A DNA stretch of 64,000 nucleotides from a bacterium (lineage in GTDB: Bacteria; Patescibacteriota; Minisyncoccia; Phycocordibacterales; UBA5272). Location: the NCBI GenBank assembly GCA_023267595.1, contig JAHFNB010000001.1, positions 94,590 through 158,589 on the forward strand, written 5' to 3'. The position numbers and the translations under genes are program-made. Shown here piece after piece: positions 1 to 64,000 of the stretch (positions are counted from its first letter, which is position 1; every line of letters starts with the position of its first letter). Below the pieces are notes generated by a model. That model saw nothing but the letters and a program-made list of their open reading frames with translations, was not told where the DNA came from and ran no database searches.

Positions 1-1068
1 AATATTACAATTACCGGCCAAGTTCTTCCTCTTGCTGATTTATATATTAATAAAGATGATGGACTTAATCCTCGTTATACATTTGATACATTTATAGTTG
101 GATCTTTTAATGAAGTTGCTTATGCATGTTCCCAAGCAGTAATTAATAACTTAGGTATTGTCTATAACCCTTTATTTGTATATGGAAATACTGGGCTTGG
201 AAAGACACATATGATGCAAGCAATTGGAAATACAGTAAAGAAAAAATATCCTGATAGAAAAGTGTTTTATACCTCGCTTGAGAAATTTTATATGGATTAT
301 GTAAATGCTACTAATTTAAATAAGATAAATAGTTTTAAAGAAAAATATCGTAAATATGACGTTTTTATTATGGATGATATTCAATTTATTAATGGAAAAG
401 AAAGAACTCAAGATGAATTATTTCATTTATTTAATTCTTTATATGAAATGAATAAACAAATTATCTTTTCTTCAGATAAACCACCTAATTTAATTACAGG
501 ACTTGAAGATAGATTACGTTCACGTTTTAATCAAGGAATGGTAGTTGATGTAAACATTCCTTCTTTTGAGTCTCGTCTTGCTATTTTACAATCAAAAACA
601 AAAGAATACAGAGAGAAAATACCTCTTGAAGTGTTAGAGCATGTAGCAGAAACAATACAAGGAAATATTCGTGAATTAGAGGGGGTTATGACTTCAATTT
701 TAGGTCATATTCAAATGAAACAACAAGCAATTACTCTTCTTGATGTAAAAAATCTCCTTAAAAATAGTGTTCGTGCTAAGAAAACTATCTCTATTCCAGA
801 AATAGTAAAATTAATTGCAGATTATTATCATATACCGGACGTATATATTTATAATAAAACTCGTAGAAAAGATGTTGTTAAACCTCGTCAAATTGTTATG
901 TATATATTACGAGAAGATTTTGATATTTCATATCCTATGATTGGTGATAGATTAGGTGGGAGAGATCATACTACTGTTATTCATTCATATGAGAAAATAA
1001 AAGGTATTTTAAAAGATAACCCTCAACTTTCTCGTGAAATAGAGGATATACGCGCAATGCTTGTATAA
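1..1068 (+). CDS. dnaA: Chromosomal replication initiator DnaA (5'-truncated by window edge)
   Basis: Frame 1 is open from nt 1. It translates to ...LNPRYTFDTFIVGSFNEVAYACSQAV...YNPLFVYGNTGLGKTHMMQAIGN (Walker A), then a DnaA C-terminal DNA-binding domain (RDHTTVIHSYEKI). Stop at 1068. Confidence 0.95.
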   Translation, partial: NITITGQVLPLADLYINKDDGLNPRYTFDTFIVGSFNEVAYACSQAVINNLGIVYNPLFVYGNTGLGKTHMMQAIGNTVKKKYPDRKVFYTSLEKFYMDYVNATNLNKINSFKEKYRKYDVFIMDDIQFINGKERTQDELFHLFNSLYEMNKQIIFSSDKPPNLITGLEDRLRSRFNQGMVVDVNIPSFESRLAILQSKTKEYREKIPLEVLEHVAETIQGNIRELEGVMTSILGHIQMKQQAITLLDVKNLLKNSVRAKKTISIPEIVKLIADYYHIPDVYIYNKTRRKDVVKPRQIVMYILREDFDISYPMIGDRLGGRDHTTVIHSYEKIKGILKDNPQLSREIEDIRAMLV

Positions 1069-1071
1069 GTA

Positions 1072-1174
1072 TGTGAATAACTTTGGGGATAAGTAAAGAA
1101 TATTGGTTGGAAAACAATGTTTTATAAATATAGATATTTAATTAAGGTTTAATATATGTTTATTTTTATACACA
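1072..1174. promoter_or_regulatory. Putative oriC element: DnaA-box-like 9-mers in the AT-rich dnaA-dnaN spacer
   Basis: TGTGAATAA (1072-1080), TGGGGATAA (1084-1092) and TTATACACA (1166-1174) are each one mismatch from TTATCCACA or its reverse complement. TTTCCACAA lies at about 1259. The spacer is very AT-rich and sits in the canonical dnaA-dnaN position. Confidence 0.5.
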
Positions 1175-1305
1175 TATAAAAAATTATTCCTTATGAATAA
1201 AGTAATTAGTAATTATATAAAAACTATATATTATAAGGTTTTTATATGTTTTTAACAGTTTCCACAATCCTATACGTATCATTATATTTTATATATACTA
1301 ATACT

Positions 1306-2397
1306 ATGAAATTCGAATGTAGAGGAAACGTTTTTATTAAAGCAGTTGGGCAAGTTGCTCGTGCTCGTAGTAAACAACAAACACAAAACTATTTACAAGA
1401 TATACATCTTACCTTAGAAACACACTTACTTACTCTTCGTGCAACTAATTTAGAACTTTTTTGTGAGAAAAGTATACCTGTAAAAGGTTTAACTAATGGA
1501 TCATGTTTATTACAAGGAGAAACACTTCTTCGTGTTATTTCTACATTACAATCACTTGATACTAATTTTATATGTGAAGTACATGAAGGAGTTTTTTCTA
1601 TTACTACAGAAAAAGGTATTATAGAAATAAAAACAAGTACTTATGAAGATTTTCCAACTTTACCACAACAAGGTGAAACATTAGGAGTACTTCCAAAAGA
1701 AGTACTTGTATCTCTTTTAAAAGATGTTTCTTTTTGTGCAGCGACCACAGAAATTAAACCAGAAATAGCATCATTATATCTCTACACAAAAGATAATCTT
1801 ATATATACAGTTGCAACAGACTCTTATCGTCTCGCAGAAAAAACAATACCAAATAATTACACTATTGAATTTTCTCTTTTAATTCCTCAAAAACATATAA
1901 CAGATATTATTCAAATTATTAGTGATGAAACAGAAGATTTAACACTATCATTATATGAAAGTATTTTATCTATAAGTTCCCCAAATACTACACTTTCTAT
2001 TCATACAATTACTGGACAATTTCCCGACTACAGACAACTTTTTCCAAAAGAATTTACAACAATAGTAACACTTTCAAAAGAAGAATTAAGTAAAACATTA
2101 ACTCTTACAACTTTTTTTAATGAACAATACTCACAAGTAGAATGTATTTTTACAAATTCACAAGCAACCCTTCATAGTAAAAACGAAGCAATAGGACAAG
2201 TAACACATACACTTTCTTGTAAAAAAGAAGGGGAAGATATAGAAGTAAAATACAATAATAAATATTTCTTAGAAGTATTACCACATCTAGAAGGTGATAG
2301 TATTATTTGCCGCTTTACAACACCACAAAAACCAATGTTTATACAAAGCACAAAAGATGTAACTTTTACATACTTACTTATGCCTCTTAATAGGTAA
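1306..2397 (+). CDS. dnaN: DNA polymerase III beta sliding clamp
   Basis: Directly downstream of dnaA. About 360 aa starting MKFECRGNVFIKAVGQVARA, with the three-domain clamp length and the typical MKF N-terminus. The ATG at 1306 is preferred over the upstream in-frame 1246. Confidence 0.85.
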   Translation: MKFECRGNVFIKAVGQVARARSKQQTQNYLQDIHLTLETHLLTLRATNLELFCEKSIPVKGLTNGSCLLQGETLLRVISTLQSLDTNFICEVHEGVFSITTEKGIIEIKTSTYEDFPTLPQQGETLGVLPKEVLVSLLKDVSFCAATTEIKPEIASLYLYTKDNLIYTVATDSYRLAEKTIPNNYTIEFSLLIPQKHITDIIQIISDETEDLTLSLYESILSISSPNTTLSIHTITGQFPDYRQLFPKEFTTIVTLSKEELSKTLTLTTFFNEQYSQVECIFTNSQATLHSKNEAIGQVTHTLSCKKEGEDIEVKYNNKYFLEVLPHLEGDSIICRFTTPQKPMFIQSTKDVTFTYLLMPLNR

Positions 2398-2401
2398 CAG
2401 T

Positions 2402-2635
2402 ATGGATAAAGGACTTTTTGGTAAATATATACACCATATTCAAAAACAAAAAAGTAATAAAGAAGATATTTGTATATATATTAAAGAAAAAACAGGAATA
2501 GAATTACAAGATAAAGAAATACAACTTACAAAAAAACAAATAACATTACATATATCATCTGTGCTTAAACAAAAACTTTTTCAAAATAATATAGAAAAGT
2601 TTCTACAAGAAAAAGGATATACCTTAAAAAGATAA
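2402..2635 (+). CDS. Small hypothetical protein (77 aa), possibly DUF721/DciA-like given position after dnaN
   Basis: ORF tightly following dnaN. The C-terminal ITLHISSVLKQKLFQNNIEKFLQEKGY resembles the DUF721 pattern. Weak. Confidence 0.35.
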   Translation: MDKGLFGKYIHHIQKQKSNKEDICIYIKEKTGIELQDKEIQLTKKQITLHISSVLKQKLFQNNIEKFLQEKGYTLKR

Positions 2636-4783
2636 AAGAGGTTGTTCTGTAGGAGGTTGTTCTATTGTTTGACCACAAGAGAGTGTGTGTTTGCTAAGCC
2701 AGTTTTGTAGTGCAGTTTCCCAAAGAGTATATTGAGAATCATTACTGGGATTACTAGGATAAGGGCCATCAGGATTATTTTTTATAACAGAATTAAGAAT
2801 AGTGTGTATTCCATTTTGATCACAATATATACCACGTAAAATTGGCTTAGATGATGTGTTTGGTAATGGATCAGGGAAATACTCAATAGAAGATGTTCCA
2901 ATAGCACTATCCATCGCTTTTCGCCAAATAGGAGCAAGTACAAGTCCCGCCACCTTTTTATCTATTGGTGTATTATCATTATTTCCTCCCCACATACCAA
3001 CGACCACAGAAGGGGTGTATCCAATAACCCAAACATCACGATAATCATTTGTAGTTCCAGTTTTATCTGCAACAGGACGTGATCCAAAATATAGAGGGGA
3101 ACTTACCCCGTAGGAAGGTATTTTTGCTGTATTATCAGATAAAACACTAGAAACAAGAGAGGTTACTGATTCAGGAAGAACTTCTTTTTCTTGTTGTGAA
3201 TATTTTTCTAATATTGTGTCATCATTATCACGAACTTCAAGTACTCCTTGTGGTTTATTGTAAACACCATTATTAGCAAATACACCGTAGGCATTTGTTA
3301 ACTCAAGTAACGTTACTTCACCACCACCCAAAACTAAAGATAAACCGTATCTATCAGGATCATTAATAGTAGAGAGTCCCATATTTTGTGCAAGTGTTAT
3401 TGCATTGTTAATACCTGTTAAATAAAGAAGTTTAACAGCAGGAACGTTAAGTGATTGTGCAAGTGCGTTACGAAGACTCACAGGTCCACGAAATAATCCA
3501 TCATAATTATCCGGCATGTAACAAACAGACTCCTTTACTCCTTTGTTTGGTTTTCCATATGCATCACATTGAGAACTAAATTGTGTTGGTACGTCAAATA
3601 AAACAGTTTCAGGGGTATACCCTAATGAAAATGCTGCAGCATAGACAATAGGTTTAAAAGAAGAACCTGGTTGTCGTGATGCTGTTGCAATATTATATTG
3701 ACCAGGAATTGCAGTATCAAAAAAATCTCGTGAGCCAACCATAGCAAGTATTTGTCCAGTACGGGGGTCTATTGCAACCGCAGCAGCATTTGTTGCTTTG
3801 TATCTTTTTTCATTCTCAAATGCACCTTGCTTTACAATTTCCTCTAATTGTTTTTGAAGGTTATAGTCAATTGTTGTTATAATTTTGAGTCCACCATTTT
3901 GTACCATATCATCACCATATTTTTGTTCTAAGTATTCACGTATATACATAACAAAATGAAGTGCTTTTCCACTATTTGAAACATCTCGTTCAAAAGAAAG
4001 ATTTTCTCCCTGCGCTTTATTCCTCTCCTCCTTGGTGATGTAACCAAGTTCATACATTCTTTGTAACACTAAGTTTTTTCTTTTTTCAAGTAAATCACGA
4101 TGTTTACCATACGGAGAATAATATGTTGGAGACTGAGGGAGTGCTGCAAGATATGCTGCCTCAGGAAGGGTAATATCTTTCGCATGTTTTCCAAAATATG
4201 CATTTGAGGCTTCTTCTACACCATAAAGAGTACCACCATATGGACTTTCATTGAGGTATATTTGTAAAATAGTATCTTTTGGAACCTCTCTATCTAGTTT
4301 TAAAGAAAGAATAATCTCTTTTATTTTTCGTGTAATAGTTTTATCGCGAGTAAGAAGTGCATTTTTTACAATTTGTTGATCTATAGTAGATCCACCTTGA
4401 GAAAAACCACCACTTATAATATTTGCAAGTAATGCACGTATAAACGAAGTTGGACGAAAACCATAATGTTCGTAGAAATGGGCATCTTCAATAGATATTG
4501 TTGCTTGTTGTATATAAATACTCATTTCAGAAAGTGGTATTTCGGTACGTTTTACGTTGTCATGAATGTTGTATAAAACAATCGTTCCTGTTCTATCATA
4601 GATTTTTGTAGAGTTAGCAACTGATCTGTTTTCAAAGTTATTAAAATCAGGAAGTTCTATAGTAGATATCCACGCAAAAAGAAAAGCAAAAATAACAACA
4701 CAAAAAGAGAGACCAAGCAAGATTAACTCACGAAAAAAATGTTTCTTTACCCTCGCTTTTTTATGAGACACAGAAAGTGACAT
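2624..4783 (-). CDS. ponA: Class A penicillin-binding protein (bifunctional glycosyltransferase/transpeptidase, PBP1A-like)
   Basis: N-terminal TM. GT51 motifs EDAHFYEHYGF and GGSTIDQQIVKN. Transpeptidase SSFKP (SxxK), SRN-like and KTGT motifs. 719 aa. Confidence 0.9.
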   Translation of the reverse strand: MSLSVSHKKARVKKHFFRELILLGLSFCVVIFAFLFAWISTIELPDFNNFENRSVANSTKIYDRTGTIVLYNIHDNVKRTEIPLSEMSIYIQQATISIEDAHFYEHYGFRPTSFIRALLANIISGGFSQGGSTIDQQIVKNALLTRDKTITRKIKEIILSLKLDREVPKDTILQIYLNESPYGGTLYGVEEASNAYFGKHAKDITLPEAAYLAALPQSPTYYSPYGKHRDLLEKRKNLVLQRMYELGYITKEERNKAQGENLSFERDVSNSGKALHFVMYIREYLEQKYGDDMVQNGGLKIITTIDYNLQKQLEEIVKQGAFENEKRYKATNAAAVAIDPRTGQILAMVGSRDFFDTAIPGQYNIATASRQPGSSFKPIVYAAAFSLGYTPETVLFDVPTQFSSQCDAYGKPNKGVKESVCYMPDNYDGLFRGPVSLRNALAQSLNVPAVKLLYLTGINNAITLAQNMGLSTINDPDRYGLSLVLGGGEVTLLELTNAYGVFANNGVYNKPQGVLEVRDNDDTILEKYSQQEKEVLPESVTSLVSSVLSDNTAKIPSYGVSSPLYFGSRPVADKTGTTNDYRDVWVIGYTPSVVVGMWGGNNDNTPIDKKVAGLVLAPIWRKAMDSAIGTSSIEYFPDPLPNTSSKPILRGIYCDQNGIHTILNSVIKNNPDGPYPSNPSNDSQYTLWETALQNWLSKHTLSCGQTIEQPPTEQPLLSF

Positions 4784-4838
4784 ATATTAAGTAATACTAC
4801 CATATTAAAAGCATAAATGAGGTGATTATGATAGTATT

Positions 4839-6038
4839 GTGTGTATGGATAAAGTTATTACAGATGAATCAAAAATTGAGGAACTACTTACTCGTGGTGT
4901 AGAAGAAGTTATTGTAAAAGATGAATTAAAACAGGCACTTTTGTCTGGGAAACAATTACGTATCAAATTAGGTGTAGACCCAACAGGAGGGAAAATACAC
5001 ATTGGTCGTGCAGTTCCTCTTCGTAAACTAAGAGAGTTTCAACGTCTCGGACACCAAATCGTTTTTATTGTTGGTGATTTTACTGCTCAAGTGGGGGATG
5101 CATCTGATAAAAGTGAAAAGCGCCCAATGCTTACACGGGCACAAATTGATGAAAATCTTAAAGATTATAAGAGTCAGATTTCTAAAATATTAGATATTAC
5201 AAAAACTGAGTTTGTTTATAATAATGATTGGCTCTCTAAATTAACTTTTGCAGAAATTGTGACACTAGCAGAGTGTTTTTCTGTACAACAAATGCTTGCG
5301 CGTCGTAATTTTAAAGAAAGATATGAACAAGGAAAAGAAATATCACTTCGTGAATTTTTATATCCAATAATGCAAGGATATGATTCTGTTGCGGTAAAAG
5401 CAGATGTAGAGATAGGTGGGTTTGATCAACTTTTTAATTTAAAAGCAGGAAGAATTATTCAGGAACATTATGGTATGCCGAAGCAAAGCATTGTAACTTT
5501 TACAATGCTTGAAGGAACAGATGGTAGAAAAATGTCTACATCTTGGGGGAATATCATTTCTATTGTTGATGAACCATTTGATATGTTTGGAAAAATAATG
5601 GCATTACATGATGATCTTATTATCAAATATTTTACATTGTGCACTGACGTTTCGCTAGAAGAGATAGAAGGATTTAAAAAAGAATTAGAAGGTGGAGCAA
5701 ATCCAAAAGATATAAAAATGAGATTAGCACTTGAAATTGTGACGCTGTACCATACAGAAAAAGACGCCTCTCTTGCAAAAAACTCTTGGATTGAAACTTT
5801 TTCAAAAGGTGGTGTCCCAGAAAAAGTGCCTGAAATAATAACTGAAGAAGGAAAAGAGATAGGAGATGTGGTTGTTGAAAATAATATTGTTGCATCAAAG
5901 ACTGCGTGGCGACGTCTAGTAGAGGATAAAGCAGTTGGAGACACAAATGGAAATATAGTTACTGATGTAAAAGAATTAGTTAAGAACGTGACTCTTAAAA
6001 TAGGAAAGAAGAGATTTGTAAAAATTATAGTGAAATAA
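4839..6038 (+). CDS. tyrS: Tyrosyl-tRNA synthetase
   Basis: GVDPTGGKIHIGRAVPLRKLREFQRLGHQIVFIVGDFTAQVGDAS aligns with the bacterial TyrRS HIGH region. YPIMQGYDS and KMSTS (KMSKS-like) are present. C-terminal S4-like segment ASKTAWRRLVEDKAV. Confidence 0.8.
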   Translation: MCMDKVITDESKIEELLTRGVEEVIVKDELKQALLSGKQLRIKLGVDPTGGKIHIGRAVPLRKLREFQRLGHQIVFIVGDFTAQVGDASDKSEKRPMLTRAQIDENLKDYKSQISKILDITKTEFVYNNDWLSKLTFAEIVTLAECFSVQQMLARRNFKERYEQGKEISLREFLYPIMQGYDSVAVKADVEIGGFDQLFNLKAGRIIQEHYGMPKQSIVTFTMLEGTDGRKMSTSWGNIISIVDEPFDMFGKIMALHDDLIIKYFTLCTDVSLEEIEGFKKELEGGANPKDIKMRLALEIVTLYHTEKDASLAKNSWIETFSKGGVPEKVPEIITEEGKEIGDVVVENNIVASKTAWRRLVEDKAVGDTNGNIVTDVKELVKNVTLKIGKKRFVKIIVK

Positions 6039-6048
6039 TCAGGTAAAG

Positions 6049-6075
6049 AAAAATGCACCGTGTGGTGCATTTTTC
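6049..6075. terminator. Rho-independent terminator hairpin after tyrS
   Basis: atgcacc-gtgt-ggtgcat stem followed by a T-run. Confidence 0.6.
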
Positions 6076-6076
6076 T

Positions 6077-6250
6077 TTACCAATAACCTTCATCATTTGC
6101 TCTAAAGGCTAAATCTATCTCATCCTCCTCCTCATCTTCTCCCGGAAATAGTACAATTTCTTCCTCTTCAATTATATCTCCCTCAAATAAAGCCTCGAGA
6201 GCATCTGGATTTACTTCACCCACATTTTTTGGTTCTTCTTCAATAAGCAT
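6077..6250 (-). CDS. Small acidic hypothetical protein (57 aa), below ORF-track cutoff
   Basis: The reverse strand translates MLIEEEPKNVGEVNPDALEALFEGDIIEEEEIVLFPGEDEEEDEIDLAFRANDEGYW*. It lies immediately downstream of ruvC on the same strand. Confidence 0.3.
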   Translation of the reverse strand: MLIEEEPKNVGEVNPDALEALFEGDIIEEEEIVLFPGEDEEEDEIDLAFRANDEGYW

Positions 6251-6323
6251 ACAAAGTTTATACCGTTAATGTATGCAAAGATACCATCTTACGTAAAACT
6301 GTGCAAGTCAATTTGTGGAAAGG

Positions 6324-6821
6324 CTAGTTTAAGGCTTTCATACCACGTGAAGCAGAGTGGGTAAGCGCGATTGCTATTGCATCTAGTTCATCATCAATTA
6401 AGCCGTTTTGTACCTGTTTTGTAAGTATTTTTGGAACCATATGTGCAATATCTTCCTTGGTTGCTTTACCATGACCCGCAATGGCCAGTTTTATTTGAGG
6501 TGGAGAATATTCATGAATAAAAATGCCATGTGATTGTGCAATGTAAATACAAACCCCACGGACTTCCGCGACAGTAATAATAGTTTTTTGATTAGTGGTA
6601 AAAAAAATTGTTTCAATTGCTAGTTCTTTTGGTTTGTACTTTGTAATAATTTTCTCTAGATGTTTACCTATTGTTTGTAAACGAACTTCGAAGGATTCTT
6701 TTTTTGATGTTTCAATGCAAGTAGAAAATACAAGAGTTTCTTTATCTCTCTCTTTATCCAAAACACATATCCCTAATCTTCCAAATCCAGGGTCTATACC
6801 TAAAATACGAACAGTGCTCAT
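6324..6821 (-). CDS. ruvC: Holliday junction resolvase RuvC
   Basis: MSTVRILGIDPGFGRLGICVLD..., acidic catalytic residues, about 165 aa. Confidence 0.9.
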   Translation of the reverse strand: MSTVRILGIDPGFGRLGICVLDKERDKETLVFSTCIETSKKESFEVRLQTIGKHLEKIITKYKPKELAIETIFFTTNQKTIITVAEVRGVCIYIAQSHGIFIHEYSPPQIKLAIAGHGKATKEDIAHMVPKILTKQVQNGLIDDELDAIAIALTHSASRGMKALN

Positions 6822-6822
6822 A

Positions 6823-7806
6823 CTATTTTTTAAATCGCGTTACTGCTTTTTCTGTAGCCTTTCTTCCACGAGGAGTTCTCTCCAGCATTCCTATTTGTAA
6901 GAGATAGGGTTCAGTTACATCCTCGATAGTTGCCTCTTCTTCTCCAGTTGCAGCAGCAAGTGTGTTTAATCCAACAGGTCCACCATTAAATGTGTTTACA
7001 AGAGCATCGAGTACCATTCGTTCTGCAACACCTAACCCAAACTCATCAATTTCAAGAAGTGTCAAAGAGGTATCAACAACATCTTTATCAATGATTGCTT
7101 TGTGTACCTGTGCATAGTCACGTGCACGTTTTAAATAGTAGTTTGCAATACGTGGTGTAAATCGTGAACGTTTTGCTATTTCAAGCGCAGCATCATGTGG
7201 AACTTTGGTACCTAATGTCTGAGCACTTCTTTTTACAATGGTTGCAATTTCATCCTCTGTATAATAAGAAAGACGATATACTCCACCTGAGAATCGTGAA
7301 CGAAGCGGGGATGATAAAAGCGATATACGTGTCGTTGCACCTATCAATGTAAAAGGAGGTAAATCTAATTGTATGGTACGAGCAGAGGGACCTTTACCAA
7401 TAATAATATCTAACTTACCAGATTCCATAGCAGGATAGAGTACTTCCTCGATCATTTTATTTAATCTATGTATTTCATCTATGAAAAGAATATCTCCTGG
7501 GGCGAGATTAGTGAGTATCGCGGCTAAATCTCCTACTTTTGCGATTGCAGGACCACTCGATAATTTTAAATTGGCATTTAATTCTTTTGCAATTAAATGT
7601 GCAAGTGTGGTTTTACCAAGTCCAGGTGGACCGTACAAAAGAATATGTTCTGGAGGGGTATTTCGTTCCCGTGCAGCAGTCAAAAGTATGTGAAGATTTT
7701 TCTTTATAGTCTCTTGTCCTATATAATCATCAAATTTTTCTGGACGAAGTGTACTATCCAAGTGTCTTGTTTCTTCTATTTCTATTGGAATATCATGTGG
7801 TGTCAT
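6823..7806 (-). CDS. ruvB: Holliday junction branch-migration helicase RuvB
   Basis: LLYGPPGLGKTTLAHLIAKEL Walker A, AAA+ sensor motifs and a winged-helix C-terminus. ATG at 7806 is chosen. The track ORF extends to a GTG at 7872. Confidence 0.88.
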   Translation of the reverse strand: MTPHDIPIEIEETRHLDSTLRPEKFDDYIGQETIKKNLHILLTAARERNTPPEHILLYGPPGLGKTTLAHLIAKELNANLKLSSGPAIAKVGDLAAILTNLAPGDILFIDEIHRLNKMIEEVLYPAMESGKLDIIIGKGPSARTIQLDLPPFTLIGATTRISLLSSPLRSRFSGGVYRLSYYTEDEIATIVKRSAQTLGTKVPHDAALEIAKRSRFTPRIANYYLKRARDYAQVHKAIIDKDVVDTSLTLLEIDEFGLGVAERMVLDALVNTFNGGPVGLNTLAAATGEEEATIEDVTEPYLLQIGMLERTPRGRKATEKAVTRFKK

Positions 7807-8091
7807 ATAAAGGAGGGGAATGGGTCTGATTTGACAAAAGTTTTTTATGTGATATAATCTATACAGAGACACTCATTGTAGTGTTTCATTTTTGTCAGAA
7901 CCTATAGATCTCTAAACAATCGGGAATTTATTTCTCACTTTCTATATTCAAAGGACGGTCTGGTGCACCTCGTGTGCTACTGTGCCTATCCTTATGGAGG
8001 AATGTTCTTCACCAAGGGGTTGCTTAGAGATCTATCGGCTCAGATAAATTTCCTTAAAATGAACACAAGAAATTGTGTTCATTTTTTGTTT

Positions 8092-9792
8092 TTATTCACT
8101 ATAAAGATCAACTACACGGGAAACTTCATCAAAAGAAGTAATTCCCTCTAACACTTTGAGTATAGCATCCTCACGAAGAGAGGGGATTCCCTGATTTTGT
8201 GCCGCCGCACGTATTTCTCGTTCGCTCGGATTGGTAATTAATATCTTTTCAATATCTGCATTCATACTAATTGCTTCAAATATTCCAATACGATTATCAT
8301 ACCCTGTCATACTACAATGATCACACCCAACTGGTTTATAAAGTTTATATGAGGTATCTGGTAGGTGTCCTAACATAGAATCTTCTTTTCCTGATGTTTT
8401 CATAGCACCCAAAATATTGGTAATGGTACGTGATTCTTTTTCATTTGAAATATATTCTTCCTTGCATTGATTACATAGTGTTCGTACCAGTCGTTGTGCA
8501 AGTGCAAGTGATAATGCGCTTGCAATTACTTTTGGATTGACCCCAAGATCAATTAATCTGGGGATGGTTCCTGCTGCGTTATTAGTGTGAAGCGTAGAGA
8601 ATACCAAGTGGCCTGTGAGTGCGGCATTAATCGCAACTTTTGCTGTATCTTCATCACGTATTTCCCCAACCATAATAATATCTGGATCTTGGCGTAGTGC
8701 TGCCCGAAGTCCTGATAAAAATGTATAACCTTTTTCTTCTTCAACTTGTGTTTGTGTGATTCCTTCTAAATGATATTCAACAGGATCTTCGATGGTAATT
8801 ATTTTTACCTCTTTGTTATATACCTTATGTAAAAATGCGTAGAGTGTCGTTGTCTTTCCGCTACCTGTTGGACCAGTGGTTAGGATAACGCCATTTGGTT
8901 TACTAATTGCGTAGTCAATTAGTTCACGAAGTTTTGCAGGGAAAGCAATGTTATCAAGGTTAGATACTGAGTGACGTGGATCTAATAATCGCATTACAAA
9001 ACTCTCCCCATAATTTCCAGGAATTACAGAGACACGCACTTCCACCTCTACCGCACCTAAATCAATACTAAATCGTCCATCTTGTGCATTTGCACTCGTT
9101 GAGAGTTTTAATCCTGCGAGTAATTTCAATCGACTTGTAATATTTTTCAGTGCATTAAAATCAAAAAATGAAATATCATTCAACACACCATTTAAACGAT
9201 AACGCAGACGCACTGTTCCTTCTTCTGGTTCTATGTGAATATCACTTGCATCAAACTTGAGTGCACCTGCCATTATCATTTCAATAAGTCGTGTTGTTTT
9301 GTAGAGAACTTGAGAATTGATCAGTGCATCAAATTGTGTTTTCAATTCTTCGATAGAATTGAAACTCGCCATGAGTGTCTTCATCTTTTCTTCGGTTAAC
9401 TCGAGCATTCCACTTTCTACTTTATTTGATTGATTTAAATCTGCATATCGAGAAAGGACATGTTCTAATGATGCATGTGAACAAAGAAATAATAGTAATT
9501 CACTTCCACGTGTTTCAAGTGGACGAAGTAGTTCTTCTAGTTTTTGATTGTTAGGAGATAATGTTGCAATATACAGTTTTCTCCCTACAACTTTAAAAGG
9601 GACCAGTCCTGCTGCTCGCGCTTCTTCTTCTTTTATCATTTGCATTGCGTCTGGTTCAGGTGCAATACCACGCAAGTCAATATAAGGGAGTCCATATTTA
9701 TCAGAAAGAACTTTTACCAGTTCTTCTTCTTCATCTTTACGAAGGTCGGCAAGCGCATGATTTTGTACTGCCTCATCAAAGGTAATTGTCAT
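8092..9792 (-). CDS. pilB: Type IV pilus / type II secretion assembly ATPase (GspE/PilB family)
   Basis: N-terminal GspII_E_N-like domain. Walker A TGPTGSGKTTTLYAFL. Asp and His boxes. Tetracysteine CNQC...CDHC motif. Confidence 0.85.
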   Translation of the reverse strand: MTITFDEAVQNHALADLRKDEEEELVKVLSDKYGLPYIDLRGIAPEPDAMQMIKEEEARAAGLVPFKVVGRKLYIATLSPNNQKLEELLRPLETRGSELLLFLCSHASLEHVLSRYADLNQSNKVESGMLELTEEKMKTLMASFNSIEELKTQFDALINSQVLYKTTRLIEMIMAGALKFDASDIHIEPEEGTVRLRYRLNGVLNDISFFDFNALKNITSRLKLLAGLKLSTSANAQDGRFSIDLGAVEVEVRVSVIPGNYGESFVMRLLDPRHSVSNLDNIAFPAKLRELIDYAISKPNGVILTTGPTGSGKTTTLYAFLHKVYNKEVKIITIEDPVEYHLEGITQTQVEEEKGYTFLSGLRAALRQDPDIIMVGEIRDEDTAKVAINAALTGHLVFSTLHTNNAAGTIPRLIDLGVNPKVIASALSLALAQRLVRTLCNQCKEEYISNEKESRTITNILGAMKTSGKEDSMLGHLPDTSYKLYKPVGCDHCSMTGYDNRIGIFEAISMNADIEKILITNPSEREIRAAAQNQGIPSLREDAILKVLEGITSFDEVSRVVDLYSE

Positions 9793-9807
9793 GTAAACAA
9801 GTATATA

Positions 9808-9832
9808 GGGACTAGGGACTAGGGACTAGGGG
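9808..9832. repeat. Tandem heptamer (GGGACTA) x3.5 in the pilB upstream/divergent promoter region
   Basis: gggactagggactagggactagggg read directly. Confidence 0.8.
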
Positions 9833-9990
9833 ATACACGAGAAAGTATAGAGATAATCATATAAAATCCCTGTATTTACAAGGATTTTTTGCTTGACAAA
9901 TAATTAAAATCATGTATACTGTATTCATACTTTACAAGAGGGCTATCCTGCTCTCTACCAAAGACAGATCTTTCAAAAAAGGAGACCATC

Positions 9991-10821
9991 ATGGTCACGA
10001 AAATCGCGAAGTTTTTTACGACAACGTTGTTCACACTCCTCGGAGTGTGTGGAATGACTAGTGCGGGCGCGCAAGTGGTTCAGGGAGGCACTTGCGCCTA
10101 CCAGAACCCGGGTTACGGGCGTCCAGCAGTGTGGGTATGCCCTCAATCGGCATACAACAATCAACAAATTGTCGGTGTTGCTCCGCAAGGGGTTAGCATC
10201 GGCCAACCAGGTTTTGTGAATGGTCAACCGTGCACGTGGCGTGATCGGGCTGCAAGTGCAGGGGTGGGGGCAGTCATCGCAAACCTGGGAGCCTACGCAA
10301 TCAATCGTTTCTCAGGGCGCGGAGTAATTGACCGCACCGGTGCTGGCATTGTCGGAGGTATTGCAGGCGGAACTCTGTTCTGTGATCCCAATATCGTCAA
10401 TGATGGCCAAAGAATTGTTGTTGCTCCGCAAGGTGGTGCACCATACGGAAACGTTGGTGGTAGTATCACAAGTGGAGGAACCTCCATTGGTGGACCCATC
10501 ACTGTCCCCGGCAAATGCGACTTCGGTAATAACGTCGTTGCGTACACCTACGAAGGTCAGACTGGATGCGATAAACTCGCATCCACAATGACCAAAACGG
10601 TAAGCGGCGGAACGAGTTCGATGACGATGCCATCATCCTACACTGTGCAAGCGACAAAAGTGTTGTCTGAAGATGATCGCGACACATGCCGACTCCGTGT
10701 AAACGGAGTCTCGGTTGCAGAAATCAAACTTCCTCAATCTGTAAAGAAGGAAGAATCCAAAACGATTTGCGATGAGTGGCAAGTCCGCGAAGCCCGTTCA
10801 CGCGGACTCACTCGCCAGTAA
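9991..10821 (+). CDS. Secreted Cys-rich glycine-zipper protein (hypothetical), compositionally foreign
   Basis: GGAG RBS upstream. Signal peptide MVTKIAKFFTTTLFTLLGVCGMTSAGA. Glycine-zipper stretch AGVGAVIANLGAYAINRFSGRGVIDRTGAGIVGGIAGG. At least 8 Cys. Visibly GC-rich relative to flanks. Confidence 0.6.
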   Translation: MVTKIAKFFTTTLFTLLGVCGMTSAGAQVVQGGTCAYQNPGYGRPAVWVCPQSAYNNQQIVGVAPQGVSIGQPGFVNGQPCTWRDRAASAGVGAVIANLGAYAINRFSGRGVIDRTGAGIVGGIAGGTLFCDPNIVNDGQRIVVAPQGGAPYGNVGGSITSGGTSIGGPITVPGKCDFGNNVVAYTYEGQTGCDKLASTMTKTVSGGTSSMTMPSSYTVQATKVLSEDDRDTCRLRVNGVSVAEIKLPQSVKKEESKTICDEWQVREARSRGLTRQ

Positions 10822-10837
10822 AAAATCATCAACTTTT

Positions 10838-10864
10838 GACCCTCCTTGAGAGGGTCTTTTTTAT
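10838..10864. terminator. Rho-independent terminator
   Basis: gaccctc-ctt-gagggtc followed by tttttt. Confidence 0.6.
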
Positions 10865-10986
10865 TGTATAAATCATTGGGCGAACACATTGACTTTTCTA
10901 TATTTTTACTGTATAATAATAAATAGAGGTTGATTAGAAAATTGTTTCTAATCACTAACCAATTCACAAATCTGGACTGGAGGTAT

Positions 10987-11616
10987 ATGATGCTATCCCA
11001 ACGTCAAAAAGATTTTGCCATCATGATGCTTAAGTTGTTGGTTCTGTTGATTCTCATAGGTTTAGTTCTCACTTATTGGTCAGACAACAGTGATCTTAAT
11101 AAAAAAAATGAGATCCTGAAAGCAGATCTTCAAAAAGAAAAAAAGCAGAGCGCAGATCTCGTTGCAGAAAAAAAATATCTCGAGGAGAAGTTGAACAAAA
11201 AACTCGAGATGCCAGTCACACAGGCATGCACCATCAATGACGAAATGAAAAAACTTGTTGCAGATAGTTGTACTGCAAAAAAGCAGGCTCAAGCACCAGC
11301 CTCTGTTGCGCGGAAAAGAGCGGTTTCGATATCGAGGGTCGGGGAAGAAGAACGGATCAAACAAGCCCTTGATCTTGCGAGGTTGAGAGCAGAAGCACAT
11401 AGGGAAGTTGTGCTTGTGAATCCGACACCCTCACGGTCTACTGTAAAAGTTGTACAAGATCACTGTATTTTTCGGGTAGATGGGAGAATCGTCGCTGAAA
11501 AGTTTGTCCCTGAAGGGCAAGGAGCAAGTCAGTGCCCGATCTGGAGGGAAGCAGAAAGAGAAGAAAGAAAATTAAAACAAAAAGACCTGATTTGGGACAA
11601 GAAGTATCCGTCCTGA
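10987..11616 (+). CDS. Membrane-anchored coiled-coil protein (hypothetical)
   Basis: GGAGG RBS at 10979-10983, then ATG at 10987. N-terminal TM FAIMMLKLLVLLILIGLVLTYW. Lys/Glu-rich coiled coil. Cys-containing C-terminal domain. Moderately GC-rich. Confidence 0.55.
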   Translation: MMLSQRQKDFAIMMLKLLVLLILIGLVLTYWSDNSDLNKKNEILKADLQKEKKQSADLVAEKKYLEEKLNKKLEMPVTQACTINDEMKKLVADSCTAKKQAQAPASVARKRAVSISRVGEEERIKQALDLARLRAEAHREVVLVNPTPSRSTVKVVQDHCIFRVDGRIVAEKFVPEGQGASQCPIWREAEREERKLKQKDLIWDKKYPS

Positions 11617-11635
11617 AGAAGATTAAGTATATTTT

Positions 11636-11667
11636 GTGCCACCTCTAGAGGTGGCACTTAGTTTTTA
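11636..11667. terminator. Rho-independent terminator (10-bp perfect stem)
   Basis: gtgccacctc-ta-gaggtggcac followed by ttagttttt. Confidence 0.65.
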
Positions 11668-11751
11668 CCTTTAATGTTAAAACATTGACAAAACTTTATA
11701 AAACATATATAATGTTATTACGTTATTAAACGCACCCATATTTTACATTTT

Positions 11752-13656
11752 ATGAAAAAAATAATCTTAGCGACAAGTGTAGTATTTTCGCTAGTTTTCC
11801 AAGGGGGGTTCGTTTCTGCTCAATCTACGTTTGATTATAATTATGATTCAGGCACTACCTATGACTATAATTACGGTTCAAGTAATACATACGATTATAA
11901 CTACGGTTCAGGGAATACGTATGACTATAATTATGCCTCAGGCAATACGTATGATTATAACTATACTGCTCCACAAACAGGCACTACCTATGACTATAAT
12001 TACGGTGTAACTCTACAAACAGGTACAACATACGATTATAATTATTCTTCTGTGTTAGGTGGATCTGGTATAACATCTCCTTCGTACACATACACTCCTG
12101 GATATACATATACATCTCCAACAACATATGGTTCATCATACAGTTATCCAACAGTTGGAAATACTTCATACGGTGGAACTAGTTACGGAGGCATTAACTA
12201 TGGATATTCAAATTACGGATACTCTGCACCATCTGTAAGTTGGACAGGATATAACTATGGTTCTACATATGTAGCACCTCCAGTTACTACAACAATTCAA
12301 ACAATACAATGTTGGAATGGAACAGTGATTCCAAATACACAAACATGTCCTGCACAACCGACAACACCAACACAATGTTCGTATCTTTCTGATTCATATA
12401 CAACACGTTTCGATAATAATTATCCAACATGTACAAAACTTTGTTCTAATGGAACAACTATAGCAGGGAATCAACTTTGTCCTTCTACAGTAGTACAACC
12501 ACCAATCTATACTCCACCAACAATTAACTATCAAACATGTTGGGACGGATCTGTGATTCCTACAACATCAGTTTGTTCTTCACAGTACAAGGTGTGTGCT
12601 AATGGAACAAGTATTCCAATTTACCAAACATGTTATTACGGTAATACTTATGTTCCGTATGTGCCCCCACAAACAACAAAGTTCAACAGTGTTATAACAA
12701 GTATCGCAACACAAGTAACTATGAATAGTGGACGTTGTAACGGAATCGGACTCATCGCAAATAACGCGCAGTCAACAGGATGGTTTGAATACGGTGAAAC
12801 TGCATCTCTTGGTCGCACAACTGCGTCATCTGCAATCGGAAATTCATCATCTGCTCCATTTTCAAATCTTCTTTCAAATCTTAAAGCAAATACAAAATAT
12901 TACTGTCGCGCAGTTATGCAAAATCAGTACGGTATTGTAAAGGGTGATATTGTTTCTTTCACAACAAAGAGTAAGAGTGTTACGTATGTAAAACCAGTTA
13001 CAACAACGATAAAGACCGTTGTAAAACCAGTAGTAAAGAAAACAGAAATCATTTGTATTGATGGAAGTATTGTTTCAGTAGGAAGTCAATCATCTGCAAC
13101 ACTTATCAATAAAGGAGAGAAGTTGGTTGCTCTTCAAATGGTAAAGACAAATGGCTCACTCTCTGCAGGGAACTCAGTATCATATAACTTGTCATACAAG
13201 AATCTTTCAGACTCTCGTCTTACAGGTGTTGTTATTAAAGTAACTATTCCTCAAGAAATAACTAATGTGTCATCAAGTGTAGGAAATTATGACGAAGCAT
13301 CACACATGCTTACTCTTAATCAAGACACTATTGATGCATATACAGAAGGTGTAATTACATGGACTGGTAAAGTTGTAAAAGATGCACCAGTAGGAAAATC
13401 AATTGTTACAACTGCGTATGTTGTATATACCGTACCTGGAACATCAGTTCAAGATGAAGTAACTGCATATGTTGTTGGATCTATTATTCCTGCAACGACA
13501 ACTACTGTAGATACTGGAGCAAAGAATGTTATAGGAGCAAGCGAACGAGGATTCCTTCCAAACTCTCTCGTGGAATGGTTAGCCCTTATTGCAATCTTCT
13601 TTATTATCTATATCTTGGGTCGCAGTATTTATAGTTCCTATAAAGAGGAAAGATAA
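11752..13656 (+). CDS. Large repetitive cell-surface protein (Tyr/Ser/Thr-rich; DUF11-like beta-sandwich region; C-terminal membrane anchor)
   Basis: Signal peptide MKKIILATSVVFSLVFQGGFVSAQS. Eight or more copies of a T-YDYNY-GSGN decapeptide. Four C-x-N/D-G-T/S-x-I-P...C motifs. C-terminal LPNSL plus hydrophobic helix plus a basic tail. Confidence 0.75.
   Translation: MKKIILATSVVFSLVFQGGFVSAQSTFDYNYDSGTTYDYNYGSSNTYDYNYGSGNTYDYNYASGNTYDYNYTAPQTGTTYDYNYGVTLQTGTTYDYNYSSVLGGSGITSPSYTYTPGYTYTSPTTYGSSYSYPTVGNTSYGGTSYGGINYGYSNYGYSAPSVSWTGYNYGSTYVAPPVTTTIQTIQCWNGTVIPNTQTCPAQPTTPTQCSYLSDSYTTRFDNNYPTCTKLCSNGTTIAGNQLCPSTVVQPPIYTPPTINYQTCWDGSVIPTTSVCSSQYKVCANGTSIPIYQTCYYGNTYVPYVPPQTTKFNSVITSIATQVTMNSGRCNGIGLIANNAQSTGWFEYGETASLGRTTASSAIGNSSSAPFSNLLSNLKANTKYYCRAVMQNQYGIVKGDIVSFTTKSKSVTYVKPVTTTIKTVVKPVVKKTEIICIDGSIVSVGSQSSATLINKGEKLVALQMVKTNGSLSAGNSVSYNLSYKNLSDSRLTGVVIKVTIPQEITNVSSSVGNYDEASHMLTLNQDTIDAYTEGVITWTGKVVKDAPVGKSIVTTAYVVYTVPGTSVQDEVTAYVVGSIIPATTTTVDTGAKNVIGASERGFLPNSLVEWLALIAIFFIIYILGRSIYSSYKEER
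11830..12046 (+). repeat. Approx. 30-bp in-frame tandem repeats encoding TYDYNYGSGN units
   Basis: The motif acntatgantataantayggttcagg/naatac is repeated about 7-8 times. Confidence 0.8.
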
Positions 13657-13696
13657 GTAGCCTACACATGCCTTATGTGAGCAACGTGAAATAGAA

Positions 13697-13729
13697 GAAA
13701 GCCGTCCCGAAGGGACGGCTTTCTTCTAT
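13697..13729. terminator. Rho-independent terminator (12-bp stem)
   Basis: gaaagccgtccc-gaa-gggacggctttc followed by ttctat. Confidence 0.65.
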
Positions 13730-13743
13730 GGTATTATGGACGC

Positions 13744-14193
13744 ATGAGAGAGACCTGTTTAGTACACAAAGAGGATATAGAGGGGCTTGCTTTTAAAGTT
13801 TCTGAGATAGTAACAAAAGATAGTTCATCTCGTGCAAAGGTTATTCTCCTTGAAGGGGATTTGGGTGCTGGTAAAACTACCTTTACCAAAGCATTAGCCC
13901 ATGTTCTTGGTATTGAAAAAGATACCGTGCATAGTCCAACCTTTATTTTGAAAAAAGAATATAATGCAGAGCATATGATTTTCAAAAAACTTATTCATGT
14001 TGATGCATACCGTTTTACGCATCCAAGTGAAGCAAAGGTACTTCGTCTTGAAGAAGATTTAAAAAATCCAGACAATATAGTTGTTGTTGAATGGCCTTCA
14101 AAAATGAATTATATAAAGTCAGATATAGAATTAGAGTTTACAGTTGTAGACGATGATACTCGTGAGGTAACTATTTCATATGGTAAAGAGTAA
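13744..14193 (+). CDS. tsaE: tRNA threonylcarbamoyladenosine biosynthesis protein TsaE (YjeE)
   Basis: LLEGDLGAGKTTFTKALAHVLG P-loop. About 150 aa. Overlaps the start of polA. Confidence 0.8.
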   Translation: MRETCLVHKEDIEGLAFKVSEIVTKDSSSRAKVILLEGDLGAGKTTFTKALAHVLGIEKDTVHSPTFILKKEYNAEHMIFKKLIHVDAYRFTHPSEAKVLRLEEDLKNPDNIVVVEWPSKMNYIKSDIELEFTVVDDDTREVTISYGKE

Positions 14194-16522
14194 ATTAAAA
14201 ACAGTAGTATTGTTGGATGCTCACGCGATACTCCATCGTGGATATCATGCAATGGGTGGATTTGCGACCCATGACGGTAGACCAACAGGAGCGCTGTATG
14301 GTTTTGTGACTATGGTGCTTAAAATATATGAAGAAATAAAACCAGATTATATTGCAGCATGTTATGACTTACCAAAACCAACCTTTCGTCATACAAGTTA
14401 CGATGGTTATAAAGCAGGACGTGCAAAAACAGAAGATTCTCTCATTGAACAAATAAAAGAATCATATAAGTTATGTGAGGCACTTGCTATACCTGTATAT
14501 ACATGTGAAGGATTTGAGGCAGATGACTTACTTGGAACAATAGCAGAGCAGGTAAAGAAAGATAAAAAGTTTCGCGTTGTGATTGCAAGTGGGGATATGG
14601 ATACATTACAACTTGTCGATAAGGAATGTGTTACAGTATTTACCTTGAAAAAAGGAAATGAAGGAGTTTTTTATACAGAGAAAAGAGTAATTGAACGATT
14701 TGGTTTTGGTCCAGAACATATCCCTGATTACAAAGGTCTTGCAGGAGATAGTTCTGATAATATTATTGGTATTTCAGGGATTGGGGATAAGACTGCTACA
14801 GAACTTATCAAAAAATACGGCACCATAGAGAAGATGTATAAAGTGGTAAAGAAAAATCCACAAACACTCATTGACGATGGATTCAAGGAGCGCATGGTAA
14901 AACTTATAGAAGAAGGGGAAGAAGAAGCACTTTTTTCAAAGACACTTGCAACTATCAGGCGTGATGCTCCTGTGATCTATGAACATCCAAATAAAGAATG
15001 GCTAGAAAGTATTGAAGTTGAAAAATATCAAAAGATGTGCGATCTCTATGAGTTTCGTTCATTACGAAACAGGTTACACCTTATGCGTGGAGATGATGTG
15101 AAGAAAGAAGTGGAAACAGAAGAAGAAATAACAAAAGATGAATTGGAAGAATTGCGTGTGATGGTACATTTACTTCACAGTGAAATGACCAATGCTTCGT
15201 TAGTAGATATTCAAAATATTTCTGGTCATAAAAAAGTAAAGGACATACGCACTTTTTTAATAGAAGAATTAAAAAAGCATGATCTCTGGAAACTATTTGA
15301 AACGGTAGAGCAGCCACTTATGCCGCTTGTTAAAGAAATGGAGACAAACGGTATTGTTCTTGATGTGAAAAATCTTAAAAAGTTAAGTGATGAATTACAC
15401 ACTCGCGTGAAAGAACTTGAAAAGAAGATTTATAAATCCTCAGGTGTTGAGTTTAATATTGCATCCCCAAAACAATTAGGAGAAGTATTGTATGAAAAAT
15501 TAAATCTTGGTACAAAAATCAGAAAAACAAAGACAGGACAAAAAAGTACAAATGTAACAGAACTTGAGAAGATGAAAGGTGAGCATGAGATAATTGCATA
15601 TATTTTGGAATATCGTGAACTCACAAAATTGCTCTCGACATATATTGATTCATTACCTGTATATGTAAAAGATGACGGAAGAATACATGCTCACTTTATA
15701 CAAACAGGAGCAGGAACAGGGAGGTTTAGTTGCGAAGACCCAAATTTACAAAATCTTCCAATAAAAAGTGAATTAGGGCAAAAAGTAAGGAAGGCATTTA
15801 TTGCAGATAAAGGAAAAGTACTTTTATCGTGTGACTATGCACAAATCGACTTGCGCGCAGCAGCCATTTTATCAGGGGATGAAAACTTGGTAGAGATTTT
15901 CAAAAAAGGAATTGATGTACACACAGGAACTGCAGCACGAGTGTTTGGTGTGAAGGAAGAAAAAGTAACTCCCGAAATGCGTCGCAAAGCAAAGGCTATC
16001 AATTTTGGTATCTTGTACGGCATGGGAGTGACCTCTCTTAAAGAGGGAATGGGGGTTGAACGAAAGGAGGCTCAAGAGTTTTATGATCAATATAAAATGA
16101 CATTTACTCGTCTTATGGAATATCTTGAAGAGGTAAAAGCATTTGCATGGAAACATGGGTATACAGAAACATTACTCGGTCGTAGACGAGAAGTTCCTCT
16201 TTTGAAAAGCCCTCTCCCTTTTTTACGTGCACAAGGGGAACGTATTGCGATCAATGCTCCTATTCAAGGGACGTCTGCAGATATTTTGAAACTTGCAATG
16301 ATAGATGCTCACGAATATATAGTAAAAAATAAGTTAGAAGATAAAGTTAAATTGTTGATGCAAATTCACGATGAACTTGTATTTGAAATGGATGAAACTA
16401 TATCTGAAGATGTTGCAGATGGATTGGTGGAAGTTCTTGAACATGTATTATCAAAAAGAAAATTAGCAACTCTTCCACTCGTTGCGTCTCGGTCACTTGG
16501 TAAGAATTTACAAGCACTATGA
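14180..16522 (+). CDS. polA: DNA polymerase I
   Basis: N-terminal 5'-3' exonuclease domain (LLDAHAILHRGYHAM). Polymerase motif A DYAQIDLRAAAILSGD. Motif B RRKAKAINFGILYGMG. Motif C QIHDELVFE. Confidence 0.9.
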   Translation: MVKSKLKTVVLLDAHAILHRGYHAMGGFATHDGRPTGALYGFVTMVLKIYEEIKPDYIAACYDLPKPTFRHTSYDGYKAGRAKTEDSLIEQIKESYKLCEALAIPVYTCEGFEADDLLGTIAEQVKKDKKFRVVIASGDMDTLQLVDKECVTVFTLKKGNEGVFYTEKRVIERFGFGPEHIPDYKGLAGDSSDNIIGISGIGDKTATELIKKYGTIEKMYKVVKKNPQTLIDDGFKERMVKLIEEGEEEALFSKTLATIRRDAPVIYEHPNKEWLESIEVEKYQKMCDLYEFRSLRNRLHLMRGDDVKKEVETEEEITKDELEELRVMVHLLHSEMTNASLVDIQNISGHKKVKDIRTFLIEELKKHDLWKLFETVEQPLMPLVKEMETNGIVLDVKNLKKLSDELHTRVKELEKKIYKSSGVEFNIASPKQLGEVLYEKLNLGTKIRKTKTGQKSTNVTELEKMKGEHEIIAYILEYRELTKLLSTYIDSLPVYVKDDGRIHAHFIQTGAGTGRFSCEDPNLQNLPIKSELGQKVRKAFIADKGKVLLSCDYAQIDLRAAAILSGDENLVEIFKKGIDVHTGTAARVFGVKEEKVTPEMRRKAKAINFGILYGMGVTSLKEGMGVERKEAQEFYDQYKMTFTRLMEYLEEVKAFAWKHGYTETLLGRRREVPLLKSPLPFLRAQGERIAINAPIQGTSADILKLAMIDAHEYIVKNKLEDKVKLLMQIHDELVFEMDETISEDVADGLVEVLEHVLSKRKLATLPLVASRSLGKNLQAL

Positions 16523-17148
16523 TATATACCATAGTAGGAACAGATATAGATAAAAGAGAAGTTGCCCTTGCTGCTTGTGCAAAAATGGGAGAGGTGACAA
16601 ATCATATTTATAGTGAACACATTGCATTACTCGAACCACTTATCTCTGCAACAAGTTTATTTGGTGATAAGGTAATAGCACATATCATTCAGGTGATGGA
16701 TGTAGCCTCATCTCGTGATGAACTTATACGATTACTTGGAGAGATGAAGGAGTCAAAGAATATTTTTATTATTGATGAACCATTTGCAGATGTAAATCGT
16801 GTGAAGCGATTAGAAAAGTATTCAGAAAAAGTTTTTGATGCTCGTCTTGAAAAAGAAAAAGGAGTTGATGTATTTATGCTATGTACTTTATTTGCTCGTC
16901 GTGACAAAAAAGGGGTATGGGTAGAATGGATGCATGTGAGAGACAAAGAATCACCTGAAGCAATTCATGGCGCATTATGGTGGAAGTTTTCGACTATGTG
17001 GCAAGACGTGAGAGCAGGTAAACCGAGTAAGTTTACATTACAAGAATGTGAATCAATTGGACGACAATTAGTCACTTCAAGCATAGAAGCACATCGTGGA
17101 AATAAAGATTTGAAAGTGGAACTAGAAGCAATATTGCTTAGTATTTAG
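16519..17148 (+). CDS. Hypothetical protein, possibly short DNA polymerase III delta (HolA)-like
   Basis: Follows polA with a 4-nt overlap. The N-terminal region LLEPLISATSLFGDKVIAHI resembles HolA. Weak. Confidence 0.4.
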   Translation: MIYTIVGTDIDKREVALAACAKMGEVTNHIYSEHIALLEPLISATSLFGDKVIAHIIQVMDVASSRDELIRLLGEMKESKNIFIIDEPFADVNRVKRLEKYSEKVFDARLEKEKGVDVFMLCTLFARRDKKGVWVEWMHVRDKESPEAIHGALWWKFSTMWQDVRAGKPSKFTLQECESIGRQLVTSSIEAHRGNKDLKVELEAILLSI

Positions 17149-17211
17149 TTCATTACTATACAGTGAAAATACTGGAAAGATACACCTTAATCTGCTAGTA
17201 TGTAGCAACGC

Positions 17212-17284
17212 GTCCCTATAGCTCAGTTGGTAGAGCAGCTGCCTTTTAAGCAGACGGTCGTAGGTTCAATCCCTACTGGGGGCA
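17212..17284 (+). tRNA. tRNA-Lys (anticodon TTT)
   Basis: Cloverleaf is GTCCCTA/TGGGGGC acceptor (2 G.U), GCTC..GAGC D-arm, loop CTTTTAA, GTAGG-TTCAATC-CCTAC T-arm. G27.A43 mismatch. CCA not encoded. Confidence 0.75.
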
Positions 17285-17532
17285 CAAATTATTTCGGTAA
17301 ACTTTCTTTTCCAAATGATTGTAATTCACCTTGTTGGTTTAAGCCAATATATGGTTTTGATCTATCGTCGCGAAGTGGCCCACCAGTTAAATACCAAAGA
17401 ATCCAAATTATCCAAAAGCCAACAAAGATTTTTAAGAGAGTTCCCATGAGAATAGTATATAGTTACTAGTCACTTGTTACTAGTCAGGTATTCATCTGTA
17501 TTTTCTATTAATCAATAACTATAAACTAGTAA

Positions 17533-18435
17533 CTATCTTTGGCACTTGGGGCAGAAGTGAGCAGATCGTCCACCAATTTTTAATTTTTTGATGATACCAA
17601 TACATCCTTTGGTTTTGCATTTTTGTCCTGTACGTAAATACACATTATGTTTTTTTTGGAATTTACCACGAACTCCATCTATATTTCTGTAATCACTCAT
17701 ACTGTCTCCACCGAAATCAATTCCACTCGATAAAACTTTTTTCATAGATTTATACAATAAAGAAATCTCATCTTTCTTTAAACTTTTTGATGTTCGTGTT
17801 GGTTTAATATGTGTAAGATGTAGCATTTCATCTGAATAAATATTTCCAATGCCTGCGATGATAGTTTGATCCATTAACACTGTCTTTATGGCGCGCGTTT
17901 TTGATAGTAGTATTCTTTCTTTAAAATTATTTTCGGTAAAGTCTCTCTCGAGCGGTTCTGGTCCAAGGTGAGATAATTTTTCTGTATGAATAGTAGATGT
18001 TTTTTGCACTAATATAGTTCCGAATTTTCGTGAATCACAAAAGGCTAACTGGTTCCCGTTGGATAGTGTAAACACAACATGAATAAAACGATTATAAGGA
18101 TCATTCAGTGGTCCTTTTGTATTTTTTGGTTTCCATTTTCCATTTTCTAATTTCCATGTACCAACCATGAGATGCCCAGTCATTTTCATATGAATAATCA
18201 TCGTGAAACCATTTTCCAAATGAATCAGAATATATTTTGCGCGACGCGTAACAGAAAGTACTTTTTGGTTTAAGGTATATTTTTTAAAATAGGAAAAGTA
18301 TGCCTTATCTTTAATAGTATTTTTTGCTAAGGTAGATGTAGACCACATATCACACCAGATATCTGTAATGGTAAGTTTTGGTAATACTTTTGCAAGTCCA
18401 GTGACCGTTGTGTGTACTTCAGGGAGTTCCGGCAT
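17533..18435 (-). CDS. mutM: Formamidopyrimidine-DNA glycosylase (Fpg/MutM)
   Basis: MPELPEVHT N-terminus with the catalytic Pro2. C-terminal zinc finger C..C...CPKCQR. The internal ATG at 18435 is preferred. Confidence 0.85.
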   Translation of the reverse strand: MPELPEVHTTVTGLAKVLPKLTITDIWCDMWSTSTLAKNTIKDKAYFSYFKKYTLNQKVLSVTRRAKYILIHLENGFTMIIHMKMTGHLMVGTWKLENGKWKPKNTKGPLNDPYNRFIHVVFTLSNGNQLAFCDSRKFGTILVQKTSTIHTEKLSHLGPEPLERDFTENNFKERILLSKTRAIKTVLMDQTIIAGIGNIYSDEMLHLTHIKPTRTSKSLKKDEISLLYKSMKKVLSSGIDFGGDSMSDYRNIDGVRGKFQKKHNVYLRTGQKCKTKGCIGIIKKLKIGGRSAHFCPKCQR

Positions 18436-18485
18436 ATAGAAAGTAGGGTATAGGAAAATGGGCAAATATACAAATAAAAAGAAAA

Positions 18486-19214
18486 ATGATAGGGTTGTAT
18501 CTAGAAAGGTGGCTATTGTTACCTTGTTCCATTAATGGGGGAATCATGAACACAACTCTTTTGAAAAAAGTTGTTCAACATCCGCTTAGGTTTTACGACA
18601 TTCCACTTACGGTTCAATGGCTGGTCCATTGGTCATCAAAGGCTTTCGAAAACTTCTTAGGAAGTGATATACGAAGCGACATTCTTGAGGCAATACAAAA
18701 CGGGGGAGACGGAAAAGTTGATTTGACCCACTTTTCTCCCAATGTGAGGGAATATCCTCCAGGAGATGTTACCTACAATCAAGGTCTTGAGTTTTTGAAA
18801 AGTGTTCCTCAAAATGAATACCATGAAAAATTCATGTGTGCACTTACTCATTGGTCAAAGTCTGTGTACTGGTGGGAAAGACAATACGAGGGTCTTTCGT
18901 GGGAACAACGTGATGCATGGCGTATAGAAATGGGGCTTAAACCGATTAACCCTACGTGTTCTGTTGGAACTGTTACTGTTGTTTTTAAGCGAGTAGGGCA
19001 CGGTAAGTTCCACTTTCCAGAAGGGTATCGGTTTGCAACCGAACATGAAATCCCAAATAATCTCCAAAAAGATTTGCCATGCTTGGTACGAATTAACGGA
19101 GAGTGGCAATACATTGAACGTAACCATGAAGGAATGCTTAAGTTCATAGGTATTAGAGATTGGATTACGTATTTCCATAAGAATGTTTTCTTTGCCCTTA
19201 TTGTAAAAGAATAA
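18486..19214 (+). CDS. Hypothetical protein (no recognisable domain), GC-richer than flanks
   Basis: 242-aa ORF. An alternative start is MNTTLLKK at 18546. Trp/His-rich. Composition differs from its neighbours. Confidence 0.5.
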   Translation: MIGLYLERWLLLPCSINGGIMNTTLLKKVVQHPLRFYDIPLTVQWLVHWSSKAFENFLGSDIRSDILEAIQNGGDGKVDLTHFSPNVREYPPGDVTYNQGLEFLKSVPQNEYHEKFMCALTHWSKSVYWWERQYEGLSWEQRDAWRIEMGLKPINPTCSVGTVTVVFKRVGHGKFHFPEGYRFATEHEIPNNLQKDLPCLVRINGEWQYIERNHEGMLKFIGIRDWITYFHKNVFFALIVKE

Positions 19215-19344
19215 GAAGATGGGTATTACTGCCGCGATTATGTCGCGGCTTTATCTTTTACATATAGCGACACACAGATTTGAATATGCTAGGATATCGG
19301 CAGAAGTTTCATTAATTTGAGTAAATCACTCGAAGGAGATTACC

Positions 19345-19701
19345 ATGCCAAGTAGGGCACAAAGAAGGAAAATAAGAAAAGCCAGTATTCTTCGCCGTAT
19401 ACGTGAACACTATGACGATCCTCATCGTACAACGAAAGGATCTCAAAGTATTCCTCATTCCACACTGCAAAAACGAGAACCTTTGATCCTTAGGGAAAGT
19501 ATTCTCAAACTTGCAGATATGTCTCGCGACCGATTAGAACAGAAGTATTTGTCTATTCTTCATGGGGCGGGGATTCACGAAGTGAAGGATCTCGTTACAA
19601 AAACAGAAGCACGTCTTCTTGAAATAAAAGGGATAGGCCCCGCAACAGTGAAAAAGATTAAAGAGGCACTCAACGCCTACGGAGTATCTCTTACCTCTTG
19701 A
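19345..19701 (+). CDS. Small basic protein with C-terminal helix-hairpin-helix (RNA polymerase alpha-CTD-like)
   Basis: Arg/Lys-rich N-terminus MPSRAQRRKIRKASILRRIREH. C-terminal HhH-like LLEIKGIGPATVKKIKEAL. GC-richer. Confidence 0.5.
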   Translation: MPSRAQRRKIRKASILRRIREHYDDPHRTTKGSQSIPHSTLQKREPLILRESILKLADMSRDRLEQKYLSILHGAGIHEVKDLVTKTEARLLEIKGIGPATVKKIKEALNAYGVSLTS

Positions 19702-19715
19702 TTGGTTTTTTCTCA

Positions 19716-19745
19716 AAAAGGCTGCGCTACGCGCGGCCTTTTGTA
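19716..19745. terminator. Bidirectional terminator hairpin between the HhH protein and the Mur ligase
   Basis: aaaaaggctgcgc-tac-gcgcggcctttt. Confidence 0.55.
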
Positions 19746-21011
19746 TTATTTTGTTGTTATCTTCTTTATTTCTTCTCGTGCAACTGTTGCATCATCCCAC
19801 GTTTCTTTTGCTCCATTTTTACCCATAATGTATGGGTCAGTTCCTTTTCCTGTAATAAGAACAACGTCACCCTTTTTTGCAATAGATAATGCATAGGCAA
19901 TTGCTTCTCTGCGATTGAGTATTATGTTTGGTGTATGTTGTGTGATGCCACCTGCAACTTCATGAATTATTTTCATCGGATCTTCATCATACGGATCTTC
20001 ATTAGTAACTATAATTTCATCACAGTATTCGTCTGCTATTTTCCCAAGTATTGGTCGTTTCCAAGAATCACGCCCGCCACCAGTAGAACCAAGCACTGCA
20101 ATTTTCCTCGAATCTTTAAATGTTTCGTATAGTTTTCGTAAACTGTCATCTGTATGAGCATAATCAACTATTACAGTAAAATCTTGTCCCTCATCTATTT
20201 TTTCAACACGACCACGAATAAGCGAAAGAGACTCTATTCCTTTTTTTGCATCATCTATGGATATTCCAACTTCTTCCGCAAAATGAAGGGCCGCAAGAGC
20301 ATTTGAAATATTAAATTTCCCAGGGAGAGGAATACTGATTTTCTCTCCTTTCCATTCTATAGTGCTTTCTTGTTCTGTTTCGGAGAGTATGTGTACATCT
20401 TTAAGTGAATATCCAATATTTTTTTCTATTGGATAAATGAGGAATGAGGGTGCATGTTCGTTGTCGATGTTTGCAATTGCAAGACGTACTTCTTTTTTGC
20501 TTTTGGCTAATTGTTTAACGAGGCGCAATTTTGCTTGTTTGTATTTTGCAAATGAACCATGAGACTCTATATGTTCTGGAGAAAGGTTGGTAAAGATGAG
20601 TGCATCCATATGTATACCTTTATGACGAAAAAATCGAGCACCCTCAGAAGTCATTTCTATAATTGCATACTCACACTCTGCATCTACTGCATCACGCAAA
20701 AACTTCTGTGTGAAAAATCTTCCCGGCATTGTCATTTTGTAAAGATTTGGACGAGACATATCCCCAATCTTGAAACGTATAGTGGATAATATCGCAGTTT
20801 TTTTACCGGATGCTTCTAATACTGCATTTACAAATTCTACCGTTGATGATTTTCCTTTTGTACCAGTAACACCAATAACAAAAATATGACGTGATGGATT
20901 TTTATAGAGAATAGTTCCTGTTGTGGCAAGCACAAAATGATATGCCGGTTGAAAAAAGTTGTAGACTTTCTTAGGTATTATTTTCTCTACTGTTCTAAGG
21001 ATATGTTCCAT
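19746..21011 (-). CDS. murE: Mur ligase family protein (MurE-like UDP-MurNAc-tripeptide synthetase; lacks typical N-terminal domain)
   Basis: VIGVTGTKGKSST P-loop. Mur ligase middle and C-terminal domains. DYAHTDDSL matches the MurE-type DNPR-like region. Confidence 0.75.
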   Translation of the reverse strand: MEHILRTVEKIIPKKVYNFFQPAYHFVLATTGTILYKNPSRHIFVIGVTGTKGKSSTVEFVNAVLEASGKKTAILSTIRFKIGDMSRPNLYKMTMPGRFFTQKFLRDAVDAECEYAIIEMTSEGARFFRHKGIHMDALIFTNLSPEHIESHGSFAKYKQAKLRLVKQLAKSKKEVRLAIANIDNEHAPSFLIYPIEKNIGYSLKDVHILSETEQESTIEWKGEKISIPLPGKFNISNALAALHFAEEVGISIDDAKKGIESLSLIRGRVEKIDEGQDFTVIVDYAHTDDSLRKLYETFKDSRKIAVLGSTGGGRDSWKRPILGKIADEYCDEIIVTNEDPYDEDPMKIIHEVAGGITQHTPNIILNRREAIAYALSIAKKGDVVLITGKGTDPYIMGKNGAKETWDDATVAREEIKKITTK

Positions 21012-21012
21012 A

Positions 21013-21573
21013 TTATTTTAATTGAGAAAGTGCTTCTTTGATTAAGGTGCTTGTAGATTTGTTTTCTGTTTTTAATTTTTGTAGTACATCATGTATTTCT
21101 TTTGATGAATAGCCGAGTGTTTCAAGAGCAAGACGCACTTCGTATGTTGTATCTGTTTCTTTTGTTCCAACGAGATGGGATAGTTTTCCTCGTAATTCTA
21201 AGATTATTTTTTCAGATGTCTTTTTACCAACACCAGGAGTGTGTGACAGGGCACTAGCATCTTCACGTTCTACCGCGTCTGCAATAGAAGCAGGGGAATG
21301 AACGGAGAGCATGGCAAGTGCAGATTTTGGTCCAATCCCAGATACGCCAATTAATTTTTCAAACAAAAAAAGATTTAGTTCATCTTTAAAACCAAAAAGT
21401 GTAAGTTGGTCTTCACGTACATGAGTGTATATATAGAGTGAAACTTCCTCTTTCGGTATTAATGATACCAAAAGAGGAAGTGGAGCATGTACTTTATAGC
21501 CAACACCAGAGACATCCAGTATACAGTGGTGTTCATTTGAAGAGAGTATAGTACCTCGAAGAAATCCAATCAT
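21013..21573 (-). CDS. ruvA: Holliday junction DNA helicase RuvA
   Basis: MIGFLRGTILSSNEHHCILDVSGVGYKVHAPLP OB-fold. HhH repeats (GIGPKSALA). About 186 aa. Confidence 0.85.
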   Translation of the reverse strand: MIGFLRGTILSSNEHHCILDVSGVGYKVHAPLPLLVSLIPKEEVSLYIYTHVREDQLTLFGFKDELNLFLFEKLIGVSGIGPKSALAMLSVHSPASIADAVEREDASALSHTPGVGKKTSEKIILELRGKLSHLVGTKETDTTYEVRLALETLGYSSKEIHDVLQKLKTENKSTSTLIKEALSQLK

Positions 21574-21654
21574 AGAGGCAGTATATCATGGTGGTATATA
21601 GGGTTTTCTTGAATAAAAATGATAATTGTGGTAGAGTATGTCTACAAAAAACAT

Positions 21655-21921
21655 ATGGCTATAACACGAGGCGCAAAAAAAGCATTACGAGTAAGTGATC
21701 GCAGACGAGTTGTGAATGATGTTCGACGTCGTACACTTAAGGAAACTGTAAAAACAGTTCGCAAAGATATTGTTGCAAAAGATGTAAAAGCAATAAAAAC
21801 TGACCTCGCCCTTGCATATAAGGCACTTGATAAAGCAGCAAAAACCGGTGTCATCAAAAAGGGAACTGCTTCTCGAAGAAAAGCACGACTTGCCAAAGCA
21901 GTAGCAAAGATGGGCAAGTAA
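21655..21921 (+). CDS. rpsT: 30S ribosomal protein S20
   Basis: MAITRGAKKALRVSDRRRVVNDVRRRTLKETVK...AKAVAKMGK, a basic alpha-helical protein. Confidence 0.9.
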   Translation: MAITRGAKKALRVSDRRRVVNDVRRRTLKETVKTVRKDIVAKDVKAIKTDLALAYKALDKAAKTGVIKKGTASRRKARLAKAVAKMGK

Positions 21922-21928
21922 TATAATC

Positions 21929-21958
21929 AAAAACCACCTCTCGGTGGTTTTTGAATTT
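21929..21958. terminator. Rho-independent terminator after rpsT
   Basis: aaaccacc-tctc-ggtggttt followed by ttgaatttt. Confidence 0.65.
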
Positions 21959-22123
21959 TAGGCAGGAATTGGTTAAAAAATCAATTCATCGGCAGGATAT
22001 CTTCCTCAGTAATTATTTGTCGTCACAAATAATTCTTCGGACGGGCTCGTGGTTTTTCTTGCTAGAAAAACATCACTCCGCCTTTCGATTTCTGCATGAA
22101 AAGTGCGCAGGCACTTTTCTCTC

Positions 22124-22174
22124 GAGCACAAAATACAAAAGACCCCATTAAAGGGTCTTTTGTATTTTGTGCTC
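22124..22174. terminator. Very long perfect hairpin (22-bp stem) abutting and overlapping the 3' end of the minus-strand tRNA-Arg
   Basis: gagcacaaaatacaaaagaccc-cattaaa-gggtcttttgtattttgtgctc. The arms are exact reverse complements. Confidence 0.7.
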
Positions 22175-22241
22175 TCGGCAGGAATCGAACCTGCATCGCA
22201 AGTACCGCAAACTTGAATTCTATCCATTGAACTACGAGAGC
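22170..22241 (-). tRNA. tRNA-Arg (anticodon GCG)
   Basis: Reverse complement: GCTCTCG-TA-GTTC-AATGGATA-GAAT-T-CAAGT-TTGCGGT-ACTTG-CGAT-GCAGG-TTCGATT-CCTGC-CGAGAGC-A. The anticodon loop gives GCG with G37. Confidence 0.7.
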
Positions 22242-22344
22242 ATTGTGGATTTGATACTACACTATTTTTTATCTTTTTACCAGATTATTATTCATTTTTT
22301 AATATGAAATCGCCGTGCGGTTGCCCGCACGGCGATGTGAATCC

Positions 22345-22917
22345 TTACAATTTTCCTTTTGCCCGACGACTCGCGACGTATGCTTGAAATTTTGCACGTT
22401 TGCCGAGTATATCGATGATTGGCATGAGGATAGTGAGAATGATGTCGTTTTTGATTTCCGAGAGTCTCGGTATTCCACCAAAACCTTTCGGTGTATGGTG
22501 CATGACATTTTTTCTTCCATCTCGCCAACATATCCAACGGATACGAAGGTAATGCAGTCTGGTCGAGACGAGATGAATTTCCTTCACATGATTCTCTTTC
22601 GCATATTTGAATATCGCGTCGAGTTGTGTGAAGGTATCGATGCCCTCGCGGAGAAGTATGTAGTCCTCTCCTTCCGTGAAGGCATATTTTTCCAAAACGA
22701 TTCGGTACTGCTCAATTTCTGGAAGAGATGAATCTGCATGTTGAAAACCACTTGCAGTCAGAAGTCTAACTACAAGGTTGTTATCGTACTTTGCGGTTGT
22801 ATACAGGCGGATTGCGTACCGAAGTGCGCAGTACCAGTCCTGATCCTCTAGGTAACCAAGACGACCTTCAGGCCATGCGGATTTCGCAAGCGGGACAACA
22901 AGATAGTCAATATTCAA
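22345..22917 (-). CDS. DUF218/YdcF-like protein, GC-richer than flanks
   Basis: LVVPLAKSAW...RYAIRLYTTAKYDNNLVVRLLTASG...IHLVSTRLHYLRI pattern, consistent with DUF218. Confidence 0.55.
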   Translation of the reverse strand: MNIDYLVVPLAKSAWPEGRLGYLEDQDWYCALRYAIRLYTTAKYDNNLVVRLLTASGFQHADSSLPEIEQYRIVLEKYAFTEGEDYILLREGIDTFTQLDAIFKYAKENHVKEIHLVSTRLHYLRIRWICWRDGRKNVMHHTPKGFGGIPRLSEIKNDIILTILMPIIDILGKRAKFQAYVASRRAKGKL

Positions 22918-23028
22918 GGTACACCTCCACTATTTGTGATTTATTTAAAACTATAATATATTTTTGTATTTGTCAATATTTTTCTCTTCTGAAAGAATTT
23001 AAAACTCCCTTTCGTATATAATGAAATA

Positions 23029-23595
23029 GTGTCCACTATATCTCTGCTCACAGATGAAGAACTTGCCGGTTTAAGTGTTTCAGACACTACGTATTTTGGC
23101 GAACTTATACGGCGGTATGGCACTATTCTCATGCGTTATACCATGAGACGTTCTCATGCGAGTAAAGAGGATGCAGAAGATATCGTACAAAATAGTTTTA
23201 TAAAAATGTATCGTAATATTAATGATTTTGATACTAGCCTCTCATTTTCTTCATGGGCATATCGTATTTGTCATAATGAAATGATTGATTGGTATCGTAA
23301 AAAGAAAAGTCGACCACAACTCTATATATCTCATACTGATGAAAATATTTTTGACTCTATTGCAAGTGATATCAATATAGAAAAAGATATACTTGATAGA
23401 GAAATTAAAAAAGAAATAGAGACTATTGTGCAAACACTAGATCCAAAATACCAAGAAATTATCTCGCTTCGTTTTTTTGAAGATAAAAATTATGAGGAGA
23501 TTGCAGATATTTTAGAAATACCTGCAGGGACAGTTGCTATACGACTATCTCGTGCAAAGAAATTACTCAAAGAAAAGTTAGAACATTTTTCATAA
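23029..23595 (+). CDS. ECF-type RNA polymerase sigma-70 family factor
   Basis: Region 2 DIVQNSFIKMYRNINDFD...SWAYRICHNEMIDWYRKKK. Region 4 HTH YEEIADILEIPAGTVAIRLSRAKKLLKEKL. Confidence 0.8.
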   Translation: MSTISLLTDEELAGLSVSDTTYFGELIRRYGTILMRYTMRRSHASKEDAEDIVQNSFIKMYRNINDFDTSLSFSSWAYRICHNEMIDWYRKKKSRPQLYISHTDENIFDSIASDINIEKDILDREIKKEIETIVQTLDPKYQEIISLRFFEDKNYEEIADILEIPAGTVAIRLSRAKKLLKEKLEHFS

Positions 23596-23600
23596 CTCGT

Positions 23601-24395
23601 ATGAATACACTCACACCACAATCCATCTTGGATAAGATAAAGAAAGAAGAGATTAAGCCAAAAGCAAAATGGCGTCTTGCTTTTGAGCATACTCTTCTTT
23701 GGATACCAGGAGTTGTTGTAACCACTATTGGAGCAATCGCAGTTGCAGGAACACTTTACTCACTATCTCATTCAGGTTGGGAATATCGTGAGTTTACGCA
23801 CGATTCATTGTTTACATTTATTATCGATGCTTTTCCATTGTTATGGCTTCTCTCTTTTGTATTATTCTCATCTCTTATAGTACAAGCCCTTCGTACAACC
23901 CATGCAGGATATAAACTTTCTCTTAAAAGAATATTATTCGGAAGTATTATTGTCAGTATCATTATAGGGTGGGGGATATATATTGCGGATGATACATATA
24001 AAGCAGATAGTTTTATACGGTTTTCTGTACATGAGCGAGAAAAAGTATTATGGGATATGCCATCCGAAGGTCGTTTAGTTGGAATTGTTGAAGCAGTAGA
24101 ACCATCATATGTAACTATGCGGGATGAAGAAGGAGAACTGTGGAATGTTACTATGCCATCCCTTAGTACTACAACATTTCCATTTATTGTTATTGGAGAC
24201 CCTATACGTGTCATTGGAACAACTACAGAAGAAAATACTTTTACTGCATGCTTAGTATTTCCATGGGAAATAGGTGGAGTGCATCCTCCTTTACCAGTAT
24301 TAAAGAATATAAAGAAATATTCTCCTATAAAGATGACACCAGACTGTAAAGTAATACTTGAAACATTGAAACATTTTCCACGTGAAAGAAAATAA
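23601..24395 (+). CDS. Membrane protein, probable anti-sigma factor partner of the ECF sigma
   Basis: Begins 5 nt after the sigma stop. Two TM segments. Assigned by context. Confidence 0.45.
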   Translation: MNTLTPQSILDKIKKEEIKPKAKWRLAFEHTLLWIPGVVVTTIGAIAVAGTLYSLSHSGWEYREFTHDSLFTFIIDAFPLLWLLSFVLFSSLIVQALRTTHAGYKLSLKRILFGSIIVSIIIGWGIYIADDTYKADSFIRFSVHEREKVLWDMPSEGRLVGIVEAVEPSYVTMRDEEGELWNVTMPSLSTTTFPFIVIGDPIRVIGTTTEENTFTACLVFPWEIGGVHPPLPVLKNIKKYSPIKMTPDCKVILETLKHFPRERK

Positions 24396-24484
24396 ATAAT
24401 GTGTTCGTACTAGAGAGTGTGCGGGTATGGAGACGTCTGTATACCGACATAGAAATTAACTCTTAACACTCTATACAAATTATT

Positions 24485-25048
24485 ATGAAAACAAAACGAG
24501 CACATTATCTTGCACTCACACTTGCTTCGATTGGAGCAGTAGGAGCATTCGCATCTGTAAGTGCTGCTTCTATCGCAACAGGTACTCCGACAGAGGTTCG
24601 TGATCAAGTGCATACTGCAATAAAGCAAGCATTTACTGCGGATGACTATCAAGCATATCTTGCTATCACGAAAGATCATTCATCAAAGATGCCAGTTTTA
24701 ACTGAAACACAGTTCCACGCAATGGTACAAGCACAAAAGTTACGTGCATCAGGGGACATAGCAGGAGCAAAGAAAATTCTCGATGAGATAGGTATCAAAC
24801 CACCACCACATATGGAAGGGATGAAAGGTGAACATAAAGAGGGCTCTATGAAGCATCTTACTGATGCTCAAAAAGCAACTCTTGCACAAGCAAAGACACT
24901 TTTTGAAGCAGGAAATAAAACAGAAGCACAAGCACTTCTTGTTGCATCTGGAATAAAAATGCCAGAACACAAGAAGCATGACGGCTCAAAACTTACAGGA
25001 ATGAAAAACTGGTTTAAGAAGACAACCTCAACTACTACAACTCAATAA
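24485..25048 (+). CDS. Secreted hypothetical protein
   Basis: Signal peptide MKTKRAHYLALTLASIGAVGAFASVSAAS. Ala/Lys-rich helical repeats. Confidence 0.5.
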   Translation: MKTKRAHYLALTLASIGAVGAFASVSAASIATGTPTEVRDQVHTAIKQAFTADDYQAYLAITKDHSSKMPVLTETQFHAMVQAQKLRASGDIAGAKKILDEIGIKPPPHMEGMKGEHKEGSMKHLTDAQKATLAQAKTLFEAGNKTEAQALLVASGIKMPEHKKHDGSKLTGMKNWFKKTTSTTTTQ

Positions 25049-25088
25049 AGAATAGACTTCTCTCTCAAAGAAAAACAAGGGTGTACCC

Positions 25089-25562
25089 TTGTTTTTCTTT
25101 TTGGCGTATACTTTATGTATTAGTATTTTAATTTATATATCTATGTCACCAATAAATATAACTGCAGTTTTGGTAGCAGCATTGGCATGTTTTATAATCG
25201 GGTTTTTAATGCATGGGCCATTATTTGGAAAATTGTGGATGAGGCTTGCAGATGTTCATCCTACGGGAAAGGAGAAGTTTTCAGATATGTATGGACAAAT
25301 GTTTTGGAATTATGTAGCAAATGTTGTGACGGCATTTGTTATGGCAGGAATCTTCTGGTTAGTATTTTCTTCCCCATATATGGGAGAAATGAGTGCATAC
25401 AGGGGAGCCATTTGTGGATTCTGGTTATGGCTTGGATTTATCGTAACATCAACGTCTATGGAAGTAATCTGGATGAAACGATCTTTTAAGTACTGGCTAT
25501 TTGAAGTAGTGAGTTCACTACTTGGTATGCTTGCAATGGGCGCGATTATCGCAGGGTGGTAG
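25089..25562 (+). CDS. Polytopic membrane protein (DUF1761-like)
   Basis: Four predicted TM helices. Trp-rich motifs GPLFGKLWMRL and ICGFWLWLGF. Confidence 0.45.
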   Translation: MFFFLAYTLCISILIYISMSPINITAVLVAALACFIIGFLMHGPLFGKLWMRLADVHPTGKEKFSDMYGQMFWNYVANVVTAFVMAGIFWLVFSSPYMGEMSAYRGAICGFWLWLGFIVTSTSMEVIWMKRSFKYWLFEVVSSLLGMLAMGAIIAGW

Positions 25563-25584
25563 AGAGAAGTGGTATACTGGATGA

Positions 25585-26043
25585 GTGCCTGAGAATTATA
25601 TAAGAAAACCAAATACGAAGTGCTCTCTATGTGGAGAATTAATTTATCGAAGACCTTCTGAAATAGAAAAATTACAAGGTCGTGTATTTTGTAGCGCATC
25701 TTGTTATGGTATTTCTTGTCGAAAGGAAATACCATGTCTTGTATGTGGAACATTGATGCTATCTGGTTTGAATAAAAAAACATGTAGTAGAAGTTGTGCA
25801 AATAAACATAGGACAGGGATACAATATAAACTTAATCGTCCAAAAGATAAGGTGATGACCTTAAGAAGGATTAAAATTAGATTGTTAGAATTAAGAGGGT
25901 TAAAATGTGAAAGATGTAGTTATAGTAAGAGCGAGGTTCTGCAAGTTCATCATAAGAATAGAAATAGGAATGATAATAGTATTAAAAATTTAGAGTTGAT
26001 TTGTCCAAATTGTCATTATGAAGAACACTATTTAAAAACTTAG
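25585..26043 (+). CDS. HNH endonuclease
   Basis: C-terminal HNH motif LQVHHKNRNRNDNSIKNLELICPNCH. N-terminal Cys clusters. Confidence 0.7.
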   Translation: MPENYIRKPNTKCSLCGELIYRRPSEIEKLQGRVFCSASCYGISCRKEIPCLVCGTLMLSGLNKKTCSRSCANKHRTGIQYKLNRPKDKVMTLRRIKIRLLELRGLKCERCSYSKSEVLQVHHKNRNRNDNSIKNLELICPNCHYEEHYLKT

Positions 26044-26081
26044 TAAAGTGTGATATAGTATTGCAACAATCAAATATAAAG

Positions 26082-26169
26082 GGAGGAGTGGCAGAGTTGG
26101 TCTATCGCACTTGTCTTGAAAACAAGAGTCTGAGTAATCGGACCGTGAGTTCGAATCTCACCTCCTCCG
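26082..26169 (+). tRNA. tRNA-Ser (anticodon TGA), CCA encoded (to 26172)
   Basis: GGAGGAG/CTCCTCC acceptor. CTTGT-CTTGAAA-ACAAG anticodon arm. Long variable arm. GTGAG-TTCGAAT-CTCAC T-arm. Confidence 0.8.
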
Positions 26170-26175
26170 CCAAAT

Positions 26176-26210
26176 ATAAAAATATACAGGTAAGACCTGT
26201 ATATTTTTAT
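26176..26210. terminator. Terminator hairpin after tRNA-Ser
   Basis: aaaaatatacagg-taaga-cctgtatattttt. Confidence 0.6.
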
Positions 26211-26236
26211 ATTTCATTTTCTGATAAACTAATTTC

Positions 26237-26698
26237 ATGAAATATCTTGGAATTGATTTTGGATCAAAGAAGGTTGGTTTTGCACAGTCAGATGATGAAG
26301 GAAAAATGGCTTTTCCTCTTATGATTTCTCCAAATGATAAAAATCTTATGAAAGATACCTTGGAACTCATTCGGGCACTTACCATTTCTACGGTTGTCAT
26401 AGGGGAAAGTGTAGATAATAAAGGAAAACCAAATGCAATTGCAAAAGAGGCGAGAAAGTTTGGTACGGAAATAGAAAATGCAATTGATGTAAAAGTAGTC
26501 TTTGAAAAAGAATGGTATTCGACAGTAGAGGCTCGTAAACAACCAGGGCAAGAGGATAATCATGAAGTTGATGACCAAGCCGCAGCAATAGTTCTCCAAA
26601 GATATTTAGATAAAACAAATGGACCATCGACATATGAAGAAGTATTACCTGATGACGACGAGAGTGATATCAATGATACAGAAGAAGAATCTTGGTAG
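26237..26698 (+). CDS. ruvX: Putative pre-16S rRNA nuclease / Holliday junction resolvase-like YqgF (RuvX)
   Basis: MKYLGIDFGSKKVGFAQSD...VVIGESVDNKG. Acidic C-terminal tail. Confidence 0.75.
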   Translation: MKYLGIDFGSKKVGFAQSDDEGKMAFPLMISPNDKNLMKDTLELIRALTISTVVIGESVDNKGKPNAIAKEARKFGTEIENAIDVKVVFEKEWYSTVEARKQPGQEDNHEVDDQAAAIVLQRYLDKTNGPSTYEEVLPDDDESDINDTEEESW

Positions 26699-26760
26699 GA
26701 TAATACAGTCAATAAACTATAGATATTAGACAACAGAAAAATACAAGATACAATACATAC

Positions 26761-27117
26761 ATGGATGAACCAGAACATAACGTAGGAAAAATCTATGCAA
26801 CAATTGATGACTTTCAAAAAATCGAAATGAAAGTTGGCACTGTATTATCTGTGGATATAGTAGAAGGAGCAGACAAACTGTATAAACTGATGGTAGATTT
26901 AGGTGAAGAAAAACCACGTCAGATACTCTCTGGTATTCGTGAATATGTACAACCAGAAGATATGCTAGGTAAGCAATTTCCTTTTGTGACTAATCTTGCG
27001 CCACGCGTACTTCGTGGATTAGAATCACAAGGAATGATTCTTGCTGCAAGTGATGAGAATGGTCTTGCACTTTTTAATCCTTCACAAAAGATTGCTAATG
27101 GGTCATCACTTCGCTAG
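26761..27117 (+). CDS. csaA: tRNA-binding domain protein (CsaA/Trbp111-like, MetRS C-terminal-like)
   Basis: KVGTVLSVDIVEGADKLYKLMVDLGEEKPRQILSGIREYV...GMILAASDENG OB-fold. Confidence 0.75.
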   Translation: MDEPEHNVGKIYATIDDFQKIEMKVGTVLSVDIVEGADKLYKLMVDLGEEKPRQILSGIREYVQPEDMLGKQFPFVTNLAPRVLRGLESQGMILAASDENGLALFNPSQKIANGSSLR

Positions 27118-27120
27118 TGT

Positions 27121-27708
27121 ATGTTAGAAAAATTAGTCACATGGGTAGAAAAATGGGTAGGGCATCATCATGCACATAAAGCATTAGCAGTAGTTGCGTT
27201 TGTCGAGTCATCATTCTTTCCGATTCCTCCTTTTGTGCTTGTGGTTGCGATGCTTATTCATGAAAAGAAACCATCATGGATAAAAATTGCTATGGTGGGA
27301 ATGATTTCGTCAGTCGCAGGAGGAGTATTTGGGTATTTTATAGGAAAGTTTTTATATGGATACATTGGCGCTCCACTTGTTGCTTTTTATGGATTAACAA
27401 ATCAAGTAGCACACTTGGGGCAAGTATTTAAAGATCATGTTTTTATAACTATACTCCTTGCATCTCTTTCACCACTTCCATATAAAGTATTTACATTATC
27501 TGCTGGATTGTTTTCTGTAAATCTTTTTTCTTTTATTCTCGCGTCATTAGTTGGACGAAGTATACGATTCTTAGTTGTTGCGTATCTCGCAGATAGATAT
27601 GGTATTCGTGCAAAGAAATTTATGTTGGAACAACAGAAAGTAACAATCATGACAACACTTGTTATTTGTATTGTGGCGATCTTATATTTTGTATCCACTA
27701 TCAACTAA
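27121..27708 (+). CDS. DedA/YqaA-family membrane protein
   Basis: AVVAFVESSFFPIPPFVLVVAM motif. Multi-TM. Confidence 0.6.
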   Translation: MLEKLVTWVEKWVGHHHAHKALAVVAFVESSFFPIPPFVLVVAMLIHEKKPSWIKIAMVGMISSVAGGVFGYFIGKFLYGYIGAPLVAFYGLTNQVAHLGQVFKDHVFITILLASLSPLPYKVFTLSAGLFSVNLFSFILASLVGRSIRFLVVAYLADRYGIRAKKFMLEQQKVTIMTTLVICIVAILYFVSTIN

Positions 27709-27733
27709 TCTCTATAAACTATAAACTATCCTC

Positions 27734-27967
27734 ATGACACATCACATTTGTATAGAAGATGATTACGTAACGTTTGATGGCGAAATGATTCCGCTAGGAA
27801 AACGTATGATTGAAAAAGAAAATACAAAGGTTATTAATGAAATATTAGATACTATTGTTCATAAAATAGGTCGTGACGAGGTACGTGTATGTGGAACGGG
27901 GGATGCAAGAAGAATGTTAGGAAGAAAGTTAGAAGATAGACTACAAAGAGAGGTAAAGTATGAATAG
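27734..27967 (+). CDS. Hypothetical small protein (77 aa)
   Basis: ORF only. Confidence 0.3.
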   Translation: MTHHICIEDDYVTFDGEMIPLGKRMIEKENTKVINEILDTIVHKIGRDEVRVCGTGDARRMLGRKLEDRLQREVKYE

Positions 27968-27969
27968 TA

Positions 27970-28797
27970 TTACTGTAGTGTAATTTTTTTCACATTAATT
28001 TTTTTACCAAAAAACATACTACCAAGAGTCTGAAAGTTTTCTGTTAAATCTGTAGAATAAAAGAGTAGACTGCTTTTCTTACTAAGAGTTTGTTCAAGAG
28101 ATGAGTGATTATGTAGATATAGTTTTAATTTTTTTGGAACGGTACGTGCCTCAGAAATAATTGCAACATCTTTTCCAAGAATCTTTTTTATTTTACTTTC
28201 TAATAGTCCATAATGAGTACATCCCAAAATAAGGGTGTCGATATGTTTCTTTTGTAGAGGTTGTAAATATTCTCGTAAAATAATATCAGTTGCTTTGTGG
28301 TATTTCTCTCCTGCTTCGACAATGGGTACAAGAAGGGGACATGCTTGTTCATAGACACGTATAGACGTATCTCGTTTGTGTATTTCTTTTGTAAATGCAC
28401 AGGAACGAACAGTACTTGCCGTTGCAATAATTCCTACTTTTTTATTTATTGTTTTCTCTAGAGCACTTTCTACTGCAGGAATAAGAACACCAAGAACTTT
28501 TTTATGTGGATATTTTTTTGGTATATAATTTTTTTGTATTTTACGTAAGGCTTCTGCAGAGGCGGTATTGCAAGCAATAATAATTAGTTCACAATTTTTT
28601 GCAAATAAAAAGTCTATTGCTTGCTTGGTGAACTCATAGATGATTTCTTGTGAACGTGTGCCATATGGAGTGCGTGCAGTATCACCGAGGTATAGGTAAT
28701 CGTACTCTCCATTTTCTTGTATGATGCCTCGTAGTATATCCAAGCCACCAAACCCAGAATCAAAGACTCCTATTTTTTTAGTTCTTTGGATCTTCAT
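27970..28797 (-). CDS. murI: Glutamate racemase
   Basis: IGVFDSGFGGLDIL, IIACNTASAEAL and LGCTHYGLL (catalytic Cys motifs). The internal ATG at 28797 is preferred. Confidence 0.85.
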   Translation of the reverse strand: MKIQRTKKIGVFDSGFGGLDILRGIIQENGEYDYLYLGDTARTPYGTRSQEIIYEFTKQAIDFLFAKNCELIIIACNTASAEALRKIQKNYIPKKYPHKKVLGVLIPAVESALEKTINKKVGIIATASTVRSCAFTKEIHKRDTSIRVYEQACPLLVPIVEAGEKYHKATDIILREYLQPLQKKHIDTLILGCTHYGLLESKIKKILGKDVAIISEARTVPKKLKLYLHNHSSLEQTLSKKSSLLFYSTDLTENFQTLGSMFFGKKINVKKITLQ

Positions 28798-28895
28798 ATG
28801 TATGATAATAGCATGTCGATTGGCAGGAAGTTCGGTCACAAAGTCTATTTTGGTTACAAAATATAAGACTTCGCGACCCCTATTCGATTCCTGAC

Positions 28896-28917
28896 AAAAG
28901 CCAAGCAGTTGGCTTTT
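28896..28917. terminator. Hairpin terminator downstream of minus-strand tRNA-Arg(TCT)
   Basis: aaaagccaa-gcag-ttggctttt. Confidence 0.55.
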
Positions 28918-28947
28918 TCCTCAATCACAAATGCTTCGCTTATTTTG

Positions 28948-29019
28948 TGCCCTCGGCAGGAATCGAACCTGCAATAACGGCTTAGAAGTCCGCAGTTATA
29001 TCCATTTAACTACAAGGGC
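28948..29019 (-). tRNA. tRNA-Arg (anticodon TCT)
   Basis: Reverse complement: GCCCTTG-TA-GTTA-AATGGATA-TAAC-T-GCGGA-CTTCTAA-GCCGT-TATT-GCAGG-TTCGATT-CCTGC-CGAGGGC-A. The T-arm is identical to that of tRNA-Arg(GCG). One A31/G39 mismatch. Confidence 0.7.
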
Positions 29020-29078
29020 ATGAATATAGAACATACTAGCAAAAAAATGAAAAATATTGTAGTATTTACCTTACATTC

Positions 29079-29151
29079 GGGCGATTAGCTCAGTTGGTAG
29101 AGCAGCGCATTTACACTGCGAAGGTCGGGGGTTCGAATCCCTCATCGCCCA
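29079..29151 (+). tRNA. tRNA-Val (anticodon TAC)
   Basis: GGGCGAT-TA-GCTC-AGTTGGTA-GAGC-A-GCGCA-TTTACAC-TGCGA-AGGTC-GGGGG-TTCGAAT-CCCTC-ATCGCCC-A. Confidence 0.8.
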
Positions 29152-29198
29152 CAGATATAGAAAAATTCGCGAAAGTTTTTTGTTACTATACATATTTT

Positions 29199-29927
29199 AT
29201 GAAACTTCCAATTCTTTTTGAAAATGTACATGCAGTAGCAGTAGATAAACCTGTGGGTATTATGGTGCATCCTGATGAACGAGGTGATGAGTACACTATC
29301 TCAGATTGGATGAAAGAACATTATGAAGTTAAAGGTGTAGGGGACGTTGGTCGTGAAGGAATAGTGCATAGACTAGATAGAAATACTACAGGAGTACTTA
29401 TGCTTGCAAAAGATAAGATCGCATACACAACATTTAAAAAACAATTTGCAGATCACACAACACGAAAAGTATATCGTGCAATCGTTGAAGGAAATATTAA
29501 ACATGATACAGGTATGATCTCATTACCTATTGCACGTGCGCGTAGTGATTTTCGTAAACGTACAGTAGTAGATATGTTTTCAAAAGATAATCGTGGTGAA
29601 GAACGAGAAGCCATAACACGTTATAAAGTCCTTGCACGATCAACGACAGACGATGGGAAAAATTATTCGTATGTAGAAGTATATCCATTAACTGGTCGCA
29701 CACATCAAATACGTGCGCATTTTAGAGGGATACGACATCCAATTGTTGGTGATGATTTATATGGTTCAGTATCTGGTCGTAATGTTGCTCCACGTTCTAT
29801 GCTTCATGCGTATTCTCTTACTATACAAATACCTAAAGAAAATGAAGGAAAAGAAGAAAAAACTATCGTCTCAGATATTCCAAAGGACATGCAAGAGTCC
29901 CTTGCGAAACTCGGTTTTTCATGTTAA
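29199..29927 (+). CDS. RluA-family pseudouridine synthase
   Basis: HRLDRNTTGVLMLAKDK catalytic motif. The track ORF start at 29094 overlaps tRNA-Val, so ATG 29199 (MKLPILFENVHAVAVDKPVG) is used. Confidence 0.8.
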   Translation: MKLPILFENVHAVAVDKPVGIMVHPDERGDEYTISDWMKEHYEVKGVGDVGREGIVHRLDRNTTGVLMLAKDKIAYTTFKKQFADHTTRKVYRAIVEGNIKHDTGMISLPIARARSDFRKRTVVDMFSKDNRGEEREAITRYKVLARSTTDDGKNYSYVEVYPLTGRTHQIRAHFRGIRHPIVGDDLYGSVSGRNVAPRSMLHAYSLTIQIPKENEGKEEKTIVSDIPKDMQESLAKLGFSC

Positions 29928-29933
29928 GATTCC

Positions 29934-30368
29934 ATGACTATGAAGACAACTATTAAGTTAACTCCAGTTGATATTGCGTCTCGAAAAGCCCTTGATTTTT
30001 CAACAGGCGATGTTGTGTGCGTGTGGAACAAGATCAAAGAATCTGATGGAAAAACTCGTCTTCAAGCATTTGAAGGAATGGTACTTGCCCGTAAGCACGG
30101 TACAGAAATAGGGGCTACGTTTACTGTTCGTAAAGTTGCCTCAGGTGTAGGTGTAGAACGCGTATTTCCACTTTTTTCAGTTACTATTGATAAAATTGAA
30201 CTCGTTCGTCGTGCTCGTACTCGTCGCAGTAAACTTTACTATGTGCGTGATAAGGCGCTTCGTGATGTGCGTCGTAAGTTAAAGGCAGATACTCGTGTTG
30301 TAAAGAAAGGAAGTACAACAACTATGGAAGCAGTTGTAGAAGAAGAACCAAGTGAAGTTGTAGCATAA
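29934..30368 (+). CDS. rplS: 50S ribosomal protein L19
   Basis: DVVCVWNKIKESDGKTRLQAFEGMVLARKHGTEIGATFTVRKVASGVGVERVFPLFS. C-terminal extension. Confidence 0.9.
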   Translation: MTMKTTIKLTPVDIASRKALDFSTGDVVCVWNKIKESDGKTRLQAFEGMVLARKHGTEIGATFTVRKVASGVGVERVFPLFSVTIDKIELVRRARTRRSKLYYVRDKALRDVRRKLKADTRVVKKGSTTTMEAVVEEEPSEVVA

Positions 30369-30370
30369 TT

Positions 30371-30400
30371 AAAATCTCGACCAACGGTCGAGATTTTAAT
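30371..30400. terminator. Rho-independent terminator after rplS
   Basis: aaaatctcgacc-aac-ggtcgagatttt. Confidence 0.7.
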
Positions 30401-30449
30401 TTACCTACTTTCATGTTAGTATTTCATTACTTCTCGAAAGAGAAAATAT

Positions 30450-30511
30450 GCCCAGGTGGCGAAATTGGCAAAGAAAATATTTGCGTACGTCGTACGTCTA
30501 CCAATTTCGCC
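30450..30511 (+). pseudogene. tRNA-Leu-derived fragment: direct copy of tRNA nt 1-19 plus inverted copy of nt 10-29, forming an 11-bp hairpin
   Basis: 30450-30468 gcccaggtggcgaaattgg is identical to the start of tRNA-Leu at 30559. 30492-30511 is the reverse complement of ggcgaaattggtagacgtac. Confidence 0.6.
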
Positions 30512-30558
30512 GTTAAGGTGTAATATGTTTAGAGTTCAAGAAAGATGGTGTGTAATAT

Positions 30559-30642
30559 GCCCAGGTGGCGAAATTGGTAGACGTACTACCTTGAGGTGGT
30601 AGCGCTGGCAACAGCATGGAGGTTCAAGTCCTCTCCTGGGCA
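30559..30642 (+). tRNA. tRNA-Leu (anticodon GAG), long variable arm
   Basis: GCCCAGG/CCTGGGC acceptor. CTACC-TTGAGGT-GGTAG anticodon arm. 16-nt variable arm. GGAGG-TTCAAGT-CCTCT T-arm. Confidence 0.85.
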
Positions 30643-30694
30643 CATACATAAATTAAAAACAGACATAATTATGTCTGTTTTTAATTTATGTATG
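30643..30694. repeat. 52-nt perfect palindrome (26-bp arms), putative terminator immediately after tRNA-Leu
   Basis: catacataaattaaaaacagacataa|ttatgtctgtttttaatttatgtatg. The arms are exact reverse complements. Confidence 0.8.
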
Positions 30695-30757
30695 TCTTCA
30701 AAAAAAGTACGATATATGGTAGAGTAAAAGCCTAATTCAGAAATGAATTATGAATAT

Positions 30758-30833
30758 GGTGCCTATAGTGTAATGGTTAGCACGCGGGCTTGTGGAGCCC
30801 TCAGTTCGAGTTCGAATCTCGATAGGCACACCA
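30758..30833 (+). tRNA. tRNA-His (anticodon GTG) with encoded G-1 and CCA
   Basis: G-GTGCCTA...CGGGC-TTGTGGA-GCCCT...TCGAG-TTCGAAT-CTCGA-TAGGCAC-A-CCA. Confidence 0.8.
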
Positions 30834-30883
30834 AACGAAAGTTGGATAAGGCATATGAATTTTCAAACTGATATACTACATGT

Positions 30884-31297
30884 ATGGAAGTAGGAACTTT
30901 TGCATTTATTCAAGATCAAGAAAAAAGAATATTGATGGTCAAGGATGTGACACGTCAGCAACTTTGGACATTACCAGGTGGGGGAGTGGATTTTAAAGAA
31001 TTAGTGCCTGATGCACTTATAAGAGAAGTAAAAGAAGAAACATCTTTAGATATTAACGTCGGTGGATTATTAGGAATATTTAGTCAACAGAAAACTCCAG
31101 GAATTGTTATTTTGTTTTCTGTAAAAGTTATAGGAGGAATACTTTCACCAAATGAGACAGAAACTAGTACGTGTGAATATTTTACAATAGAACAATTAAG
31201 TAAGATGAAGGAAGAAATAAAACCAGCGCAGTGGAGCATGATACATCAAGTTAATTCCAGTAAAGTATTTCCGATTTTTAATAGTTTCTCAGTTTAA
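30884..31297 (+). CDS. NUDIX hydrolase
   Basis: Nudix box GGGVDFKELVPDALIREVKEETSL. Confidence 0.75.
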   Translation: MEVGTFAFIQDQEKRILMVKDVTRQQLWTLPGGGVDFKELVPDALIREVKEETSLDINVGGLLGIFSQQKTPGIVILFSVKVIGGILSPNETETSTCEYFTIEQLSKMKEEIKPAQWSMIHQVNSSKVFPIFNSFSV

Positions 31298-31372
31298 GGA
31301 ATATAGTTCTAATGCTATCTATGAAAGTAAATCATGTAGAATTTTTTGGAACTGATATACTTGTATTAGTCT

Positions 31373-31777
31373 ATGAACACGTATAATTGGTACTCACAAC
31401 TTATTAAACCATCGTGGTCACCACCTTCGTGGCTTTTTGGTCCAGTATGGACGTTTCTGTATATCATTATTGCATTTTCATTCGGAACAGTTTTTTATAA
31501 AGTCATTACTAGAGAAATCTCGTGGGTAATTGCATTACCATTTGTCCTTAACCTTATTTTCAACTTTGCATTTACACCAATTCAATTTGGATTGAAAAAT
31601 AATATACTCGCAGCAATTGATATAGTACTCGTTCTAGGGACCCTTGTATGGGCGTTATATTCTCTCTGGCATGCTTTGCCTGATCTCCGTTGGGCGGTCT
31701 ATGCTAACATCCCGTATCTTTTGTGGGTAATATTTGCAACATGTCTTCAACTTACTATTATGTACCTCAATCGTTAG
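31373..31777 (+). CDS. tspO: TspO/MBR (tryptophan-rich sensory protein) family membrane protein
   Basis: LIKPSWSPPSWLFGPVWTFLYIIIAFSFG matches the TspO signature. Short, at 134 aa. Confidence 0.7.
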   Translation: MNTYNWYSQLIKPSWSPPSWLFGPVWTFLYIIIAFSFGTVFYKVITREISWVIALPFVLNLIFNFAFTPIQFGLKNNILAAIDIVLVLGTLVWALYSLWHALPDLRWAVYANIPYLLWVIFATCLQLTIMYLNR

Positions 31778-31795
31778 TTATTTTAATGTAACTTG

Positions 31796-32029
31796 TTAAT
31801 TTTTTGGAAGAAAAGATTCAAAGTATTCACTCATACCAAAATATCCTAAGACGTGTACGAGGATAGTAATAACTATCGTTGCAACGATAGTTGCTCCAAC
31901 AAATGTTCCTACACCGCTCACTATTCCACGTAGGAAGGTAAATCTGTAAGAGTTTAATCTCTCTAAGAGGACTAATAACTTTGCCACGTTATCATTTAAA
32001 GATTCTGTAGTATCTGGTACATCTTTCAT
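31796..32029 (-). CDS. Small membrane protein (hypothetical)
   Basis: Two hydrophobic helices. ORF only. Confidence 0.35.
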   Translation of the reverse strand: MKDVPDTTESLNDNVAKLLVLLERLNSYRFTFLRGIVSGVGTFVGATIVATIVITILVHVLGYFGMSEYFESFLPKN

Positions 32030-32093
32030 ATAGTTTACAGTCTAGCATCTCTTGACTGATATACTGCCTCTAATACTATGCAAACAATAAAAA

Positions 32094-32927
32094 ATGAAAA
32101 AACTTTCTATTTTTATCATACTACTTTCTGTTAGCCTAGTTTGTATCTACATTGTTTTTGTTTCCAAAAATAATGTAGAACAGATTCCAGAAGAGAAAAG
32201 TAAGATACAGTTATCTGTTAAAACTTCATGGCAGATTCAGTTACAAGGTATTTTCGGTAAAGATAGAGATTCTAATCTCTACATAGTGGATCTCTTTGAT
32301 GTGAGTACTACAACAGTACATTCTCTTAAGAGTCGTGGTAAAGTTGTTATTTGTTATTTTTCTGCAGGGACTGGAGAAGATTGGCGTACAGATTATTGGA
32401 AATTTAAAGAAAAAGATATGGGTAAAAAACTTACAGATTGGCCAGGAGAAAGATGGCTAGATACAAAATCTCTACATGTTAGAGAAATAATGGTATCTCG
32501 ACTCGATATCGCAAAAGATAAAGGATGTGATGGTGTAGATCCTGATAACATAGATGCTTATAGTAATGATAATGGTATCTTACTTACAGCGGATACTCAA
32601 ATTAAGTACAATATATTCCTTTCGGAGGAGGCACACAAAAGAGGATTACTTATTGGTTTGAAAAATGATGTCTCACAAATTAAGTATCTGGTTTCATATT
32701 TTGATTTTGCAACTAATGAACAATGTTTTAAATTTAGTGAGTGTGAGGGGTATAGTATTTTCACATCACATAATAAACCAGTATTTGACATCGAATACGA
32801 TACTGTGTATAGTAATAATATTCATGGAAGGCGTGATGATCTTTGTCGATTAGCAGACACGATGAATATAAGGACAATTATTTCATCCAAAGAATTAGAC
32901 GGAAGATTTATATATTCATGTGATTAA
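32094..32927 (+). CDS. Putative glycoside hydrolase family 114-like (endo-alpha-1,4-polygalactosaminidase-like) secreted/anchored protein
   Basis: N-terminal TM/signal. VVICYFSAGTGEDWRTDYW...WPGERWLDTKS...GCDGVDPDNIDAY pattern typical of GH114/DUF297 TIM-barrels. Confidence 0.55.
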   Translation: MKKLSIFIILLSVSLVCIYIVFVSKNNVEQIPEEKSKIQLSVKTSWQIQLQGIFGKDRDSNLYIVDLFDVSTTTVHSLKSRGKVVICYFSAGTGEDWRTDYWKFKEKDMGKKLTDWPGERWLDTKSLHVREIMVSRLDIAKDKGCDGVDPDNIDAYSNDNGILLTADTQIKYNIFLSEEAHKRGLLIGLKNDVSQIKYLVSYFDFATNEQCFKFSECEGYSIFTSHNKPVFDIEYDTVYSNNIHGRRDDLCRLADTMNIRTIISSKELDGRFIYSCD

Positions 32928-33002
32928 GAAGAACTTTATATTATGAAAGATAAGTATTAGATTTTTCGTAACAGTCTATATACCAGTAACACACACAACA
33001 TT

Positions 33003-33620
33003 ATGAACTACAATACAATTGCATCACAGGAATCAATAGAAAAGACAATACAAGCACTTAATGAGCATGGTATAGAAGGACTCTTTGTGCAGACAAAAGA
33101 AGAAGCATTAGAGAAAATAAAGACACTTATTCCACAAGGTGTTTCAGTGATGAATGGATCTTCTCGCACTCTTGAACAAATTGGATTTATTGAATATTTA
33201 AAATCTGGGACACATGGTTGGAATAATCTTCATGAAACAATCTTTAAAGAACAAGATCCTATAAAACAAGCAGAACTTCGTAAGCAATCAGTTATTTCAG
33301 ATGTATATCTAGGAAGTGTACATGCTATAAGTGAGGAAGGAGAAGTAGTAATTGCATCTGCTTCAGGAAGTCAGTTACCACATATTGTATTTACATCACA
33401 ACATGTTATTTTTGTTGTTGGAACACAAAAAATTACACCTACATTAGAAGAGGCTATCACTCGATTAAAAGAGTATGTATTTCCGCTAGAAGATAAGCGT
33501 GCAAAAGATGTGGGATATGGTGGAAGTGCGATTTCAAAAATAGTAATTATTAACAGTGAGCCAAAGAAAATGGGAAGAAAAGTACAAGTAATCTTTGTCA
33601 ATGAAGAATTAGGATTTTAA
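33003..33620 (+). CDS. LUD-domain (DUF162, LutC-like) protein
   Basis: About 205 aa. Pattern consistent with the LUD domain. Moderate. Confidence 0.5.
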   Translation: MNYNTIASQESIEKTIQALNEHGIEGLFVQTKEEALEKIKTLIPQGVSVMNGSSRTLEQIGFIEYLKSGTHGWNNLHETIFKEQDPIKQAELRKQSVISDVYLGSVHAISEEGEVVIASASGSQLPHIVFTSQHVIFVVGTQKITPTLEEAITRLKEYVFPLEDKRAKDVGYGGSAISKIVIINSEPKKMGRKVQVIFVNEELGF

Positions 33621-33653
33621 GGATAGATTCCTCATATTGCTATACTCTCTGGT

Positions 33654-34262
33654 ATGCATCTTAGAGATACGTATAATCTGATAGCAGAGGAATGGCATAA
33701 AGATCATCAGACGGATGATTGGTGGTTAGAAGGAACCGATACATTCATTTCTCTTTTACAACAAGGAGATACCGTACTTGATGTTGGATGTGGTGGAGGA
33801 ACAAAGAGTAAGTATCTTTTAGAGCATGGATTGCGTGTCACTGGTATAGATTTTTCTGAAAAATTACTTGAAATTGCTAGGAAAGAAAATAAAGACGGCG
33901 AGTTTATACTTATGGATATGTATGATGTTAAAGATTTACATACAACATTTAATGGTATTTTTGCACAAGCATCATTACTTCATATTCCCAAAAAAGATTT
34001 TACAACAATTGTCTCTTTACTCGTATCACAGTTACAGCAAGATGGTTTACTTTATATAGCAGTGAAAATTTCTTCAGGAAAAAATACTCAAGAAGAAATC
34101 AAAGAAGAAAATAAATATGGCCACACATATACACGGTTCTTCTCATATTATTCTATGGATGAACTTATTGATGCGTATAAAAAATCTGGATTAGAAGTTG
34201 TATATACAAGTAGTAATCAAACAGGGAATAAAGAATGGCTACAAATCATAGGAAGAAAGTAG
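33654..34262 (+). CDS. Class I SAM-dependent methyltransferase
   Basis: Motif I VLDVGCGGGTKSKYL. Post-I acidic residue GIDFSE. Confidence 0.75.
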   Translation: MHLRDTYNLIAEEWHKDHQTDDWWLEGTDTFISLLQQGDTVLDVGCGGGTKSKYLLEHGLRVTGIDFSEKLLEIARKENKDGEFILMDMYDVKDLHTTFNGIFAQASLLHIPKKDFTTIVSLLVSQLQQDGLLYIAVKISSGKNTQEEIKEENKYGHTYTRFFSYYSMDELIDAYKKSGLEVVYTSSNQTGNKEWLQIIGRK

Positions 34263-34298
34263 GTTTTATCTCCCTTTGTAAGATGTTAGAATAGATCC

Positions 34299-34769
34299 AT
34301 GAATACAAAACATATTATTATTATCGTTGGTGCCATAGTTGTTATTGGTCTTTTGGGAATTATAGGCTCTAGTATCTATAAAAAATATACATATATAACG
34401 CCTAGTGAATTTGGAACAAGTACTCCTATTACCACGAAAACTGAAGGTATTTTACAAGGCTCAGTAACTGTTGGTCCAGTATGTACAAAAGAAATCAAAG
34501 AAAAATACCCAACGTTCTCATGTTTGCCAACTCCTGAGATGTATGCAGCAGCACATGTTTTGGTATATATGCCAGATAAAAAGACATTAGTAAAAACAAT
34601 TATTCCTGATGGGCAAGGAAAGTTCAGTATTGCTCTTCCAGAAGGTGAATATTTTATAGACATGATTCATCAACGAATGGGTGGAACAAAAGGAGTACCA
34701 ACAACAGTGACCATTGTTCATGCAAAACCTGTAACACTTAAACTGGATGTAGATACAGGGTTACGATAG
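34299..34769 (+). CDS. Membrane-anchored hypothetical protein
   Basis: N-terminal TM IIIIVGAIVVIGLLGIIGSSI, followed by a beta-rich domain. Confidence 0.45.
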   Translation: MNTKHIIIIVGAIVVIGLLGIIGSSIYKKYTYITPSEFGTSTPITTKTEGILQGSVTVGPVCTKEIKEKYPTFSCLPTPEMYAAAHVLVYMPDKKTLVKTIIPDGQGKFSIALPEGEYFIDMIHQRMGGTKGVPTTVTIVHAKPVTLKLDVDTGLR

Positions 34770-34772
34770 AGT

Positions 34773-35219
34773 ATGTCATCACAAGAAGTAATTTTCTTCT
34801 ACGAACATGAGTATTATATGTTTTCTAACTTCTCTTCATTTGCTCTAGAGTGGAAAGGAAACGTATGGATGACGAGTGAACATGTCTATCATTCTGAACG
34901 ATTTGATAATGAAGAAATAAAAGAAAAAATAAGGAATATGCGTTCAGCGCACGAAGTATTCAGATTTGCTCAAGATAATAAATATCTCCAAATAAGCAAT
35001 TGGAATGAAATAAAGGTGGAGATTATGAAAGAAATTGTACGAGAAAAAATTGTTCAACATCCATATGTGAAAAAGAAATTGCTAGAGTCTGGCAGTAGAG
35101 AACTGATTGAAGATTCACCTCATGATGATTTCTGGGGATGGGGGAAAAATAAAGATGGAAAAAATCAGTTAGGAAAGATTTGGATGGAATTACGAGAAGA
35201 AATAAAAAAGACTACATGA
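34773..35219 (+). CDS. NADAR-domain protein (YbiA/DUF1768-like)
   Basis: FFYEHEYYMFSNFS...WMTSEHVYHSERF...DDFWGWG matches NADAR family hallmarks. Confidence 0.7.
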   Translation: MSSQEVIFFYEHEYYMFSNFSSFALEWKGNVWMTSEHVYHSERFDNEEIKEKIRNMRSAHEVFRFAQDNKYLQISNWNEIKVEIMKEIVREKIVQHPYVKKKLLESGSRELIEDSPHDDFWGWGKNKDGKNQLGKIWMELREEIKKTT

Positions 35220-35812
35220 AGCATATAAAAATTGGTGTAGATATGGATGAAGTATTGTGTGAACTTTTTCTTAGTCTGACTGACCGTTTCAATACCATTA
35301 ATGGTACATTTCATAATGTGCGTGATATACAACATTATGATTTAGAAAAATTGTATGGATGTACAAAAGAAGAATTAGGAGGGCTTCTGCGAGAGTTTTT
35401 TATCAGTAAAGACCATACAACCATGGTCCCGATTGTTGGAGCATTAGAAGGTATTGAAAAAATTAAAGACTTTGATCTTATTATTATAAGTGCAAGACCA
35501 GAACATACCAGAAATAAAACAGAGGAGTGGCTACATAAACATTTTCCAAATATATTTTCAGATATTCATTTAATTGGCGACCCAAGTGGACTAGGAGGCA
35601 TGGCTTTATCAAAAGGAGAATTTGCAAAAGAACTAGGTATACAAGTTTTTATAGAAGATTCATTAACAAATGCAAAAAATATAGCATCGTACGGTATCCC
35701 AGTTCTCCTTCTTGATAGAACGTGGAATCAAGGGGAGTTACCACCCCTTGTTACACGAGCATTTTCTTGGGAAGAAGCAGTATCTTTTATACAGAAAATG
35801 TTTAGAAAGTAG
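35216..35812 (+). CDS. HAD-superfamily 5'(3')-deoxyribonucleotidase-like protein
   Basis: Begins MKHIKIGVDMDEVLCELF (DxDxV/T motif). Overlaps the NADAR stop by 4 nt (ATGA). Confidence 0.65.
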   Translation: MKHIKIGVDMDEVLCELFLSLTDRFNTINGTFHNVRDIQHYDLEKLYGCTKEELGGLLREFFISKDHTTMVPIVGALEGIEKIKDFDLIIISARPEHTRNKTEEWLHKHFPNIFSDIHLIGDPSGLGGMALSKGEFAKELGIQVFIEDSLTNAKNIASYGIPVLLLDRTWNQGELPPLVTRAFSWEEAVSFIQKMFRK

Positions 35813-35827
35813 TGGTATACTTTTCTT

Positions 35828-36232
35828 ATGAGTGAAACTTCTGCATTCCCACGTGTGCATATGGATATGTATCCAAAACTTGTAAAAGAAGGAGTATTTA
35901 TTTTTGATGATGAAGTATGGAGTACACAAAAACGTATTGCACGTATTTACGGACGAAGTATTCCAACAGTAAATGATCATTTAAAGAAGATTTATAAAGA
36001 AAAAGAATTAATAAAAGCAGGGTCTGAACGAGTACTCGTTATTACACAACAAGAAGGAAAGAAAAAAGTTTCTCGTAACATTTATGTGTACAACACGGAT
36101 GTTGTCATTGCTATTGGATTTCGTGTAAAAGGGGAATGGGGAAAACAGTTTCGTATTTGGGCACGTGAAGTAGTACGAGCAAGTTATGATCCAAAGGAAC
36201 AAATCCGTCATCTAACGGGGAGGAAAAACTAA
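35828..36232 (+). CDS. RhuM-family (virulence protein RhuM-like) N-terminal fragment
   Basis: VLVITQQEGKKKVSRNIYVYNTDVVIAIGFRVKGEWGKQFRIWAREVV matches the RhuM core. Only 134 aa, against about 330 for full-length RhuM. Confidence 0.55.
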   Translation: MSETSAFPRVHMDMYPKLVKEGVFIFDDEVWSTQKRIARIYGRSIPTVNDHLKKIYKEKELIKAGSERVLVITQQEGKKKVSRNIYVYNTDVVIAIGFRVKGEWGKQFRIWAREVVRASYDPKEQIRHLTGRKN

Positions 36233-37791
36233 GTGAGGTGGTCGTGGAGATACTGTGTAGTTACAGATAATTTCTTGTTAGGGTTAAAAATCATATGAGG
36301 GTCCCATGCACTTTTTATTCTCATAAAGAGTTCACGCATAGATTCATTGTAAACGTATGAAAGGTATGGAGTACGAGCAAGACCTTCTCCACCTACTGCA
36401 CTAATACCGCCTCTATGTTTTTTTACGCACGAAAAAATAGTTTCATTGTAGACACGGATGTCATCACTTAAGGTGGAAGATTTTTTATCAAAAAGTGTGA
36501 TGATACGTATATGTCCACTCCCTGCATTTCCTGTGATGGTATATAATCTGCCAGAATGTGATAAGTATGTATCTAATTCATTAAGTACAACTCCATAATG
36601 ATGAAGTGGAACAATAATACCATCTCCTGTTGTTATAGGGATGTGAGTACCACCAGTGTATGCATCACACAAAGATACACAAAAAGAGAGTGTCGCAATA
36701 TGTTCACTATAGAGTGTGTCATCACGATGTGTAATAAGTTCTTCTTTGATAGGAAGTGCACGGATAAATGTGCGTACTTTTGAATGTACTTTTTCTTTGT
36801 CTGTATCACGATGTGTTATAAGGAGTGTGTAAGGTGTATCAATAGATATAGGAATAAGTCCTGCGTGGTATTTGTTTGCTAGATCTTTGAATGTTGAGTC
36901 ATATAAAAATATATGTTCGGCATTGTGATGTCGCGCTATTTCAAGACAAGAAGTAAGTAATGATGTATCAGTAACAGGAATCAATGTTGTAACAGAATGT
37001 TCTTTGTAAGGGGACAAACGTAGTGTAACTGAAGTGATAATGCCAAGTGTCCCTTCAGAGCCAACGAGTTCATCAAGAAGTTGTCTAGGGCCAATAGTTG
37101 TATTCCATAGGCTATATCCCGTAGCGTCATCTGCCATTTCTGGTTTTGCAGCGCGAAGTATTGGACCGCCTTCGGTAAGAATTGGAAAGACGGCTTGATA
37201 AATACCTAGTAGTCGTCCACTTGGGGTTATGCCATCTGCTATTCTGTGTTCTTCCCCAGTATCAACAACAACAGTGAGTGCTTCTACCCATTCACGTATT
37301 GTTCCATGATGAAATGACGAAGGTGTAGCACTTTTTGTTGCAAGTAAACCACCAAGAGTTGCCAGTTCATCATCGTGAGTAAGAGCAGGAACATCAACGT
37401 GCCAACCATGTAATTTTTCACGTAATGTTTTAATAGAAACTCCTGCATCGACGGTAATAGTATGTTCCATCATGTTGATTTGCCGAATATGCGTGAAGTA
37501 CCGTGTCAAATCAATAATAATTCCTTCACCTAATGATCCACCATTTCGAGATGTGCCACCACCTCGAACAGTAATAGGCATTCGGTATTCTCGTGCAAAT
37601 GAGACGATATATTTAATATCGGTGGCATTTTTAGGGTACAGTATTGCTTGTGGATATACACGATAAGGTGAACCATCTGTACTGTAATCAGTTATTGCTC
37701 TTCCTGTACAGTCAATATCTCCAGTAAGTAATTGGGCAAGATCTGCAAAAAGCGGTGGAACTCCAGAGAGAATACTAGATACCGTTCGCAT
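36229..37791 (-). CDS. FAD-binding (PCMH-type) oxidoreductase, GlcD/D-lactate dehydrogenase-like
   Basis: FAD_binding_4-like N-terminal region (RGGGTSRNGGSLGEG). 520 aa. Confidence 0.75.
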   Translation of the reverse strand: MRTVSSILSGVPPLFADLAQLLTGDIDCTGRAITDYSTDGSPYRVYPQAILYPKNATDIKYIVSFAREYRMPITVRGGGTSRNGGSLGEGIIIDLTRYFTHIRQINMMEHTITVDAGVSIKTLREKLHGWHVDVPALTHDDELATLGGLLATKSATPSSFHHGTIREWVEALTVVVDTGEEHRIADGITPSGRLLGIYQAVFPILTEGGPILRAAKPEMADDATGYSLWNTTIGPRQLLDELVGSEGTLGIITSVTLRLSPYKEHSVTTLIPVTDTSLLTSCLEIARHHNAEHIFLYDSTFKDLANKYHAGLIPISIDTPYTLLITHRDTDKEKVHSKVRTFIRALPIKEELITHRDDTLYSEHIATLSFCVSLCDAYTGGTHIPITTGDGIIVPLHHYGVVLNELDTYLSHSGRLYTITGNAGSGHIRIITLFDKKSSTLSDDIRVYNETIFSCVKKHRGGISAVGGEGLARTPYLSYVYNESMRELFMRIKSAWDPHMIFNPNKKLSVTTQYLHDHLT

Positions 37792-38099
37792 AAATGCTTT
37801 TACCGTTTTGGTAGATTAGAAAAATAACTACTGAAAGAGCAATAAGGACGCACACAGAAAGAATAATAGTACGAATAGCAGGGTACACATTTGTATCGGT
37901 ATGATATGAATTCCTACTCTTATTTTCTTCTGTAGTTTCTGTTATGTTAATTTCAGGTTGTGTGTCCATAGGTATGTATAGTATAGCGTGATTTTATCGT
38001 TTATATTGTGCGGTTCTATCCACAGTAAAATGAATCTTAAACTGCGCTATACTAGGGACACACAATAGTAACTTATTAACTTATTTATTTACGAATTTT

Positions 38100-40127
38100 A
38101 TGAAACTACTCGCATCTGTTTTTAATCGACTTTATCAGTATGCAACAATATGTATTGTTATCGGGTCTCCTCTGTTTTTTATCCCTGGGACACCATTTAC
38201 TCCAGAAGCAACATATTTCATAACGATGACGTTATTAATTGCACTTGCACTTGTTTCTTACGTTATTTCTGCAAGTATTACCAAGTCATGGCATAGTGTT
38301 TCCAAACTTGAATTCCTATCATATTTCGCATTTGTGATAGCCCTTGTTCTTTCTGTTATATTTGCACAGGATCCACGTCTAGCATTCTTTGGAGATTTAT
38401 TTACTCCATTTTCTGCTGCATCACTCATGTCATTGCCTGCAGTTATGTATCTTGTACGTACTCTCCCTGAAGGAACACGCCAAAAACTTAAGTATATTAT
38501 TGTCGTTATCTTAGGTGTTTCTGCGTTTGTATTTGTAACAGCACTTATGTTTACTGGAAAAATAATAGGAGTAACAAGTCAACTCTTCTCAGGATTTACA
38601 AGTACTCTTTCTTTCGGTGCTTACATTGGACTTTTTGTGATAGCATGTTTCTTTTTTGTACGTAAGATTGAAGTTTCAAAGAAATATAAAGTGGCTATTC
38701 TTACAACTGCAATTCTATTTTCTGCTTGGATAGTTTCACTCTCATCTCAAAATGATGTACGTCCAAATATGGCAAGTACATTCTTTGTCGGTAAGAATGT
38801 ACTCATGCATGATGGAGTATTTGGTATTGGCGCAGGAAATTTTAGTCGAGCATGGCAGTTGTATCGTCCACAAAGTGTTGTCGCGTCACAATATTTTGGG
38901 TATGACTTCAATCAAGGGTCAGATACAGTGACAACATTTTTTGTAACGATTGGAATACTTGGTGTTCTTGCATTTCTAGCACTTGTACTCTCTGCACTGT
39001 ATAGTACCTACCTTAGTTATCGTCAATCAACACGTGGTACGCATGAACATGCAATACTAGGGTTTCTCACACTCATTCTTGTGTACCTATCATTAGTTGC
39101 ATGGACTATACCGCTTTCATTTGCGATGCTTGTCGTATGGATGGTAATCTCTGGTCTTGGTCTGGCAAAAGCACGATTAACTGAATTTCATCCAAGTAAG
39201 AAACTTGCGATACTCATGGTTCCTCTGGCCATTGCACTTCTTGTTAATGGGTATGTAGTTATACAAAAAGTACGAGCCTATACGGTATTTGCAAAAGCAG
39301 CAGCATTAACAAAACCAGAAGAAGCAATACCACTTTTTGCAAAAGCAAATGCCTTGTATCGTTTCGACGGGTTCTATCGTGCACAAGTTGAATATACTAT
39401 TGCTGCAAATCGTGCACTTGTTTCAAATACTACATTAAGTCAAGATGAATTAAAGAGTAAGTACATTATGTATGCATCATCATCAATTGATTCAGGATTA
39501 TCTGCAGTTGCTGCTAATCGTAACAATTATCAAAATTATGTTTCACTTGGACGAGCATATGAACTTATTATTCCATTCAATAAAGATGAAGGGTATAATC
39601 CTGCAAAAAAAGCATATGAAGAAGCAGTAAAATTATATCCAGAAAATCCTTATCTTTATGTAATGCTTGCACGTCTTGAAGCATCAGTTGGTTCAAAAGA
39701 GGGAGTTCGTACACAGTTAACAGAAGCATTGAAAAAGAAACAGAATTTTGCGGATGCACTGTATCTTATGAGTCAACTTGAAGCATCTGATAATCAAGTA
39801 GATGAGGCATTAAACTATGCAATCGAAGCAGTGAAGAATGCACCAAATGACCCATTAACGTATATTCAAGCAGGACTTCTCTATTATGGTAAGAAAGATT
39901 ATCAAAATGCAGTAAGTGCGCTTAATACTGCACTTGAAAAAGATCCAAATAATGCAAATGTTGCATATTTCCTCGCATTATCACTTCGTGATGGTGGGCG
40001 ACCAGATCTTGCAAAACAAATCGCAGATGAATTACTTAAACGAAATCCTGATAATGAAGATTTAAAGACATTTATTAAATCTCTTGAACCAGTAGCAAAC
40101 GACACAACAAAGAAAGGTAAAAAATAA
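38100..40127 (+). CDS. O-antigen ligase (Wzy_C)-like polytopic membrane protein fused to C-terminal TPR repeats
   Basis: At least 10 TM helices. HDGVFGIGAGNFSRAW is Wzy_C-like. C-terminal TPR-like repeats (AYELIIPFNKDEGYNPAKKAYEEAVKLYPENPY...). Confidence 0.65.
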   Translation: MKLLASVFNRLYQYATICIVIGSPLFFIPGTPFTPEATYFITMTLLIALALVSYVISASITKSWHSVSKLEFLSYFAFVIALVLSVIFAQDPRLAFFGDLFTPFSAASLMSLPAVMYLVRTLPEGTRQKLKYIIVVILGVSAFVFVTALMFTGKIIGVTSQLFSGFTSTLSFGAYIGLFVIACFFFVRKIEVSKKYKVAILTTAILFSAWIVSLSSQNDVRPNMASTFFVGKNVLMHDGVFGIGAGNFSRAWQLYRPQSVVASQYFGYDFNQGSDTVTTFFVTIGILGVLAFLALVLSALYSTYLSYRQSTRGTHEHAILGFLTLILVYLSLVAWTIPLSFAMLVVWMVISGLGLAKARLTEFHPSKKLAILMVPLAIALLVNGYVVIQKVRAYTVFAKAAALTKPEEAIPLFAKANALYRFDGFYRAQVEYTIAANRALVSNTTLSQDELKSKYIMYASSSIDSGLSAVAANRNNYQNYVSLGRAYELIIPFNKDEGYNPAKKAYEEAVKLYPENPYLYVMLARLEASVGSKEGVRTQLTEALKKKQNFADALYLMSQLEASDNQVDEALNYAIEAVKNAPNDPLTYIQAGLLYYGKKDYQNAVSALNTALEKDPNNANVAYFLALSLRDGGRPDLAKQIADELLKRNPDNEDLKTFIKSLEPVANDTTKKGKK

Positions 40128-40837
40128 TGACCATACATGAGATACAAAGTACATTAGATACACTTCGTGCACGTCACCCTTATTTGGATGAAGCATTACT
40201 AAGTACCCTTCTTTCCTCTGGTGGTTGGGATGAACAATCTATACGTGAAGCAATAACACTCTTTCGAAGTGGTAAAGAACGTACAGATACATTACTTCCA
40301 GAAATGGCAGATACACACCATATGCTTACGGAGCATAATGATAGTACACAACCATTTGTAGAAATCCCACAAGAAAAAGAAATTATACAAGAGGTGGTAC
40401 CAGAAGTGGTTAAGATCTCAGAAGAAATACCAGAAGAGACTATTATTTCAGAAGTAGTAGAACCAGAAATGCCACATGTGATTGAACAACAAGAACCAGA
40501 AGTCCCGCAAGTGGAACCTCAGTCACTTATTGTTGAAGAACTACCGAATATACCCAAAGTACAAGGAGAACCTCCACATAATTTACCGGTGCGACCATTT
40601 GAAAGTACTCCACATGTCTGGCCTTTTTCTCGATATAAAGATGTATTTTATGGAGAAGTAATGCCAAAACTCTCAGTGCCAGAACATGTGGAAGCAGAAA
40701 AACAAAAAGTAGAGCACATTCATGTGGAACCAGTACCTCTTACCAAGAAAGATGAGAAATTAATAGTACTTGCAAGTACTATGCTACTGATTATCATACT
40801 ATTGTTAGTCTATATGTATAGTAATGGTCGTTTATAG
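40127..40837 (+). CDS. Hypothetical acidic Glu/Pro/Val-repeat protein with C-terminal TM anchor
   Basis: EVVPEVVKISEEIPEETIISEVVEPEMPHVIEQQEPEVPQVEPQ low-complexity region. C-terminal LIVLASTMLLIIILLLVYMY. Confidence 0.5.
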   Translation: MTIHEIQSTLDTLRARHPYLDEALLSTLLSSGGWDEQSIREAITLFRSGKERTDTLLPEMADTHHMLTEHNDSTQPFVEIPQEKEIIQEVVPEVVKISEEIPEETIISEVVEPEMPHVIEQQEPEVPQVEPQSLIVEELPNIPKVQGEPPHNLPVRPFESTPHVWPFSRYKDVFYGEVMPKLSVPEHVEAEKQKVEHIHVEPVPLTKKDEKLIVLASTMLLIIILLLVYMYSNGRL

Positions 40838-40888
40838 TAACAAAATCAGACTTGTTTATATTTAGTAAGTAAGGTAAAGTTTATATAT

Positions 40889-41686
40889 ATGGAACCAAAT
40901 CAAAATCAAACAGGAAATTATAAAAAATATATGTGGATGTCAGGGACGCTCACCCTTGTATGTATTGCTTTTGCAGCATTTGCAATGGGGCTTACCGACA
41001 TTAAGTCATGGAAGCATCCGACAGGACAAGTCGCATCTATCACCGTTAGTGGAGAAGGTGAAGTAACGGCATTACCAGATATCGCAACAATTACCGTAAC
41101 AATACGAGAAGAGGGAAAAACAGTTCCTGAAGTACAAAAATTAGTAGAAAAGAAAGTAAGTGATGCTCTTGCATCTATCGCATCACTTGCAATTGATAAA
41201 AAAGATATTAAAACACTTTCATATACAGTAAATCCAAAGTATGAAACACAAACGATCTATTGTATTACAGTTCCTTGTCCACAAGGGAAGACAAAAATAG
41301 TTGGGTATGAGGCTAGTGAAACAATACAAATTAAAGTTCGCAAAATTGAGTTCGCAGGAGATGTTCTTGGAATGTTAGGATCTGCAAATATTACTGAAAT
41401 ATCAGGACCAGATTTTACTGTTGATGATATAGAAAAAGTAAAAGACGAGGCAAAGGGAAAAGCAATAGCAGAAGCAAAAGTACGGGCAAAAGCAACAGCA
41501 AAATCCCTTGGTGTCTCATTAGGAAGTATTATTCAATACAGTGAAGATAACGGTGGTTATTATCCAACTATGTATTCATATGGATTAGGTGGTGCAATGA
41601 AAGCAGAAAGTTTAGATAGAGTCACTATTCCACAAGGGGAGAATGTTATAAAGTCTCGTGTGACGATTACCTACTCTTTGGATTGA
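40889..41686 (+). CDS. SIMPL-domain (DUF541) protein
   Basis: N-terminal TM, then ITVSGEGEVTALPDIATITVTIREEGKTV, which is typical of SIMPL. Confidence 0.7.
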   Translation: MEPNQNQTGNYKKYMWMSGTLTLVCIAFAAFAMGLTDIKSWKHPTGQVASITVSGEGEVTALPDIATITVTIREEGKTVPEVQKLVEKKVSDALASIASLAIDKKDIKTLSYTVNPKYETQTIYCITVPCPQGKTKIVGYEASETIQIKVRKIEFAGDVLGMLGSANITEISGPDFTVDDIEKVKDEAKGKAIAEAKVRAKATAKSLGVSLGSIIQYSEDNGGYYPTMYSYGLGGAMKAESLDRVTIPQGENVIKSRVTITYSLD

Positions 41687-41839
41687 GTTCTTTCTAGAAA
41701 CAACTTAGCAACAAGGGAAATAAAAGAGCAACATCAATTGATGTTGCTCTTTTATTGACAATACGTAGAGACTCTAGTATAATAGATATATCAATGCCCT
41801 CGGGGGCGTTTTTTAGAATAAACCAAACATATAGTATTT

Positions 41840-42022
41840 ATGAACCTCATTCAATATCTTAAGGAAACACAAGCAGAACTTAAAGAAGTTACATTTCCTA
41901 CTACATCACAAACAGTTATCTATACTGTTGCCGTAGTTCTTATCTCGGTTGTTGTTGCAGTAGTACTCGGCGGACTAGATCTTTCACTTCGTGAAGGACT
42001 CACTCGATTACTTGCTCGTTAA
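41840..42022 (+). CDS. secE: Preprotein translocase subunit SecE
   Basis: 60 aa. YLKETQAELKEVTFPT plus a single TM. Sits upstream of nusG. Confidence 0.8.
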   Translation: MNLIQYLKETQAELKEVTFPTTSQTVIYTVAVVLISVVVAVVLGGLDLSLREGLTRLLAR

Positions 42023-42045
42023 TTTACTCACTTAATTTTATTTTT

Positions 42046-42591
42046 ATGGCAAAACAGGAATTTACCGGAGAACGTCATTGGTATGCGATTCATACCTATA
42101 GTGGATATGAAAATGCGGTACAACGTAATTTAAAACAGCGTATAGAATCTCTCGGCATGGAGAATAAGATTTTTGCCGTTGTTGTACCACTTGAAAAGAA
42201 GATTAAAGTAAAAGGGACAAAGCGTGTTGAAGTAGAAGAAAAGATTTACCCTGGGTATGTTCTTGTAGATATGATTGTGGATGATAATAGTTGGTATGTT
42301 GTTCGTAACACTCCTCGTGTTACTGGTTTCGTGGGGGCAGGGACAACTCCAGTGCCACTTACACAAGCAGAAATTGATTTTCTTTTCAGTCGTATGAATA
42401 CTGGTGAAGTAGAACATGATATTAGTATCGCAGTTGGTGAATTAGTAGCAATTACTGATGGACCATTTAAGGATTTTGAAGGAAAAGTAGGAGAAGTAGA
42501 TAAGCAACGTGGAAAGTTAAAAGTGCTTGTAAATATGTTTGGAAGAGAGACTCCAGTTGAACTTGATTTCTTGCAAATCAAGAAAATTTAA
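42046..42591 (+). CDS. nusG: Transcription termination/antitermination factor NusG
   Basis: NGN domain (WYAIHTYSGYENAV). KOW (KVLVNMFGRETPVELDFLQI). Confidence 0.9.
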   Translation: MAKQEFTGERHWYAIHTYSGYENAVQRNLKQRIESLGMENKIFAVVVPLEKKIKVKGTKRVEVEEKIYPGYVLVDMIVDDNSWYVVRNTPRVTGFVGAGTTPVPLTQAEIDFLFSRMNTGEVEHDISIAVGELVAITDGPFKDFEGKVGEVDKQRGKLKVLVNMFGRETPVELDFLQIKKI

Positions 42592-42620
42592 GGTATAGTA
42601 GGCAAACTTATAAAACATTT

Positions 42621-43034
42621 ATGGCAGGCAAAAAAGTCACAAAATACGTAAAAGTTCAAATTGAAGCAGGTCGCGCTACTCCTGCTCCTCCACTTGGTCC
42701 TGCACTTGGTCAGGCTGGTGTTCAGATCGGGGACTTCGTTAATAAGTTCAATGCAGCCACAAAAGATATGCAAGGACGTCTTTCAGTAAAGATTTATGTT
42801 TATGAAGATAGAACATATGATTTTGTTATCAAGACTCCAACAGCATCATCACTACTTTGGAAGTTATCAGGTCTTGCAAAAGGGGATTCAAAGAACGGGG
42901 CAGGAACAATTTCAAAAGATAAAGTTCGTGAAATTGCTACTATGAAATTAAAAGATCTTACTGCTCATACTGTTGAACAAGGGATGAAGATTATCGAAGG
43001 ATCTGCACGCTCTGCAGGAATCAAGGTGGTATAA
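42621..43034 (+). CDS. rplK: 50S ribosomal protein L11
   Basis: VKVQIEAGRATPAPPLGPALGQAGVQIGDFVNKFN. Confidence 0.92.
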   Translation: MAGKKVTKYVKVQIEAGRATPAPPLGPALGQAGVQIGDFVNKFNAATKDMQGRLSVKIYVYEDRTYDFVIKTPTASSLLWKLSGLAKGDSKNGAGTISKDKVREIATMKLKDLTAHTVEQGMKIIEGSARSAGIKVV

Positions 43035-43120
43035 ACTAATTAAAAATACTCGCATTCGCGAGTATTTTTAATTTATGATAGGGTAATAGGTGAATGTTCT
43101 AATAATTTTGGAGAAATCCT

Positions 43121-44239
43121 GTGAATAACACTATCGGTGTTTTTAGTCAGAATGATTTAAAGAAGATGGTTGAAAATCGTCGCTTAGTACCATGTGAGGG
43201 ATTTTCTCCCGAACATATTGGTACGGCATCCGTTGATTTGACTTCGACTGGAGAAGCATATCAACTTCGCCGGTTATTTCAACCAAGTCAAATCAAGAGT
43301 GAATCTATTCGCGATCTACTTCCTTTTATGGACCCTGAATCGAAACCCCTTGGGTCTACGCTTGAAGTTGGAAGCACAACAATAACCAAAGCAAGTCTCG
43401 AACCAAACTTTCCGCCGGGTATTTACGGATATCTGAATGCAAAATCAAGTTCTGGTAGGAATTTTCTTTTTGCAAGATCACTTGCAGATGGTCAGAACAT
43501 GTTTGATTCTGCAGATCGCCGTGAAAGGGGGTATTCCGGAGAATTATGGATCGTTATTCAACCATTAGCCTTTCCAGTTATTCTTACCAATAAGGAAAGG
43601 TATGATCAGTTGCGAGTATTTAATGGTGATACGCGATTCAAACAACAAGATCTTGATAATCTTTTGCTCAATCACGATCTTTTGTATCGTAGGGAAACTC
43701 AAGAACCATACAAACACGGTGACCTATCACTGTTTACCCACGATGGTTCCATTCTTTGTACGCTTTATGCACCTGCTCGTGAACTCATTGGGTATCGTTG
43801 TAAAAAAAATACGCCACCGGTTGATCTTACAAGGAGAGATATTGATCCCAGAGATTATTTTGAGCCGGTGTATGCCGAGGAAAAAATAGTCGATGGTAAG
43901 AAAATAAGTTTCGTTAAGGTTGAAGGGGGTTACTATTACCTTCTTTCTACAAACGAAATGATTAAAGTTCCAGAGACACACACTGCAGAATTGGTAGCGC
44001 TTGATACACGGCTTGGGTTTTTCTTTAGTCATTTTGCAGGATTTTTCGATAACGGATTTTTCGGGACCGCAACACTCGAGATTTATTCTCCGTTTACGAT
44101 TTGGCTTCGGCATAAACAACCGGTTGCACGATTTGTTTTTGAAAAACTTCGCTCGGAAGCACCGTCGTATGGTGAAAAAGGGACGTATCAGTCACAGATT
44201 GAAACACAACTCCCTAAGCAATTTCTTCCGTGGGAATGA
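43121..44239 (+). CDS. dcd: 2'-deoxycytidine 5'-triphosphate deaminase (long-form DCD family)
   Basis: GTG start with GGAG RBS. The N-terminal region resembles dCTP deaminase. 372 aa. GC-rich. Confidence 0.6.
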   Translation: MNNTIGVFSQNDLKKMVENRRLVPCEGFSPEHIGTASVDLTSTGEAYQLRRLFQPSQIKSESIRDLLPFMDPESKPLGSTLEVGSTTITKASLEPNFPPGIYGYLNAKSSSGRNFLFARSLADGQNMFDSADRRERGYSGELWIVIQPLAFPVILTNKERYDQLRVFNGDTRFKQQDLDNLLLNHDLLYRRETQEPYKHGDLSLFTHDGSILCTLYAPARELIGYRCKKNTPPVDLTRRDIDPRDYFEPVYAEEKIVDGKKISFVKVEGGYYYLLSTNEMIKVPETHTAELVALDTRLGFFFSHFAGFFDNGFFGTATLEIYSPFTIWLRHKQPVARFVFEKLRSEAPSYGEKGTYQSQIETQLPKQFLPWE

Positions 44240-44289
44240 TTATAGGCAGGACCTCAAGAGTCCTGTTTTCTTTTTGGTATAATGAACAT

Positions 44290-44709
44290 ATGAAATTATT
44301 TGTTAAAAAAATGCGTGATGATGCGAGACTGCCGACACGTGCGCATCACGATGATGCAGGTATTGATTTGTATTCATGTGGTAATCATATTGTTCATCCA
44401 CAACAGACACTTATGATTCCAATTGGAATTGCACTTGAAATAGAAGAAGGTTATGTTGGTTTAATTTGGGATAAATCAAGTATTGGATCAAAAAGTATAA
44501 AAACATTAGGTGGTGTGATAGATGCAGGGTATCGGGGAGAATTAAAAGTAATGGTGCATAATTTAAGTAATGAATCCTACACATTTGAACATGGTCATAA
44601 AGTAGCACAGATAGTAATTCAAAAAGTAGAATTTCCAGACATAGTTGATACAAAAGAATTATCGGATTCAAAACGAGGAACAGGAGGATTTGGAAGTACG
44701 GGGAAATAA
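44290..44709 (+). CDS. dut: dUTP diphosphatase (dUTPase)
   Basis: dUTPase motifs AGIDLYS, GLIWDKSSIG, GVIDAGYRGE and RGTGGFGSTG. Confidence 0.85.
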   Translation: MKLFVKKMRDDARLPTRAHHDDAGIDLYSCGNHIVHPQQTLMIPIGIALEIEEGYVGLIWDKSSIGSKSIKTLGGVIDAGYRGELKVMVHNLSNESYTFEHGHKVAQIVIQKVEFPDIVDTKELSDSKRGTGGFGSTGK

Positions 44710-44742
44710 AAAAGAGGCCATAATGCTTGTAGCCTCTTTTTG
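44708..44742. terminator. Bidirectional terminator between dut and the thyX-like gene
   Basis: aaaagaggc-cataatgcttgta-gcctctttt. Confidence 0.6.
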
Positions 44743-44752
44743 AAGTATCGAA

Positions 44753-45793
44753 CTATTCCTCAAATGCGAGGATGAAATCTACGAGAGCCTCATCACCACG
44801 ACAACCAATAAGCAGTTCCTCTCGTGAGATGAGTTTTGTGAAGTCATCTTCTGAAGGGAGTGTTTTTCGGTATTGTGTCCACACTTCGGAATAGTTACCA
44901 TTACTTCCAATAGGATCACTTTCTTCACGTGGGCGTGCTGGGTGTTCGAATGGGGACATATGGCCACTTGCTTGCAAATCGTTCGCCAGACTAACATCCT
45001 TGTCAAGTGCACGAATACCATCATGAGTTAGATAACTGGTCCGTGCACATTTTCCAGAAGAGGCTCTGGCCAAAACTAACTGGTCTTTTTCTTCTGCCTT
45101 GTCTTCTTCTCGAATGTATGGGAGATGCCATTCTCCTTTAGAAAGTTTTATAGGAGAACTGTTCATCATTGCACGTGCAATTGCAATACCGAAGTCTTGT
45201 GCTTCTGGTTGAGCCTTTGCACTCGGGCGGAGACCGAAAAAATTTCTCCAGTACGACGAAGTCACAATGACGACGTGAAAGGCGTATGTTTCCAAAACAC
45301 GATTTGCATGCTGCTTATGGAGTCCTTGGTCTTGAGATGAAAAAAACTGACCCATACCATATTTTTTTACCATCTCTTCAAGTTCTGCACAGAGTTTCTC
45401 TGCGGCCGGATTTTTTTTTGAATCCTTCAGGATCTGATCATATCCGCCGACGAGGAACATTGCTTGAATCACAGCAATATCTCTTCCGGTTAACCAGTTG
45501 GCAACTGCTTTTTTCTTGTCATTATCGGAAAGTTCCAGTTCAGCCTGCATCCCTGCCTTGTTCACTCCGAAGGAGTGAGGAATATAGGGATTTTTCAAGA
45601 CAGAAAGCAAACGTTTCCAGACAGGAATTGCACGCGAACTCGCAGAATTTCTTGCGAATTTTCTGTGTGTATTGAATTCGGCAAGATAGGGCCGAGGAAA
45701 TTCGACCTCGACAGAAGTCAAGCGAGATCTTTTATAGGAACTGTCGCAGATGATGCGAGCAGAGGCTTTCCCTTCAGTGTGAAGTTCTTGCAT
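44753..45793 (-). CDS. thyX: Flavin-dependent thymidylate synthase ThyX-like protein (atypical motif order)
   Basis: THRKFARNSASSRAI approximates RHRxxSxNxxSxRY. AQPEAQDFGIAIARAMM approximates AQxEIRxxA. A HMSPFEH motif occurs near the C-terminus rather than the N-terminus. ATG at 45793 has an AGGAG RBS. The track ORF starts at TTG 45808. Confidence 0.55.
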   Translation of the reverse strand: MQELHTEGKASARIICDSSYKRSRLTSVEVEFPRPYLAEFNTHRKFARNSASSRAIPVWKRLLSVLKNPYIPHSFGVNKAGMQAELELSDNDKKKAVANWLTGRDIAVIQAMFLVGGYDQILKDSKKNPAAEKLCAELEEMVKKYGMGQFFSSQDQGLHKQHANRVLETYAFHVVIVTSSYWRNFFGLRPSAKAQPEAQDFGIAIARAMMNSSPIKLSKGEWHLPYIREEDKAEEKDQLVLARASSGKCARTSYLTHDGIRALDKDVSLANDLQASGHMSPFEHPARPREESDPIGSNGNYSEVWTQYRKTLPSEDDFTKLISREELLIGCRGDEALVDFILAFEE

Positions 45794-45952
45794 GATTACT
45801 CCTAACAATTGGTTATTAAAAGGACTGTAGTATTAGAAACAACTTCTCAAACTCTACATGAAAACATAATGATAAGCAAATCTTGTCAAAAGTTACTTTT
45901 ATTTGTATTTGTAGTACGATATCTTGTGTAGAAGTTCATTCAATTAAGGGGA

Positions 45953-46540
45953 ATGATCATGTCCGCAAGACTTGCACCGTTTATTGTTTTTTGTGGAATT
46001 GATGGTTGTGGAAAGACATCAGCCATCAAAGCAGTAGGGGAGAAATTTCCCACGGTAGATACTACACGAGAACCAGGAGGTACTCCTCTTGCAGAAAATA
46101 TCCGCAACTTACTCTTATCAGAAAAAGGAGGGATACTTTCTCCTTTAGAGCAAATGCACCTTTTCTTTGCGGGGCGTCACATTCATATTCATGAAAGGAT
46201 TCTTCCAAAAAGAAAGAGTGGCATTCCAGTAGTTTCTGATCGTTTTGATGGAAGTACATTCGCTTTTCAACGTTGCCTTAGTTTGGTTGCAGAGAAAATA
46301 GAAATTAACCAACCACTGTACGAAGAATTTTTCCGTTTGCGTGAACAAGTAGTACATCATTGTGAACCTTCTCTTTATATCTATTTAGAAGTTGATCCGG
46401 TAATTGGAATGAGAAGGCGCGCTTTTGCACGTGAACAAGAACTTAATCATTTTGATTTGGCGAATATCGAAGAACAAAAACGCCGAGCAGTTTCGTACCG
46501 TACCTTTTTTAAACATATACGTACGCGGGGTATCTCGTGA
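45953..46540 (+). CDS. tmk: Thymidylate kinase
   Basis: FIVFCGIDGCGKTSAIKAV P-loop. TREPGGTPLAENIR. Confidence 0.75.
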   Translation: MIMSARLAPFIVFCGIDGCGKTSAIKAVGEKFPTVDTTREPGGTPLAENIRNLLLSEKGGILSPLEQMHLFFAGRHIHIHERILPKRKSGIPVVSDRFDGSTFAFQRCLSLVAEKIEINQPLYEEFFRLREQVVHHCEPSLYIYLEVDPVIGMRRRAFAREQELNHFDLANIEEQKRRAVSYRTFFKHIRTRGIS

Positions 46541-46640
46541 GTTGTTTCTATAGATGCAAACAGAAGTAAGGAACTTGTTTTTTCAGATGTTCTTACTACT
46601 GTTGATGAAGAGTTAAGAAACGTCTAGCACTCTTCCAACA

Positions 46641-46670
46641 AAAAGCCGTCACAAAGCGGCTTTTCTTTTT
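46641..46670. terminator. Rho-independent terminator
   Basis: aaaagccg-tcacaaag-cggctttt followed by cttttt. Confidence 0.55.
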
Positions 46671-46700
46671 ATTCATTCATAAATAAGGTAGTATAGAGGG

Positions 46701-48425
46701 ATGAATAAAGGTAGTCTTTCTGAGAGGTTAAGAGGAATTGTTATAGAAGGCCTCTTATCTATTGGTATTAAGGACGCACAAGAGATTTCTTTTTCTCTTG
46801 ATCAACCAGAAGATGTTGTACATGGTGAATACGCAACAAATGTTGCACTTGTTGTTGCAAAAACATTACAAATATCTCCACGTGAATGTGCAGAAAAGTT
46901 AATCACATATATTGAACACAATAAAGGTGAGATAATTTCGCGTGTAGAAATCGCGGGAGTTGGATTCATCAATTTTTTTGTAACAGAGTCTGCAAAAAAA
47001 GAACACATAGAATATGTGGCACACAATGAAGTACAACTCTCTATACTATCTGGTAAAACAGTTATTTGTGAATATACGGATCCAAATCCTTTTAAACTTT
47101 TCCATATCGGTCATACCGTTTCAAATACAGTTGGTGAATCATTGTCACGCATCTATGAAATAGTCGGTGCAAAGGTTATACGTGTATGTTATCAGGGAGA
47201 CATAGGTATGCATGTTGCGACAACTATGTGGGGGATAGAACATATGGGAGAAACTGTAGATGATAGTGCATCTCTTCGTGATAAAGTAACGTATCTTGGA
47301 AAAGGATATGCGTATGGTACACAACAATTAGAAGAGAATCCTTTGATTAAAGAAGAAATACAAACCATCAACAAACATCTCTTTGAAGGAAAAGAACATG
47401 AGATGTACGAGAAAGGAAAGAAGTGGAGTTTAGATTATTTTCAAACTGTTTATGAAAAGTTAGGAACTGCATTTGACTATTTCATTATGGAAAGTGAAGT
47501 TGGAGACAAAGGAAAACAAATTGTTATTGAAAATACACCAAAAGTTTTCGAACAAAGTGATGGCGCATATGTATACAAAGGTGAAAAGGTAGGATTACAT
47601 ACTCGTGTGTTTATTAATTCACAAGGGTTTCCAACCTATGAAGCAAAAGAATTAGGTAACTGTGCACGTAAAGAAGAATTGGTGCCGAATACCGATATTT
47701 CTGTTGTGGTAACTGCACATGAGGTGGACGAATATTTTAAAGTGATACAATCTGCACTTAAAGAAATTAATGAAGTACAAGCACAAAAATTAGTTCATAT
47801 TTCTCACGGAATGTTACGTCTCCCAGAAGGGAAGATGTCGTCACGCACAGGGAATATTATTTCTGCCGAAGATTTACTTGATGAAGTGAAAGAAAGAATA
47901 CAAGATAGATTAGAAAAAAGTGACTTGCCTGCCGGCGAGGCAGGTGCAGACAGTAAAGAACAACTTGCAAATGATATTGCAGTTGGATCAATTAAGTTTT
48001 CAATACTTCGTCAAGCAATTGGTCGCGATATTATTTTTGATATCGATAAATCCATTTCATTTGAAGGAGATTCAGGTCCATATTTACAATATACCCATGC
48101 ACGTATAGTTCAGTTATTAAAAAAAGCAGAAGATTTGGGAATAGCAGGAGCCTATCATAATGATGTTAACGAAGTAGTTCTTTCACGTAAACTGTTAATC
48201 TTTAAAGATGTATTACAAAAAGTTTATGATGATAAAGGTCCACACCATATGGTGAGTTATCTTATTTCACTTGCTCACGAGTTTAATTCTTTATATGGAA
48301 GACAGATTATCGTACATAAAGAAGATCCACACAGTCCTCATTATGTAGTACTTGCATCTGCGGTTGGAAATATTTTGAAGCAAGGACTCTACCTTCTAGG
48401 TATCGTTGCTCCAGATAAGATGTAA
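46701..48425 (+). CDS. argS: Arginyl-tRNA synthetase
   Basis: N-terminal Arg-tRNA-synt_N-like domain. HIGH region PNPFKLFHIGHTVSNTVGESL. C-terminal DALR anticodon-binding-like domain. Confidence 0.88.
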   Translation: MNKGSLSERLRGIVIEGLLSIGIKDAQEISFSLDQPEDVVHGEYATNVALVVAKTLQISPRECAEKLITYIEHNKGEIISRVEIAGVGFINFFVTESAKKEHIEYVAHNEVQLSILSGKTVICEYTDPNPFKLFHIGHTVSNTVGESLSRIYEIVGAKVIRVCYQGDIGMHVATTMWGIEHMGETVDDSASLRDKVTYLGKGYAYGTQQLEENPLIKEEIQTINKHLFEGKEHEMYEKGKKWSLDYFQTVYEKLGTAFDYFIMESEVGDKGKQIVIENTPKVFEQSDGAYVYKGEKVGLHTRVFINSQGFPTYEAKELGNCARKEELVPNTDISVVVTAHEVDEYFKVIQSALKEINEVQAQKLVHISHGMLRLPEGKMSSRTGNIISAEDLLDEVKERIQDRLEKSDLPAGEAGADSKEQLANDIAVGSIKFSILRQAIGRDIIFDIDKSISFEGDSGPYLQYTHARIVQLLKKAEDLGIAGAYHNDVNEVVLSRKLLIFKDVLQKVYDDKGPHHMVSYLISLAHEFNSLYGRQIIVHKEDPHSPHYVVLASAVGNILKQGLYLLGIVAPDKM

Positions 48426-48462
48426 TCTAGAATAGCATCTCTATTTTTGCTATAGTAGATAA

Positions 48463-51400
48463 ATGTCAGAGTCTAAGAATGTACCAAAGAGTATCAATGA
48501 AAAAGAGTTAGAAACACTTGCTTTTTGGCAGGAACATACAATATTTGAAAAGTCAGTAGAGACTCCTGCAGGTGATGTACCAAAAGGTAGTTTTTCTTTT
48601 TATGATGGTCCTCCATTTGCAACAGGGCTTCCTCATCATGGAACACTTATGGCAGGTACGGTAAAGGATATTATTCCGCGATATCAAACAATGAAAGGAA
48701 ATAGTGTTCGTCGTAAGTGGGGGTGGGATTGTCATGGTCTTCCAATAGAAAATCTAATTGAGAAGAAATTAGGATTAAAGAGTAAAAAAGATATTGAAGA
48801 CTTGGGTATTGCTACGTTTAATAAACATGCACAAGACAGTGTTCTTCAGTATGAATCAGAATGGAAAGAAATAATTCCTCGATCTGGAAGATTTGTCGAT
48901 ATGGATCATGATTATAAAACAATGGATGCAACATATACCGAGAGTGTATGGTGGGCATGGAAAACATTATACGAAAAAGGACTTGCCTACGAAGGATATA
49001 AAATGATGCATATTTGTCCACGTTGTGAGACCACACTTGCACAATCAGAAGTAGGAATGAACTACGAAGATGTTACTGATTTATCAGTAACTGCAAAGTT
49101 TGAACTTACTGATGAACCACAGACATTTGTTCTTGCATGGACAACAACACCGTGGACTCTTCCGGGGAATACGGCACTTGCTCTTTCACAAGATGCAGAG
49201 TACCTAAAAATAAGAGTAGGTGGAATGGAAGGAATGTATATTCTCGCGAAAGAAAGAATTGCTGATGTTCTTCAAGAAAAAAATTATGAAGTTATAGATA
49301 CGTTTAAGGGTTCGAAACTTATTGGTAAGTCATATAAACCAGTATTTCCATATTTTATTAATACAGAGATTGATAATAAAGAAAATATTTGGAAAATATG
49401 GCATGCAGATTTTATTACCCTAGATACAGGGACAGGTATTGCACACGAGGCACCCGCATTTGGTGCAGATGACATGGAACTCGCAAAGCAACATTCTATT
49501 CCTGTGATCAAGCATGTGCTTATGGATGGAACATTTACACACGATGTTACTGATTTTGTTGGCATGAAGGTAAAAAAAGTCGGAGATACGCAATCTGCTG
49601 ATATTGAAATCATTAAATATCTCGCACACAGTGGATCCTTATTTGAAAAACATAAAATAGTTCATTCCTATCCACTGTGTTGGCGATGTAAAACACCACT
49701 TCTTAATTATGCAACGTCGAGTTGGTTCATTGATGTGCCAAAAATGAAACCAACATTATTATCTGAGAATCAAAAAATAGGTTGGACTCCAGAACATATT
49801 CGTGATGGTAGATTTGGTAAATGGCTAGAAGGGGCACGTGAATGGGCAGTATCTCGTACTCGTTACTGGGGAGCGCCACTTCCTGTATGGAAAAATAAAG
49901 ATGGTGAATTGCTCGTTATCGGTTCTCTTAAAGAACTTGCAGAAAAAAATAAACAAAAAGTAAAGAATATATACTTTGTAATGCGTCATGGAGAAGCAGA
50001 GAGTAATGTAAAAGGTATTATTGATAGTAGTGGAGACACGACTAATGGGCTTACAGAAAAAGGCAAAGAACAAGTACGTACAGAAATAAAAAATCTTTCT
50101 CAGAAAATTGATCTTATTATCTCGTCTCCATTTTTACGTGCACAAGAAACAGCAGAGATTGTACGACAAGAATTGGGAGATGTTCAAATTATAGTTGATG
50201 AGAGATTGAAAGAGTTTCAATTAGGTATTTTCGACAAAAAACCAATAGAAGAATATTATAAAGTATTTTCCTCAATCACCTTAGATACGGTAATTACAGG
50301 AGGTGAAACTCATCGTGATATGTTCACACGTGCAATGTCAGTATGGAATGATTTGGAAAAGAAATATGAAGGAAAAAATATTCTGATAGTAACACATGGT
50401 GGTCCAGCATGGATGTTAACTGTCGGTACATCACTGATCACTGATGAAGCAATTAATGAATCAATGAAACATCTTGGTACTGGAAATTGGGTTCCAAATG
50501 CAAAGATTATCCCTCTAGAACCCCTCATTGTTCCACGAGATGAGACTGGAAACATAAATCTTCATCGTCCATACATTGATGAAGTAGAACTAGAAGTTGA
50601 TGGTGTTACATATACAAGAATTCCTGATGTGTTTGATTGTTGGTATGAGTCAGGTGCTATGCCATTTGCATCTCTTCATTATCCATTTGAAAATAAAGAT
50701 ATTTTCGATAAAAATTATCCAGCAGATTTTATTGCGGAAAGTATGGATCAAACACGAGGATGGTTTTATTCACTTATAAACTTAGGGGTAGGGCTATTTG
50801 ATAAAGCACCGTACAAACACGTTATTGTAAATGGGCTTATCAATGCAGCAGATGGGAAAAAGATTAGTAAAAGTTTAAATAACTATACTGATCCATTAGA
50901 ATTAATTGCAAAGTATGGAGCAGATGCATTTCGTCTTTACCTCATGTCTAGTTCTGTAGTAAAAGGAGAAAGTGTTAATTTTAAAGATGAGGATCTCGAT
51001 GGTGTTTACAAACGTTGTATTCTTAGACTAGAGAATGTTATGTCTCTCTACGAAATGAATAAACCAGAATCTGTGATACCACTATCTTCTTCAGATCATA
51101 TTCTTGATATGTGGATTATAAGTAGGCTTCATGAAGTTATTCAAGAGGCAACGCATGGATTTGATACGTATATGCTCGATGATGCAGTACGACCGTTTGA
51201 TCAGTTTATTGATGATGTTTCTGTTTGGTATATACGACGTTCACGTGAACGATTAAAAGGGGACTCTGGAGAAGAAGATCAAAGGATGGCCTACGGGACT
51301 CTCACTTACATATTACAAACGTTTGCAAAGACTATTGCACCAGTTATGCCATTTATTGCAGAGCGTCTTTACAAGCAATCAGGAGGAGAAAAAGAGTCTG

Positions 51401-51903
51401 TTCATCTCGAAAAATGGCCAAGTATAGGAGAGATTCATGAAGGTATACTTGCGGAAATGAAAATGGTTCGTGATGTAGTTTCACTTGGACTCATGAAGCG
51501 AACAGAAGTAAAGATAAATGTGAAACAACCGCTACTTTCTATTATGCTTAAACAAGATATTAATCCTAAGTATTTTGACGTTATCAAAGATGAATTGAAT
51601 GTAAAAAATGTTTTTATTCACGCCTCACAATCAGATGAAGTTAAACTTGATACCACAATAACTGAAGCATTACAAAAAGAGGGAGATATTCGCAAACTTA
51701 TTCGTGCTATACAAGATGCACGAAAAGAAAAAGGATTATTGCCACAAGATAGTATTGTGTTAACCTTATCTTCTGTTAGTGGTCTTGGGAATATTTCATT
51801 ACTTATTGCTACATGTAAAATCTCTGAAACAAGAGAAGATGCAAGTATTAAAGATAATTCGGTAGAATTATCTTCTGGAATTATATATTTTTCTATTGTC
51901 TAA
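48463..51903 (+). CDS. ileS: Isoleucyl-tRNA synthetase with an embedded histidine-phosphatase (PGAM-like) domain
   Basis: IleRS signatures PFATGLPHHGT, WTTTPWTLPGN and KISKS. The residue 502-687 segment carries RHGEAESN, SPFLRAQET and IVTHGG phosphatase motifs, in-frame. Confidence 0.85.
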   Translation: MSESKNVPKSINEKELETLAFWQEHTIFEKSVETPAGDVPKGSFSFYDGPPFATGLPHHGTLMAGTVKDIIPRYQTMKGNSVRRKWGWDCHGLPIENLIEKKLGLKSKKDIEDLGIATFNKHAQDSVLQYESEWKEIIPRSGRFVDMDHDYKTMDATYTESVWWAWKTLYEKGLAYEGYKMMHICPRCETTLAQSEVGMNYEDVTDLSVTAKFELTDEPQTFVLAWTTTPWTLPGNTALALSQDAEYLKIRVGGMEGMYILAKERIADVLQEKNYEVIDTFKGSKLIGKSYKPVFPYFINTEIDNKENIWKIWHADFITLDTGTGIAHEAPAFGADDMELAKQHSIPVIKHVLMDGTFTHDVTDFVGMKVKKVGDTQSADIEIIKYLAHSGSLFEKHKIVHSYPLCWRCKTPLLNYATSSWFIDVPKMKPTLLSENQKIGWTPEHIRDGRFGKWLEGAREWAVSRTRYWGAPLPVWKNKDGELLVIGSLKELAEKNKQKVKNIYFVMRHGEAESNVKGIIDSSGDTTNGLTEKGKEQVRTEIKNLSQKIDLIISSPFLRAQETAEIVRQELGDVQIIVDERLKEFQLGIFDKKPIEEYYKVFSSITLDTVITGGETHRDMFTRAMSVWNDLEKKYEGKNILIVTHGGPAWMLTVGTSLITDEAINESMKHLGTGNWVPNAKIIPLEPLIVPRDETGNINLHRPYIDEVELEVDGVTYTRIPDVFDCWYESGAMPFASLHYPFENKDIFDKNYPADFIAESMDQTRGWFYSLINLGVGLFDKAPYKHVIVNGLINAADGKKISKSLNNYTDPLELIAKYGADAFRLYLMSSSVVKGESVNFKDEDLDGVYKRCILRLENVMSLYEMNKPESVIPLSSSDHILDMWIISRLHEVIQEATHGFDTYMLDDAVRPFDQFIDDVSVWYIRRSRERLKGDSGEEDQRMAYGTLTYILQTFAKTIAPVMPFIAERLYKQSGGEKESVHLEKWPSIGEIHEGILAEMKMVRDVVSLGLMKRTEVKINVKQPLLSIMLKQDINPKYFDVIKDELNVKNVFIHASQSDEVKLDTTITEALQKEGDIRKLIRAIQDARKEKGLLPQDSIVLTLSSVSGLGNISLLIATCKISETREDASIKDNSVELSSGIIYFSIV

Positions 51904-51929
51904 TATCTAATGTCTATTATCTGCTCAGT

Positions 51930-52484
51930 ATGGCCATAGAGAAATATACAACCAAATGCATAGTTCTCGATTCATATCCAAATGGTGAACATGATAGGGT
52001 CTATAAATTATTTACACGGGAGTTTGGATTAATTATGGCACATGCAAAAAGTATTCGTAAATTAGAAAGTAAATTACGTGCGCATGTCCTTCCGCGATCA
52101 TTATCTCTTGTAACACTTGTTCTTGGAAAGGAAGTATGGAGATTGGTTGGTGCAGAGGAACAAAGAGGAATACATAGTAATATTCATGAAGTGACACAGT
52201 TACTCAATCGCTTTATTCGTGGAGAAGGGGAACACAAGGCACTTTATGATAGAGTTATTACTCTTATGATGAGTTCATCGTCATATGACGTACAAAAATT
52301 ACGATTACTTGCATACTACATTATTTTGACAGAATTAGGGTATGCAGATGTAAAAGTTATTGGTGCACAGTCGATGAAAGAGTATCTTGCATGGAATATG
52401 GATGATATATATTTGCATATGCTTTTACATGAAACAAAAGTAAAGTCTCATGTTCATGCAGTATTACAAGAAATGCAACTCTAG
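51930..52484 (+). CDS. Hypothetical protein, possibly short RecO-like
   Basis: N-terminal pattern KCIVLDSYPNGEHDRVYKLFTREFGLIMAHAKSIRKLESKLRAHVLP resembles the RecO OB-fold. Weak. Confidence 0.4.
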   Translation: MAIEKYTTKCIVLDSYPNGEHDRVYKLFTREFGLIMAHAKSIRKLESKLRAHVLPRSLSLVTLVLGKEVWRLVGAEEQRGIHSNIHEVTQLLNRFIRGEGEHKALYDRVITLMMSSSSYDVQKLRLLAYYIILTELGYADVKVIGAQSMKEYLAWNMDDIYLHMLLHETKVKSHVHAVLQEMQL

Positions 52485-52507
52485 TTTCCTGCTATACTTA
52501 GGAATAC

Positions 52508-54376
52508 ATGGAGATACCAAACAATGAAGAAAGCGCATTAGATAGTATTGAGCACGAATTATATGATCCAAAGAAGAAAATGGATGATGTAATGATGCAT
52601 CGTGTTCGTGATGCAAGAAGTGTTGATTTACCAACATCATGGGGAGAGATAAATCCTATTATTACAGAAGCGCATGATTCAAAAACACTTTCGTTTGGTG
52701 CAAAAATACTTATCGGATCATGCATACTACTTCTCCTTTCTCTTTCATTTACAGCATGGCGTGTGCTTTCATCTCGTAATGTTGTTTCTGCGGCCAATAT
52801 CGACATGTCGACAGAAATTGTCCCATATATTGAAGGTGGTCAAGATACACCTTTTACGGTGACATTACAAAATAGAAATGGATCTGCCCTCCAAGAAGCA
52901 TCGCTTACTTTATTGTATAAACAAGGTAATGGTACTCAAGATGAACAAGAGAAAATTACCGAGAAACGAGACTTAGGAACAATTGGTGTTAATGAATATA
53001 AGAAACAAGATTTTAAAGTTATTGTATATGGTGGTGAATCAGAAGCACGAGATCTTACGGTAAAACTAGAATACAAAGTTGCAGGATCAAATGCAGTTTT
53101 TAATAAAATTGTTACAACATCTGTTGTACTTAAAACACCACCACTTTCTGTTCATATCGAAGGTCCATCACTACTGTCTATTGGTCAAACAGGAGAGTTT
53201 ATTATTTCTGTAAAAAATAATGCGGCTACATCATCATTACCGAGTGCTCTTCAAGTTATTTTACCTACTAATTTTACCGTTGAGAGTACAGATCCAAAAC
53301 CAAGTTCTCGTGGCCAAGTTTGGAATGTTCCATCACTTGATCAAGGCGAAACAAAAACGTTTACCATCACAGGTGCAATTACTGGGTCTCAAGGTGAGAC
53401 GAGCACCATAAAAGCCCTTGTTGGTTCTCAGGGTGGGCTAATTGCAAGCATTGGTGTTGTATATTCATCTCAGACATATGATATACAATTACGTTCTTCA
53501 CCACTTATGCTCTCATTAGGACTTGAAACGGATAGAGGAAACGTCGAGACATTACGTTATGGTGATAAAACACTTGTAACCGTAACGTATGCAAATAGTA
53601 GTGACCAACCGATTCGTGATGTCTCTCTTGTATTAAAGATACAAGGTGATGCGCCGTTACTTAAACAAGTAGATCCTGATGCAGGATATTATGATTCGCG
53701 TGCTCAGAGTATTACGTGGAATAAATCAATAATATCTAATTTGGCAAATCTTACACCACACGCACAAGGATCATTCCGAGTTGTTATTCCTGTGGTGAGT
53801 AAGGGAATAAATTCTCCTGCTATTAATCTGTCACTTTCTGGTAATGGAACTGTACAGGATAAAAATGATGTGACAACAATGCTTTCAAAATCATGGATAG
53901 TACAAGGTACTGCAACATTAAGTGGACAAACGACATATAAAAACTCTCCTTTCCAAAATACTGGACCTGTACCACCACAACCAAATGTAGATACTACGTA
54001 CACAACACACATTGTTGTATCTGCGCAGAACGCACTTGTAAATAGCCGCGTATCATTTATTTTACCTGCGTATGTGACATGGAAAAATGTAACATCAAAT
54101 ACTACATCTATTAGTTATGATGCAGGGACTCGTACTGTAACATGGGATATTGGTTCTATAGGAGCAGGGAAAACAGTAATGGCAGATATTAATCTTTCAG
54201 TTCGTCCATCACAAAGTCATGTCGGGCAATCACCATCTATTACTTCGGGAATAGTACTCGATGCAGATGAAGAAGTAGCAAGAACTCATATTCGCACCAC
54301 TATCTCTCCACTTACAACGATCCTTGTAGGAGAAAATTGGCCAGTTGATCCATCACGTGTTGTAGATAGTCAATAA
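52508..54376 (+). CDS. Large membrane-anchored surface protein with repeated beta-sandwich (DUF11/CARDB-like) modules
   Basis: TM at about aa 55-80. Long Ser/Thr/Asn/Val-rich extracellular region with repeated 'TVT...N.S...L' modules. Confidence 0.6.
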   Translation: MEIPNNEESALDSIEHELYDPKKKMDDVMMHRVRDARSVDLPTSWGEINPIITEAHDSKTLSFGAKILIGSCILLLLSLSFTAWRVLSSRNVVSAANIDMSTEIVPYIEGGQDTPFTVTLQNRNGSALQEASLTLLYKQGNGTQDEQEKITEKRDLGTIGVNEYKKQDFKVIVYGGESEARDLTVKLEYKVAGSNAVFNKIVTTSVVLKTPPLSVHIEGPSLLSIGQTGEFIISVKNNAATSSLPSALQVILPTNFTVESTDPKPSSRGQVWNVPSLDQGETKTFTITGAITGSQGETSTIKALVGSQGGLIASIGVVYSSQTYDIQLRSSPLMLSLGLETDRGNVETLRYGDKTLVTVTYANSSDQPIRDVSLVLKIQGDAPLLKQVDPDAGYYDSRAQSITWNKSIISNLANLTPHAQGSFRVVIPVVSKGINSPAINLSLSGNGTVQDKNDVTTMLSKSWIVQGTATLSGQTTYKNSPFQNTGPVPPQPNVDTTYTTHIVVSAQNALVNSRVSFILPAYVTWKNVTSNTTSISYDAGTRTVTWDIGSIGAGKTVMADINLSVRPSQSHVGQSPSITSGIVLDADEEVARTHIRTTISPLTTILVGENWPVDPSRVVDSQ

Positions 54377-54430
54377 ACTTTATCCATATACTTCTAGCAG
54401 GCTTGCTATATTTTATGGTAGGATACATGT

Positions 54431-55477
54431 ATGAAAGAAAGTATACGTATTACGATTGCGTCAAGCACTATTGTTAAGTTTCTCTGTTGGGTAACCATTT
54501 TTGCAGGACTTTTTTATGTAAGTGATTTTGTAATTGCACTCTTTGTTGCTGTTGTCTTGGCTTCTACTATTGAGATCCCAGTTCGTACCATGATGAAGTG
54601 GGGGCTATCACGTGGTATAGCAGTAACACTTTTATTTCTATCTATTGTTGCAGTAATAGTAGTAGTTTTCCTTATATTTATTCCGCCACTTGCAGATGAC
54701 ATTGCACGATTTATTAAAACACTTCCACAAATTCTAGACTCAGTTCGTATTTTTGGAAGTGATATGGGATTTAAGGATTTATCTGTAATAGTACAAGATA
54801 TTTCACGAGATATTTCAAAAGGGGAGATACTAACCATATTAAAGAATGCATTTCTTGGAACAAGTGGAGTATTTGCAACAACATCTCTCTTCTTAGGTGG
54901 TGTTGTAAATGTGGTGCTTACTTTTGTACTTGCATTTTATCTGGCTCTTGAAGATCGTGGGGTTCAAAAGTTTTTGAGACTACTTGTTCCTAAGACACAT
55001 GAAGCATATGTTGAAGATCTGTGGAATCGTGCACAGAAGAAAATCGGACTTTGGATGCAGGGACAGTTTCTGCTATCACTTTTAATTGCGCTTCTTGTGT
55101 ATATTCCTAATCTTATTTTGAATATGCCATATGCAGCACTTCTCGCCATCTTGGCATTTATAGGTGAATTTATTCCTATGGTTGGTCTTACTCTTGCAAT
55201 GGTTCCTGCTTTCTTCCTTGCGTGGACTCATGGAGGTGTTCAACTTCTCGGTATAGTTGCACTTATTTATTTCATAATTTCACAACTTGAAAGTCATGTT
55301 ATTTACCCACGTATTATGAGTAAAATGGTAGGCGTTCCATCGGTTGTTGTTATCATTGCTATTATCATAGGAGCAAAGTTAGCAGGTATTTGGGGGGTTT
55401 TACTTGCGGTGCCACTTGCATCTATCTTTATGGAACTTGCAAGTGATTTAGAAAAAAGGAAATTACATGAAGGGTAA
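54431..55477 (+). CDS. AI-2E (UPF0118/PerM) family transporter
   Basis: About 8 TM helices. Topology and length are typical of the AI-2E family. Moderate. Confidence 0.55.
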   Translation: MKESIRITIASSTIVKFLCWVTIFAGLFYVSDFVIALFVAVVLASTIEIPVRTMMKWGLSRGIAVTLLFLSIVAVIVVVFLIFIPPLADDIARFIKTLPQILDSVRIFGSDMGFKDLSVIVQDISRDISKGEILTILKNAFLGTSGVFATTSLFLGGVVNVVLTFVLAFYLALEDRGVQKFLRLLVPKTHEAYVEDLWNRAQKKIGLWMQGQFLLSLLIALLVYIPNLILNMPYAALLAILAFIGEFIPMVGLTLAMVPAFFLAWTHGGVQLLGIVALIYFIISQLESHVIYPRIMSKMVGVPSVVVIIAIIIGAKLAGIWGVLLAVPLASIFMELASDLEKRKLHEG

Positions 55478-56903
55478 TAAGCATCTCATTACGACTGCAA
55501 TTGCATATGGCAATGCTTCACCACATATTGGTCATGCATTTGAGTTTGTAACTGCCGATACTTTATCACGCTTCCATAGACTTATAGGTGGGGATGTGTA
55601 TTTTATTACAGGAATGGATGAACATGGGCAAAAGATCGAGCGAAAAGCAAAAGAGCAAAATATCCCTGTTCAAGAATTTGTAGATATATATGCAAAAAGT
55701 TTTATAGATCTAGATGCAAAACTTTCTGTCGTATATGATTTTTTTGTTCGTACAAGTGATAAAGCAAAACATTATCAAGGTGCTCAACATTTATGGAAAA
55801 AGTTAGTTGATGCAAAGACTATTGAAAAACGTTCATATAAGGCACTCTATTGTGTTGGATGTGAAGAGTTCAAAACTGAAAAAGATTTAAATGAAAAAGG
55901 GGAGTGCCCACTTCATCTCGTTAAACCAGAAATTGTAGAAGAAGAAAATTATTTTTTTACATTGTCACAATTCACAGATAAAATTAAAGAAAAGATTTCA
56001 TCGGATGAATTAAAGATCTATCCAGAAAGTAGAAAAAATGAAATTATGGCGCTTCTTGAACGGGGACTTGGAGATGTCTCTTTTTCTCGACCAAAGAGTA
56101 AGGTGACGTGGGGGATACCAGTACCCGAAGATGATACACAAGTCATGTATGTGTGGTGTGACGCCCTTTCAAATTATCTTACAGCAATTGGGTATGGAAC
56201 TGAACATTTTGATAAAGATTTATGGGTAAATACGACACATATAATTGGAAAAGATATCTTACGTTTCCACGCAGCCATATGGCCTGCTATGTTACTTGCC
56301 GCAGATCTTCCATTGCCAAAAAGAATTTTGGTGCACGGGTTTATTACGTCCCATGGTCAGAAAATGAGTAAGACACTTGGGAATGTTATCGATCCGCAAG
56401 AACTTTTACAGATGTTTGATAGTCCTGCAGGGGAGTTAGCAGGGGAAGCACTTCGTTTTATCTTACTTCATGAAGTGCCAAGTTTTGAAGATGGAGATGT
56501 AACCATGGAAACTATTCGTGCCTCATACACTGCACATCTTGCAAACGGAATCGGAAATCTGACGAGTAGAATTATGAAGATGGCGATATCTAATGCAGTT
56601 AGAAGTAAGATGTCAGATGTTAGAAGTAAAATACAAATACAAGAATATGATACAAATGGATCCTTAAAAAAAGTTATGAGTGAAATGAGACTACTCGATG
56701 AGTACATAGCAACTAATGAACCATTTAAAGTAATAAAAGTAGACATGGAGAGAGGAAAAGAGATGATAGTATATTGTCTTGTGAGACTAGAACAAATTGT
56801 AGAAGATCTGTCTATTTTCATGCCAAAGACATCTGCAAAAATTTTAGAATGTATCCGAGAAAATAAAATGCCAGAAAAACCATTGTTTGGTAGACTTGCT
56901 TAG
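55467..56903 (+). CDS. metG: Methionyl-tRNA synthetase
   Basis: HIGH region AIAYGNASPHIGHAFEFV. Zn knuckle CVGCEEF...CPLH. KMSKTLGNVIDP. Confidence 0.9.
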   Translation: MKGNKHLITTAIAYGNASPHIGHAFEFVTADTLSRFHRLIGGDVYFITGMDEHGQKIERKAKEQNIPVQEFVDIYAKSFIDLDAKLSVVYDFFVRTSDKAKHYQGAQHLWKKLVDAKTIEKRSYKALYCVGCEEFKTEKDLNEKGECPLHLVKPEIVEEENYFFTLSQFTDKIKEKISSDELKIYPESRKNEIMALLERGLGDVSFSRPKSKVTWGIPVPEDDTQVMYVWCDALSNYLTAIGYGTEHFDKDLWVNTTHIIGKDILRFHAAIWPAMLLAADLPLPKRILVHGFITSHGQKMSKTLGNVIDPQELLQMFDSPAGELAGEALRFILLHEVPSFEDGDVTMETIRASYTAHLANGIGNLTSRIMKMAISNAVRSKMSDVRSKIQIQEYDTNGSLKKVMSEMRLLDEYIATNEPFKVIKVDMERGKEMIVYCLVRLEQIVEDLSIFMPKTSAKILECIRENKMPEKPLFGRLA

Positions 56904-56906
56904 TAT

Positions 56907-57719
56907 ATGCAATACGCATTTTTTGATATCCATTCACATCTTCACGATAAAGCATTTGATGAAGATAGAGAAACTATTATTGCTGATATGAAATCTCGTA
57001 GTATCGGTACTATTACTATCGGTACTGATATGAAAGAAAGTAGGGAGGCGATTTTACTTTCTGAAAAGCATGAACATATTTTTGCAACAGTCGGTATACA
57101 TCCTGCAGATAATATTTATGAAGTATGGGATGAAACAGCCTTTGAAACATTAGCACGACATGAAAAAGTTGTAGGAATAGGGGAATGTGGATTAGATTAT
57201 TTTCGCTTGAAAGAAAATATTGCAGGGGATAATGATAGCGAGAAAGAAAGACAAAAAGATTTTTTCAAAAAACAAATTGAAATTGCAGTGAAAGTAAATA
57301 AACCGCTTATGTTACATGGTAGACCAAGTAAAGGAACACAGAATGCATATGAAGATATGCTAGATATCTTAGAAGATGCGAAGAAAAAACATGGGGAAAA
57401 ACTACTAGGAAATGCTCACTTTTTTGCAGGGGACACAGAAATCGCAAAACGATTTTTAGATATTGGATTTACTATGAGTTTCTCTGGGGTTATTACTTTT
57501 GCAAAAGAGTATGATGATGTGGTTAGGTTTATCCCACTTTCTATGATGCATGGAGAGACGGATAGTCCGTATGCAACACCGAGCCCCTTTCGAGGTCAGA
57601 AAAATACACCACTTTTTGTACAAGAAATAGTTGCACGCATTGCAGTACTACGTGAAGAGGGGATGGAAGAAGTGCGTATGCAATTAGTAGAGAATGCAAA
57701 AAAGATGTTTAATGTTTGA
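56907..57719 (+). CDS. tatD: TatD-family metal-dependent DNase/hydrolase
   Basis: FFDIHSHL. GECGLDYF. TIM-barrel metal-binding His/Glu/Asp pattern. Confidence 0.85.
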   Translation: MQYAFFDIHSHLHDKAFDEDRETIIADMKSRSIGTITIGTDMKESREAILLSEKHEHIFATVGIHPADNIYEVWDETAFETLARHEKVVGIGECGLDYFRLKENIAGDNDSEKERQKDFFKKQIEIAVKVNKPLMLHGRPSKGTQNAYEDMLDILEDAKKKHGEKLLGNAHFFAGDTEIAKRFLDIGFTMSFSGVITFAKEYDDVVRFIPLSMMHGETDSPYATPSPFRGQKNTPLFVQEIVARIAVLREEGMEEVRMQLVENAKKMFNV

Positions 57720-57800
57720 CATTAATCATTTAAAATGGTATAAAGTTATAAGATAATTAAGTCGTATTTTCCAATGTCCTTCTAGAGATAGGAGAGGAGA

Positions 57801-58175
57801 ATGTACATCGAAAAAGAAATCGGACCAACAAGAATTTGTTGTTTTGATGCAGTTCTTGCCGAGATAGAGAAAGTAGACGCCGATTTTCCTTGCCATATTG
57901 CCACATTTCTTGGTGATCAAGGAAAGAAGCCTTTCGTTTTTGGTAAAGACGACGAGGTACTCCCACTCCTTTCGCCGGCGAAAGGAAAAGAAGTTTTCTG
58001 TATTTTCATCGGGATTGATGATACCCCAATGAGACTGTATGCTCTTTTCGTGGAGCCGAAAGAATTGGACGTCTCGCAAATATCGACGGCAATCATTGTC
58101 GAAGCATTCTCTGACGAGATGTTCGAAGACTTTCCACCGACGTACAGAATCAGGGAGTCATTTTTCCCCGATTAA
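57801..58175 (+). CDS. Hypothetical protein (124 aa), GC-richer than flanks
   Basis: GGAGAGGAGA RBS before the ATG. Followed by a terminator hairpin. The antisense track ORF 57726-58079 is judged spurious. Confidence 0.5.
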   Translation: MYIEKEIGPTRICCFDAVLAEIEKVDADFPCHIATFLGDQGKKPFVFGKDDEVLPLLSPAKGKEVFCIFIGIDDTPMRLYALFVEPKELDVSQISTAIIVEAFSDEMFEDFPPTYRIRESFFPD

Positions 58176-58193
58176 AATGGAATCGTAACATCA

Positions 58194-58224
58194 AAGGGCG
58201 ACCGCAAGGTCGCTCTTTTCTTTT
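58194..58224. terminator. Rho-independent terminator
   Basis: gggcgacc-gcaa-ggtcgctc followed by ttttctttt. Confidence 0.6.
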
Positions 58225-58252
58225 GTCTTATTTTGTGGTAAAGTGTGCTTCT

Positions 58253-58774
58253 ATGACTGAAAATAATGAAACCATAGTAGATAGTCGTGTATACGAAGTA
58301 TCTTTTATCTTTGATAATAAGATCGACGAAAATACGGCGCTTGAGAAAGCCAACGCCATCAAGCAATCTATTGCTACTCTAGGGGGTAGCTTCATTTCAG
58401 AAGAAGTTCCGTACATGCGTGAACTTGCCTATGAAATGATTCGCGTTGTTAATAATGTGAACGTTCGTTTTAATGAAGGATATTTCGGGTGGATAAAATT
58501 CGAAATGGAAGGAAGTAATGTAAAAGAACTTGAAAAAGGTCTTAAATTAGATGAGCAAATAGTTCGTTTCCTCGTCGTAAAGACAGTGCGTGAAAACACC
58601 GTGTTTACAAAGCGTGCACCAGTTATCAAAGCAGAATCACTCGTTAACAATGAAGACGATACGATGATTGACACAACTGCACTTGATGCAACATCTGAGT
58701 TACCACTAGATGTAATACCAGAACTTCCACTAGAAGATGTAAAGGAAGTGTCTGCTAGCATAGTGAAAGAATAA
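58253..58774 (+). CDS. rpsF: 30S ribosomal protein S6 (with C-terminal acidic extension)
   Basis: YEVSFIFDNKIDENTALEKANAIKQSI...GGSFISEEVPYMRELAYEM...GYFGWIKFE. Confidence 0.8.
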   Translation: MTENNETIVDSRVYEVSFIFDNKIDENTALEKANAIKQSIATLGGSFISEEVPYMRELAYEMIRVVNNVNVRFNEGYFGWIKFEMEGSNVKELEKGLKLDEQIVRFLVVKTVRENTVFTKRAPVIKAESLVNNEDDTMIDTTALDATSELPLDVIPELPLEDVKEVSASIVKE

Positions 58775-58793
58775 GGATTATACTTATCAGTAT

Positions 58794-59246
58794 ATGTATC
58801 TCAATAAAGTATATTTGTACGGAAACCTTACTCGCGACCCAGAAATGAAGTCACTTCCTACGGGAAACAAAGTAACAACATTTTCTCTTGCTACTAATCG
58901 TGTATACAAAGATCAAGCAGGTAACAAAAAAGAGCAAGTAGAGTTCCACAATATTGTGGTATTCGGTCGTCAAGCAGAGACGAGTGCTCAGTACCTTAAA
59001 AAAGGACAAGGTGTGATGATTGAAGGACGTATTCAAACACGTTCATGGGATGATAAAACTACTGGAGAGAAAAAGTATCGTACAGAAATTGTGGCAGATG
59101 CAGTTCAATTTGGTCCAAAGTCAGGTGGTAGTACAGGGGATTTCTCTACTCCACAAGAATCATCCCCAAAGCCTTCGACAGTTCCTGATCTAGATACTAT
59201 TGATTATGGGGATTCAAATATAAATGTTGATGATATACCATTCTAA
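58794..59246 (+). CDS. ssb: Single-stranded DNA-binding protein
   Basis: OB-fold NKVYLYGNLTRDPEMKSL...FHNIVVFGRQAE. Acidic C-terminal tail ending DDIPF. Confidence 0.9.
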   Translation: MYLNKVYLYGNLTRDPEMKSLPTGNKVTTFSLATNRVYKDQAGNKKEQVEFHNIVVFGRQAETSAQYLKKGQGVMIEGRIQTRSWDDKTTGEKKYRTEIVADAVQFGPKSGGSTGDFSTPQESSPKPSTVPDLDTIDYGDSNINVDDIPF

Positions 59247-59258
59247 AATTAAACAACC

Positions 59259-59462
59259 ATGAAAAAACAAGATTACTTTAACCAAAATAATATTAAGTTT
59301 ATCGACTACAAGGATACAGAAATTCTCGTGAAGTTTTTGAATCCTCATGCTCGTATTCTTAATCGTAGAAAAACTGGCCTTACTGCAAAGAATCAACGTA
59401 CACTTGCAAATGCTATCAAGCGTGCGAGATTTATGGGACTTCTTCCATACGTAAGTCATTAA
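59259..59462 (+). CDS. rpsR: 30S ribosomal protein S18
   Basis: IDYKDTEILVKFLNPHARILNRRKTGLTAKNQRTLANAIKRARFMGLLPY. Confidence 0.88.
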   Translation: MKKQDYFNQNNIKFIDYKDTEILVKFLNPHARILNRRKTGLTAKNQRTLANAIKRARFMGLLPYVSH

Positions 59463-59470
59463 TTATAAAG

Positions 59471-59510
59471 AAAAAAGCATGGGTTTGCCTTTGGCAAACC
59501 CATGCTTTTT
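59471..59510. terminator. Rho-independent terminator (18-bp stem)
   Basis: aaaaagcatgggtttgcc-ttt-ggcaaacccatgctttttt. Confidence 0.7.
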
Positions 59511-59551
59511 TGTTAGTATGGTATTTATTATTTACTAACTAGGTAAAAACT

Positions 59552-60169
59552 ATGTCACAACCATCACATCCAAAAAAAGATCAAACATTTGTCATTATAA
59601 AACCAGATGGTGTACAACGCTCTTTGGTAGGAGAAGTTATTAAACGCTTTGAACGTGTAGGACTTAAATTGGTGGCAATGAAATTAGTAGTTCCTACAGA
59701 AGATCAATGTTGGACCCACTATAAAAAAGATGATGAATGGTTCATTCGAAAAGGGACAGGTATTATGGAGAATAAAAAGAAATTGGGAATGGTTGTCGAT
59801 AAAGAACCAATTGAATATGGTAAAGATATTATTCGTGCAATTGTAAACTACATGACTGCAGGACCGGTGGTGTGTATGGTATGGGAAGGTAACCAATCAG
59901 TTGCAGTTGTTAAAAAATTAGTTGGAGGTACTGAACCTACAACATCAGATGTAGGAACAATACGCGGAGATTTTACTATTGATTCTTATTATTTGTGTGA
60001 TGTTGATGATTCACGAGGAATGAGGAATCTTATTCATTGTACAGATGGTGATCAAGCAGAAGCAAAACGTGAAATTGATATTTGGTTTAAACCAGAAGAA
60101 CTTATATCATATCGTCTTGTTCAAGAAGAAATACTCTATGATGTAAATCTTGACGGTATTTTAGAATAA
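59552..60169 (+). CDS. ndk: Nucleoside diphosphate kinase
   Basis: TFVIIKPDGVQRSLVGEVIKRFERVGLKLVAMK. NLIHCTDG (active-site His). Longer than typical, at 205 aa. Confidence 0.85.
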   Translation: MSQPSHPKKDQTFVIIKPDGVQRSLVGEVIKRFERVGLKLVAMKLVVPTEDQCWTHYKKDDEWFIRKGTGIMENKKKLGMVVDKEPIEYGKDIIRAIVNYMTAGPVVCMVWEGNQSVAVVKKLVGGTEPTTSDVGTIRGDFTIDSYYLCDVDDSRGMRNLIHCTDGDQAEAKREIDIWFKPEELISYRLVQEEILYDVNLDGILE

Positions 60170-60206
60170 CTTTACTTTTTTCATACCAAGAATATAATAA
60201 TGGTAG

Positions 60207-60411
60207 GGTGCTTAGGTATTTTTCTGGATAATACATCTTCGGGTAATGGAATATTGCTATGTGGCCGAGGTCATATACGTTTCCTACCCACCTGACATAA
60301 AACATCAGGAAGATGTCCTGAGCCCCTAGAAAAAAATCCCTCCCAAGAGGGATTTTTTTCTAGGGGCTAGAGGACAAGGAAGAGAAAATCCGCCAAAATG
60401 GCGGATTTTCT
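60207..60411 (+). ncRNA. Candidate structured small RNA / complex terminator region (unclassified)
   Basis: TATAAT-like -10 at about 60195. ggtagg...cctacc long-range pairing. acatc-aggaa-gatgt hairpin. 24-bp-stem hairpin 60321-60368. 11-bp-stem hairpin 60384-60410. No CDS. Confidence 0.3.
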
Positions 60412-60428
60412 CATGATATACTTTCTAT

Positions 60429-60785
60429 ATGAAAAATATCTTTATATCTGGACTATATCTCCTTATACTTTTTTGTTTGTCTAAGTATGTTTTTGAACCA
60501 AGTTATTTATACTATGAATTGTGGTGGCTTGATATCCCTATGCATATTCTAGGAGGATTTGGTGTTGCTTCATTTGTAAGTGCTATTCTTTCGTATAGAG
60601 GTATTACCATTTCATTTGGAAAATTATGTTTGGCTTACTTTGCTATTGCCCTTGTTTGGGAATCATGGGAATACTACATGGAAGTTACGTCATACATAGA
60701 CTGGGAAGGATGGTTAGATACAGCAAAAGATGTTATTGATGGATTTATTGGAGTAAGTGCTGCATATCTTTTCATACGAAAGTAG
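60429..60785 (+). CDS. Hypothetical membrane protein (3-4 TM)
   Basis: Hydrophobic ORF with Trp-rich loops. No family recognised. Confidence 0.45.
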   Translation: MKNIFISGLYLLILFCLSKYVFEPSYLYYELWWLDIPMHILGGFGVASFVSAILSYRGITISFGKLCLAYFAIALVWESWEYYMEVTSYIDWEGWLDTAKDVIDGFIGVSAAYLFIRK

Positions 60786-60825
60786 CATGTCGTTATTTCG
60801 TATAACTTTTGCAGGAGGTGCACAA

Positions 60826-62160
60826 ATGCCAACAGGATCAAACTTTCTGGTTGAATTTGGTGGCAAAAAAATTCTCATTGATTGTGGGTTAATTCAAGGA
60901 GAAAAATATGCACTCCCAAGTAATCGTGAACCATTTCCTTACGATACGAAAAGTATTGATGCATTATTTGTTACGCACGGTCACTTGGATCATGTAGGGA
61001 GAATCCCGAGACTTGTTCGAGATGGATTTAAAGGGGAGATTATTAGTACAGAACCAACACGTGAAATTGCAGAACTCATCATGCTTGATTCTATGGGATT
61101 ACTTGGTAAAGAAGCCGCACATGATAATTCTGAACCTTTGTATGAAGAAAAAGATGTTTTTCAGGCACTTCATTTATGGAATACAACATTACTGTATGAA
61201 AAGCCGCATACTTTTACAACACATGATGGTGATGCAACAATTACACTCCATGATGCAGGACATATCTTAGGAGCAGCAATTATTGAAATAGCCTATAAAG
61301 GTAAAAAATTAGTTTTTACGGGAGATCTCGGGAATACACCATCACCACTTATGCGTGATACGACATTACTGCATGATATAGATTATCTTGTTATGGAAAG
61401 TGTTTATGGTGATAGAAATCACAAAGATAAAGATAAACGTCTAGAACTTTTACAAGAAGCAGTAACGTCCACTATTGCACAAGGTGGCACAGTGCTTATC
61501 CCTGCATTTTCTATTGAACGTACACAAGAAATGTTGCTCGCATTTAATGAACTTGTTGAAGGGAATAAGTTACCAAATGTTCCTATATATCTTGATTCAC
61601 CACTCGGTATTAATATTACAAAAGTTTATAAAAAATATGACAGTTGGTTTAATGATGAAACAGAAAAGAGGATTAAAAGTGGAGATGATATTTTTTCATT
61701 TAAAGGTCTCATTCAAACACCTTCACCAGAAGAGAGTAAAGGAATTAATAAAGATGATGGTCCAAAAATTATTATTGCAGGGAGTGGTATGTCAAATGGT
61801 GGGCGTATTACACATCATGAAATAAAATATTTACCAGATGCAAAAAGTACTATTGTAATAGTAGGATACCAAGCAATAAATACTCCAGGGAGAAAAATTG
61901 TTGACGAAGCAAAAGAATTATTTATTAATGGTCAAGAAGTTAAAGTAAATGCACGTATTGTAAATATTCATGGATTCTCTGCACATAAAGATTCTGATAA
62001 TTTGGTAAAGTTTGTTGAATCAACTGCTTCTACTCTTAAAAAGGTAATTGTAGTACTTGGTGAACCAAAGAGTGCATATTATCTCGGTCAAAAAATACAT
62101 GAAGTGTATCAACTTCCAGTTATTGTTCCAGAAAAAGGAGATGTGATAGAACTAGATTAG
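60826..62160 (+). CDS. Metallo-beta-lactamase / beta-CASP family ribonuclease (RNase J-like)
   Basis: ILIDCGLIQGE...ALFVTHGHLDHVGRIP (HxHxDH). beta-CASP-like middle region. The ATG at 60826 (MPTGSNFLVEFGG) is preferred. Confidence 0.75.
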   Translation: MPTGSNFLVEFGGKKILIDCGLIQGEKYALPSNREPFPYDTKSIDALFVTHGHLDHVGRIPRLVRDGFKGEIISTEPTREIAELIMLDSMGLLGKEAAHDNSEPLYEEKDVFQALHLWNTTLLYEKPHTFTTHDGDATITLHDAGHILGAAIIEIAYKGKKLVFTGDLGNTPSPLMRDTTLLHDIDYLVMESVYGDRNHKDKDKRLELLQEAVTSTIAQGGTVLIPAFSIERTQEMLLAFNELVEGNKLPNVPIYLDSPLGINITKVYKKYDSWFNDETEKRIKSGDDIFSFKGLIQTPSPEESKGINKDDGPKIIIAGSGMSNGGRITHHEIKYLPDAKSTIVIVGYQAINTPGRKIVDEAKELFINGQEVKVNARIVNIHGFSAHKDSDNLVKFVESTASTLKKVIVVLGEPKSAYYLGQKIHEVYQLPVIVPEKGDVIELD

Positions 62161-62219
62161 TTCACGCGCCTCTTTGTATCCACTGCTAACTGTAAACTGT
62201 CTACTGTATACTGTATTTT

Positions 62220-62795
62220 ATGAAAGCAGAACGAATTACGATAAGTGTTTCAGGTGCTGCAGAAATTGCACATTGTGGTCCATCTGTTATACCGCTTGCA
62301 AAAGAAATAGGGCGTGAAATTGCACGACAAGGTGCACAGATAATCACTGGAGCAACGAGTGGATTTCCTATGTATGCTGCAGAAGGGGCAAAAGAAGCAG
62401 GGGGATATTCATTCGGTATTTCTCCTGCTGCCAGTAAAAAGGAACATGTAGAAGTGTACCGTTTACCTCTTAAAGCATTAGATACTGTGATTTATACAGG
62501 CTTTGGTTTTCCAGGGCGAGATTTAATGCTTGTACGGTCCTCAGATGCGGTTATTATTGGTTGTGGGCGTATTGGTACCATTCATGAGTTTACTGTTGCG
62601 TGGGAGGCAAATATGCCCTTAGGAGTCTTGCAAGGGGAATGGGCAACTGATGAGGTTATTCAGAATATTATAAAGAATGGAGAACGTGAGAATCCAAATG
62701 TTATCTTTGAAAAAGACCCAAAAGTTTTAGTAGAAAAGTTAATTGCGATGGCAAAATTAAAAGATGAAGATGGCAGTAGAGAAATCAGGCTATAG
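62220..62795 (+). CDS. TIGR00725/LOG-like (SLOG) Rossmann-fold protein, GC-richer than flanks
   Basis: ITISVSGAAE...QIITGATSGFPMYAAEGAKEAGGYSFGISP pattern typical of the TIGR00725/LOG family. Confidence 0.55.
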   Translation: MKAERITISVSGAAEIAHCGPSVIPLAKEIGREIARQGAQIITGATSGFPMYAAEGAKEAGGYSFGISPAASKKEHVEVYRLPLKALDTVIYTGFGFPGRDLMLVRSSDAVIIGCGRIGTIHEFTVAWEANMPLGVLQGEWATDEVIQNIIKNGERENPNVIFEKDPKVLVEKLIAMAKLKDEDGSREIRL

Positions 62796-62870
62796 TATTG
62801 ACTATACCTACTTTAAGTGTTACAATATAGTAAGGTTGATTTCTTAATTTTTTGCAACAAGGAGTTTCTC

Positions 62871-63155
62871 ATGACTTTCCAAATTGCAGTTTTTTCTGTC
62901 GTTATGATTTTAATTGGTATTGCACTGAGCAAACCAATTAAAGCAAAATGGGGGGTAGTAGTATTTTCCCTTATTGTAGGGATTGTTGTATGTGGTGTGT
63001 ATCTCTACCATTTTAAACAACCTGAGAAAATTGCTTTTATCGATTCATTGGTATTGGTAATTACCATTATCGTCTATCGGTTTTACCTTTCAGACCTTTT
63101 TGCTGCTATTCGACAAAATAAAGAAGAAGAAACAGAGCAAGAAAACAAAAAATAA
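62871..63155 (+). CDS. Small membrane protein (hypothetical)
   Basis: AAGGAG RBS then ATG 62871. Two TM helices. Lys/Glu tail. Confidence 0.4.
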   Translation: MTFQIAVFSVVMILIGIALSKPIKAKWGVVVFSLIVGIVVCGVYLYHFKQPEKIAFIDSLVLVITIIVYRFYLSDLFAAIRQNKEEETEQENKK

Positions 63156-63204
63156 AAAGAAAGAAATAAAAAAGCCCCGAATACTTACGGGGCTTTTTAT
63201 ATTG

Positions 63205-63549
63205 TTACTTCACTTGTTCTAGGATTCGAGTAAATGTTTCTGGATTTTCACTAGCCATTTCAGAAAGCATCTTACGATTGATAATTATTCCTTTCTTGGT
63301 TAATTTATCAATGAATACACTGTACGTAATTCCATGTGCTCGTAATGCTGCACTTAGTCGTGTTGTAAATAGACGACGCATATCAGTTTTTTTGTCTTTT
63401 CTATGTGCAAATGCATAGGCTCCTGCTTTTCGAAGTGCTACCTTTGCTTCGATTTCTTTTTTACTACGACCAAAACGATATCCTTTTGCTTGTGCTAGGA
63501 CATTGCGACGATGCTTCATTGCAATTTTTGATCTTTTTACGCGTGCCAT
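63205..63549 (-). CDS. rplT: 50S ribosomal protein L20
   Basis: MARVKRSKIAMKHRRNVLAQAKGYRFGRSK... Confidence 0.9.
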   Translation of the reverse strand: MARVKRSKIAMKHRRNVLAQAKGYRFGRSKKEIEAKVALRKAGAYAFAHRKDKKTDMRRLFTTRLSAALRAHGITYSVFIDKLTKKGIIINRKMLSEMASENPETFTRILEQVK

Positions 63550-63564
63550 ATATTTGGATGATAA

Positions 63565-63789
63565 TTACTTAGTTGTAGGTGATACGAAAACCTTCTTTGT
63601 TTTCATAAGTCCTGGAAGGAAACGAGATTTTTCTTTTCCAGTCATAACAAATTCTGCGCCACGCTTACCAGTTAGTTGCTTTCGGCGAGAAGTCTTTGCG
63701 TTAAAGTGGTTGAGTCCTGGTTTACGACCAATGATTTTACCATTTTTTGTTACCCTAAGACGCTTTAAGAATGATTTGTTTGTCTTCAT
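63565..63789 (-). CDS. rpmI: 50S ribosomal protein L35
   Basis: Basic 74-aa protein MKTNKSFLKRLRVTKNGKIIGRKPGLNHFNAKTSRRKQL, immediately upstream of rplT. Confidence 0.8.
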   Translation of the reverse strand: MKTNKSFLKRLRVTKNGKIIGRKPGLNHFNAKTSRRKQLTGKRGAEFVMTGKEKSRFLPGLMKTKKVFVSPTTK

Positions 63790-63925
63790 ACGTTTTCGTA
63801 TCCTTTAAAGATGTTGTGCTATTCTAGCACAAAGAAAGGTATTTATCAATACTTATAAGACATGGTTTGACATACCTATTTTAGGGTGTAGAGTTGTTAC
63901 AGACCAATCTTTTTTGAGGTGTTAT

Positions 63926-64000
63926 ATGGATAAGCAGAAAGAGCAATATTATCTCCCTTCTTTTCAACTCGACGCGTACCTCGACCGATGTCTTGGTGTA
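63926..64000 (+). CDS. 5' end of an unidentified CDS running off the window
   Basis: GAGGTG RBS then ATG 63926. MDKQKEQYYLPSFQLDAYLDRCLGV... No stop within the window. Confidence 0.3.
   Translation, partial: MDKQKEQYYLPSFQLDAYLDRCLGV

What the first reader, a model, noticed from the sequence alone, without database searches (positions are those of the whole stretch)
34773..35812. Translationally coupled NADAR-domain protein and 5'(3')-deoxyribonucleotidase-like HAD phosphatase
The NADAR ORF (hallmarks YYMFSNFS, SEHVYHSERF and DFWGWG) ends in ATGA. This overlaps the start codon of a HAD-type nucleotidase with the DMDEVL motif.

NADAR domains act as N-glycosidases on riboflavin intermediates. 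They have also been reported to reverse ADP-ribosylation of nucleic acids, acting as antitoxin-like partners of DarT-type enzymes. Pairing with a dNMP phosphatase suggests a two-step unit for nucleotide or ADP-ribose damage processing, or for salvage. It is not a standard operon I recognise.
Basis: partly seen in the sequence, partly recalled or inferred. Interest (0 to 1): 0.5.

Follow-up and report, generated by a model that had tools for sequence, protein, structure and literature searches.

The report
Adjacent NADAR and nucleotidase-like genes
Two ordinary enzyme genes, a YbiA-type NADAR glycosidase and an NT5C-like HAD phosphatase, overlap by four bases in a compact Patescibacteria genome, but they sit together in only a few close relatives, so this is probably local gene order and not a dedicated two-enzyme system.

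Summary
A 148-aa NADAR ORF (34773..35219) ends in a TGA that overlaps the ATG of a 198-aa HAD ORF (35216..35812).

Both family calls hold. The first protein is a YbiA-subfamily NADAR with the diagnostic glutamate. The second is an NT5C-like HAD phosphatase with all four HAD motifs and an NT5C-like predicted fold.

The functional inference is weak.
- The HAD lies within 5 kb of the NADAR gene in 2 of 80 NADAR loci from other species genomes.
- NADAR lies near the HAD gene in 0 of 80 metagenomic HAD loci.
- There is no co-occurrence in 94 viral loci.
- Among the 11 closest HAD lineages, NADAR is immediately upstream in 3.
- The closest NADAR relative (75% identity, same flanks) has no HAD. Three relatives have the HAD at that position without an adjacent NADAR.

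The stable anchor in this clade is a short RhuM-N gene, a FAD oxidase and a TPR protein. NADAR, HAD and a rhodanese come and go in the slot upstream of it.

Four-base overlaps are common in this window, including between unrelated genes. No DarT or other ADP-ribosyltransferase was detected in the part of the window that was scanned.

Verdict: real genes, probably co-transcribed, with a lineage-restricted adjacency. A metabolic link through NAD or ADP-ribose remains possible but unproven.

The parts
34773..35219 (+). YbiA-subfamily NADAR gene (148 aa), a bare single-domain protein
   Evidence: PF08719 E=1.2e-30, covering the full profile. TIGR02464 scores 103.7 bits against a cut-off of 73.7. 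E. coli YbiA (2B3W) matches at E=3.7e-25. E36, E113, D118 and W121 are invariant in 26 orthologues.
35216..35219 (+). ATGA stop/start overlap between the NADAR and HAD genes
   Evidence: Read directly from the sequence. The ATG start is supported by the N-termini of most of the 13 homologues. This is one of three 4-nt overlaps among 53 same-strand gene pairs in the window.
35216..35812 (+). NT5C-like HAD phosphatase gene (198 aa); substrate unknown
   Evidence: PF06941 E=2.5e-11, 44.2 bits against a cut-off of 24.8. phrog_420 E=9.9e-26. HAD motifs: D9/D11, S92, K133, E147-D148. AlphaFold2 pLDDT is 91.8. The best Foldseek matches are 3BWV and human mdN/cdN.
35828..36232 (+). Short (134 aa) RhuM N-terminal-domain gene. 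It is the stable downstream neighbour and syntenic anchor, not part of an enzymatic pair.
   Evidence: PF13310 E=1.8e-12, covering only profile positions 6-53 of 252. PADLOC PDC-S05 E=3.6e-31. It is conserved next to the convergent FAD oxidase in L004, L005, L009, L014, L065, L167, L172, L173 and L174, and is also present in L169, whose contig ends before a FAD oxidase could be seen.
32094..36232 (+). Tightly packed array of seven genes on the same strand (GH114, LUD, methyltransferase, 156-aa hypothetical, NADAR, HAD, RhuM-N) with gaps of 75 nt or less
   Evidence: ORF coordinates and Pfam families. No convincing internal promoter or terminator: promoter-like sites are fewer than in shuffled sequence, and no + strand terminator-like site lies inside the array. 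NADAR is only 3 nt from the unrelated upstream hypothetical gene.

Best explanation
These are two independently acting, single-domain enzymes that lie next to each other in a compact Patescibacteria (Paceibacteria-like) chromosome. They are probably co-transcribed within a longer same-strand gene array.

The NADAR is a YbiA-type ribosyl N-glycosidase. By family precedent it cleaves the N-glycosidic bond of ADP-ribosyl-guanine, or of ribosylamine-phosphate small molecules. It is under strong purifying selection across Patescibacteria and is normally a stand-alone gene.

The HAD is an NT5C-like Mg-dependent phosphatase. It most likely removes the phosphate from a nucleoside monophosphate through an aspartyl-phosphate intermediate on D9.

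The adjacency reflects a clade-specific variable slot upstream of a conserved RhuM-N / FAD-oxidase / TPR block. NADAR, HAD and a rhodanese are gained, lost or rearranged individually in that slot. The ATGA overlap follows from genome compaction and is not evidence of an obligate partnership.

Shown: the ORFs, the family membership, conservation of the catalytic residues, the neighbourhood statistics and the synteny. Inferred: the substrates, co-transcription and functional independence.
For: Family membership.

NADAR orthologues are 58-75% identical across Patescibacteria. All but one of the best 120 listed are single-domain proteins, and 341 relatives were found in species genomes.

No conserved NADAR neighbour exists. 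The largest neighbour cluster covers 5 of 80 loci.

The HAD is within 5 kb in 2 of 80 NADAR loci, 77 of which have at least 700 nt of downstream sequence. NADAR is within 5 kb in 0 of 80 HAD loci, 67 of which have at least 500 nt of upstream sequence. It is absent from all 80 viral NADAR loci and all 14 viral HAD loci.

In the syntenic block, the closest NADAR (75%, L167) and L004, L005, L009 and L014 have NADAR followed directly by RhuM-N with no HAD. L169, L172 and L173 have HAD followed by RhuM-N with no adjacent NADAR. L065 has CTP synthase between the two genes.

Overlaps are common in the window and also join unrelated genes, such as TsaE/Pol I and a transporter/tRNA synthetase (with gene families).

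No NADAR+NT5C fusion appears among the listed homologues.
Against: The pair is adjacent in three HAD lineages that are 44-58% identical (window, L174, L164). In L164 the flanking genes are completely different: sugar epimerase upstream and flavodoxin-like downstream. The L164 NADAR is divergent (51% identical to the window's) although its HAD is the window's closest relative (58%). This could mean the juxtaposition arose or was kept more than once.

More distant members of the same HAD subfamily sit in a pncB-nadE-HAD array in another clade. NADAR is linked to NAD and ADP-ribose metabolism in the literature (PMC9503650). A shared pathway is therefore plausible.
Confidence: 0.65

Rival explanations
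1. A genuine small two-step module for NAD- or ADP-ribose-derived nucleotide processing or salvage. The NADAR cleaves a ribosyl N-glycosidic bond in ADP-ribosylated guanine or in a pyridine or other (deoxy)ribonucleotide derivative. The HAD then dephosphorylates the nucleotide or phosphoribosyl product, or prepares the substrate. The module is optional, so either gene can be lost.
For: Stop/start overlap.

Adjacency is retained in L174 (4-nt gap) and L164 (12-nt gap) at only 44-58% HAD identity, and L164 has unrelated flanks.

The HAD and NADAR trees are not congruent, which is compatible with repeated juxtaposition.

Relatives in the same HAD subfamily are coupled to nadE, downstream of pncB, in about 14 metagenomic loci.

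NADAR sits next to NAD-salvage genes in phages. An analogous pairing of an ADP-ribosylglycohydrolase with a HAD 5'-nucleotidase has been proposed in PMC9503650.
Against: Co-occurrence is 2/80, 0/80, 0/80 and 0/14 in the wider surveys.

Each gene is present without the other at the same locus in close relatives.

No fusion proteins were seen.

The pncB-nadE-HAD operon comes from one clade whose HADs are 58-91% identical to each other and only 28-34% identical to the window's. Transferring its substrate to the window protein is unsafe.

No NAD-salvage genes were seen among the window's annotated genes.
Confidence: 0.25
2. A conflict or defence element. The NADAR would act as an antitoxin or anti-ADP-ribosylation enzyme, as in DarT1-NADAR or YarT-YbiA. 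The HAD and the RhuM-like protein would be accessory parts of a defence island.
For: NADARs reverse guanine ADP-ribosylation, and YbiA-type NADARs can be antitoxins for YarT (PMC11125620).

The RhuM-N protein hits the PADLOC candidate family PDC-S05 at E=3.6e-31, and the NADAR weakly hits PDC-M42C at 8.2e-07.

Both enzymes have PHROG relatives.
Against: No ART, DarT or YarT-like gene is adjacent. None was detected in the window genes with precomputed Pfam families (about 4.8-64 kb) or in the 16 window proteins scanned against PADLOC.

The NADAR scores 65 bits against the anti-phage NADAR model NF053876, whose cut-off is 240.

The locus lies among housekeeping genes and is syntenic across relatives, which is not island-like.

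NADAR is near-universal and highly conserved in the clade, unlike sporadic defence genes.
Confidence: 0.05
3. A riboflavin-pathway damage-control N-glycosidase, the classical YbiA role, paired with a phosphatase of that pathway.
For: TIGR02464 ('riboflavin biosynthesis intermediates N-glycosidase') is above its cut-off. The closest solved structure is E. coli YbiA.
Against: No riboflavin genes appear in the window or in the 80 orthologue neighbourhoods.

From general knowledge, not tested here: Patescibacteria typically lack cofactor biosynthesis.

TIGR02464 is a domain-level model, and all tested NADAR subtypes also hydrolyse ADPr-guanine (PMC11125620).
Confidence: 0.05

Closest known systems
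E. coli YbiA / the YbiA subfamily of the NADAR superfamily (PF08719; PDB 2B3W)
   Same: A bare single-domain protein of about 150 aa. It aligns with YbiA end to end (E=3.7e-25). It has the subfamily-defining glutamate in the last strand (E113) and the conserved E36, D118 and W121.
   Different: It is not in a LexA-controlled dinG-ybiB operon, not fused to or near riboflavin genes, and not next to a YarT toxin. It sits in a Patescibacteria genome, where its physiological substrate is unknown.
DarT1-NADAR (DarTG1) toxin-antitoxin system
   Same: The same protein superfamily, and probably the same basic chemistry (hydrolysis of the ribosyl-guanine N-glycosidic bond).
   Different: That subfamily (BC4488) has an aspartate at the diagnostic position and an N-terminal extension, and is encoded next to DarT1. 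Here the residue is a glutamate, there is no extension, and no DarT or ART gene was detected in the scanned part of the window. The match to 8BAU, the other solved NADAR (apparently the stand-alone P. nicotianae enzyme), is only E=2.7e-05.
5'(3')-deoxyribonucleotidases cdN/mdN and bacterial NT5C-like proteins (PF06941; PDB 3BWV, 1MH9, 2I7D)
   Same: HAD core with a small helical cap. Motif I is DMDEVL, against DMDGVL in cdN/mdN. These are the best structural matches (TM 0.7-0.8).
   Different: Identity to solved members is only 14-20%. This subfamily has its own conserved C-terminal WNQGELPP...R..SWEE motif. Substrate-specificity residues were not assessed. No NCBIfam model matches.
ARG (ADP-ribosylglycohydrolase) with a phosphatase or HAD 5'-nucleotidase, as proposed neighbourhoods in PMC9503650
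   Same: The same concept: an ADP-ribose-releasing hydrolase placed beside a nucleotidase-type phosphatase.
   Different: The hydrolase fold differs (ARG, not NADAR). Those neighbourhoods are described as widespread and include other components. The present pair is seen in only a handful of related genomes.

Membership tests
NADAR superfamily (PF08719) | Profile match above the curated threshold over the whole domain | tested here: met
   PF08719 scores 107.4 bits against a cut-off of 35.1, covering profile 1-163/163. TIGR02464 scores 103.7 against 73.7.
YbiA subfamily of NADAR | Glutamate in the last beta-strand (aspartate in BC4488/DarT1-linked members, histidine in phage gp30.3), as defined in PMC11125620 and PMC11543638 | tested here: met
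   E113 in LIEDS aligns with the E of VEH in E. coli YbiA and with the E of LYE in 8BAU. It is invariant in 26 orthologues.
YbiA subfamily of NADAR | Conserved active-site residues equivalent to P. nicotianae E43, D130 and W133 | tested here: met
   E36, D118 and W121 align to the corresponding residues of chain 8BAU. The equivalence assumes that 8BAU is the P. nicotianae enzyme and that its numbering is offset by 2; both points are my inference. All three residues are invariant.
YbiA subfamily of NADAR | N-glycosidase or ADPr-guanine hydrolase activity | not testable with these tools
   Needs an enzyme assay.
DarT1-NADAR or YarT-YbiA toxin-antitoxin pair | An adjacent ADP-ribosyltransferase toxin gene | tested here: not met
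   The neighbours are a 156-aa hypothetical protein with no hits and a HAD phosphatase. The Pfam families on record for the window genes from about 4.8 kb to 64 kb include no ART or DarT family. PADLOC gave no DarT hit for 16 window proteins. Bases 1 to about 4,800 and the rest of the genome were not examined.
NADAR anti-phage protein (NF053876, DS32_2) | Equivalog model above its cut-off | tested here: not met
   65.3 bits against a cut-off of 240.
NT5C family of HAD phosphatases (PF06941) | Profile match above the curated threshold | tested here: met
   44.2 bits against 24.8, residues 4-192.
NT5C family of HAD phosphatases (PF06941) | HAD catalytic motifs I-IV (DxDx[TV]; S/T; K; [DE]D) | tested here: met
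   D9, D11, K133 and D148 are invariant. E147 is conserved in at least 90% of the 14 aligned sequences. S92 lies in the IISAR motif II position; one member, P0134, has G there.
NT5C family of HAD phosphatases (PF06941) | NT5C-type fold (Rossmannoid core with a helical cap) | tested here: met
   The AlphaFold2 model has pLDDT 91.8 and pTM 0.89. The best Foldseek matches are 3BWV (TMt 0.81) and human mdN (TM 0.72-0.74).
NT5C family of HAD phosphatases (PF06941) | Specificity for 5'(3')-deoxyribonucleotides | not tested
   Base- and sugar-recognition residues were not compared. At 14-20% identity to solved enzymes, transferring specificity is unsafe.
   2/80, 0/80, 0/80 and 0/14 in the broad surveys. 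NADAR is immediately upstream in 3 of 11 close HAD lineages. The two genes occur separately at the same locus.

The most novel reading that the evidence does not exclude
In a few Paceibacteria lineages, a YbiA-type NADAR and a previously uncharacterised NT5C-like HAD subfamily form an optional two-enzyme cassette. The same HAD subfamily is coupled to pncB-nadE in another clade. The cassette would process NAD- or ADP-ribose-derived ribosyl nucleotides: the NADAR cleaves the N-glycosidic bond and the HAD removes the 5'-phosphate. This would give nucleotide-scavenging episymbionts a salvage or detoxification route that has not been described.
Probability: 0.15. Interest if true: 0.4.

Novelty: new member of a known kind. 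Interest (0 to 1): 0.2.

Why it matters
As it stands it matters little. These are two routine members of large enzyme families whose adjacency is a local feature of one small clade.

If the minority reading were true, it would give a first physiological context for the very highly conserved stand-alone NADAR of Patescibacteria. Those organisms are thought to lack riboflavin synthesis, so the substrate of this enzyme is an open question. It would also assign a pathway to an uncharacterised NT5C-like HAD subfamily.

The more useful general result is a caution. In these compact genomes, a 4-nt stop/start overlap is not by itself evidence of functional coupling.

Tried and rejected
1. DarT-antitoxin reading. 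Rejected. The NADAR is the YbiA (Glu) type, no ART or DarT family was found in the scanned window genes, and the anti-phage NADAR model scores far below its cut-off.

2. Prophage or island origin. Rejected. The flanks are housekeeping genes and the block is syntenic across relatives. Viral contigs carry NADAR relatives at 42-56% identity, but never with the HAD. GenBank phages have only remote HAD relatives of about 30% identity.

3. Fusion ('Rosetta stone') evidence. None among the 120 listed NADAR homologues or the 14 HAD homologues. The one NADAR fusion is to PF07866, not to a HAD.

4. Search for any conserved NADAR neighbour in 80 genomes and 80 viral contigs. Nothing exceeded 5-7 loci.

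5. Promoter and terminator scan of 31.5-38.2 kb. Promoter-like sites were fewer than in shuffled sequence (19 against a mean of 29.6). The five terminator-like sites gave no + strand site inside the array. The scan was uninformative.

6. L068 looked like a second adjacent pair. The NADAR there is split into two ORFs, the HAD ORF is truncated at 144 aa, and an extra NADAR C-terminal fragment follows. It is either decayed or misassembled and is counted only with a caveat.

7. NJ trees of NADAR and HAD. They are incongruent, but they have no support values and few taxa. I treat them as a hint only.

Full report
**1. What is in the sequence**

Its TGA stop (35217-35219) overlaps an ATG at 35216-35218. 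That ATG opens a 198-aa ORF, MKHIKIGVDMDEVL..., which ends at 35812.

The mechanical ORF list extends the second ORF back to TTG 35180. Thirteen homologues aligned with it mostly begin at the equivalent of the ATG, and one public gene call of the identical sequence uses it (L003). The ATGA overlap is therefore real.

The window is a core chromosomal segment of a low-GC (about 36%) bacterium. Its close relatives are annotated as Parcubacteria, Nomurabacteria, Paceibacterota or Patescibacteria MAGs. The identical sequence lies on an 88-kb ENA metagenome contig. The surrounding genes are housekeeping: Pol I, RuvABC, tRNA synthetases, ribosomal proteins, NusG/SecE, dCTP deaminase, dUTPase, ThyX, Tmk and NDK.

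**2. Family assignments**

*The first protein is a NADAR of the YbiA subfamily.*
- PF08719 matches at E=1.2e-30 (107.4 bits, cut-off 35.1) over the whole profile.
- TIGR02464 scores 103.7 bits against a cut-off of 73.7.
- The closest solved structure by sequence is E. coli YbiA (2B3W, E=3.7e-25). The other NADAR structure in the PDB, 8BAU, matches only at E=2.7e-05.
- The literature defines the YbiA subfamily by a glutamate in the last strand. DarT1-linked BC4488 NADARs have an aspartate there and phage gp30.3 proteins a histidine. DarT association is reported as exclusive to BC4488 (PMC11125620; PMC11543638).
- In the window protein that position is E113 (LIEDS). E113, E36, D118 and W121 are all invariant across 26 Patescibacteria orthologues. 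They align to E125, E43, D130 and W133 of the P. nicotianae enzyme. I infer this from the 8BAU alignment, assuming 8BAU is that enzyme with a 2-residue numbering offset.
- The anti-phage NADAR model NF053876 is far below threshold (65 bits against 240).

*The second protein is an NT5C-like HAD phosphatase.*
- PF06941 matches at E=2.5e-11 (44.2 bits, cut-off 24.8) over residues 4-192.
- phrog_420 matches at E=9.9e-26. No NCBIfam model matches.
- HAD motifs I-IV are present: D9/D11, S92, K133 and E147-D148.
- An AlphaFold2 model built from the 14-sequence alignment is confident (pLDDT 91.8, pTM 0.89).
- Its best PDB matches are the S. epidermidis deoxyribonucleotidase-like protein 3BWV (TMt 0.81) and human mitochondrial and cytosolic 5'(3')-deoxyribonucleotidases (TM about 0.7), at 14-20% identity. 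The profile search gives the same result.
- Substrate specificity cannot be transferred at that distance.

**3. Is the overlap special?**

No. I used the public gene calls for this contig to compute gaps. Of 53 same-strand neighbouring pairs, 7 overlap, 3 by exactly 4 nt, 23 have gaps of 25 nt or less, and the median gap is 36 nt. The overlapping pairs include functionally unrelated genes: TsaE/Pol I, Pol I and an unknown 209-aa protein, and an AI-2E transporter and a tRNA synthetase (gene families).

The NADAR gene is only 3 nt downstream of an unrelated 156-aa hypothetical gene. The HAD gene is 15 nt upstream of a RhuM-N gene. Seven same-strand genes from 32094 to 36232 are packed with gaps of 75 nt or less. 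The consensus promoter and terminator scan was uninformative.

**4. Does the pair recur?**

*Broad surveys*
- NADAR orthologues are abundant. 341 relatives were found in GTDB species genomes, and the best 80 loci were fetched with 5-kb flanks.
- An HMM of the HAD subfamily finds the HAD in only 2 of those 80 loci, although 77 have at least 700 nt of downstream sequence.
  - In L065, CTP synthase sits between the two genes.
  - In L068 the NADAR is split, the HAD truncated, and an extra NADAR fragment follows.
- In the other direction, 0 of 80 metagenomic loci encoding HAD relatives (26-46% identity) have a NADAR within 5 kb. 67 of them have at least 500 nt of upstream sequence.
- 0 of 80 viral NADAR loci have the HAD, and 0 of 14 viral HAD loci have a NADAR.
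- Clustering the neighbours of the 80 NADAR genome loci finds no family in more than 5 loci. This NADAR is essentially a stand-alone gene.
- No NADAR+NT5C fusion appears among the listed homologues.

*Closest relatives*

Look-ups of the nearest HAD homologues and the nearest NADAR homologue show a more structured picture.

A block of RhuM-N, a convergent FAD oxidase, a TPR protein and p236 is conserved in this clade. The slot just upstream of RhuM-N varies:

| Arrangement upstream of RhuM-N | Loci |
|---|---|
| NADAR-HAD-RhuM-N | window; L174/L175 (HAD 44% identical) |
| NADAR-RhuM-N, no HAD | L167 (NADAR 75% identical, the closest relative); L004, L005, L009, L014 |
| rhodanese-HAD-RhuM-N, or X-HAD-RhuM-N, no adjacent NADAR | L169, L173, L172 |
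| NADAR-CTP synthase-HAD-methyltransferase-rhodanese-RhuM-N | L065 |

Outside this block:
- The HAD most similar to the window's (P0122, 58%) lies directly downstream of a NADAR in L164. The flanks there are quite different: sugar epimerase and dehydrogenase genes upstream, and a flavodoxin-like gene downstream.
- P0123 lies downstream of an RNA-methyltransferase gene (PF04452). P0124 has a 96-aa ORF on the opposite strand upstream. P0130 lies downstream of a periplasmic-binding-protein gene. None of these has a NADAR next to it.

In total, 3 of the 11 close HAD lineages whose upstream sequence can be read have a NADAR immediately upstream. Each gene also occurs without the other at the same chromosomal position.

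**5. Points in favour of a functional link**

I do not dismiss these.
- Adjacency is retained at 44-58% HAD identity, and once with unrelated flanks (L164).
- Simple NJ trees are incongruent. The window's HAD is closest to L164's (58%), but their NADARs are only 51% identical. The window's NADAR is 75% identical to that of the HAD-less L167. This could reflect more than one juxtaposition. The trees have no support values and few taxa.
- About 14 of the 80 metagenomic HAD loci show a pncB (NAPRTase)-nadE (NAD synthase)-HAD array, with nadE and the HAD overlapping or abutting, followed by a convergent murC. These HADs are 58-91% identical to each other, so they represent one clade. They are only 28-34% identical to the window protein.
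- NADAR was named for its link to NAD and ADP-ribose. It is reported next to NAD-salvage genes in phages. An analogous pairing of an ADP-ribosylglycohydrolase with a HAD 5'-nucleotidase has been proposed (PMC9503650).

Together these keep alive a reading in which the pair handles NAD- or ADP-ribose-derived nucleotides. I put that at about 0.25.

**6. Best explanation**

These are two independent, probably co-transcribed enzymes in a compact genome. One is a YbiA-type ribosyl N-glycosidase with an unknown physiological substrate. The other is an NT5C-like nucleotide phosphatase. Their adjacency is a clade-specific arrangement in a variable slot, and the ATGA overlap is a by-product of compaction (confidence about 0.65).

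The DarT-antitoxin or defence reading is unlikely, at about 0.05.
- The NADAR belongs to the wrong subfamily.
- No ART was detected. The Pfam families on record for the window genes from about 4.8 kb to 64 kb, and PADLOC scans of 16 proteins, show none.
- The locus is not island-like.

The classical riboflavin role is also unlikely in this host, at about 0.05. No rib genes appear nearby. That Patescibacteria generally lack cofactor biosynthesis is my own background knowledge and was not tested here.

**7. Novelty and interest**

Both genes are new members of known families. The pairing is not a described system, but it is not shown to be a system at all. Interest is low (0.2).

The one open question it touches is what the strongly conserved NADAR of Patescibacteria does. 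It is 58-75% identical across the best 120 homologues. This locus does not make that question much more tractable.

Noticed in passing
window 48463..51903 (+): The class I (apparently isoleucyl-) tRNA synthetase (1146 aa) carries a full histidine-phosphatase domain (PF00300, E=6.5e-31, residues 505-653) between the two matched stretches of its catalytic core. In five loci labelled Saccharibacteria (for example L079, 5456-7582), a large ORF that looks like a class I tRNA synthetase with a long insert lies directly downstream of NADAR. That ORF was not scanned against Pfam.
   Followed up: partly
L105, L111, L116, L123, L127, L129, L135, L140, L146 and others (HAD at about 5001-5560 in full-flank loci): Members of the same NT5C-like HAD subfamily, 28-34% identical to the window protein, form a pncB (NAPRTase)-nadE (NAD synthase)-HAD array, with nadE and the HAD overlapping or abutting, followed by a convergent murC. 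This is seen in about 14 of 80 metagenomic loci, all from one clade (HADs 58-91% identical to each other). It suggests a role in NAD salvage for that branch.
   Followed up: partly
window 35828..36232 (+): A 134-aa protein matches only the N-terminal part of the RhuM family profile (PF13310 positions 6-53 of 252) and the PADLOC candidate family PDC-S05 (E=3.6e-31). It is conserved as a short gene next to a convergent FAD-linked oxidase in many relatives, and its stop overlaps the oxidase stop by 4 nt. It is probably a stand-alone DNA-binding domain and not a pseudogene.
   Followed up: partly
window 43121..45808: A nucleotide-metabolism cluster. A large dCTP deaminase (DCD_N/DCD/DCD_C, 372 aa) overlaps a 157-aa dUTPase by 4 nt. 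A ThyX-like gene follows on the opposite strand, and thymidylate kinase (45953..46540) lies just beyond. The genome does invest in dNTP pool handling, about 8 kb from the HAD.
   Followed up: no
L068 1210..2423: In one MAG contig the NADAR is split into two ORFs, the adjacent HAD ORF is truncated at 144 aa, and a further 63-aa NADAR C-terminal fragment follows. This is either a decaying copy of the pair or a misassembly.
   Followed up: partly
window 34299..34769 (+): A 156-aa ORF lies 3 nt upstream of NADAR. It has what looks like a hydrophobic N-terminal segment and no match in Pfam, NCBIfam, PHROGs or PADLOC. Homologues occur elsewhere in relatives (L169, L174) but not next to NADAR.
   Followed up: partly
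window 32001..36000: GC content is slightly lower here (0.327-0.333) than in the surrounding 2-kb bins (0.36-0.39). The region coincides with the gene array from GH114 to RhuM-N.
   Followed up: no

What the first reader, a model, noticed from the sequence alone, without database searches (positions are those of the whole stretch)
43100..46680. GC-rich dCTP-to-dTDP thymidylate module (dcd-dut / thyX-like / tmk) inserted directly after rplK where rplA would normally be
Right after rplK the sequence composition switches visibly from AT-rich to GC-rich. This is a compositional island.

The stretch encodes a coherent pathway:
- a long-form dCTP deaminase (GTG start, GGAG RBS);
- a dUTPase with all five dUTPase motifs;
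- a convergent ThyX-like flavin thymidylate synthase;
- a thymidylate kinase.

Together with ndk at 59.5 kb this gives dCTP -> dUTP -> dUMP -> dTMP -> dTDP -> dTTP. The secE-nusG-rplK order is canonical, but no rplA (L1) follows anywhere in the window. Such modules are typical of phage and HGT cargo, and CPR bacteria usually lack de novo nucleotide synthesis. Acquisition inside a ribosomal operon is notable.
Basis: partly seen in the sequence, partly recalled or inferred. Interest (0 to 1): 0.7.

Follow-up and report, generated by a model that had tools for sequence, protein, structure and literature searches.

The report
Conserved thymidylate gene cluster beside rplK
The four thymidine-nucleotide genes after rplK are real, but they are a conserved feature of a group of tiny Parcubacteria already known to lack ribosomal protein L1, not a recently inserted foreign island; the one unusual part is a rearranged form of the ThyX enzyme.

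Summary
All four genes exist and hit the named families: a two-domain dCTP deaminase, dUTPase, a divergent ThyX-like flavin thymidylate synthase on the opposite strand, and thymidylate kinase. They follow secE-nusG-rplK. No rplA is in the window, and ndk is at 59.5 kb.

The "GC-rich island" is weak. The region is 40.2% GC against 36.5% for the window, and only dcd and thyX are raised; dut is native.

The insertion reading fails:
- The same rplK-module-argS-ileS order recurs in at least nine related Parcubacteria loci, down to about 40% ArgS identity. None has rplA.
- In eight Saccharibacteria-like loci the same ThyX type sits directly after rplA, before rplJ-rplL.
- The nearest relatives of Dcd, ThyX and Tmk that carry a source name are all CPR bacteria. 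Phage ThyX relatives reach at most 37% identity, and phages have no long Dcd.
- L1 loss in this clade (OD1-L1) is published.

Genes inside the module are nevertheless replaced in place. The closest relative carries classical ThyA and an unrelated Tmk in the same slots.

Side finding: this ThyX family is non-collinear with canonical ThyX, like a circular permutation. It is large, with 1,372 clusters at E≤1e-30 that include phage proteins.

The parts
41755..41783 (+). Perfect sigma-70 consensus promoter-like site (TTGACA-17-TATAAT) upstream of secE
   Evidence: 12 of 12 matches. A consensus match only; function is not shown.
41840..42022 (+). secE
   Evidence: PF00584, 55.3 bits.
42046..42591 (+). 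nusG
   Evidence: PF02357, 95.5 bits, plus KOW.
42621..43034 (+). rplK (ribosomal protein L11)
   Evidence: PF03946 and PF00298.
43038..43073 (+). Perfect 16+16 nt hairpin with an A-run before it and a U-run after it. A terminator-like element between rplK and dcd.
   Evidence: Sequence. Folding gives dG -18.6 kcal/mol, z -7.8, with 0 of 200 shuffles as stable. Inverted repeat I4 is 100% complementary.
43121..44239 (+). Long (two-domain) dCTP deaminase, 372 aa. GTG start with a GGAG ribosome-binding site.
   Evidence: DCD_N, DCD and DCD_C match. NF005734 scores 163.6 bits, below its 283 cut-off. PDB 2r9q matches at 8.9e-25 over residues 4-352. Homologues of 81% to 41% identity that carry a source name are all CPR.
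44244..44268 (+). Weak terminator-like hairpin after dcd, followed by a TATAAT box before dut
   Evidence: dG -10.7 kcal/mol, z only -1.9.
44290..44709 (+). dut (trimeric dUTPase), 139 aa from the ATG. The longest ORF starts at GTG 44230.
   Evidence: PF00692, 99.8 bits. TIGR00576, 137.9 bits against a 102.55 cut-off. The 139-aa length matches the orthologue in L001. GC3 is 0.16, native composition.
44709..44741 (.). Hairpin flanked by A- and T-runs between the convergent dut and thyX genes; a candidate bidirectional terminator
   Evidence: Sequence. dG -13.7 kcal/mol, z -4.5.
44753..45793 (-). ThyX-like flavin-dependent thymidylate synthase, 346 aa (351 aa from the upstream TTG at 45808). It is a non-collinear, permuted variant of the ThyX domain.
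45959..46540 (+). tmk (dTMP kinase), 193 aa
   Evidence: PF02223, 82.8 bits. TIGR00041, 98.6 bits against an 83.25 cut-off. The start is as called in the source contig. The nearest relatives, 50-64% identical, appear to lie on the same contigs as ThyX-like genes, judged from matching contig lengths and confirmed for two contigs.
46641..46664 (+). Terminator-like hairpin after tmk, before argS
   Evidence: dG -11.4 kcal/mol, z -6.5.
46701..48425 (+). argS, the conserved downstream neighbour of the module
   Evidence: Pfam domains in the identical contig L009. Synteny in L001, L012, L003, L014, L007, L092, L094 and L095.
48463..51903 (+). ileS with an inserted His_Phos_1 domain; a conserved neighbour
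   Evidence: Precomputed Pfam hits in L009, L001, L003 and L094.
59552..60169 (+). ndk (nucleoside-diphosphate kinase), the last step dTDP -> dTTP. It is 13 kb away and not part of the cluster.
   Evidence: PF00334, 129.7 bits in two stretches. NCBIfam NDK models give about 130 bits, below their cut-offs.

Best explanation
This is the native, lineage-typical thymidylate-synthesis gene cluster of an L1-less Parcubacterium (the 'OD1-L1' type of CPR bacterium).

Predicted pathway (all steps inferred from family membership):
- The two-domain Dcd deaminates dCTP to dUTP.
- Dut hydrolyses dUTP to dUMP.
- The ThyX-like flavoenzyme methylates dUMP to dTMP, using methylene-tetrahydrofolate and reduced flavin.
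- Tmk makes dTDP, and the distant Ndk makes dTTP.

Position and history:
- The cluster sits next to secE-nusG-rplK because thymidylate genes have long been linked to the rplK-rplA-rplJ-rplL neighbourhood in CPR bacteria.
- In this clade rplA was lost, which leaves rplK abutting the module. The order of these events is inferred.
- The module was therefore not inserted in place of rplA.

Transcription: the module is probably transcribed separately from rplK. A strong hairpin follows rplK, and each gene boundary carries its own hairpin.

Gene turnover:
- The locus is stable, but its individual genes turn over by replacement in place.
- Examples are ThyX versus ThyA, three types of Tmk, long versus short Dcd, and Dut or GlyA present or absent.
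- This turnover may explain why dcd and thyX are somewhat GC-richer than their neighbours.
For: Family assignments.

Conserved synteny without L1, ordered by housekeeping-protein identity to the window:
- L092: NusG 94%, L11 93%, ArgS 80%.
- L001 and L012: NusG 93-94%, ArgS 52-56%.
- L095, L094, L007, L003/L004 and L014: ArgS 38-47%.
- All have rplK directly followed by dcd, thyX and tmk in some order, then argS (and ileS where the locus reaches it).

Deep linkage: eight loci (L005, titled Saccharibacteria, plus L039, L040, L044, L046, L068, L073, L075) have the same ThyX type immediately after rplA. Where the contig extends far enough, rplJ-rplL follow it.

Vertical signal between the window and L092: Dcd is 80% and Dut 84% identical, matching ArgS at 80%.

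Nearest homologues:
- Among the closest hits, those that carry a source name are all CPR; most are unnamed.
- Phage ThyX relatives are at most 37% identical, and no phage has a long-Dcd homologue.

Function of the ThyX-like protein: in L092 the same slot, in the same orientation, holds a bona fide ThyA (NF002497, 439.6 bits against a 327 cut-off). This is a natural functional substitution.

Separate transcription: hairpins.

No mobility signatures.

Literature:
- The OD1-L1 group is defined by absence of rpL1 (PMC5220378).
- dTMP synthesis belongs to the minimal Patescibacteria repertoire, and HGT of thyA into Patescibacteria has been reported (PMC12455944).
- A Dcd clade consists mostly of CPR bacteria (PMC10733785).
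Against: Composition:
- The region is compositionally raised (+1.9 sd; thyX GC3 z +2.0).
- dcd and thyX are GC3-richer than their flanks in every AT-rich relative as well: L001 0.64 and 0.56 against about 0.3, and similarly in L012, L094, L095 and L092.
- This could mean recurrent transfer rather than simple vertical descent.

Discordant divergence:
- ThyX identities are nearly star-like, 65-70% to relatives whose ArgS ranges from 38% to 56%.
- Dcd relationships partly disagree with the housekeeping genes. L095 Dcd is 71% identical but ArgS only 41%. L001 and L012 share 42% Dcd identity but 60% ArgS identity.

Limits of what was tested:
- Absence of rplA was shown only for the 64-kb window and for +/-10 kb of the relatives, not for a whole genome.
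- No enzyme activity was tested.
- The ThyX motif is degenerate, and the protein falls below the NCBIfam equivalog cut-off.
Confidence: 0.8

Rival explanations
1. One reading: the whole 3.6-kb stretch is a recently acquired compositional island of phage or non-CPR origin. It would have been inserted into the ribosomal-protein operon at the place of rplA.
For: - GC is modestly raised: 40.2% against 36.5%.
- thyX GC3 is at z +2.0.
- The ThyX type is shared with more than 1,000 phage records and matches PHROG_85 strongly.
- N4-like phages also pair a dcd with this ThyX type.
Against: - The same locus architecture occurs in at least nine diverged Parcubacteria loci, none with rplA.
- dut has native composition.
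- Dcd and Dut diverge in step with ArgS in the closest relative.
- Phage ThyX relatives are at most 37% identical, against 52-72% for the 120 closest database homologues; those with a source name are CPR.
- The long Dcd has no phage homologue.
- There are no att repeats, tRNA or integrase.
- L1 loss is a known clade trait (PMC5220378).
Confidence: 0.04
2. The locus is old, but this genome's own thyX (perhaps together with tmk, and perhaps dcd) is a replacement allele. It would have come by transfer from another, GC-richer Parcubacterium, recombining into the conserved slot. The raised GC3 would then be an incompletely ameliorated transfer signal. This refines the best explanation rather than opposing it.
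For: - Replacement in place is demonstrated between the window and its closest relative L092. ThyX is swapped for ThyA, and Tmk is only 36% identical, while ArgS, Dcd and Dut are 80-84% identical.
- There are three Tmk types in one slot.
- L001 and L012 share 42% Dcd identity but 60% ArgS identity.
- The ThyX identity matrix is star-like.
- thyX and dcd GC3 exceed their flanks in all AT-rich relatives but not in the GC-rich ones, L003 and L014.
- HGT of thyA into Patescibacteria has been reported (PMC12455944).
Against: - The window's thyX-plus-tmk pairing and convergent orientation recur in L094 and L095, and on several short contigs, at 50-70% identity. The window state therefore looks ancestral and L092 derived.
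- A consistently raised GC3 across many lineages can also come from gene-specific codon or amino-acid constraints.
- No proper tree reconciliation was done.
Confidence: 0.3
3. The ThyX-like protein is not a thymidylate synthase. It would be another flavin-dependent pyrimidine-modifying enzyme, for example a UMP/dUMP methylase like PolB or a maker of a modified base, so the 'pathway' would be incomplete.
For: - The ThyX motif is degenerate: T-H-R...S-S-R instead of R-H-R...S-x-R. Position 49 is not conserved in the family.
- It scores below the NCBIfam thyX cut-off (38.7 against 87.9).
- Its topology is non-collinear.
- The family is abundant in phages, which often modify bases.
Against: - It always sits among dcd, dut, tmk and often glyA.
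- No other thymidylate synthase is in the cluster.
- In the closest relative the slot is filled by a classical ThyA.
- Counterparts of most ThyX active-site residues are invariant in the family alignment A1 (50 CPR-type homologues at least 51% identical to the window protein): H53, H79, S88, R90, N169, R174, Q180 and E182, plus an R80-like Arg in the relocated segment. Most of them are also invariant in the alignment with the phage protein.
Confidence: 0.1

Closest known systems
Canonical flavin-dependent thymidylate synthase ThyX (Thermotoga maritima TM0449, PDB 1O26/1KQ4; Pfam PF02511)
   Same: - Counterparts of H53, H79, S88, R90, N169, R174, Q180 and E182 are conserved.
- Same genomic company: dcd, dut, tmk and glyA.
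   Different: - 346 aa instead of about 220.
- The segment equivalent to Tm residues about 5-59 (helices alpha1 and alpha2 and the GH53xxPFEH motif) lies after the core, at residues about 232-290, instead of near the N-terminus.
- A second, degenerate 'W-x-Q-Y-R-K' copy of the WFRHR motif follows it.
- The first Arg of RHR is Thr.
- It scores below the NCBIfam thyX cut-off.
Thymidylate synthases of N4-like and other phages (PHROG_85; e.g. Klebsiella phage KP8 AVJ48951.1, annotated FAD-dependent thymidylate synthase)
   Same: - Same rearranged architecture and the same invariant motifs: TH..SSR, WHLPY, CAR.SY, H.SP.EH and W.QYRK.
- Strong profile match, 2.7e-47.
- A dcd gene lies close by in KP8.
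   Different: - Only 32-37% identical, against 52-72% for the CPR-type homologues.
- The phage dcd is the short form.
- The phage proteins lack the helical insert of about 40 residues (window residues about 122-163) and the C-terminal tail.
Two-domain 2'-deoxycytidine 5'-triphosphate deaminase (Agrobacterium PDB 2R9Q; Pfam PF06559 + PF22569; NCBIfam NF005734)
   Same: - Full-length collinear match (8.9e-25, residues 4-352) and the same two-domain layout.
- The KSSxGR motif is in the N-terminal half, and the catalytic-type 'TLEI' Glu is in the C-terminal half.
   Different: - Scores 163.6 bits, below the 283-bit equivalog cut-off.
- Belongs to a subfamily whose named members are all CPR, 81% to 41% identical, well separated from the hits at about 30-37%.
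OD1-L1 Parcubacteria, the group lacking ribosomal protein L1 (Brown et al. 2015, as cited in PMC5220378)
   Same: - rplK is not followed by rplA, and no L1 is detectable in the window or in ten related loci.
- Relatives are named Parcubacteria, Paceibacterota or Zambryskibacteria.
   Different: Membership of this particular genome in OD1-L1 was not established by phylogeny, and the whole genome could not be searched.
Non-orthologous displacement of ThyA and ThyX (their known, mostly mutually exclusive, patchy distribution; PMC10733785)
   Same: Two close relatives (ArgS 80% identical) carry ThyX or ThyA respectively.
   Different: Here the swap is seen in exactly the same slot and orientation of an otherwise collinear locus, together with a change of the adjacent tmk.
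Canonical bacterial secE-nusG-rplK-rplA-rplJ-rplL-rpoB-rpoC cluster (E. coli; textbook knowledge)
   Same: The secE-nusG-rplK order and orientation are kept.
   Different: - rplA, rplJ and rplL are absent from the window.
- A terminator-like hairpin follows rplK, and then come the thymidylate genes, argS and ileS.

Membership tests
ThyX (flavin-dependent thymidylate synthase, PF02511 / TIGR02170) | Profile match above the curated cut-off | tested here: inconclusive
   Pfam Thy1 scores 33.1 bits against a 24.8 cut-off, which passes. NCBIfam equivalog TIGR02170 scores 38.7 against 87.9, which fails.
ThyX (flavin-dependent thymidylate synthase, PF02511 / TIGR02170) | ThyX motif R-H-R-x-x-S-x-x-x-x-S-x-R | tested here: not met
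   The sequence reads T47-H48-R49-K-F-A-R-N-S-A-S57-S58-R59. The first Arg and the first Ser are replaced, and position 49 is not conserved in the family. H48, S57, S58 and R59 are invariant.
ThyX (flavin-dependent thymidylate synthase, PF02511 / TIGR02170) | ThyX fold | tested here: met
   [not shown]
ThyX (flavin-dependent thymidylate synthase, PF02511 / TIGR02170) | Collinear single-domain topology | tested here: not met
   hhalign gives two non-collinear hits: query 9-241 to Tm 17-219, and query 232-339 to Tm 5-112. Moving residues 224-289 to the front raises the Pfam score from 33.2 to 48.6 bits and yields one stretch covering profile positions 14-190. The same holds for a Saccharibacteria homologue, 64.4 to 79.5 bits.
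ThyX (flavin-dependent thymidylate synthase, PF02511 / TIGR02170) | FAD-, NADPH- and CH2H4folate-dependent conversion of dUMP to dTMP | not testable with these tools
   Only indirect evidence: the gene neighbourhood, and ThyA occupying the same slot in L092.
Two-domain dCTP deaminase (PF06559 + PF22569; NF005734) | Both the N- and C-terminal DCD domains present, full length | tested here: met
   DCD_N scores 71.4 against 21.4, and DCD_C 82.9 against 22. The match to 2r9q covers residues 4-352.
Two-domain dCTP deaminase (PF06559 + PF22569; NF005734) | NCBIfam equivalog cut-off | tested here: not met
   163.6 bits against a 283 cut-off. It is a divergent subfamily whose named members are all CPR.
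Two-domain dCTP deaminase (PF06559 + PF22569; NF005734) | Catalytic Glu and nucleotide-binding Ser/Arg motif | tested here: met
   'TATLEIYS' aligns to the 'ITLEIV' Glu of M. jannaschii DCD-DUT, and 'KSSSGR' aligns to 'KSSTGR' of 2r9q. This is sequence-level evidence only.
Trimeric dUTPase (PF00692 / TIGR00576) | Profile match above cut-off, and the five dUTPase motifs | tested here: met
   PF00692 scores 99.8 and TIGR00576 scores 137.9 against 102.55. Read from the translation: AGIDLYS, DKSSIG (Lys where Arg is usual), GVIDAGYRGE, KVAQIVI and RGTGGFGSTGK.
dTMP kinase (PF02223 / TIGR00041) | Profile match above cut-off, and a P-loop | tested here: met
   TIGR00041 scores 98.6 against 83.25. 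The P-loop is GIDGCGKTS.
Horizontally acquired genomic island or phage cargo | Clear compositional deviation across the whole element | tested here: inconclusive
   +1.9 sd overall, with 5.75% of same-size windows as high. Only dcd and thyX are raised, and dut is below the mean.
Horizontally acquired genomic island or phage cargo | Absent from the same locus in related genomes | tested here: not met
   Present at rplK in L092, L095, L094, L001, L012, L007, L003/L004 and L014.
Horizontally acquired genomic island or phage cargo | Mobility hallmarks: integrase, a tRNA target, flanking direct repeats | tested here: not met
   The nearest tRNA is at 30.8 kb. Only chance-level repeats of 14 nt or less flank the region. 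All ORFs in the region are accounted for by the four enzymes.
Horizontally acquired genomic island or phage cargo | Nearest homologues lie outside the host lineage | tested here: not met
   The top hits that carry a source name are Parcubacteria, Paceibacterota or other CPR; most top hits are unnamed. Phage ThyX relatives are at most 37% identical, and no phage has a long Dcd.
OD1-L1 (L1-less Parcubacteria) | No ribosomal protein L1 gene | tested here: inconclusive
   No L1 is found in the 64-kb window or in the related loci, using a query that detects L1 at 46-52% identity in other CPR loci. The complete genome was not available.
OD1-L1 (L1-less Parcubacteria) | Phylogenetic placement inside the group | not tested
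   The only evidence is the source names of homologues (Parcubacteria, Zambryskibacteria, Paceibacterota). There is no rRNA in the window.

The most novel reading that the evidence does not exclude
The ThyX-like protein would represent a very large, so far undescribed clade of circularly permuted ThyX enzymes (or partial tandem-duplication remnants).
- The clade has at least 1,372 50%-identity clusters at E<=1e-30.
- It is shared by CPR bacteria and by more than 1,000 sequenced phages, including N4-like phages.
- The flavin/folate-site segment (helices alpha1 and alpha2 with the His53 motif) is supplied from the C-terminal side of the core.

In addition, thymidylate genes would be anciently embedded in the rplK-rplA-rplJ-rplL neighbourhood of CPR bacteria, where they undergo swapping of analogous genes (ThyX/ThyA) in place.
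Probability: 0.45. Interest if true: 0.5.

Novelty: new member of a known kind. Interest (0 to 1): 0.33.

Why it matters
As flagged, the finding would have implied foreign DNA breaking into a core ribosomal-protein operon of a CPR bacterium. It does not.
- The arrangement is inherited and typical for L1-less Parcubacteria.
- It shows that even these minimal genomes keep a complete dCTP-to-dTDP route.

Three points may be of use to specialists:
- There is a clean natural example of ThyX being exchanged for ThyA, and Tmk for another Tmk, at one fixed chromosomal slot between close relatives.
- Thymidylate genes are linked to the rplKAJL neighbourhood across two CPR lineages.
- The ThyX used by CPR bacteria and by many phages is a rearranged form. 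Standard models barely recognise it, which can lead pathway reconstructions to score thymidylate synthesis as missing.

Tried and rejected
- The genome-contig scan with the single ThyX protein returned only 2 loci, because the peptide patterns were too specific. The scan could not be repeated, so organism names for most relatives are missing.
- Rfam found only the seven tRNAs. There is no ribosomal leader or other RNA near the module.
- The consensus terminator scan missed the strongest hairpin, the one after rplK. It was found by reading the sequence and folding it.
- A repeat search found no att-like direct repeats bounding the module.
- Brown et al. 2015 (doi 10.1038/nature14486) is not held in the library. 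The OD1-L1 statement is therefore cited second-hand from PMC5220378.
- Two literature searches for a permuted ThyX and a check of the two candidate papers found nothing relevant. This is weak evidence that it is undescribed.
- Exact-sequence look-up of the 351-aa ThyX ORF failed, because the public gene call starts at the downstream ATG.
- I asked whether the strongest GC outlier, 9991-10821, is an island. It encodes a Gly/Val/Gln-rich secreted-type protein, so amino-acid composition explains its GC.
- I considered a bifunctional dCTP deaminase-dUTPase for the long Dcd. This is not needed here, because a separate dut follows, but it was not excluded.

Full report
**What is there.**
- ORF listing and profile searches confirm secE (41840-42022), nusG (42046-42591) and rplK (42621-43034).
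- They are followed by a 372-aa two-domain dCTP deaminase (43121-44239), a dUTPase (to 44709), a ThyX-like gene on the minus strand (from 44753) and a dTMP kinase (to 46540).
- After these come argS and ileS.
- Reading the junctions refines the starts. dcd starts at GTG 43121, with GGAG 7 nt upstream. dut most likely starts at ATG 44290 (139 aa, as in relative L001). thyX starts at ATG 45793 behind AGGAG (346 aa). tmk starts at ATG 45959.
- ndk at 59552-60169 is confirmed.
The L1 query was validated by its 2.8e-67 hit to a Saccharibacteria locus. None of the three finds anything in the window at E<=10.

**Composition.**
- The region is 40.2% GC. Windows of the same size average 36.5% (sd 1.9%), and 5.75% of them are at least as GC-rich.
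- Third-position GC per gene is 0.31 for dcd, 0.16 for dut, 0.38 for thyX and 0.27 for tmk. The window's genes average 0.24 (sd 0.07).
- So there is a real but modest and patchy rise, carried by dcd and thyX. It is not a coherent island, and 'GC-rich' overstates it.
- The strongest outlier in the window, 9991-10821 at 52.9% GC, encodes a glycine-rich secreted-type protein.

**Is it an insertion?** No. Homologues of the ThyX-like protein on long contigs were fetched with their flanks. They were then scanned with the window's own proteins and with E. coli L1, L10 and L12.
- Parcubacteria-type loci have rplK directly followed by the thymidylate genes, then argS (and ileS where the locus extends that far). 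These are L092, L001, L012, L095, L094, L007, L003/L004 and L014, plus a thyX-argS fragment, L015.
- Their housekeeping identity to the window ranges from NusG 94% and ArgS 80% down to NusG 67-69% and ArgS 38-40%.
- Order and content vary. Examples are dcd-dut-thyX-tmk; thyX-tmk-dcd-glyA; and a short dcd plus a deoxyribosyltransferase in L007.
- None of these loci has L1.
- Eight further loci carry the same ThyX type immediately downstream of rplA. They are L005, whose record title says Saccharibacteria, and L039, L040, L044, L046, L068, L073 and L075. Where the contig is long enough, rplJ-rplL follow it. In L005 a short dcd also follows.
- The simplest reading, which is an inference, is this. 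Thymidylate genes have long been embedded in the rplK-rplA-rplJ-rplL neighbourhood of CPR bacteria. In this Parcubacteria clade rplA was lost, leaving rplK next to the module.
- Lack of L1 is the published defining trait of the OD1-L1 group (PMC5220378, citing Brown et al. 2015).
- dTMP synthesis is described as part of the minimal Patescibacteria gene repertoire (PMC12455944).

**Origin of the genes.**
- The 120 best database homologues of ThyX are 52-72% identical. For Dcd the identities run 81% to 41% before dropping to about 30-37%. Tmk has a nearest group at 50-64%. Most of these proteins are unnamed metagenome sequences. Those that carry a source name are Parcubacteria, Paceibacterota, Zambryskibacteria, Gracilibacteria or Patescibacteria.
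- The long Dcd has no phage homologue at E<=1e-5.
- The ThyX type does occur in 1,034 phage records and matches PHROG_85 at 2.7e-47, but at only 32-37% identity.
- Between the window and its closest relative L092, Dcd (80%) and Dut (84%) have diverged as much as ArgS (80%). This fits vertical descent.
- No tRNA, integrase or bounding repeat is present.

**Replacement inside a stable locus.**
- In L092 the minus-strand slot between dut and tmk holds a classical ThyA, not ThyX (NF002497, 439.6 bits against a 327 cut-off).
- The adjacent Tmk in L092 is only 36% identical to the window's.
- L001 and L012 carry a third, PRK07933-like Tmk.
- The window's thyX-plus-tmk pairing and convergent orientation recur in L094 and L095. 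L092 therefore looks like the derived state.
- Dcd relationships partly disagree with the housekeeping genes, and ThyX identities are nearly star-like.
- dcd and thyX, and thyA in L092, have higher GC3 than their flanks in all AT-rich relatives. This is not so in the GC-rich relatives L003 and L014.
- Whether this reflects recurrent intra-CPR transfer or gene-specific constraint is unresolved.
- The ThyA substitution is the best available evidence that the ThyX-like protein really supplies dTMP.

**Transcription (inferred).**
- A perfect sigma-70 consensus precedes secE.
- A perfect 16+16 nt hairpin with flanking A- and U-runs follows rplK (43038-43073; dG -18.6 kcal/mol, z -7.8).
- Further hairpins lie between the convergent dut and thyX genes (z -4.5) and after tmk (z -6.5). 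A weak one follows dcd.
- The module is therefore probably not read through from the ribosomal genes.

**The ThyX-like protein.**
- It passes Pfam Thy1 only narrowly and fails the NCBIfam equivalog cut-off.
- An AlphaFold2 model built from 50 homologues is confident, with pLDDT 90.8.
- Sequence comparisons show why. The core aligns to T. maritima ThyX residues 17-219, with the alpha1/alpha2-'GH53ETPFEH' segment missing near the N-terminus.
- Residues 232-339 align separately to Tm 5-112. Here 'GH283MSPFEH' matches the His53 motif, and 'W310-T-Q-Y-R314-K' matches 'W76-F-R-H-R80-I'.
Only the two stretches printed (Tm residues about 24-60 and 106-199) could be checked against a tool result.
- As a direct test, residues 224-289 were moved in front of residue 29. 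This converts the Pfam match from two stretches (33.2 bits, profile 61-190) into one stretch (48.6 bits, profile 14-190). The Saccharibacteria homologue behaves the same way, 64.4 to 79.5 bits.
- The arrangement looks like the remnant of a tandem ThyX duplication, that is, a circular-permutation-like variant.
- Counterparts of H53, H79, S88, R90, N169, R174, Q180 and E182 are invariant in the 50-sequence family alignment. Most of them are also invariant in the five-sequence alignment that includes the N4-like phage KP8 protein. The first Arg of the RHR motif is not conserved.
- The family is large: 4,874 representatives of 50%-identity clusters at E<=1e-3, and 1,372 at E<=1e-30.
- Two full-text searches found no description of a permuted ThyX. 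This is weak evidence of novelty.

**Verdict.**
The headline interpretation of a GC-rich HGT or phage island inserted in place of rplA is not supported.
- The locus is an inherited, clade-typical arrangement in L1-less Parcubacteria, with turnover at the level of single genes.
- It is of modest interest. The rearranged ThyX and the ThyX/ThyA swap in place are the parts worth a follow-up.

Noticed in passing
window 44753-45793 (-); also L005 9962-10873 and L093 2995-3936: The ThyX-like protein is non-collinear with canonical ThyX. The N-terminal alpha1/alpha2-His53 segment sits after the core, followed by a degenerate second RHR-like motif. The same architecture occurs in Saccharibacteria and in N4-like phage proteins. 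The family is large, with 1,372 clusters at E<=1e-30.
   Followed up: yes
L092 10834-11787 (-) and 11944-12579 (+): In the closest relative (ArgS 80%, L11 93%) the thyX slot holds a classical ThyA, and the neighbouring Tmk is only 36% identical. This is replacement of analogous genes in place within a collinear locus.
   Followed up: yes
L005 8001-14374; also L039, L040, L044, L046, L068, L073, L075: In Saccharibacteria-like contigs the same ThyX type lies directly after rplA and before rplJ-rplL. In L005 a short dcd follows it. Thymidylate genes are thus embedded in the rplKAJL neighbourhood in a second CPR lineage.
   Followed up: partly
window 48463-51903 (+): The isoleucyl-tRNA synthetase (1,146 aa) carries an inserted histidine-phosphatase (His_Phos_1) domain in the middle of the catalytic domain. 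The insert is conserved in relatives L001, L003, L009 and L094.
   Followed up: no
L001, L012, L094, L095, L092 (dcd and thyX/thyA genes): dcd and the thymidylate synthase gene have GC3 0.1-0.3 above their flanking genes in every AT-rich relative, but not in the GC-rich relatives L003 and L014. The cause is unresolved: recurrent transfer or gene-specific constraint.
   Followed up: partly
window 9991-10821 (+) and 10930-11616 (+): These are the strongest compositional outliers of the window (52.9% and 41.8% GC) and have no Pfam match. The first encodes a Gly/Val/Gln-rich protein with a signal-peptide-like N-terminus, which explains much of its GC.
   Followed up: partly
window 211-2397 (+): dnaA (cut at the window start) and dnaN lie at the start of the window, and cumulative GC skew rises across all 64 kb. 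The window probably begins near the replication origin, and nearly all genes are co-oriented with replication. thyX is one of the few on the other strand.
   Followed up: no
window 59552-60169 (+): The NDK is 205 aa and matches the NDK profile in two stretches. This suggests an insertion within the domain. It scores below the NCBIfam NDK cut-offs.
   Followed up: no
window 34773-35812 (+): A NADAR-domain protein and an NT5C-type deoxypyrimidine 5'-nucleotidase lie 8 kb upstream. They are additional nucleotide-salvage functions near the module.
   Followed up: no
L003 1372-2605; L094 18634-20032: The relatives carry gene pairs typical of diversity-generating retroelements (bAvd plus a reverse transcriptase) near this locus. 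In L094 the pair sits between ileS and recO, which are adjacent in the window.
   Followed up: no
window 57801-58175 (+) and 22345-22917 (-): Two further small ORFs have GC3 0.44 (z +2.8). The first has no Pfam match, and the second has a sub-threshold DUF218 match.
   Followed up: no

Follow-up and report, generated by a model that had tools for sequence, protein, structure and literature searches.

A ThyX homologue with a non-collinear segment order, encoded beside dut and tmk in a Patescibacteria genome

The locus and its gene neighbourhood

The window, by which we mean the whole stretch of DNA that was analysed (64,000 nucleotides), carries a thyX-like gene within a housekeeping gene order that runs nusG, rplK, dcd, dut, the thyX-like gene, tmk, argS, a class I tRNA synthetase gene and recO. 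The features at the locus are the following:

43121..44239, plus strand: two-domain dCTP deaminase (DCD_N and DCD_C, 372 aa; Pfam, NCBIfam)
44230..44709, plus strand: dUTPase (Pfam dUTPase, E 1.3e-28)
44709..44741, no strand: hairpin between an A-run and a T-run, separating the convergent dut and thyX stops (from the sequence)
44753..45793, minus strand: rearranged ThyX coding sequence, an uninterrupted reading frame of 346 aa plus a TAG stop (44753-44755)
45799..45803, minus strand: Shine-Dalgarno-like AGGAG, 5 nt upstream of the ATG (direct sequence reading)
45953..46540, plus strand: thymidylate kinase, divergently transcribed (Pfam Thymidylate_kin, E 3.1e-23)

The reading frame of the thyX-like gene opens with an ATG at 45793, and this start position is shared by the homologues. 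The hairpin between dut and thyX has an RNA fold of -13.7 kcal/mol (z -3.4 versus shuffles) and is likely a bidirectional intrinsic terminator, a function suggested by its sequence. The encoded protein of 346 aa is about 125 aa longer than the ThyX of T. maritima (220 aa), in line with the original prediction, which had noticed an excess of about 100 aa over typical ThyX.

Dcd yields dUTP, Dut yields dUMP, which is the substrate of ThyX, and Tmk consumes dTMP. The gene is flanked by dcd, dut and tmk; therefore the protein most likely makes dTMP, as predicted from gene context. Related Patescibacteria loci repeat the order rplK-thyX-tmk-argS, and tmk was found in the 4-kb flank of 14 of 80 related loci, these 14 all being of the Patescibacteria type. 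The copies carried by phages adjoin genes for a dCTP deaminase, a dNMP kinase or a ribonucleotide reductase.

ThyX homology and the order of segments along the chain

That the protein is a ThyX homologue with a non-collinear order of segments can be regarded as practically certain. The Pfam Thy1 profile (PF02511), proposed as a check in the original prediction, matches it above the cut-off (33.2 versus 24.8 bits, E 5.8e-8), PHROG 85 'thymidylate synthase' covers residues 24-315 (E 2.6e-47), and the NCBIfam thyX equivalog TIGR02170 gives 38.8 bits, which is under its cut-off of 87.9. The AlphaFold2 model of the protein, built with 58 homologues, is confident (mean pLDDT 90.9, pTM 0.86) and has a predicted ThyX fold; every structural match returned by Foldseek is a ThyX fold, at a target-normalised TM-score of only ~0.5. 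The protein chain can be divided as follows:

45734..45781, minus strand: N-terminal beta-hairpin, residues 5-20, the proposed beta1-beta2 equivalent (model strands E5-7 and E10-20 versus canonical E2-5 and E9-17)
45623..45727, minus strand: segment B, residues 23-57, with beta3, a helix and the ThyX motif (hhalign and residue map)
45329..45451, minus strand: helical insertion, residues 115-155, specific to the Patescibacteria subfamily (columns gapped in ~70% of diverse members)
45152..45328, minus strand: segment C, residues 156-214 (hhalign, HMMER alignments to TM0449, conservation)
45083..45151, minus strand: linker, residues 215-237, with the family-invariant W222-H223-x-P225 (H223 and P225 100% conserved in 164 members)
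44939..45082, minus strand: relocated segment A', residues 238-285 (hhalign, HMMER versus PDB)
44756..44938, minus strand: C-terminal tail, residues 286-346, with the motif G299-N300-x4-W305-x-Q307-x-R309-K310 (conservation)

Segment B carries T42-H43-R44...S52-S53-R54-A55, the counterpart of T. maritima (Tm) R78-H79-R80...S88-G89-R90-Y91, and within it H43, S52, R54 and A55 are kept in 98% or more of 164 diverse members. Residues 115-155 are helical in the AlphaFold2 model. Segment C comprises H159-K160, N164-R165 (the Tm R147 region), beta4, N184 (Tm N169), R189 (Tm R174) and the Q195-P-E197 helix, and segment A' comprises alpha1 with R251 and S253 (Tm R28 and S30), alpha2 and the element G-H278-M-S280-P-F-E283-H284 (Tm H53-H59). 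The motifs from which the original prediction had started are thus borne out at their places: the ThyX-like RHR/Ser motif near the N-terminus (FNTHRKFARNSASSRAIP, residues 40-57) contains the THR...SSR that equals Tm R78-R90, the AQxEIR-like helix in mid-protein (AKAQPEAQDFGIAIARAMM, residues 192-210) is the AQPE helix that follows the Arg174 equivalent, and the H-x-S-P-F-E-H motif near the C-terminus (SGHMSPFEHPARP, residues 276-288) contains GHMSPFEH, the His53-His59 element.

In canonical ThyX the chain runs from beta1-beta2 through segment A (alpha1-alpha2-PFEH, with Ser30 and His53) and segment B (beta3 and the ThyX motif) to segment C (the part with helices and beta4 that carries Arg147 and Arg174). 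The chain of the protein studied here departs from this order and reads beta-hairpin, B, C, linker, A' and tail. Two out-of-order stretches are already visible when the protein alone is compared with PDB sequences by phmmer, where the E-values are only 0.006-0.2. The profile of 58 homologues has a whole-sequence E of 1.4e-10 against TM0449, and in the search against the PDB profile positions 241-291 align to chain positions 31-79 and profile positions 131-215 to chain positions 128-213, each match being separately significant. The same division was obtained by hhalign, in which 164 diverse family members were compared with 119-124 canonical ThyX sequences, T. maritima ThyX included: residues 25-216 align to Tm 61-201 (P 97.0%, E 1.1e-10), and residues 243-288 align to Tm 20-63, the helix pair with Ser30 and His53 (P 96.8%, E 3e-10). 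The canonical sequences were taken from phage records, PDB alignments and a full-length search, and the T. maritima sequence, rebuilt from PDB alignments, is 100% identical to PDB chain P0315. Segment A' by itself matches canonical ThyX with an E of 7.8e-8. When residues 236-285 were placed in silico ahead of residue 23, a single collinear alignment across Tm 20-199 appeared, and the hhalign score rose from 78 to 144 (E from 1e-10 to 2e-21). A normal collinear alignment of the protein as it stands is excluded by the profile-versus-PDB and hhalign matches, and the non-collinear motif order noticed in the original prediction is real and beyond chance.

The non-collinear order is conserved across the family. 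HMMs of the canonical segments detect A in 289 of 352 family members, near the C-terminus each time, and in all of the 241 members that also show B or C it lies downstream of them; no member among the 352 has A in the first place or doubled. The original prediction had suggested looking for homologues with the same arrangement. An earlier run of the segment HMMs, with smaller profiles, gave the same picture of the position of A. Canonical ThyX, on the other side, has the order N-A-B-C in 118 of 119 sequences, and the remaining one, which is N-terminally truncated, reads A-B-C.

It is hardly credible, therefore, that an unrelated family mimics the ThyX motifs by chance, an alternative that the original prediction had kept, or that a canonical collinear ThyX was misread. 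Such readings could draw on the weak single-sequence phmmer values; against them stand the profile and fold evidence, the two independent out-of-order matches and the fact that a collinear alignment at such significance is reached only once the chain is re-ordered. The Thy1 score and the re-ordered alignment exclude the mimicry that had been proposed.

The kind of rearrangement can be approached through the order of the secondary structure elements (E, strand; H, helix):

Canonical model (T. maritima-like), first elements: E2-5, E9-17, H20-29, H38-50, H55-59, E61-69, H70-77, E83-86 (predicted secondary structure)
Canonical model (T. maritima-like), later elements: E154-163, H164-174, H181-197 (predicted secondary structure)
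Model of the protein studied here, first elements: E5-7, E10-20, E23-33, H34-40, E47-50 (DSSP on the AlphaFold2 model)
Model of the protein studied here, later elements: E172-179, H183-188, H196-210, H238-249, H263-275, H280-283 (DSSP on the AlphaFold2 model)

The hairpin of the model sits as in canonical ThyX and leads straight into the beta3 equivalent, and the three helices that canonically lie between hairpin and beta3 reappear behind the core; a comparison of a structure prediction with ThyX had been advised in the original prediction. These A' helices are H238-249, H263-275 and H280-283 in the model versus H20-29, H38-50 and H55-59 in the canonical one. The modelled order suggests that the N-terminal beta-hairpin was kept from canonical ThyX, and a relocation of the alpha1-alpha2-PFEH unit alone is favoured over a clean circular permutation because the predicted element order keeps the N-terminal hairpin and only the helices are shifted. 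Neither hairpin nor linker shows sequence similarity to the canonical N-terminus that hhalign or HMM searches could detect.

One could argue that the whole canonical N-terminal part, beta1-beta2 together with alpha1-alpha2, was shifted behind the C-terminus in a strict circular permutation, which could arise if, for example, a tandem duplication were trimmed at both ends. In that case the stretch of the linker around GEWHLPYI (220-227) would correspond to the old beta2, and the hairpin 5-20 would be a new addition. The B-C-A order is as this reading predicts, and by eye L-S-K-G-E-W-H-L-P-Y-I resembles the canonical L-D-K-G-F-V-E-L-V-D-V. The re-ordering designs for circular permutation and for segment swap also score equally (144.2 versus 144.0 in local and 140.0 versus 140.3 in global alignment), and sequence scores alone cannot separate the two events. 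However, residues 215-237 are modelled as isolated bridge residues and a short helix instead of a hairpin, residues 5-20 form a two-strand hairpin that in position and lengths is like canonical beta1-beta2, and hhalign detects no canonical ThyX counterpart of the linker. We therefore consider a strict circular permutation unlikely. The original prediction had spoken of a circularly permuted or otherwise divergent ThyX; the divergent order stands, but an exact circular permutation is probably to be given up, as the model keeps the beta1-beta2 hairpin. A route to the rearranged order via a tandem duplication and later complementary losses is plausible; intermediates on such a route, with A at both ends or with doubled cores, were found in none of the 352 family members.

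The tail is conserved in part (R309 99%, Q307 91% and N300 91% in 164 members), and its last ~25 residues (~323-346) are specific to the Patescibacteria subfamily. Compared alone, residues 286-346 match neither canonical ThyX nor the N-terminus of the same protein significantly. One hhalign run stretched the A' match to W305-x-Q307-Y-R309...N-E315 versus W-F-R78-H-R80...N85-E86; better profiles end the match at residue 288-294, and the segment HMMs gave no second B match in the 352 family members. A degenerate second ThyX motif in the tail was rejected as unsupported.

The family, its active site and its probable reaction

The rearranged family is large. A full-database search yielded 4,874 clusters at 50% identity (E up to 1e-3), with 4,056 clusters up to E 1e-10 and 1,372 up to E 1e-30; a word-indexed search gave 2,522 proteins clustered at 90%. 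In length the members mostly range over 270-350 aa. The closest relatives come from Parcubacteria-type MAGs and are named 'hypothetical protein' or ThyX. The gene is present in 467 species-representative genomes, which belong to Patescibacteria, tiny uncultured bacteria, and to a large block of Solirubrobacterales (soil bacteria of the Actinomycetota), complete chromosomes included, and the Solirubrobacterales copies sit among ordinary chromosomal genes. Among isolate phage genomes 1,034 records carry it, 930 of which cover at least 80% of the query; the carriers include ICP1, PAK_P1, Mx1, Mic1, N4-like coliphages (St11Ph5 gp30), phiCbK-like and rV5-like phages, and their copies are annotated as thymidylate synthase or hypothetical. 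It is vanishingly improbable that the arrangement is an artefact of assembly or annotation (a chimeric contig, a frameshift or fused gene fragments), since the same architecture recurs throughout these clusters, species genomes and phage records, isolates included, and the reading frame at the locus is unbroken, with a ribosome-binding site ahead and a terminator-like hairpin behind.

Inteins typically target essential catalytic motifs, and in some relatives an intein interrupts the ThyX motif exactly, as THRxF | SRNSASSRA. The idea that the long relatives are core duplications was rejected, their extra length being inteins.

Active-site residues were mapped by alignment to T. maritima numbering, with conservation taken over 164 diverse members:

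Tm H79: H43, 99%
Tm S88: S52, 100%
Tm R90: R54, 100%
Tm N169: N184, 99%
Tm R174: R189, 100%
Tm R147: N164/R165, 95% / 99%
Tm R28: R251, 95%
Tm S30: S253, 99%
Tm H53: H278, 99%
Tm T55: S280, 95%
Tm E58: E283, 91%
Tm H59: H284, 99%
Tm R78, replaced across the family: T42, 95% Thr
Tm Y91, replaced across the family: A55, 100% Ala
Tm E86, replaced across the family: Ser or Ala
Tm R165, replaced across the family: Thr or Ser
Tm R80: Arg retained in just 84% of members

Canonical ThyX has its active site where three subunits meet: dUMP is bound and polarised there by Arg90 and Arg174, His53 makes a stacking contact over the flavin with the ring of the folate or pyridine nucleotide, and the alpha1-alpha2-PFEH unit contacts FAD. 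The equivalents of the dUMP- and FAD/folate-binding residues Tm S30, H53, S88, R90, R147 and R174 are each at least 95% conserved, by alignment only. The ThyX motif RHRxxSxxxxSxR corresponds here to T42-H-R-K-F-A47-R-N-S-A-S52-S-R54, with the family consensus THRxFSRNSASSR; its first Arg is Thr in 95% of members, and conservation is 98% or more for its His, second Ser and last Arg. The family has also gained invariant residues that have no partner in canonical ThyX, namely G81-M82, K160, H223, P225 and R309. As far as the alignment can tell, the residues for ThyX chemistry are present, and one of them is supplied by the relocated unit.

We consider it likely that the gene encodes a functional flavin-dependent thymidylate synthase of a Patescibacteria (Parcubacteria-type) cell, whose chain is re-threaded and which belongs to a very large rearranged clade. 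We infer an active enzyme, its tetrameric state and the exact three-dimensional placement of A', and on this basis the folded protein would rebuild a ThyX-type active site at subunit interfaces, where A' would take the canonical alpha1-alpha2 site of its own or of a neighbouring subunit. FAD, dUMP and CH2-H4folate would be bound by H43, S52 and R54 of the motif loop together with R165, N184 and R189, and S253 and H278 of the relocated unit would join in this binding. To form dTMP, the reduced flavin would pass the methylene group and a hydride on to dUMP, which the neighbouring enzymes Dcd (dCTP to dUTP) and Dut (dUTP to dUMP) would supply, and Tmk would take the product.

It could also be that the ThyX fold and flavin chemistry were kept and the reaction was changed, e.g., to another nucleotide (compare PolB acting on UMP), to a hydroxymethylation endpoint or to the use of another one-carbon donor or reductant. 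The replacement of canonical residues leaves some room for a change of substrate or donor: Thr for R78, Ala for Y91, Ser or Ala for E86 and Thr or Ser for Tm R165 are family-wide substitutions, they are accompanied by the new invariants, and the score lies under the thyX equivalog cut-off. On the other hand, dut for the supply of dUMP and tmk for the use of dTMP adjoin the gene, with tmk also near it in many Patescibacteria relatives, the phage copies lie beside genes for dCTP deaminase, dNMP kinase and ribonucleotide reductase, and the equivalents of S88, R90 and R174, which contact the phosphate and uracil of dUMP, and of the folate-stacking His53 are nearly invariant. The phages that carry the rearranged ThyX are not known for thymine replacement. 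A changed reaction is thus improbable. It is likewise a long shot that the relocated helix pair and the clade invariants (K160, H223, R309, G81-M82 and Thr at the Arg78 position) are signs of re-wiring in the active site and not of a neutral re-threading. Such re-wiring could, for example, mean that the C-terminal unit serves the subunit next to it in an oligomer of another kind, or that the need for a cofactor or one-carbon donor is altered, a change that may be relevant to those Patescibacteria in which folate metabolism is minimal. If this were true, many phages would be using a third type of thymidylate synthase with a mechanism of its own, represented by this clade.

Relation to known thymidylate synthases and significance

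With canonical ThyX/FDTS (TM0449, PBCV-1 A674R, M. tuberculosis Rv2754c, H. pylori) the protein shares the motif loop with H79, S88 and R90, the Arg174, Asn169 and Gln-x-Glu helix, the Ser30 and His53-x-S/T-P-F-E-His59 element, and the pathway context with dut and tmk. Unlike canonical ThyX, it has alpha1-alpha2-PFEH behind the catalytic core and not between beta2 and beta3, Thr, Ala and Ser/Ala in place of R78, Y91 and E86, and the extra invariant motifs of the rearranged clade (NxxGMQ, HKQ, WHxP and GNFxxWxQxRK); the rearranged proteins are also ~50-125 aa longer and fall under the TIGR02170 cut-off. To our knowledge, the recovered ThyX-fold structures (T. maritima, T. thermophilus, M. tuberculosis, H. 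pylori, PBCV-1 and PolB) are all collinear, as far as checked. PolB of Streptomyces cacaoi (PDB 4P5A) is a ThyX homologue with an altered substrate range, a C5-methylase of UMP and dUMP in polyoxin biosynthesis; it is not known to depart from the canonical collinear order and lies in an antibiotic gene cluster instead of among dTTP-pathway neighbours. ThyA presumably has the same net reaction (dUMP to dTMP) and pathway position as our protein, but it has an unrelated fold, uses no flavin and oxidises folate to dihydrofolate; it shows no similarity to our protein, the structural matches of which are all ThyX-fold.

The enzyme class is already known, and many family members are annotated as thymidylate synthase. 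The chain rearrangement, the size of the clade and the residue changes appear unreported within the literature searched: full-text searches found no description of a permuted or rearranged ThyX, a 2018 review of flavin-dependent thymidylate synthases does not mention one, and no assayed member of the clade is known, in this literature or otherwise. A precedent for a divergent ThyX shared by viruses and cells is the highly divergent, virus-derived clade of ANME-1 archaea, which occurs in viruses and cells and serves as a cellular thymidylate synthase; no rearranged segment order is reported there (Laso-Perez et al., 2023; PMC9894754).

The rearranged proteins escape the strict thyX model, and many of them are deposited as 'hypothetical protein', so that Patescibacteria and phages such as PAK_P1 seem to lack the dTMP step. 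The clade is a thymidylate synthase candidate of well-studied phages, namely ICP1, N4-like coliphages, Pakpunavirus and phiCbK-like phages. Inhibitors built on the canonical ThyX active site may fail to transfer to these proteins, because Arg78, Tyr91 and Glu86 are replaced. With its thousands of clusters, in which a unit that binds the cofactor sits elsewhere in the chain, the clade is a natural experiment in how an active site built at subunit interfaces may tolerate the re-threading of its chain.

Genes around thyX in the window

The dCTP deaminase and dUTPase genes lie next to each other on the same strand, and a synthetase gene is found further along it:

43121-44239 (+), dCTP deaminase of the long two-domain type (DCD_N and DCD_C), 372 aa
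44230-44709 (+), dUTPase, encoded by a separate gene
48463-51903 (+), class I aminoacyl-tRNA synthetase, IleRS/ValRS-like, 1,146 aa, with tRNA-synt_1 and Anticodon_1 matches

The end of the two-domain dCTP deaminase gene overlaps the start of the separate dUTPase gene by 10 nt, therefore both enzymes are encoded here. The synthetase harbors a His_Phos_1 domain of the histidine-phosphatase superfamily (residues 505-653, E 6.5e-31), and this insertion interrupts the match to its catalytic domain.

Inteins and an apparently split gene among rearranged ThyX proteins

Some members of the rearranged clade contain an intein (relatives P0219, P0260 and P0275, and also P0243, P0287 and P0314), which in one relative comes with an HNH endonuclease. 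For the three members whose sequences were read, the intein is situated between THRxF and SRNSASSRA, that is, within the ThyX motif, and the +1 residue following it is Ser. The thyX of Escherichia phage vB_EcoM-ECP26 is apparently in two pieces of 245 aa and 97 aa, both annotated as thymidylate synthase (BFVD entries A0A4Y5TVX3 and A0A4Y5TVY4), and in Flavobacterium phage Fpv3 (phage match H37) the annotation beneath the match is an HNH endonuclease. It could be that the ECP26 split or the Fpv3 annotation reflects an intron or homing-endonuclease insertion.

Chromosomal and phage forms of ThyX

Rearranged ThyX proteins of about 300 aa and approximately 43-45% identity are present on many chromosomes of Solirubrobacterales (Actinomycetota; loci L033-L090, for example L040 and L045). 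These copies lie outside any dTTP-pathway cluster, and the genes around them are ordinary chromosomal ones (AMP-binding enzyme, transporter, GGDEF).

Among phages, the 353 aa ThyX of Gordonia phage Gill (locus L005, 757-1818) follows the canonical order and is extended at its N-terminus by about 120 aa. The N4-like coliphage St11Ph5 (locus L009) has the rearranged form, whereas the thymidylate synthase of the N4-like Dinoroseobacter phage DS-1410Ws-06 (match H42) resembles canonical ThyX in matching the C-segment fragment of the Thermotoga maritima enzyme (43% identity). Therefore, the two N4-like phages suggest that one ThyX form displaced the other within this group.
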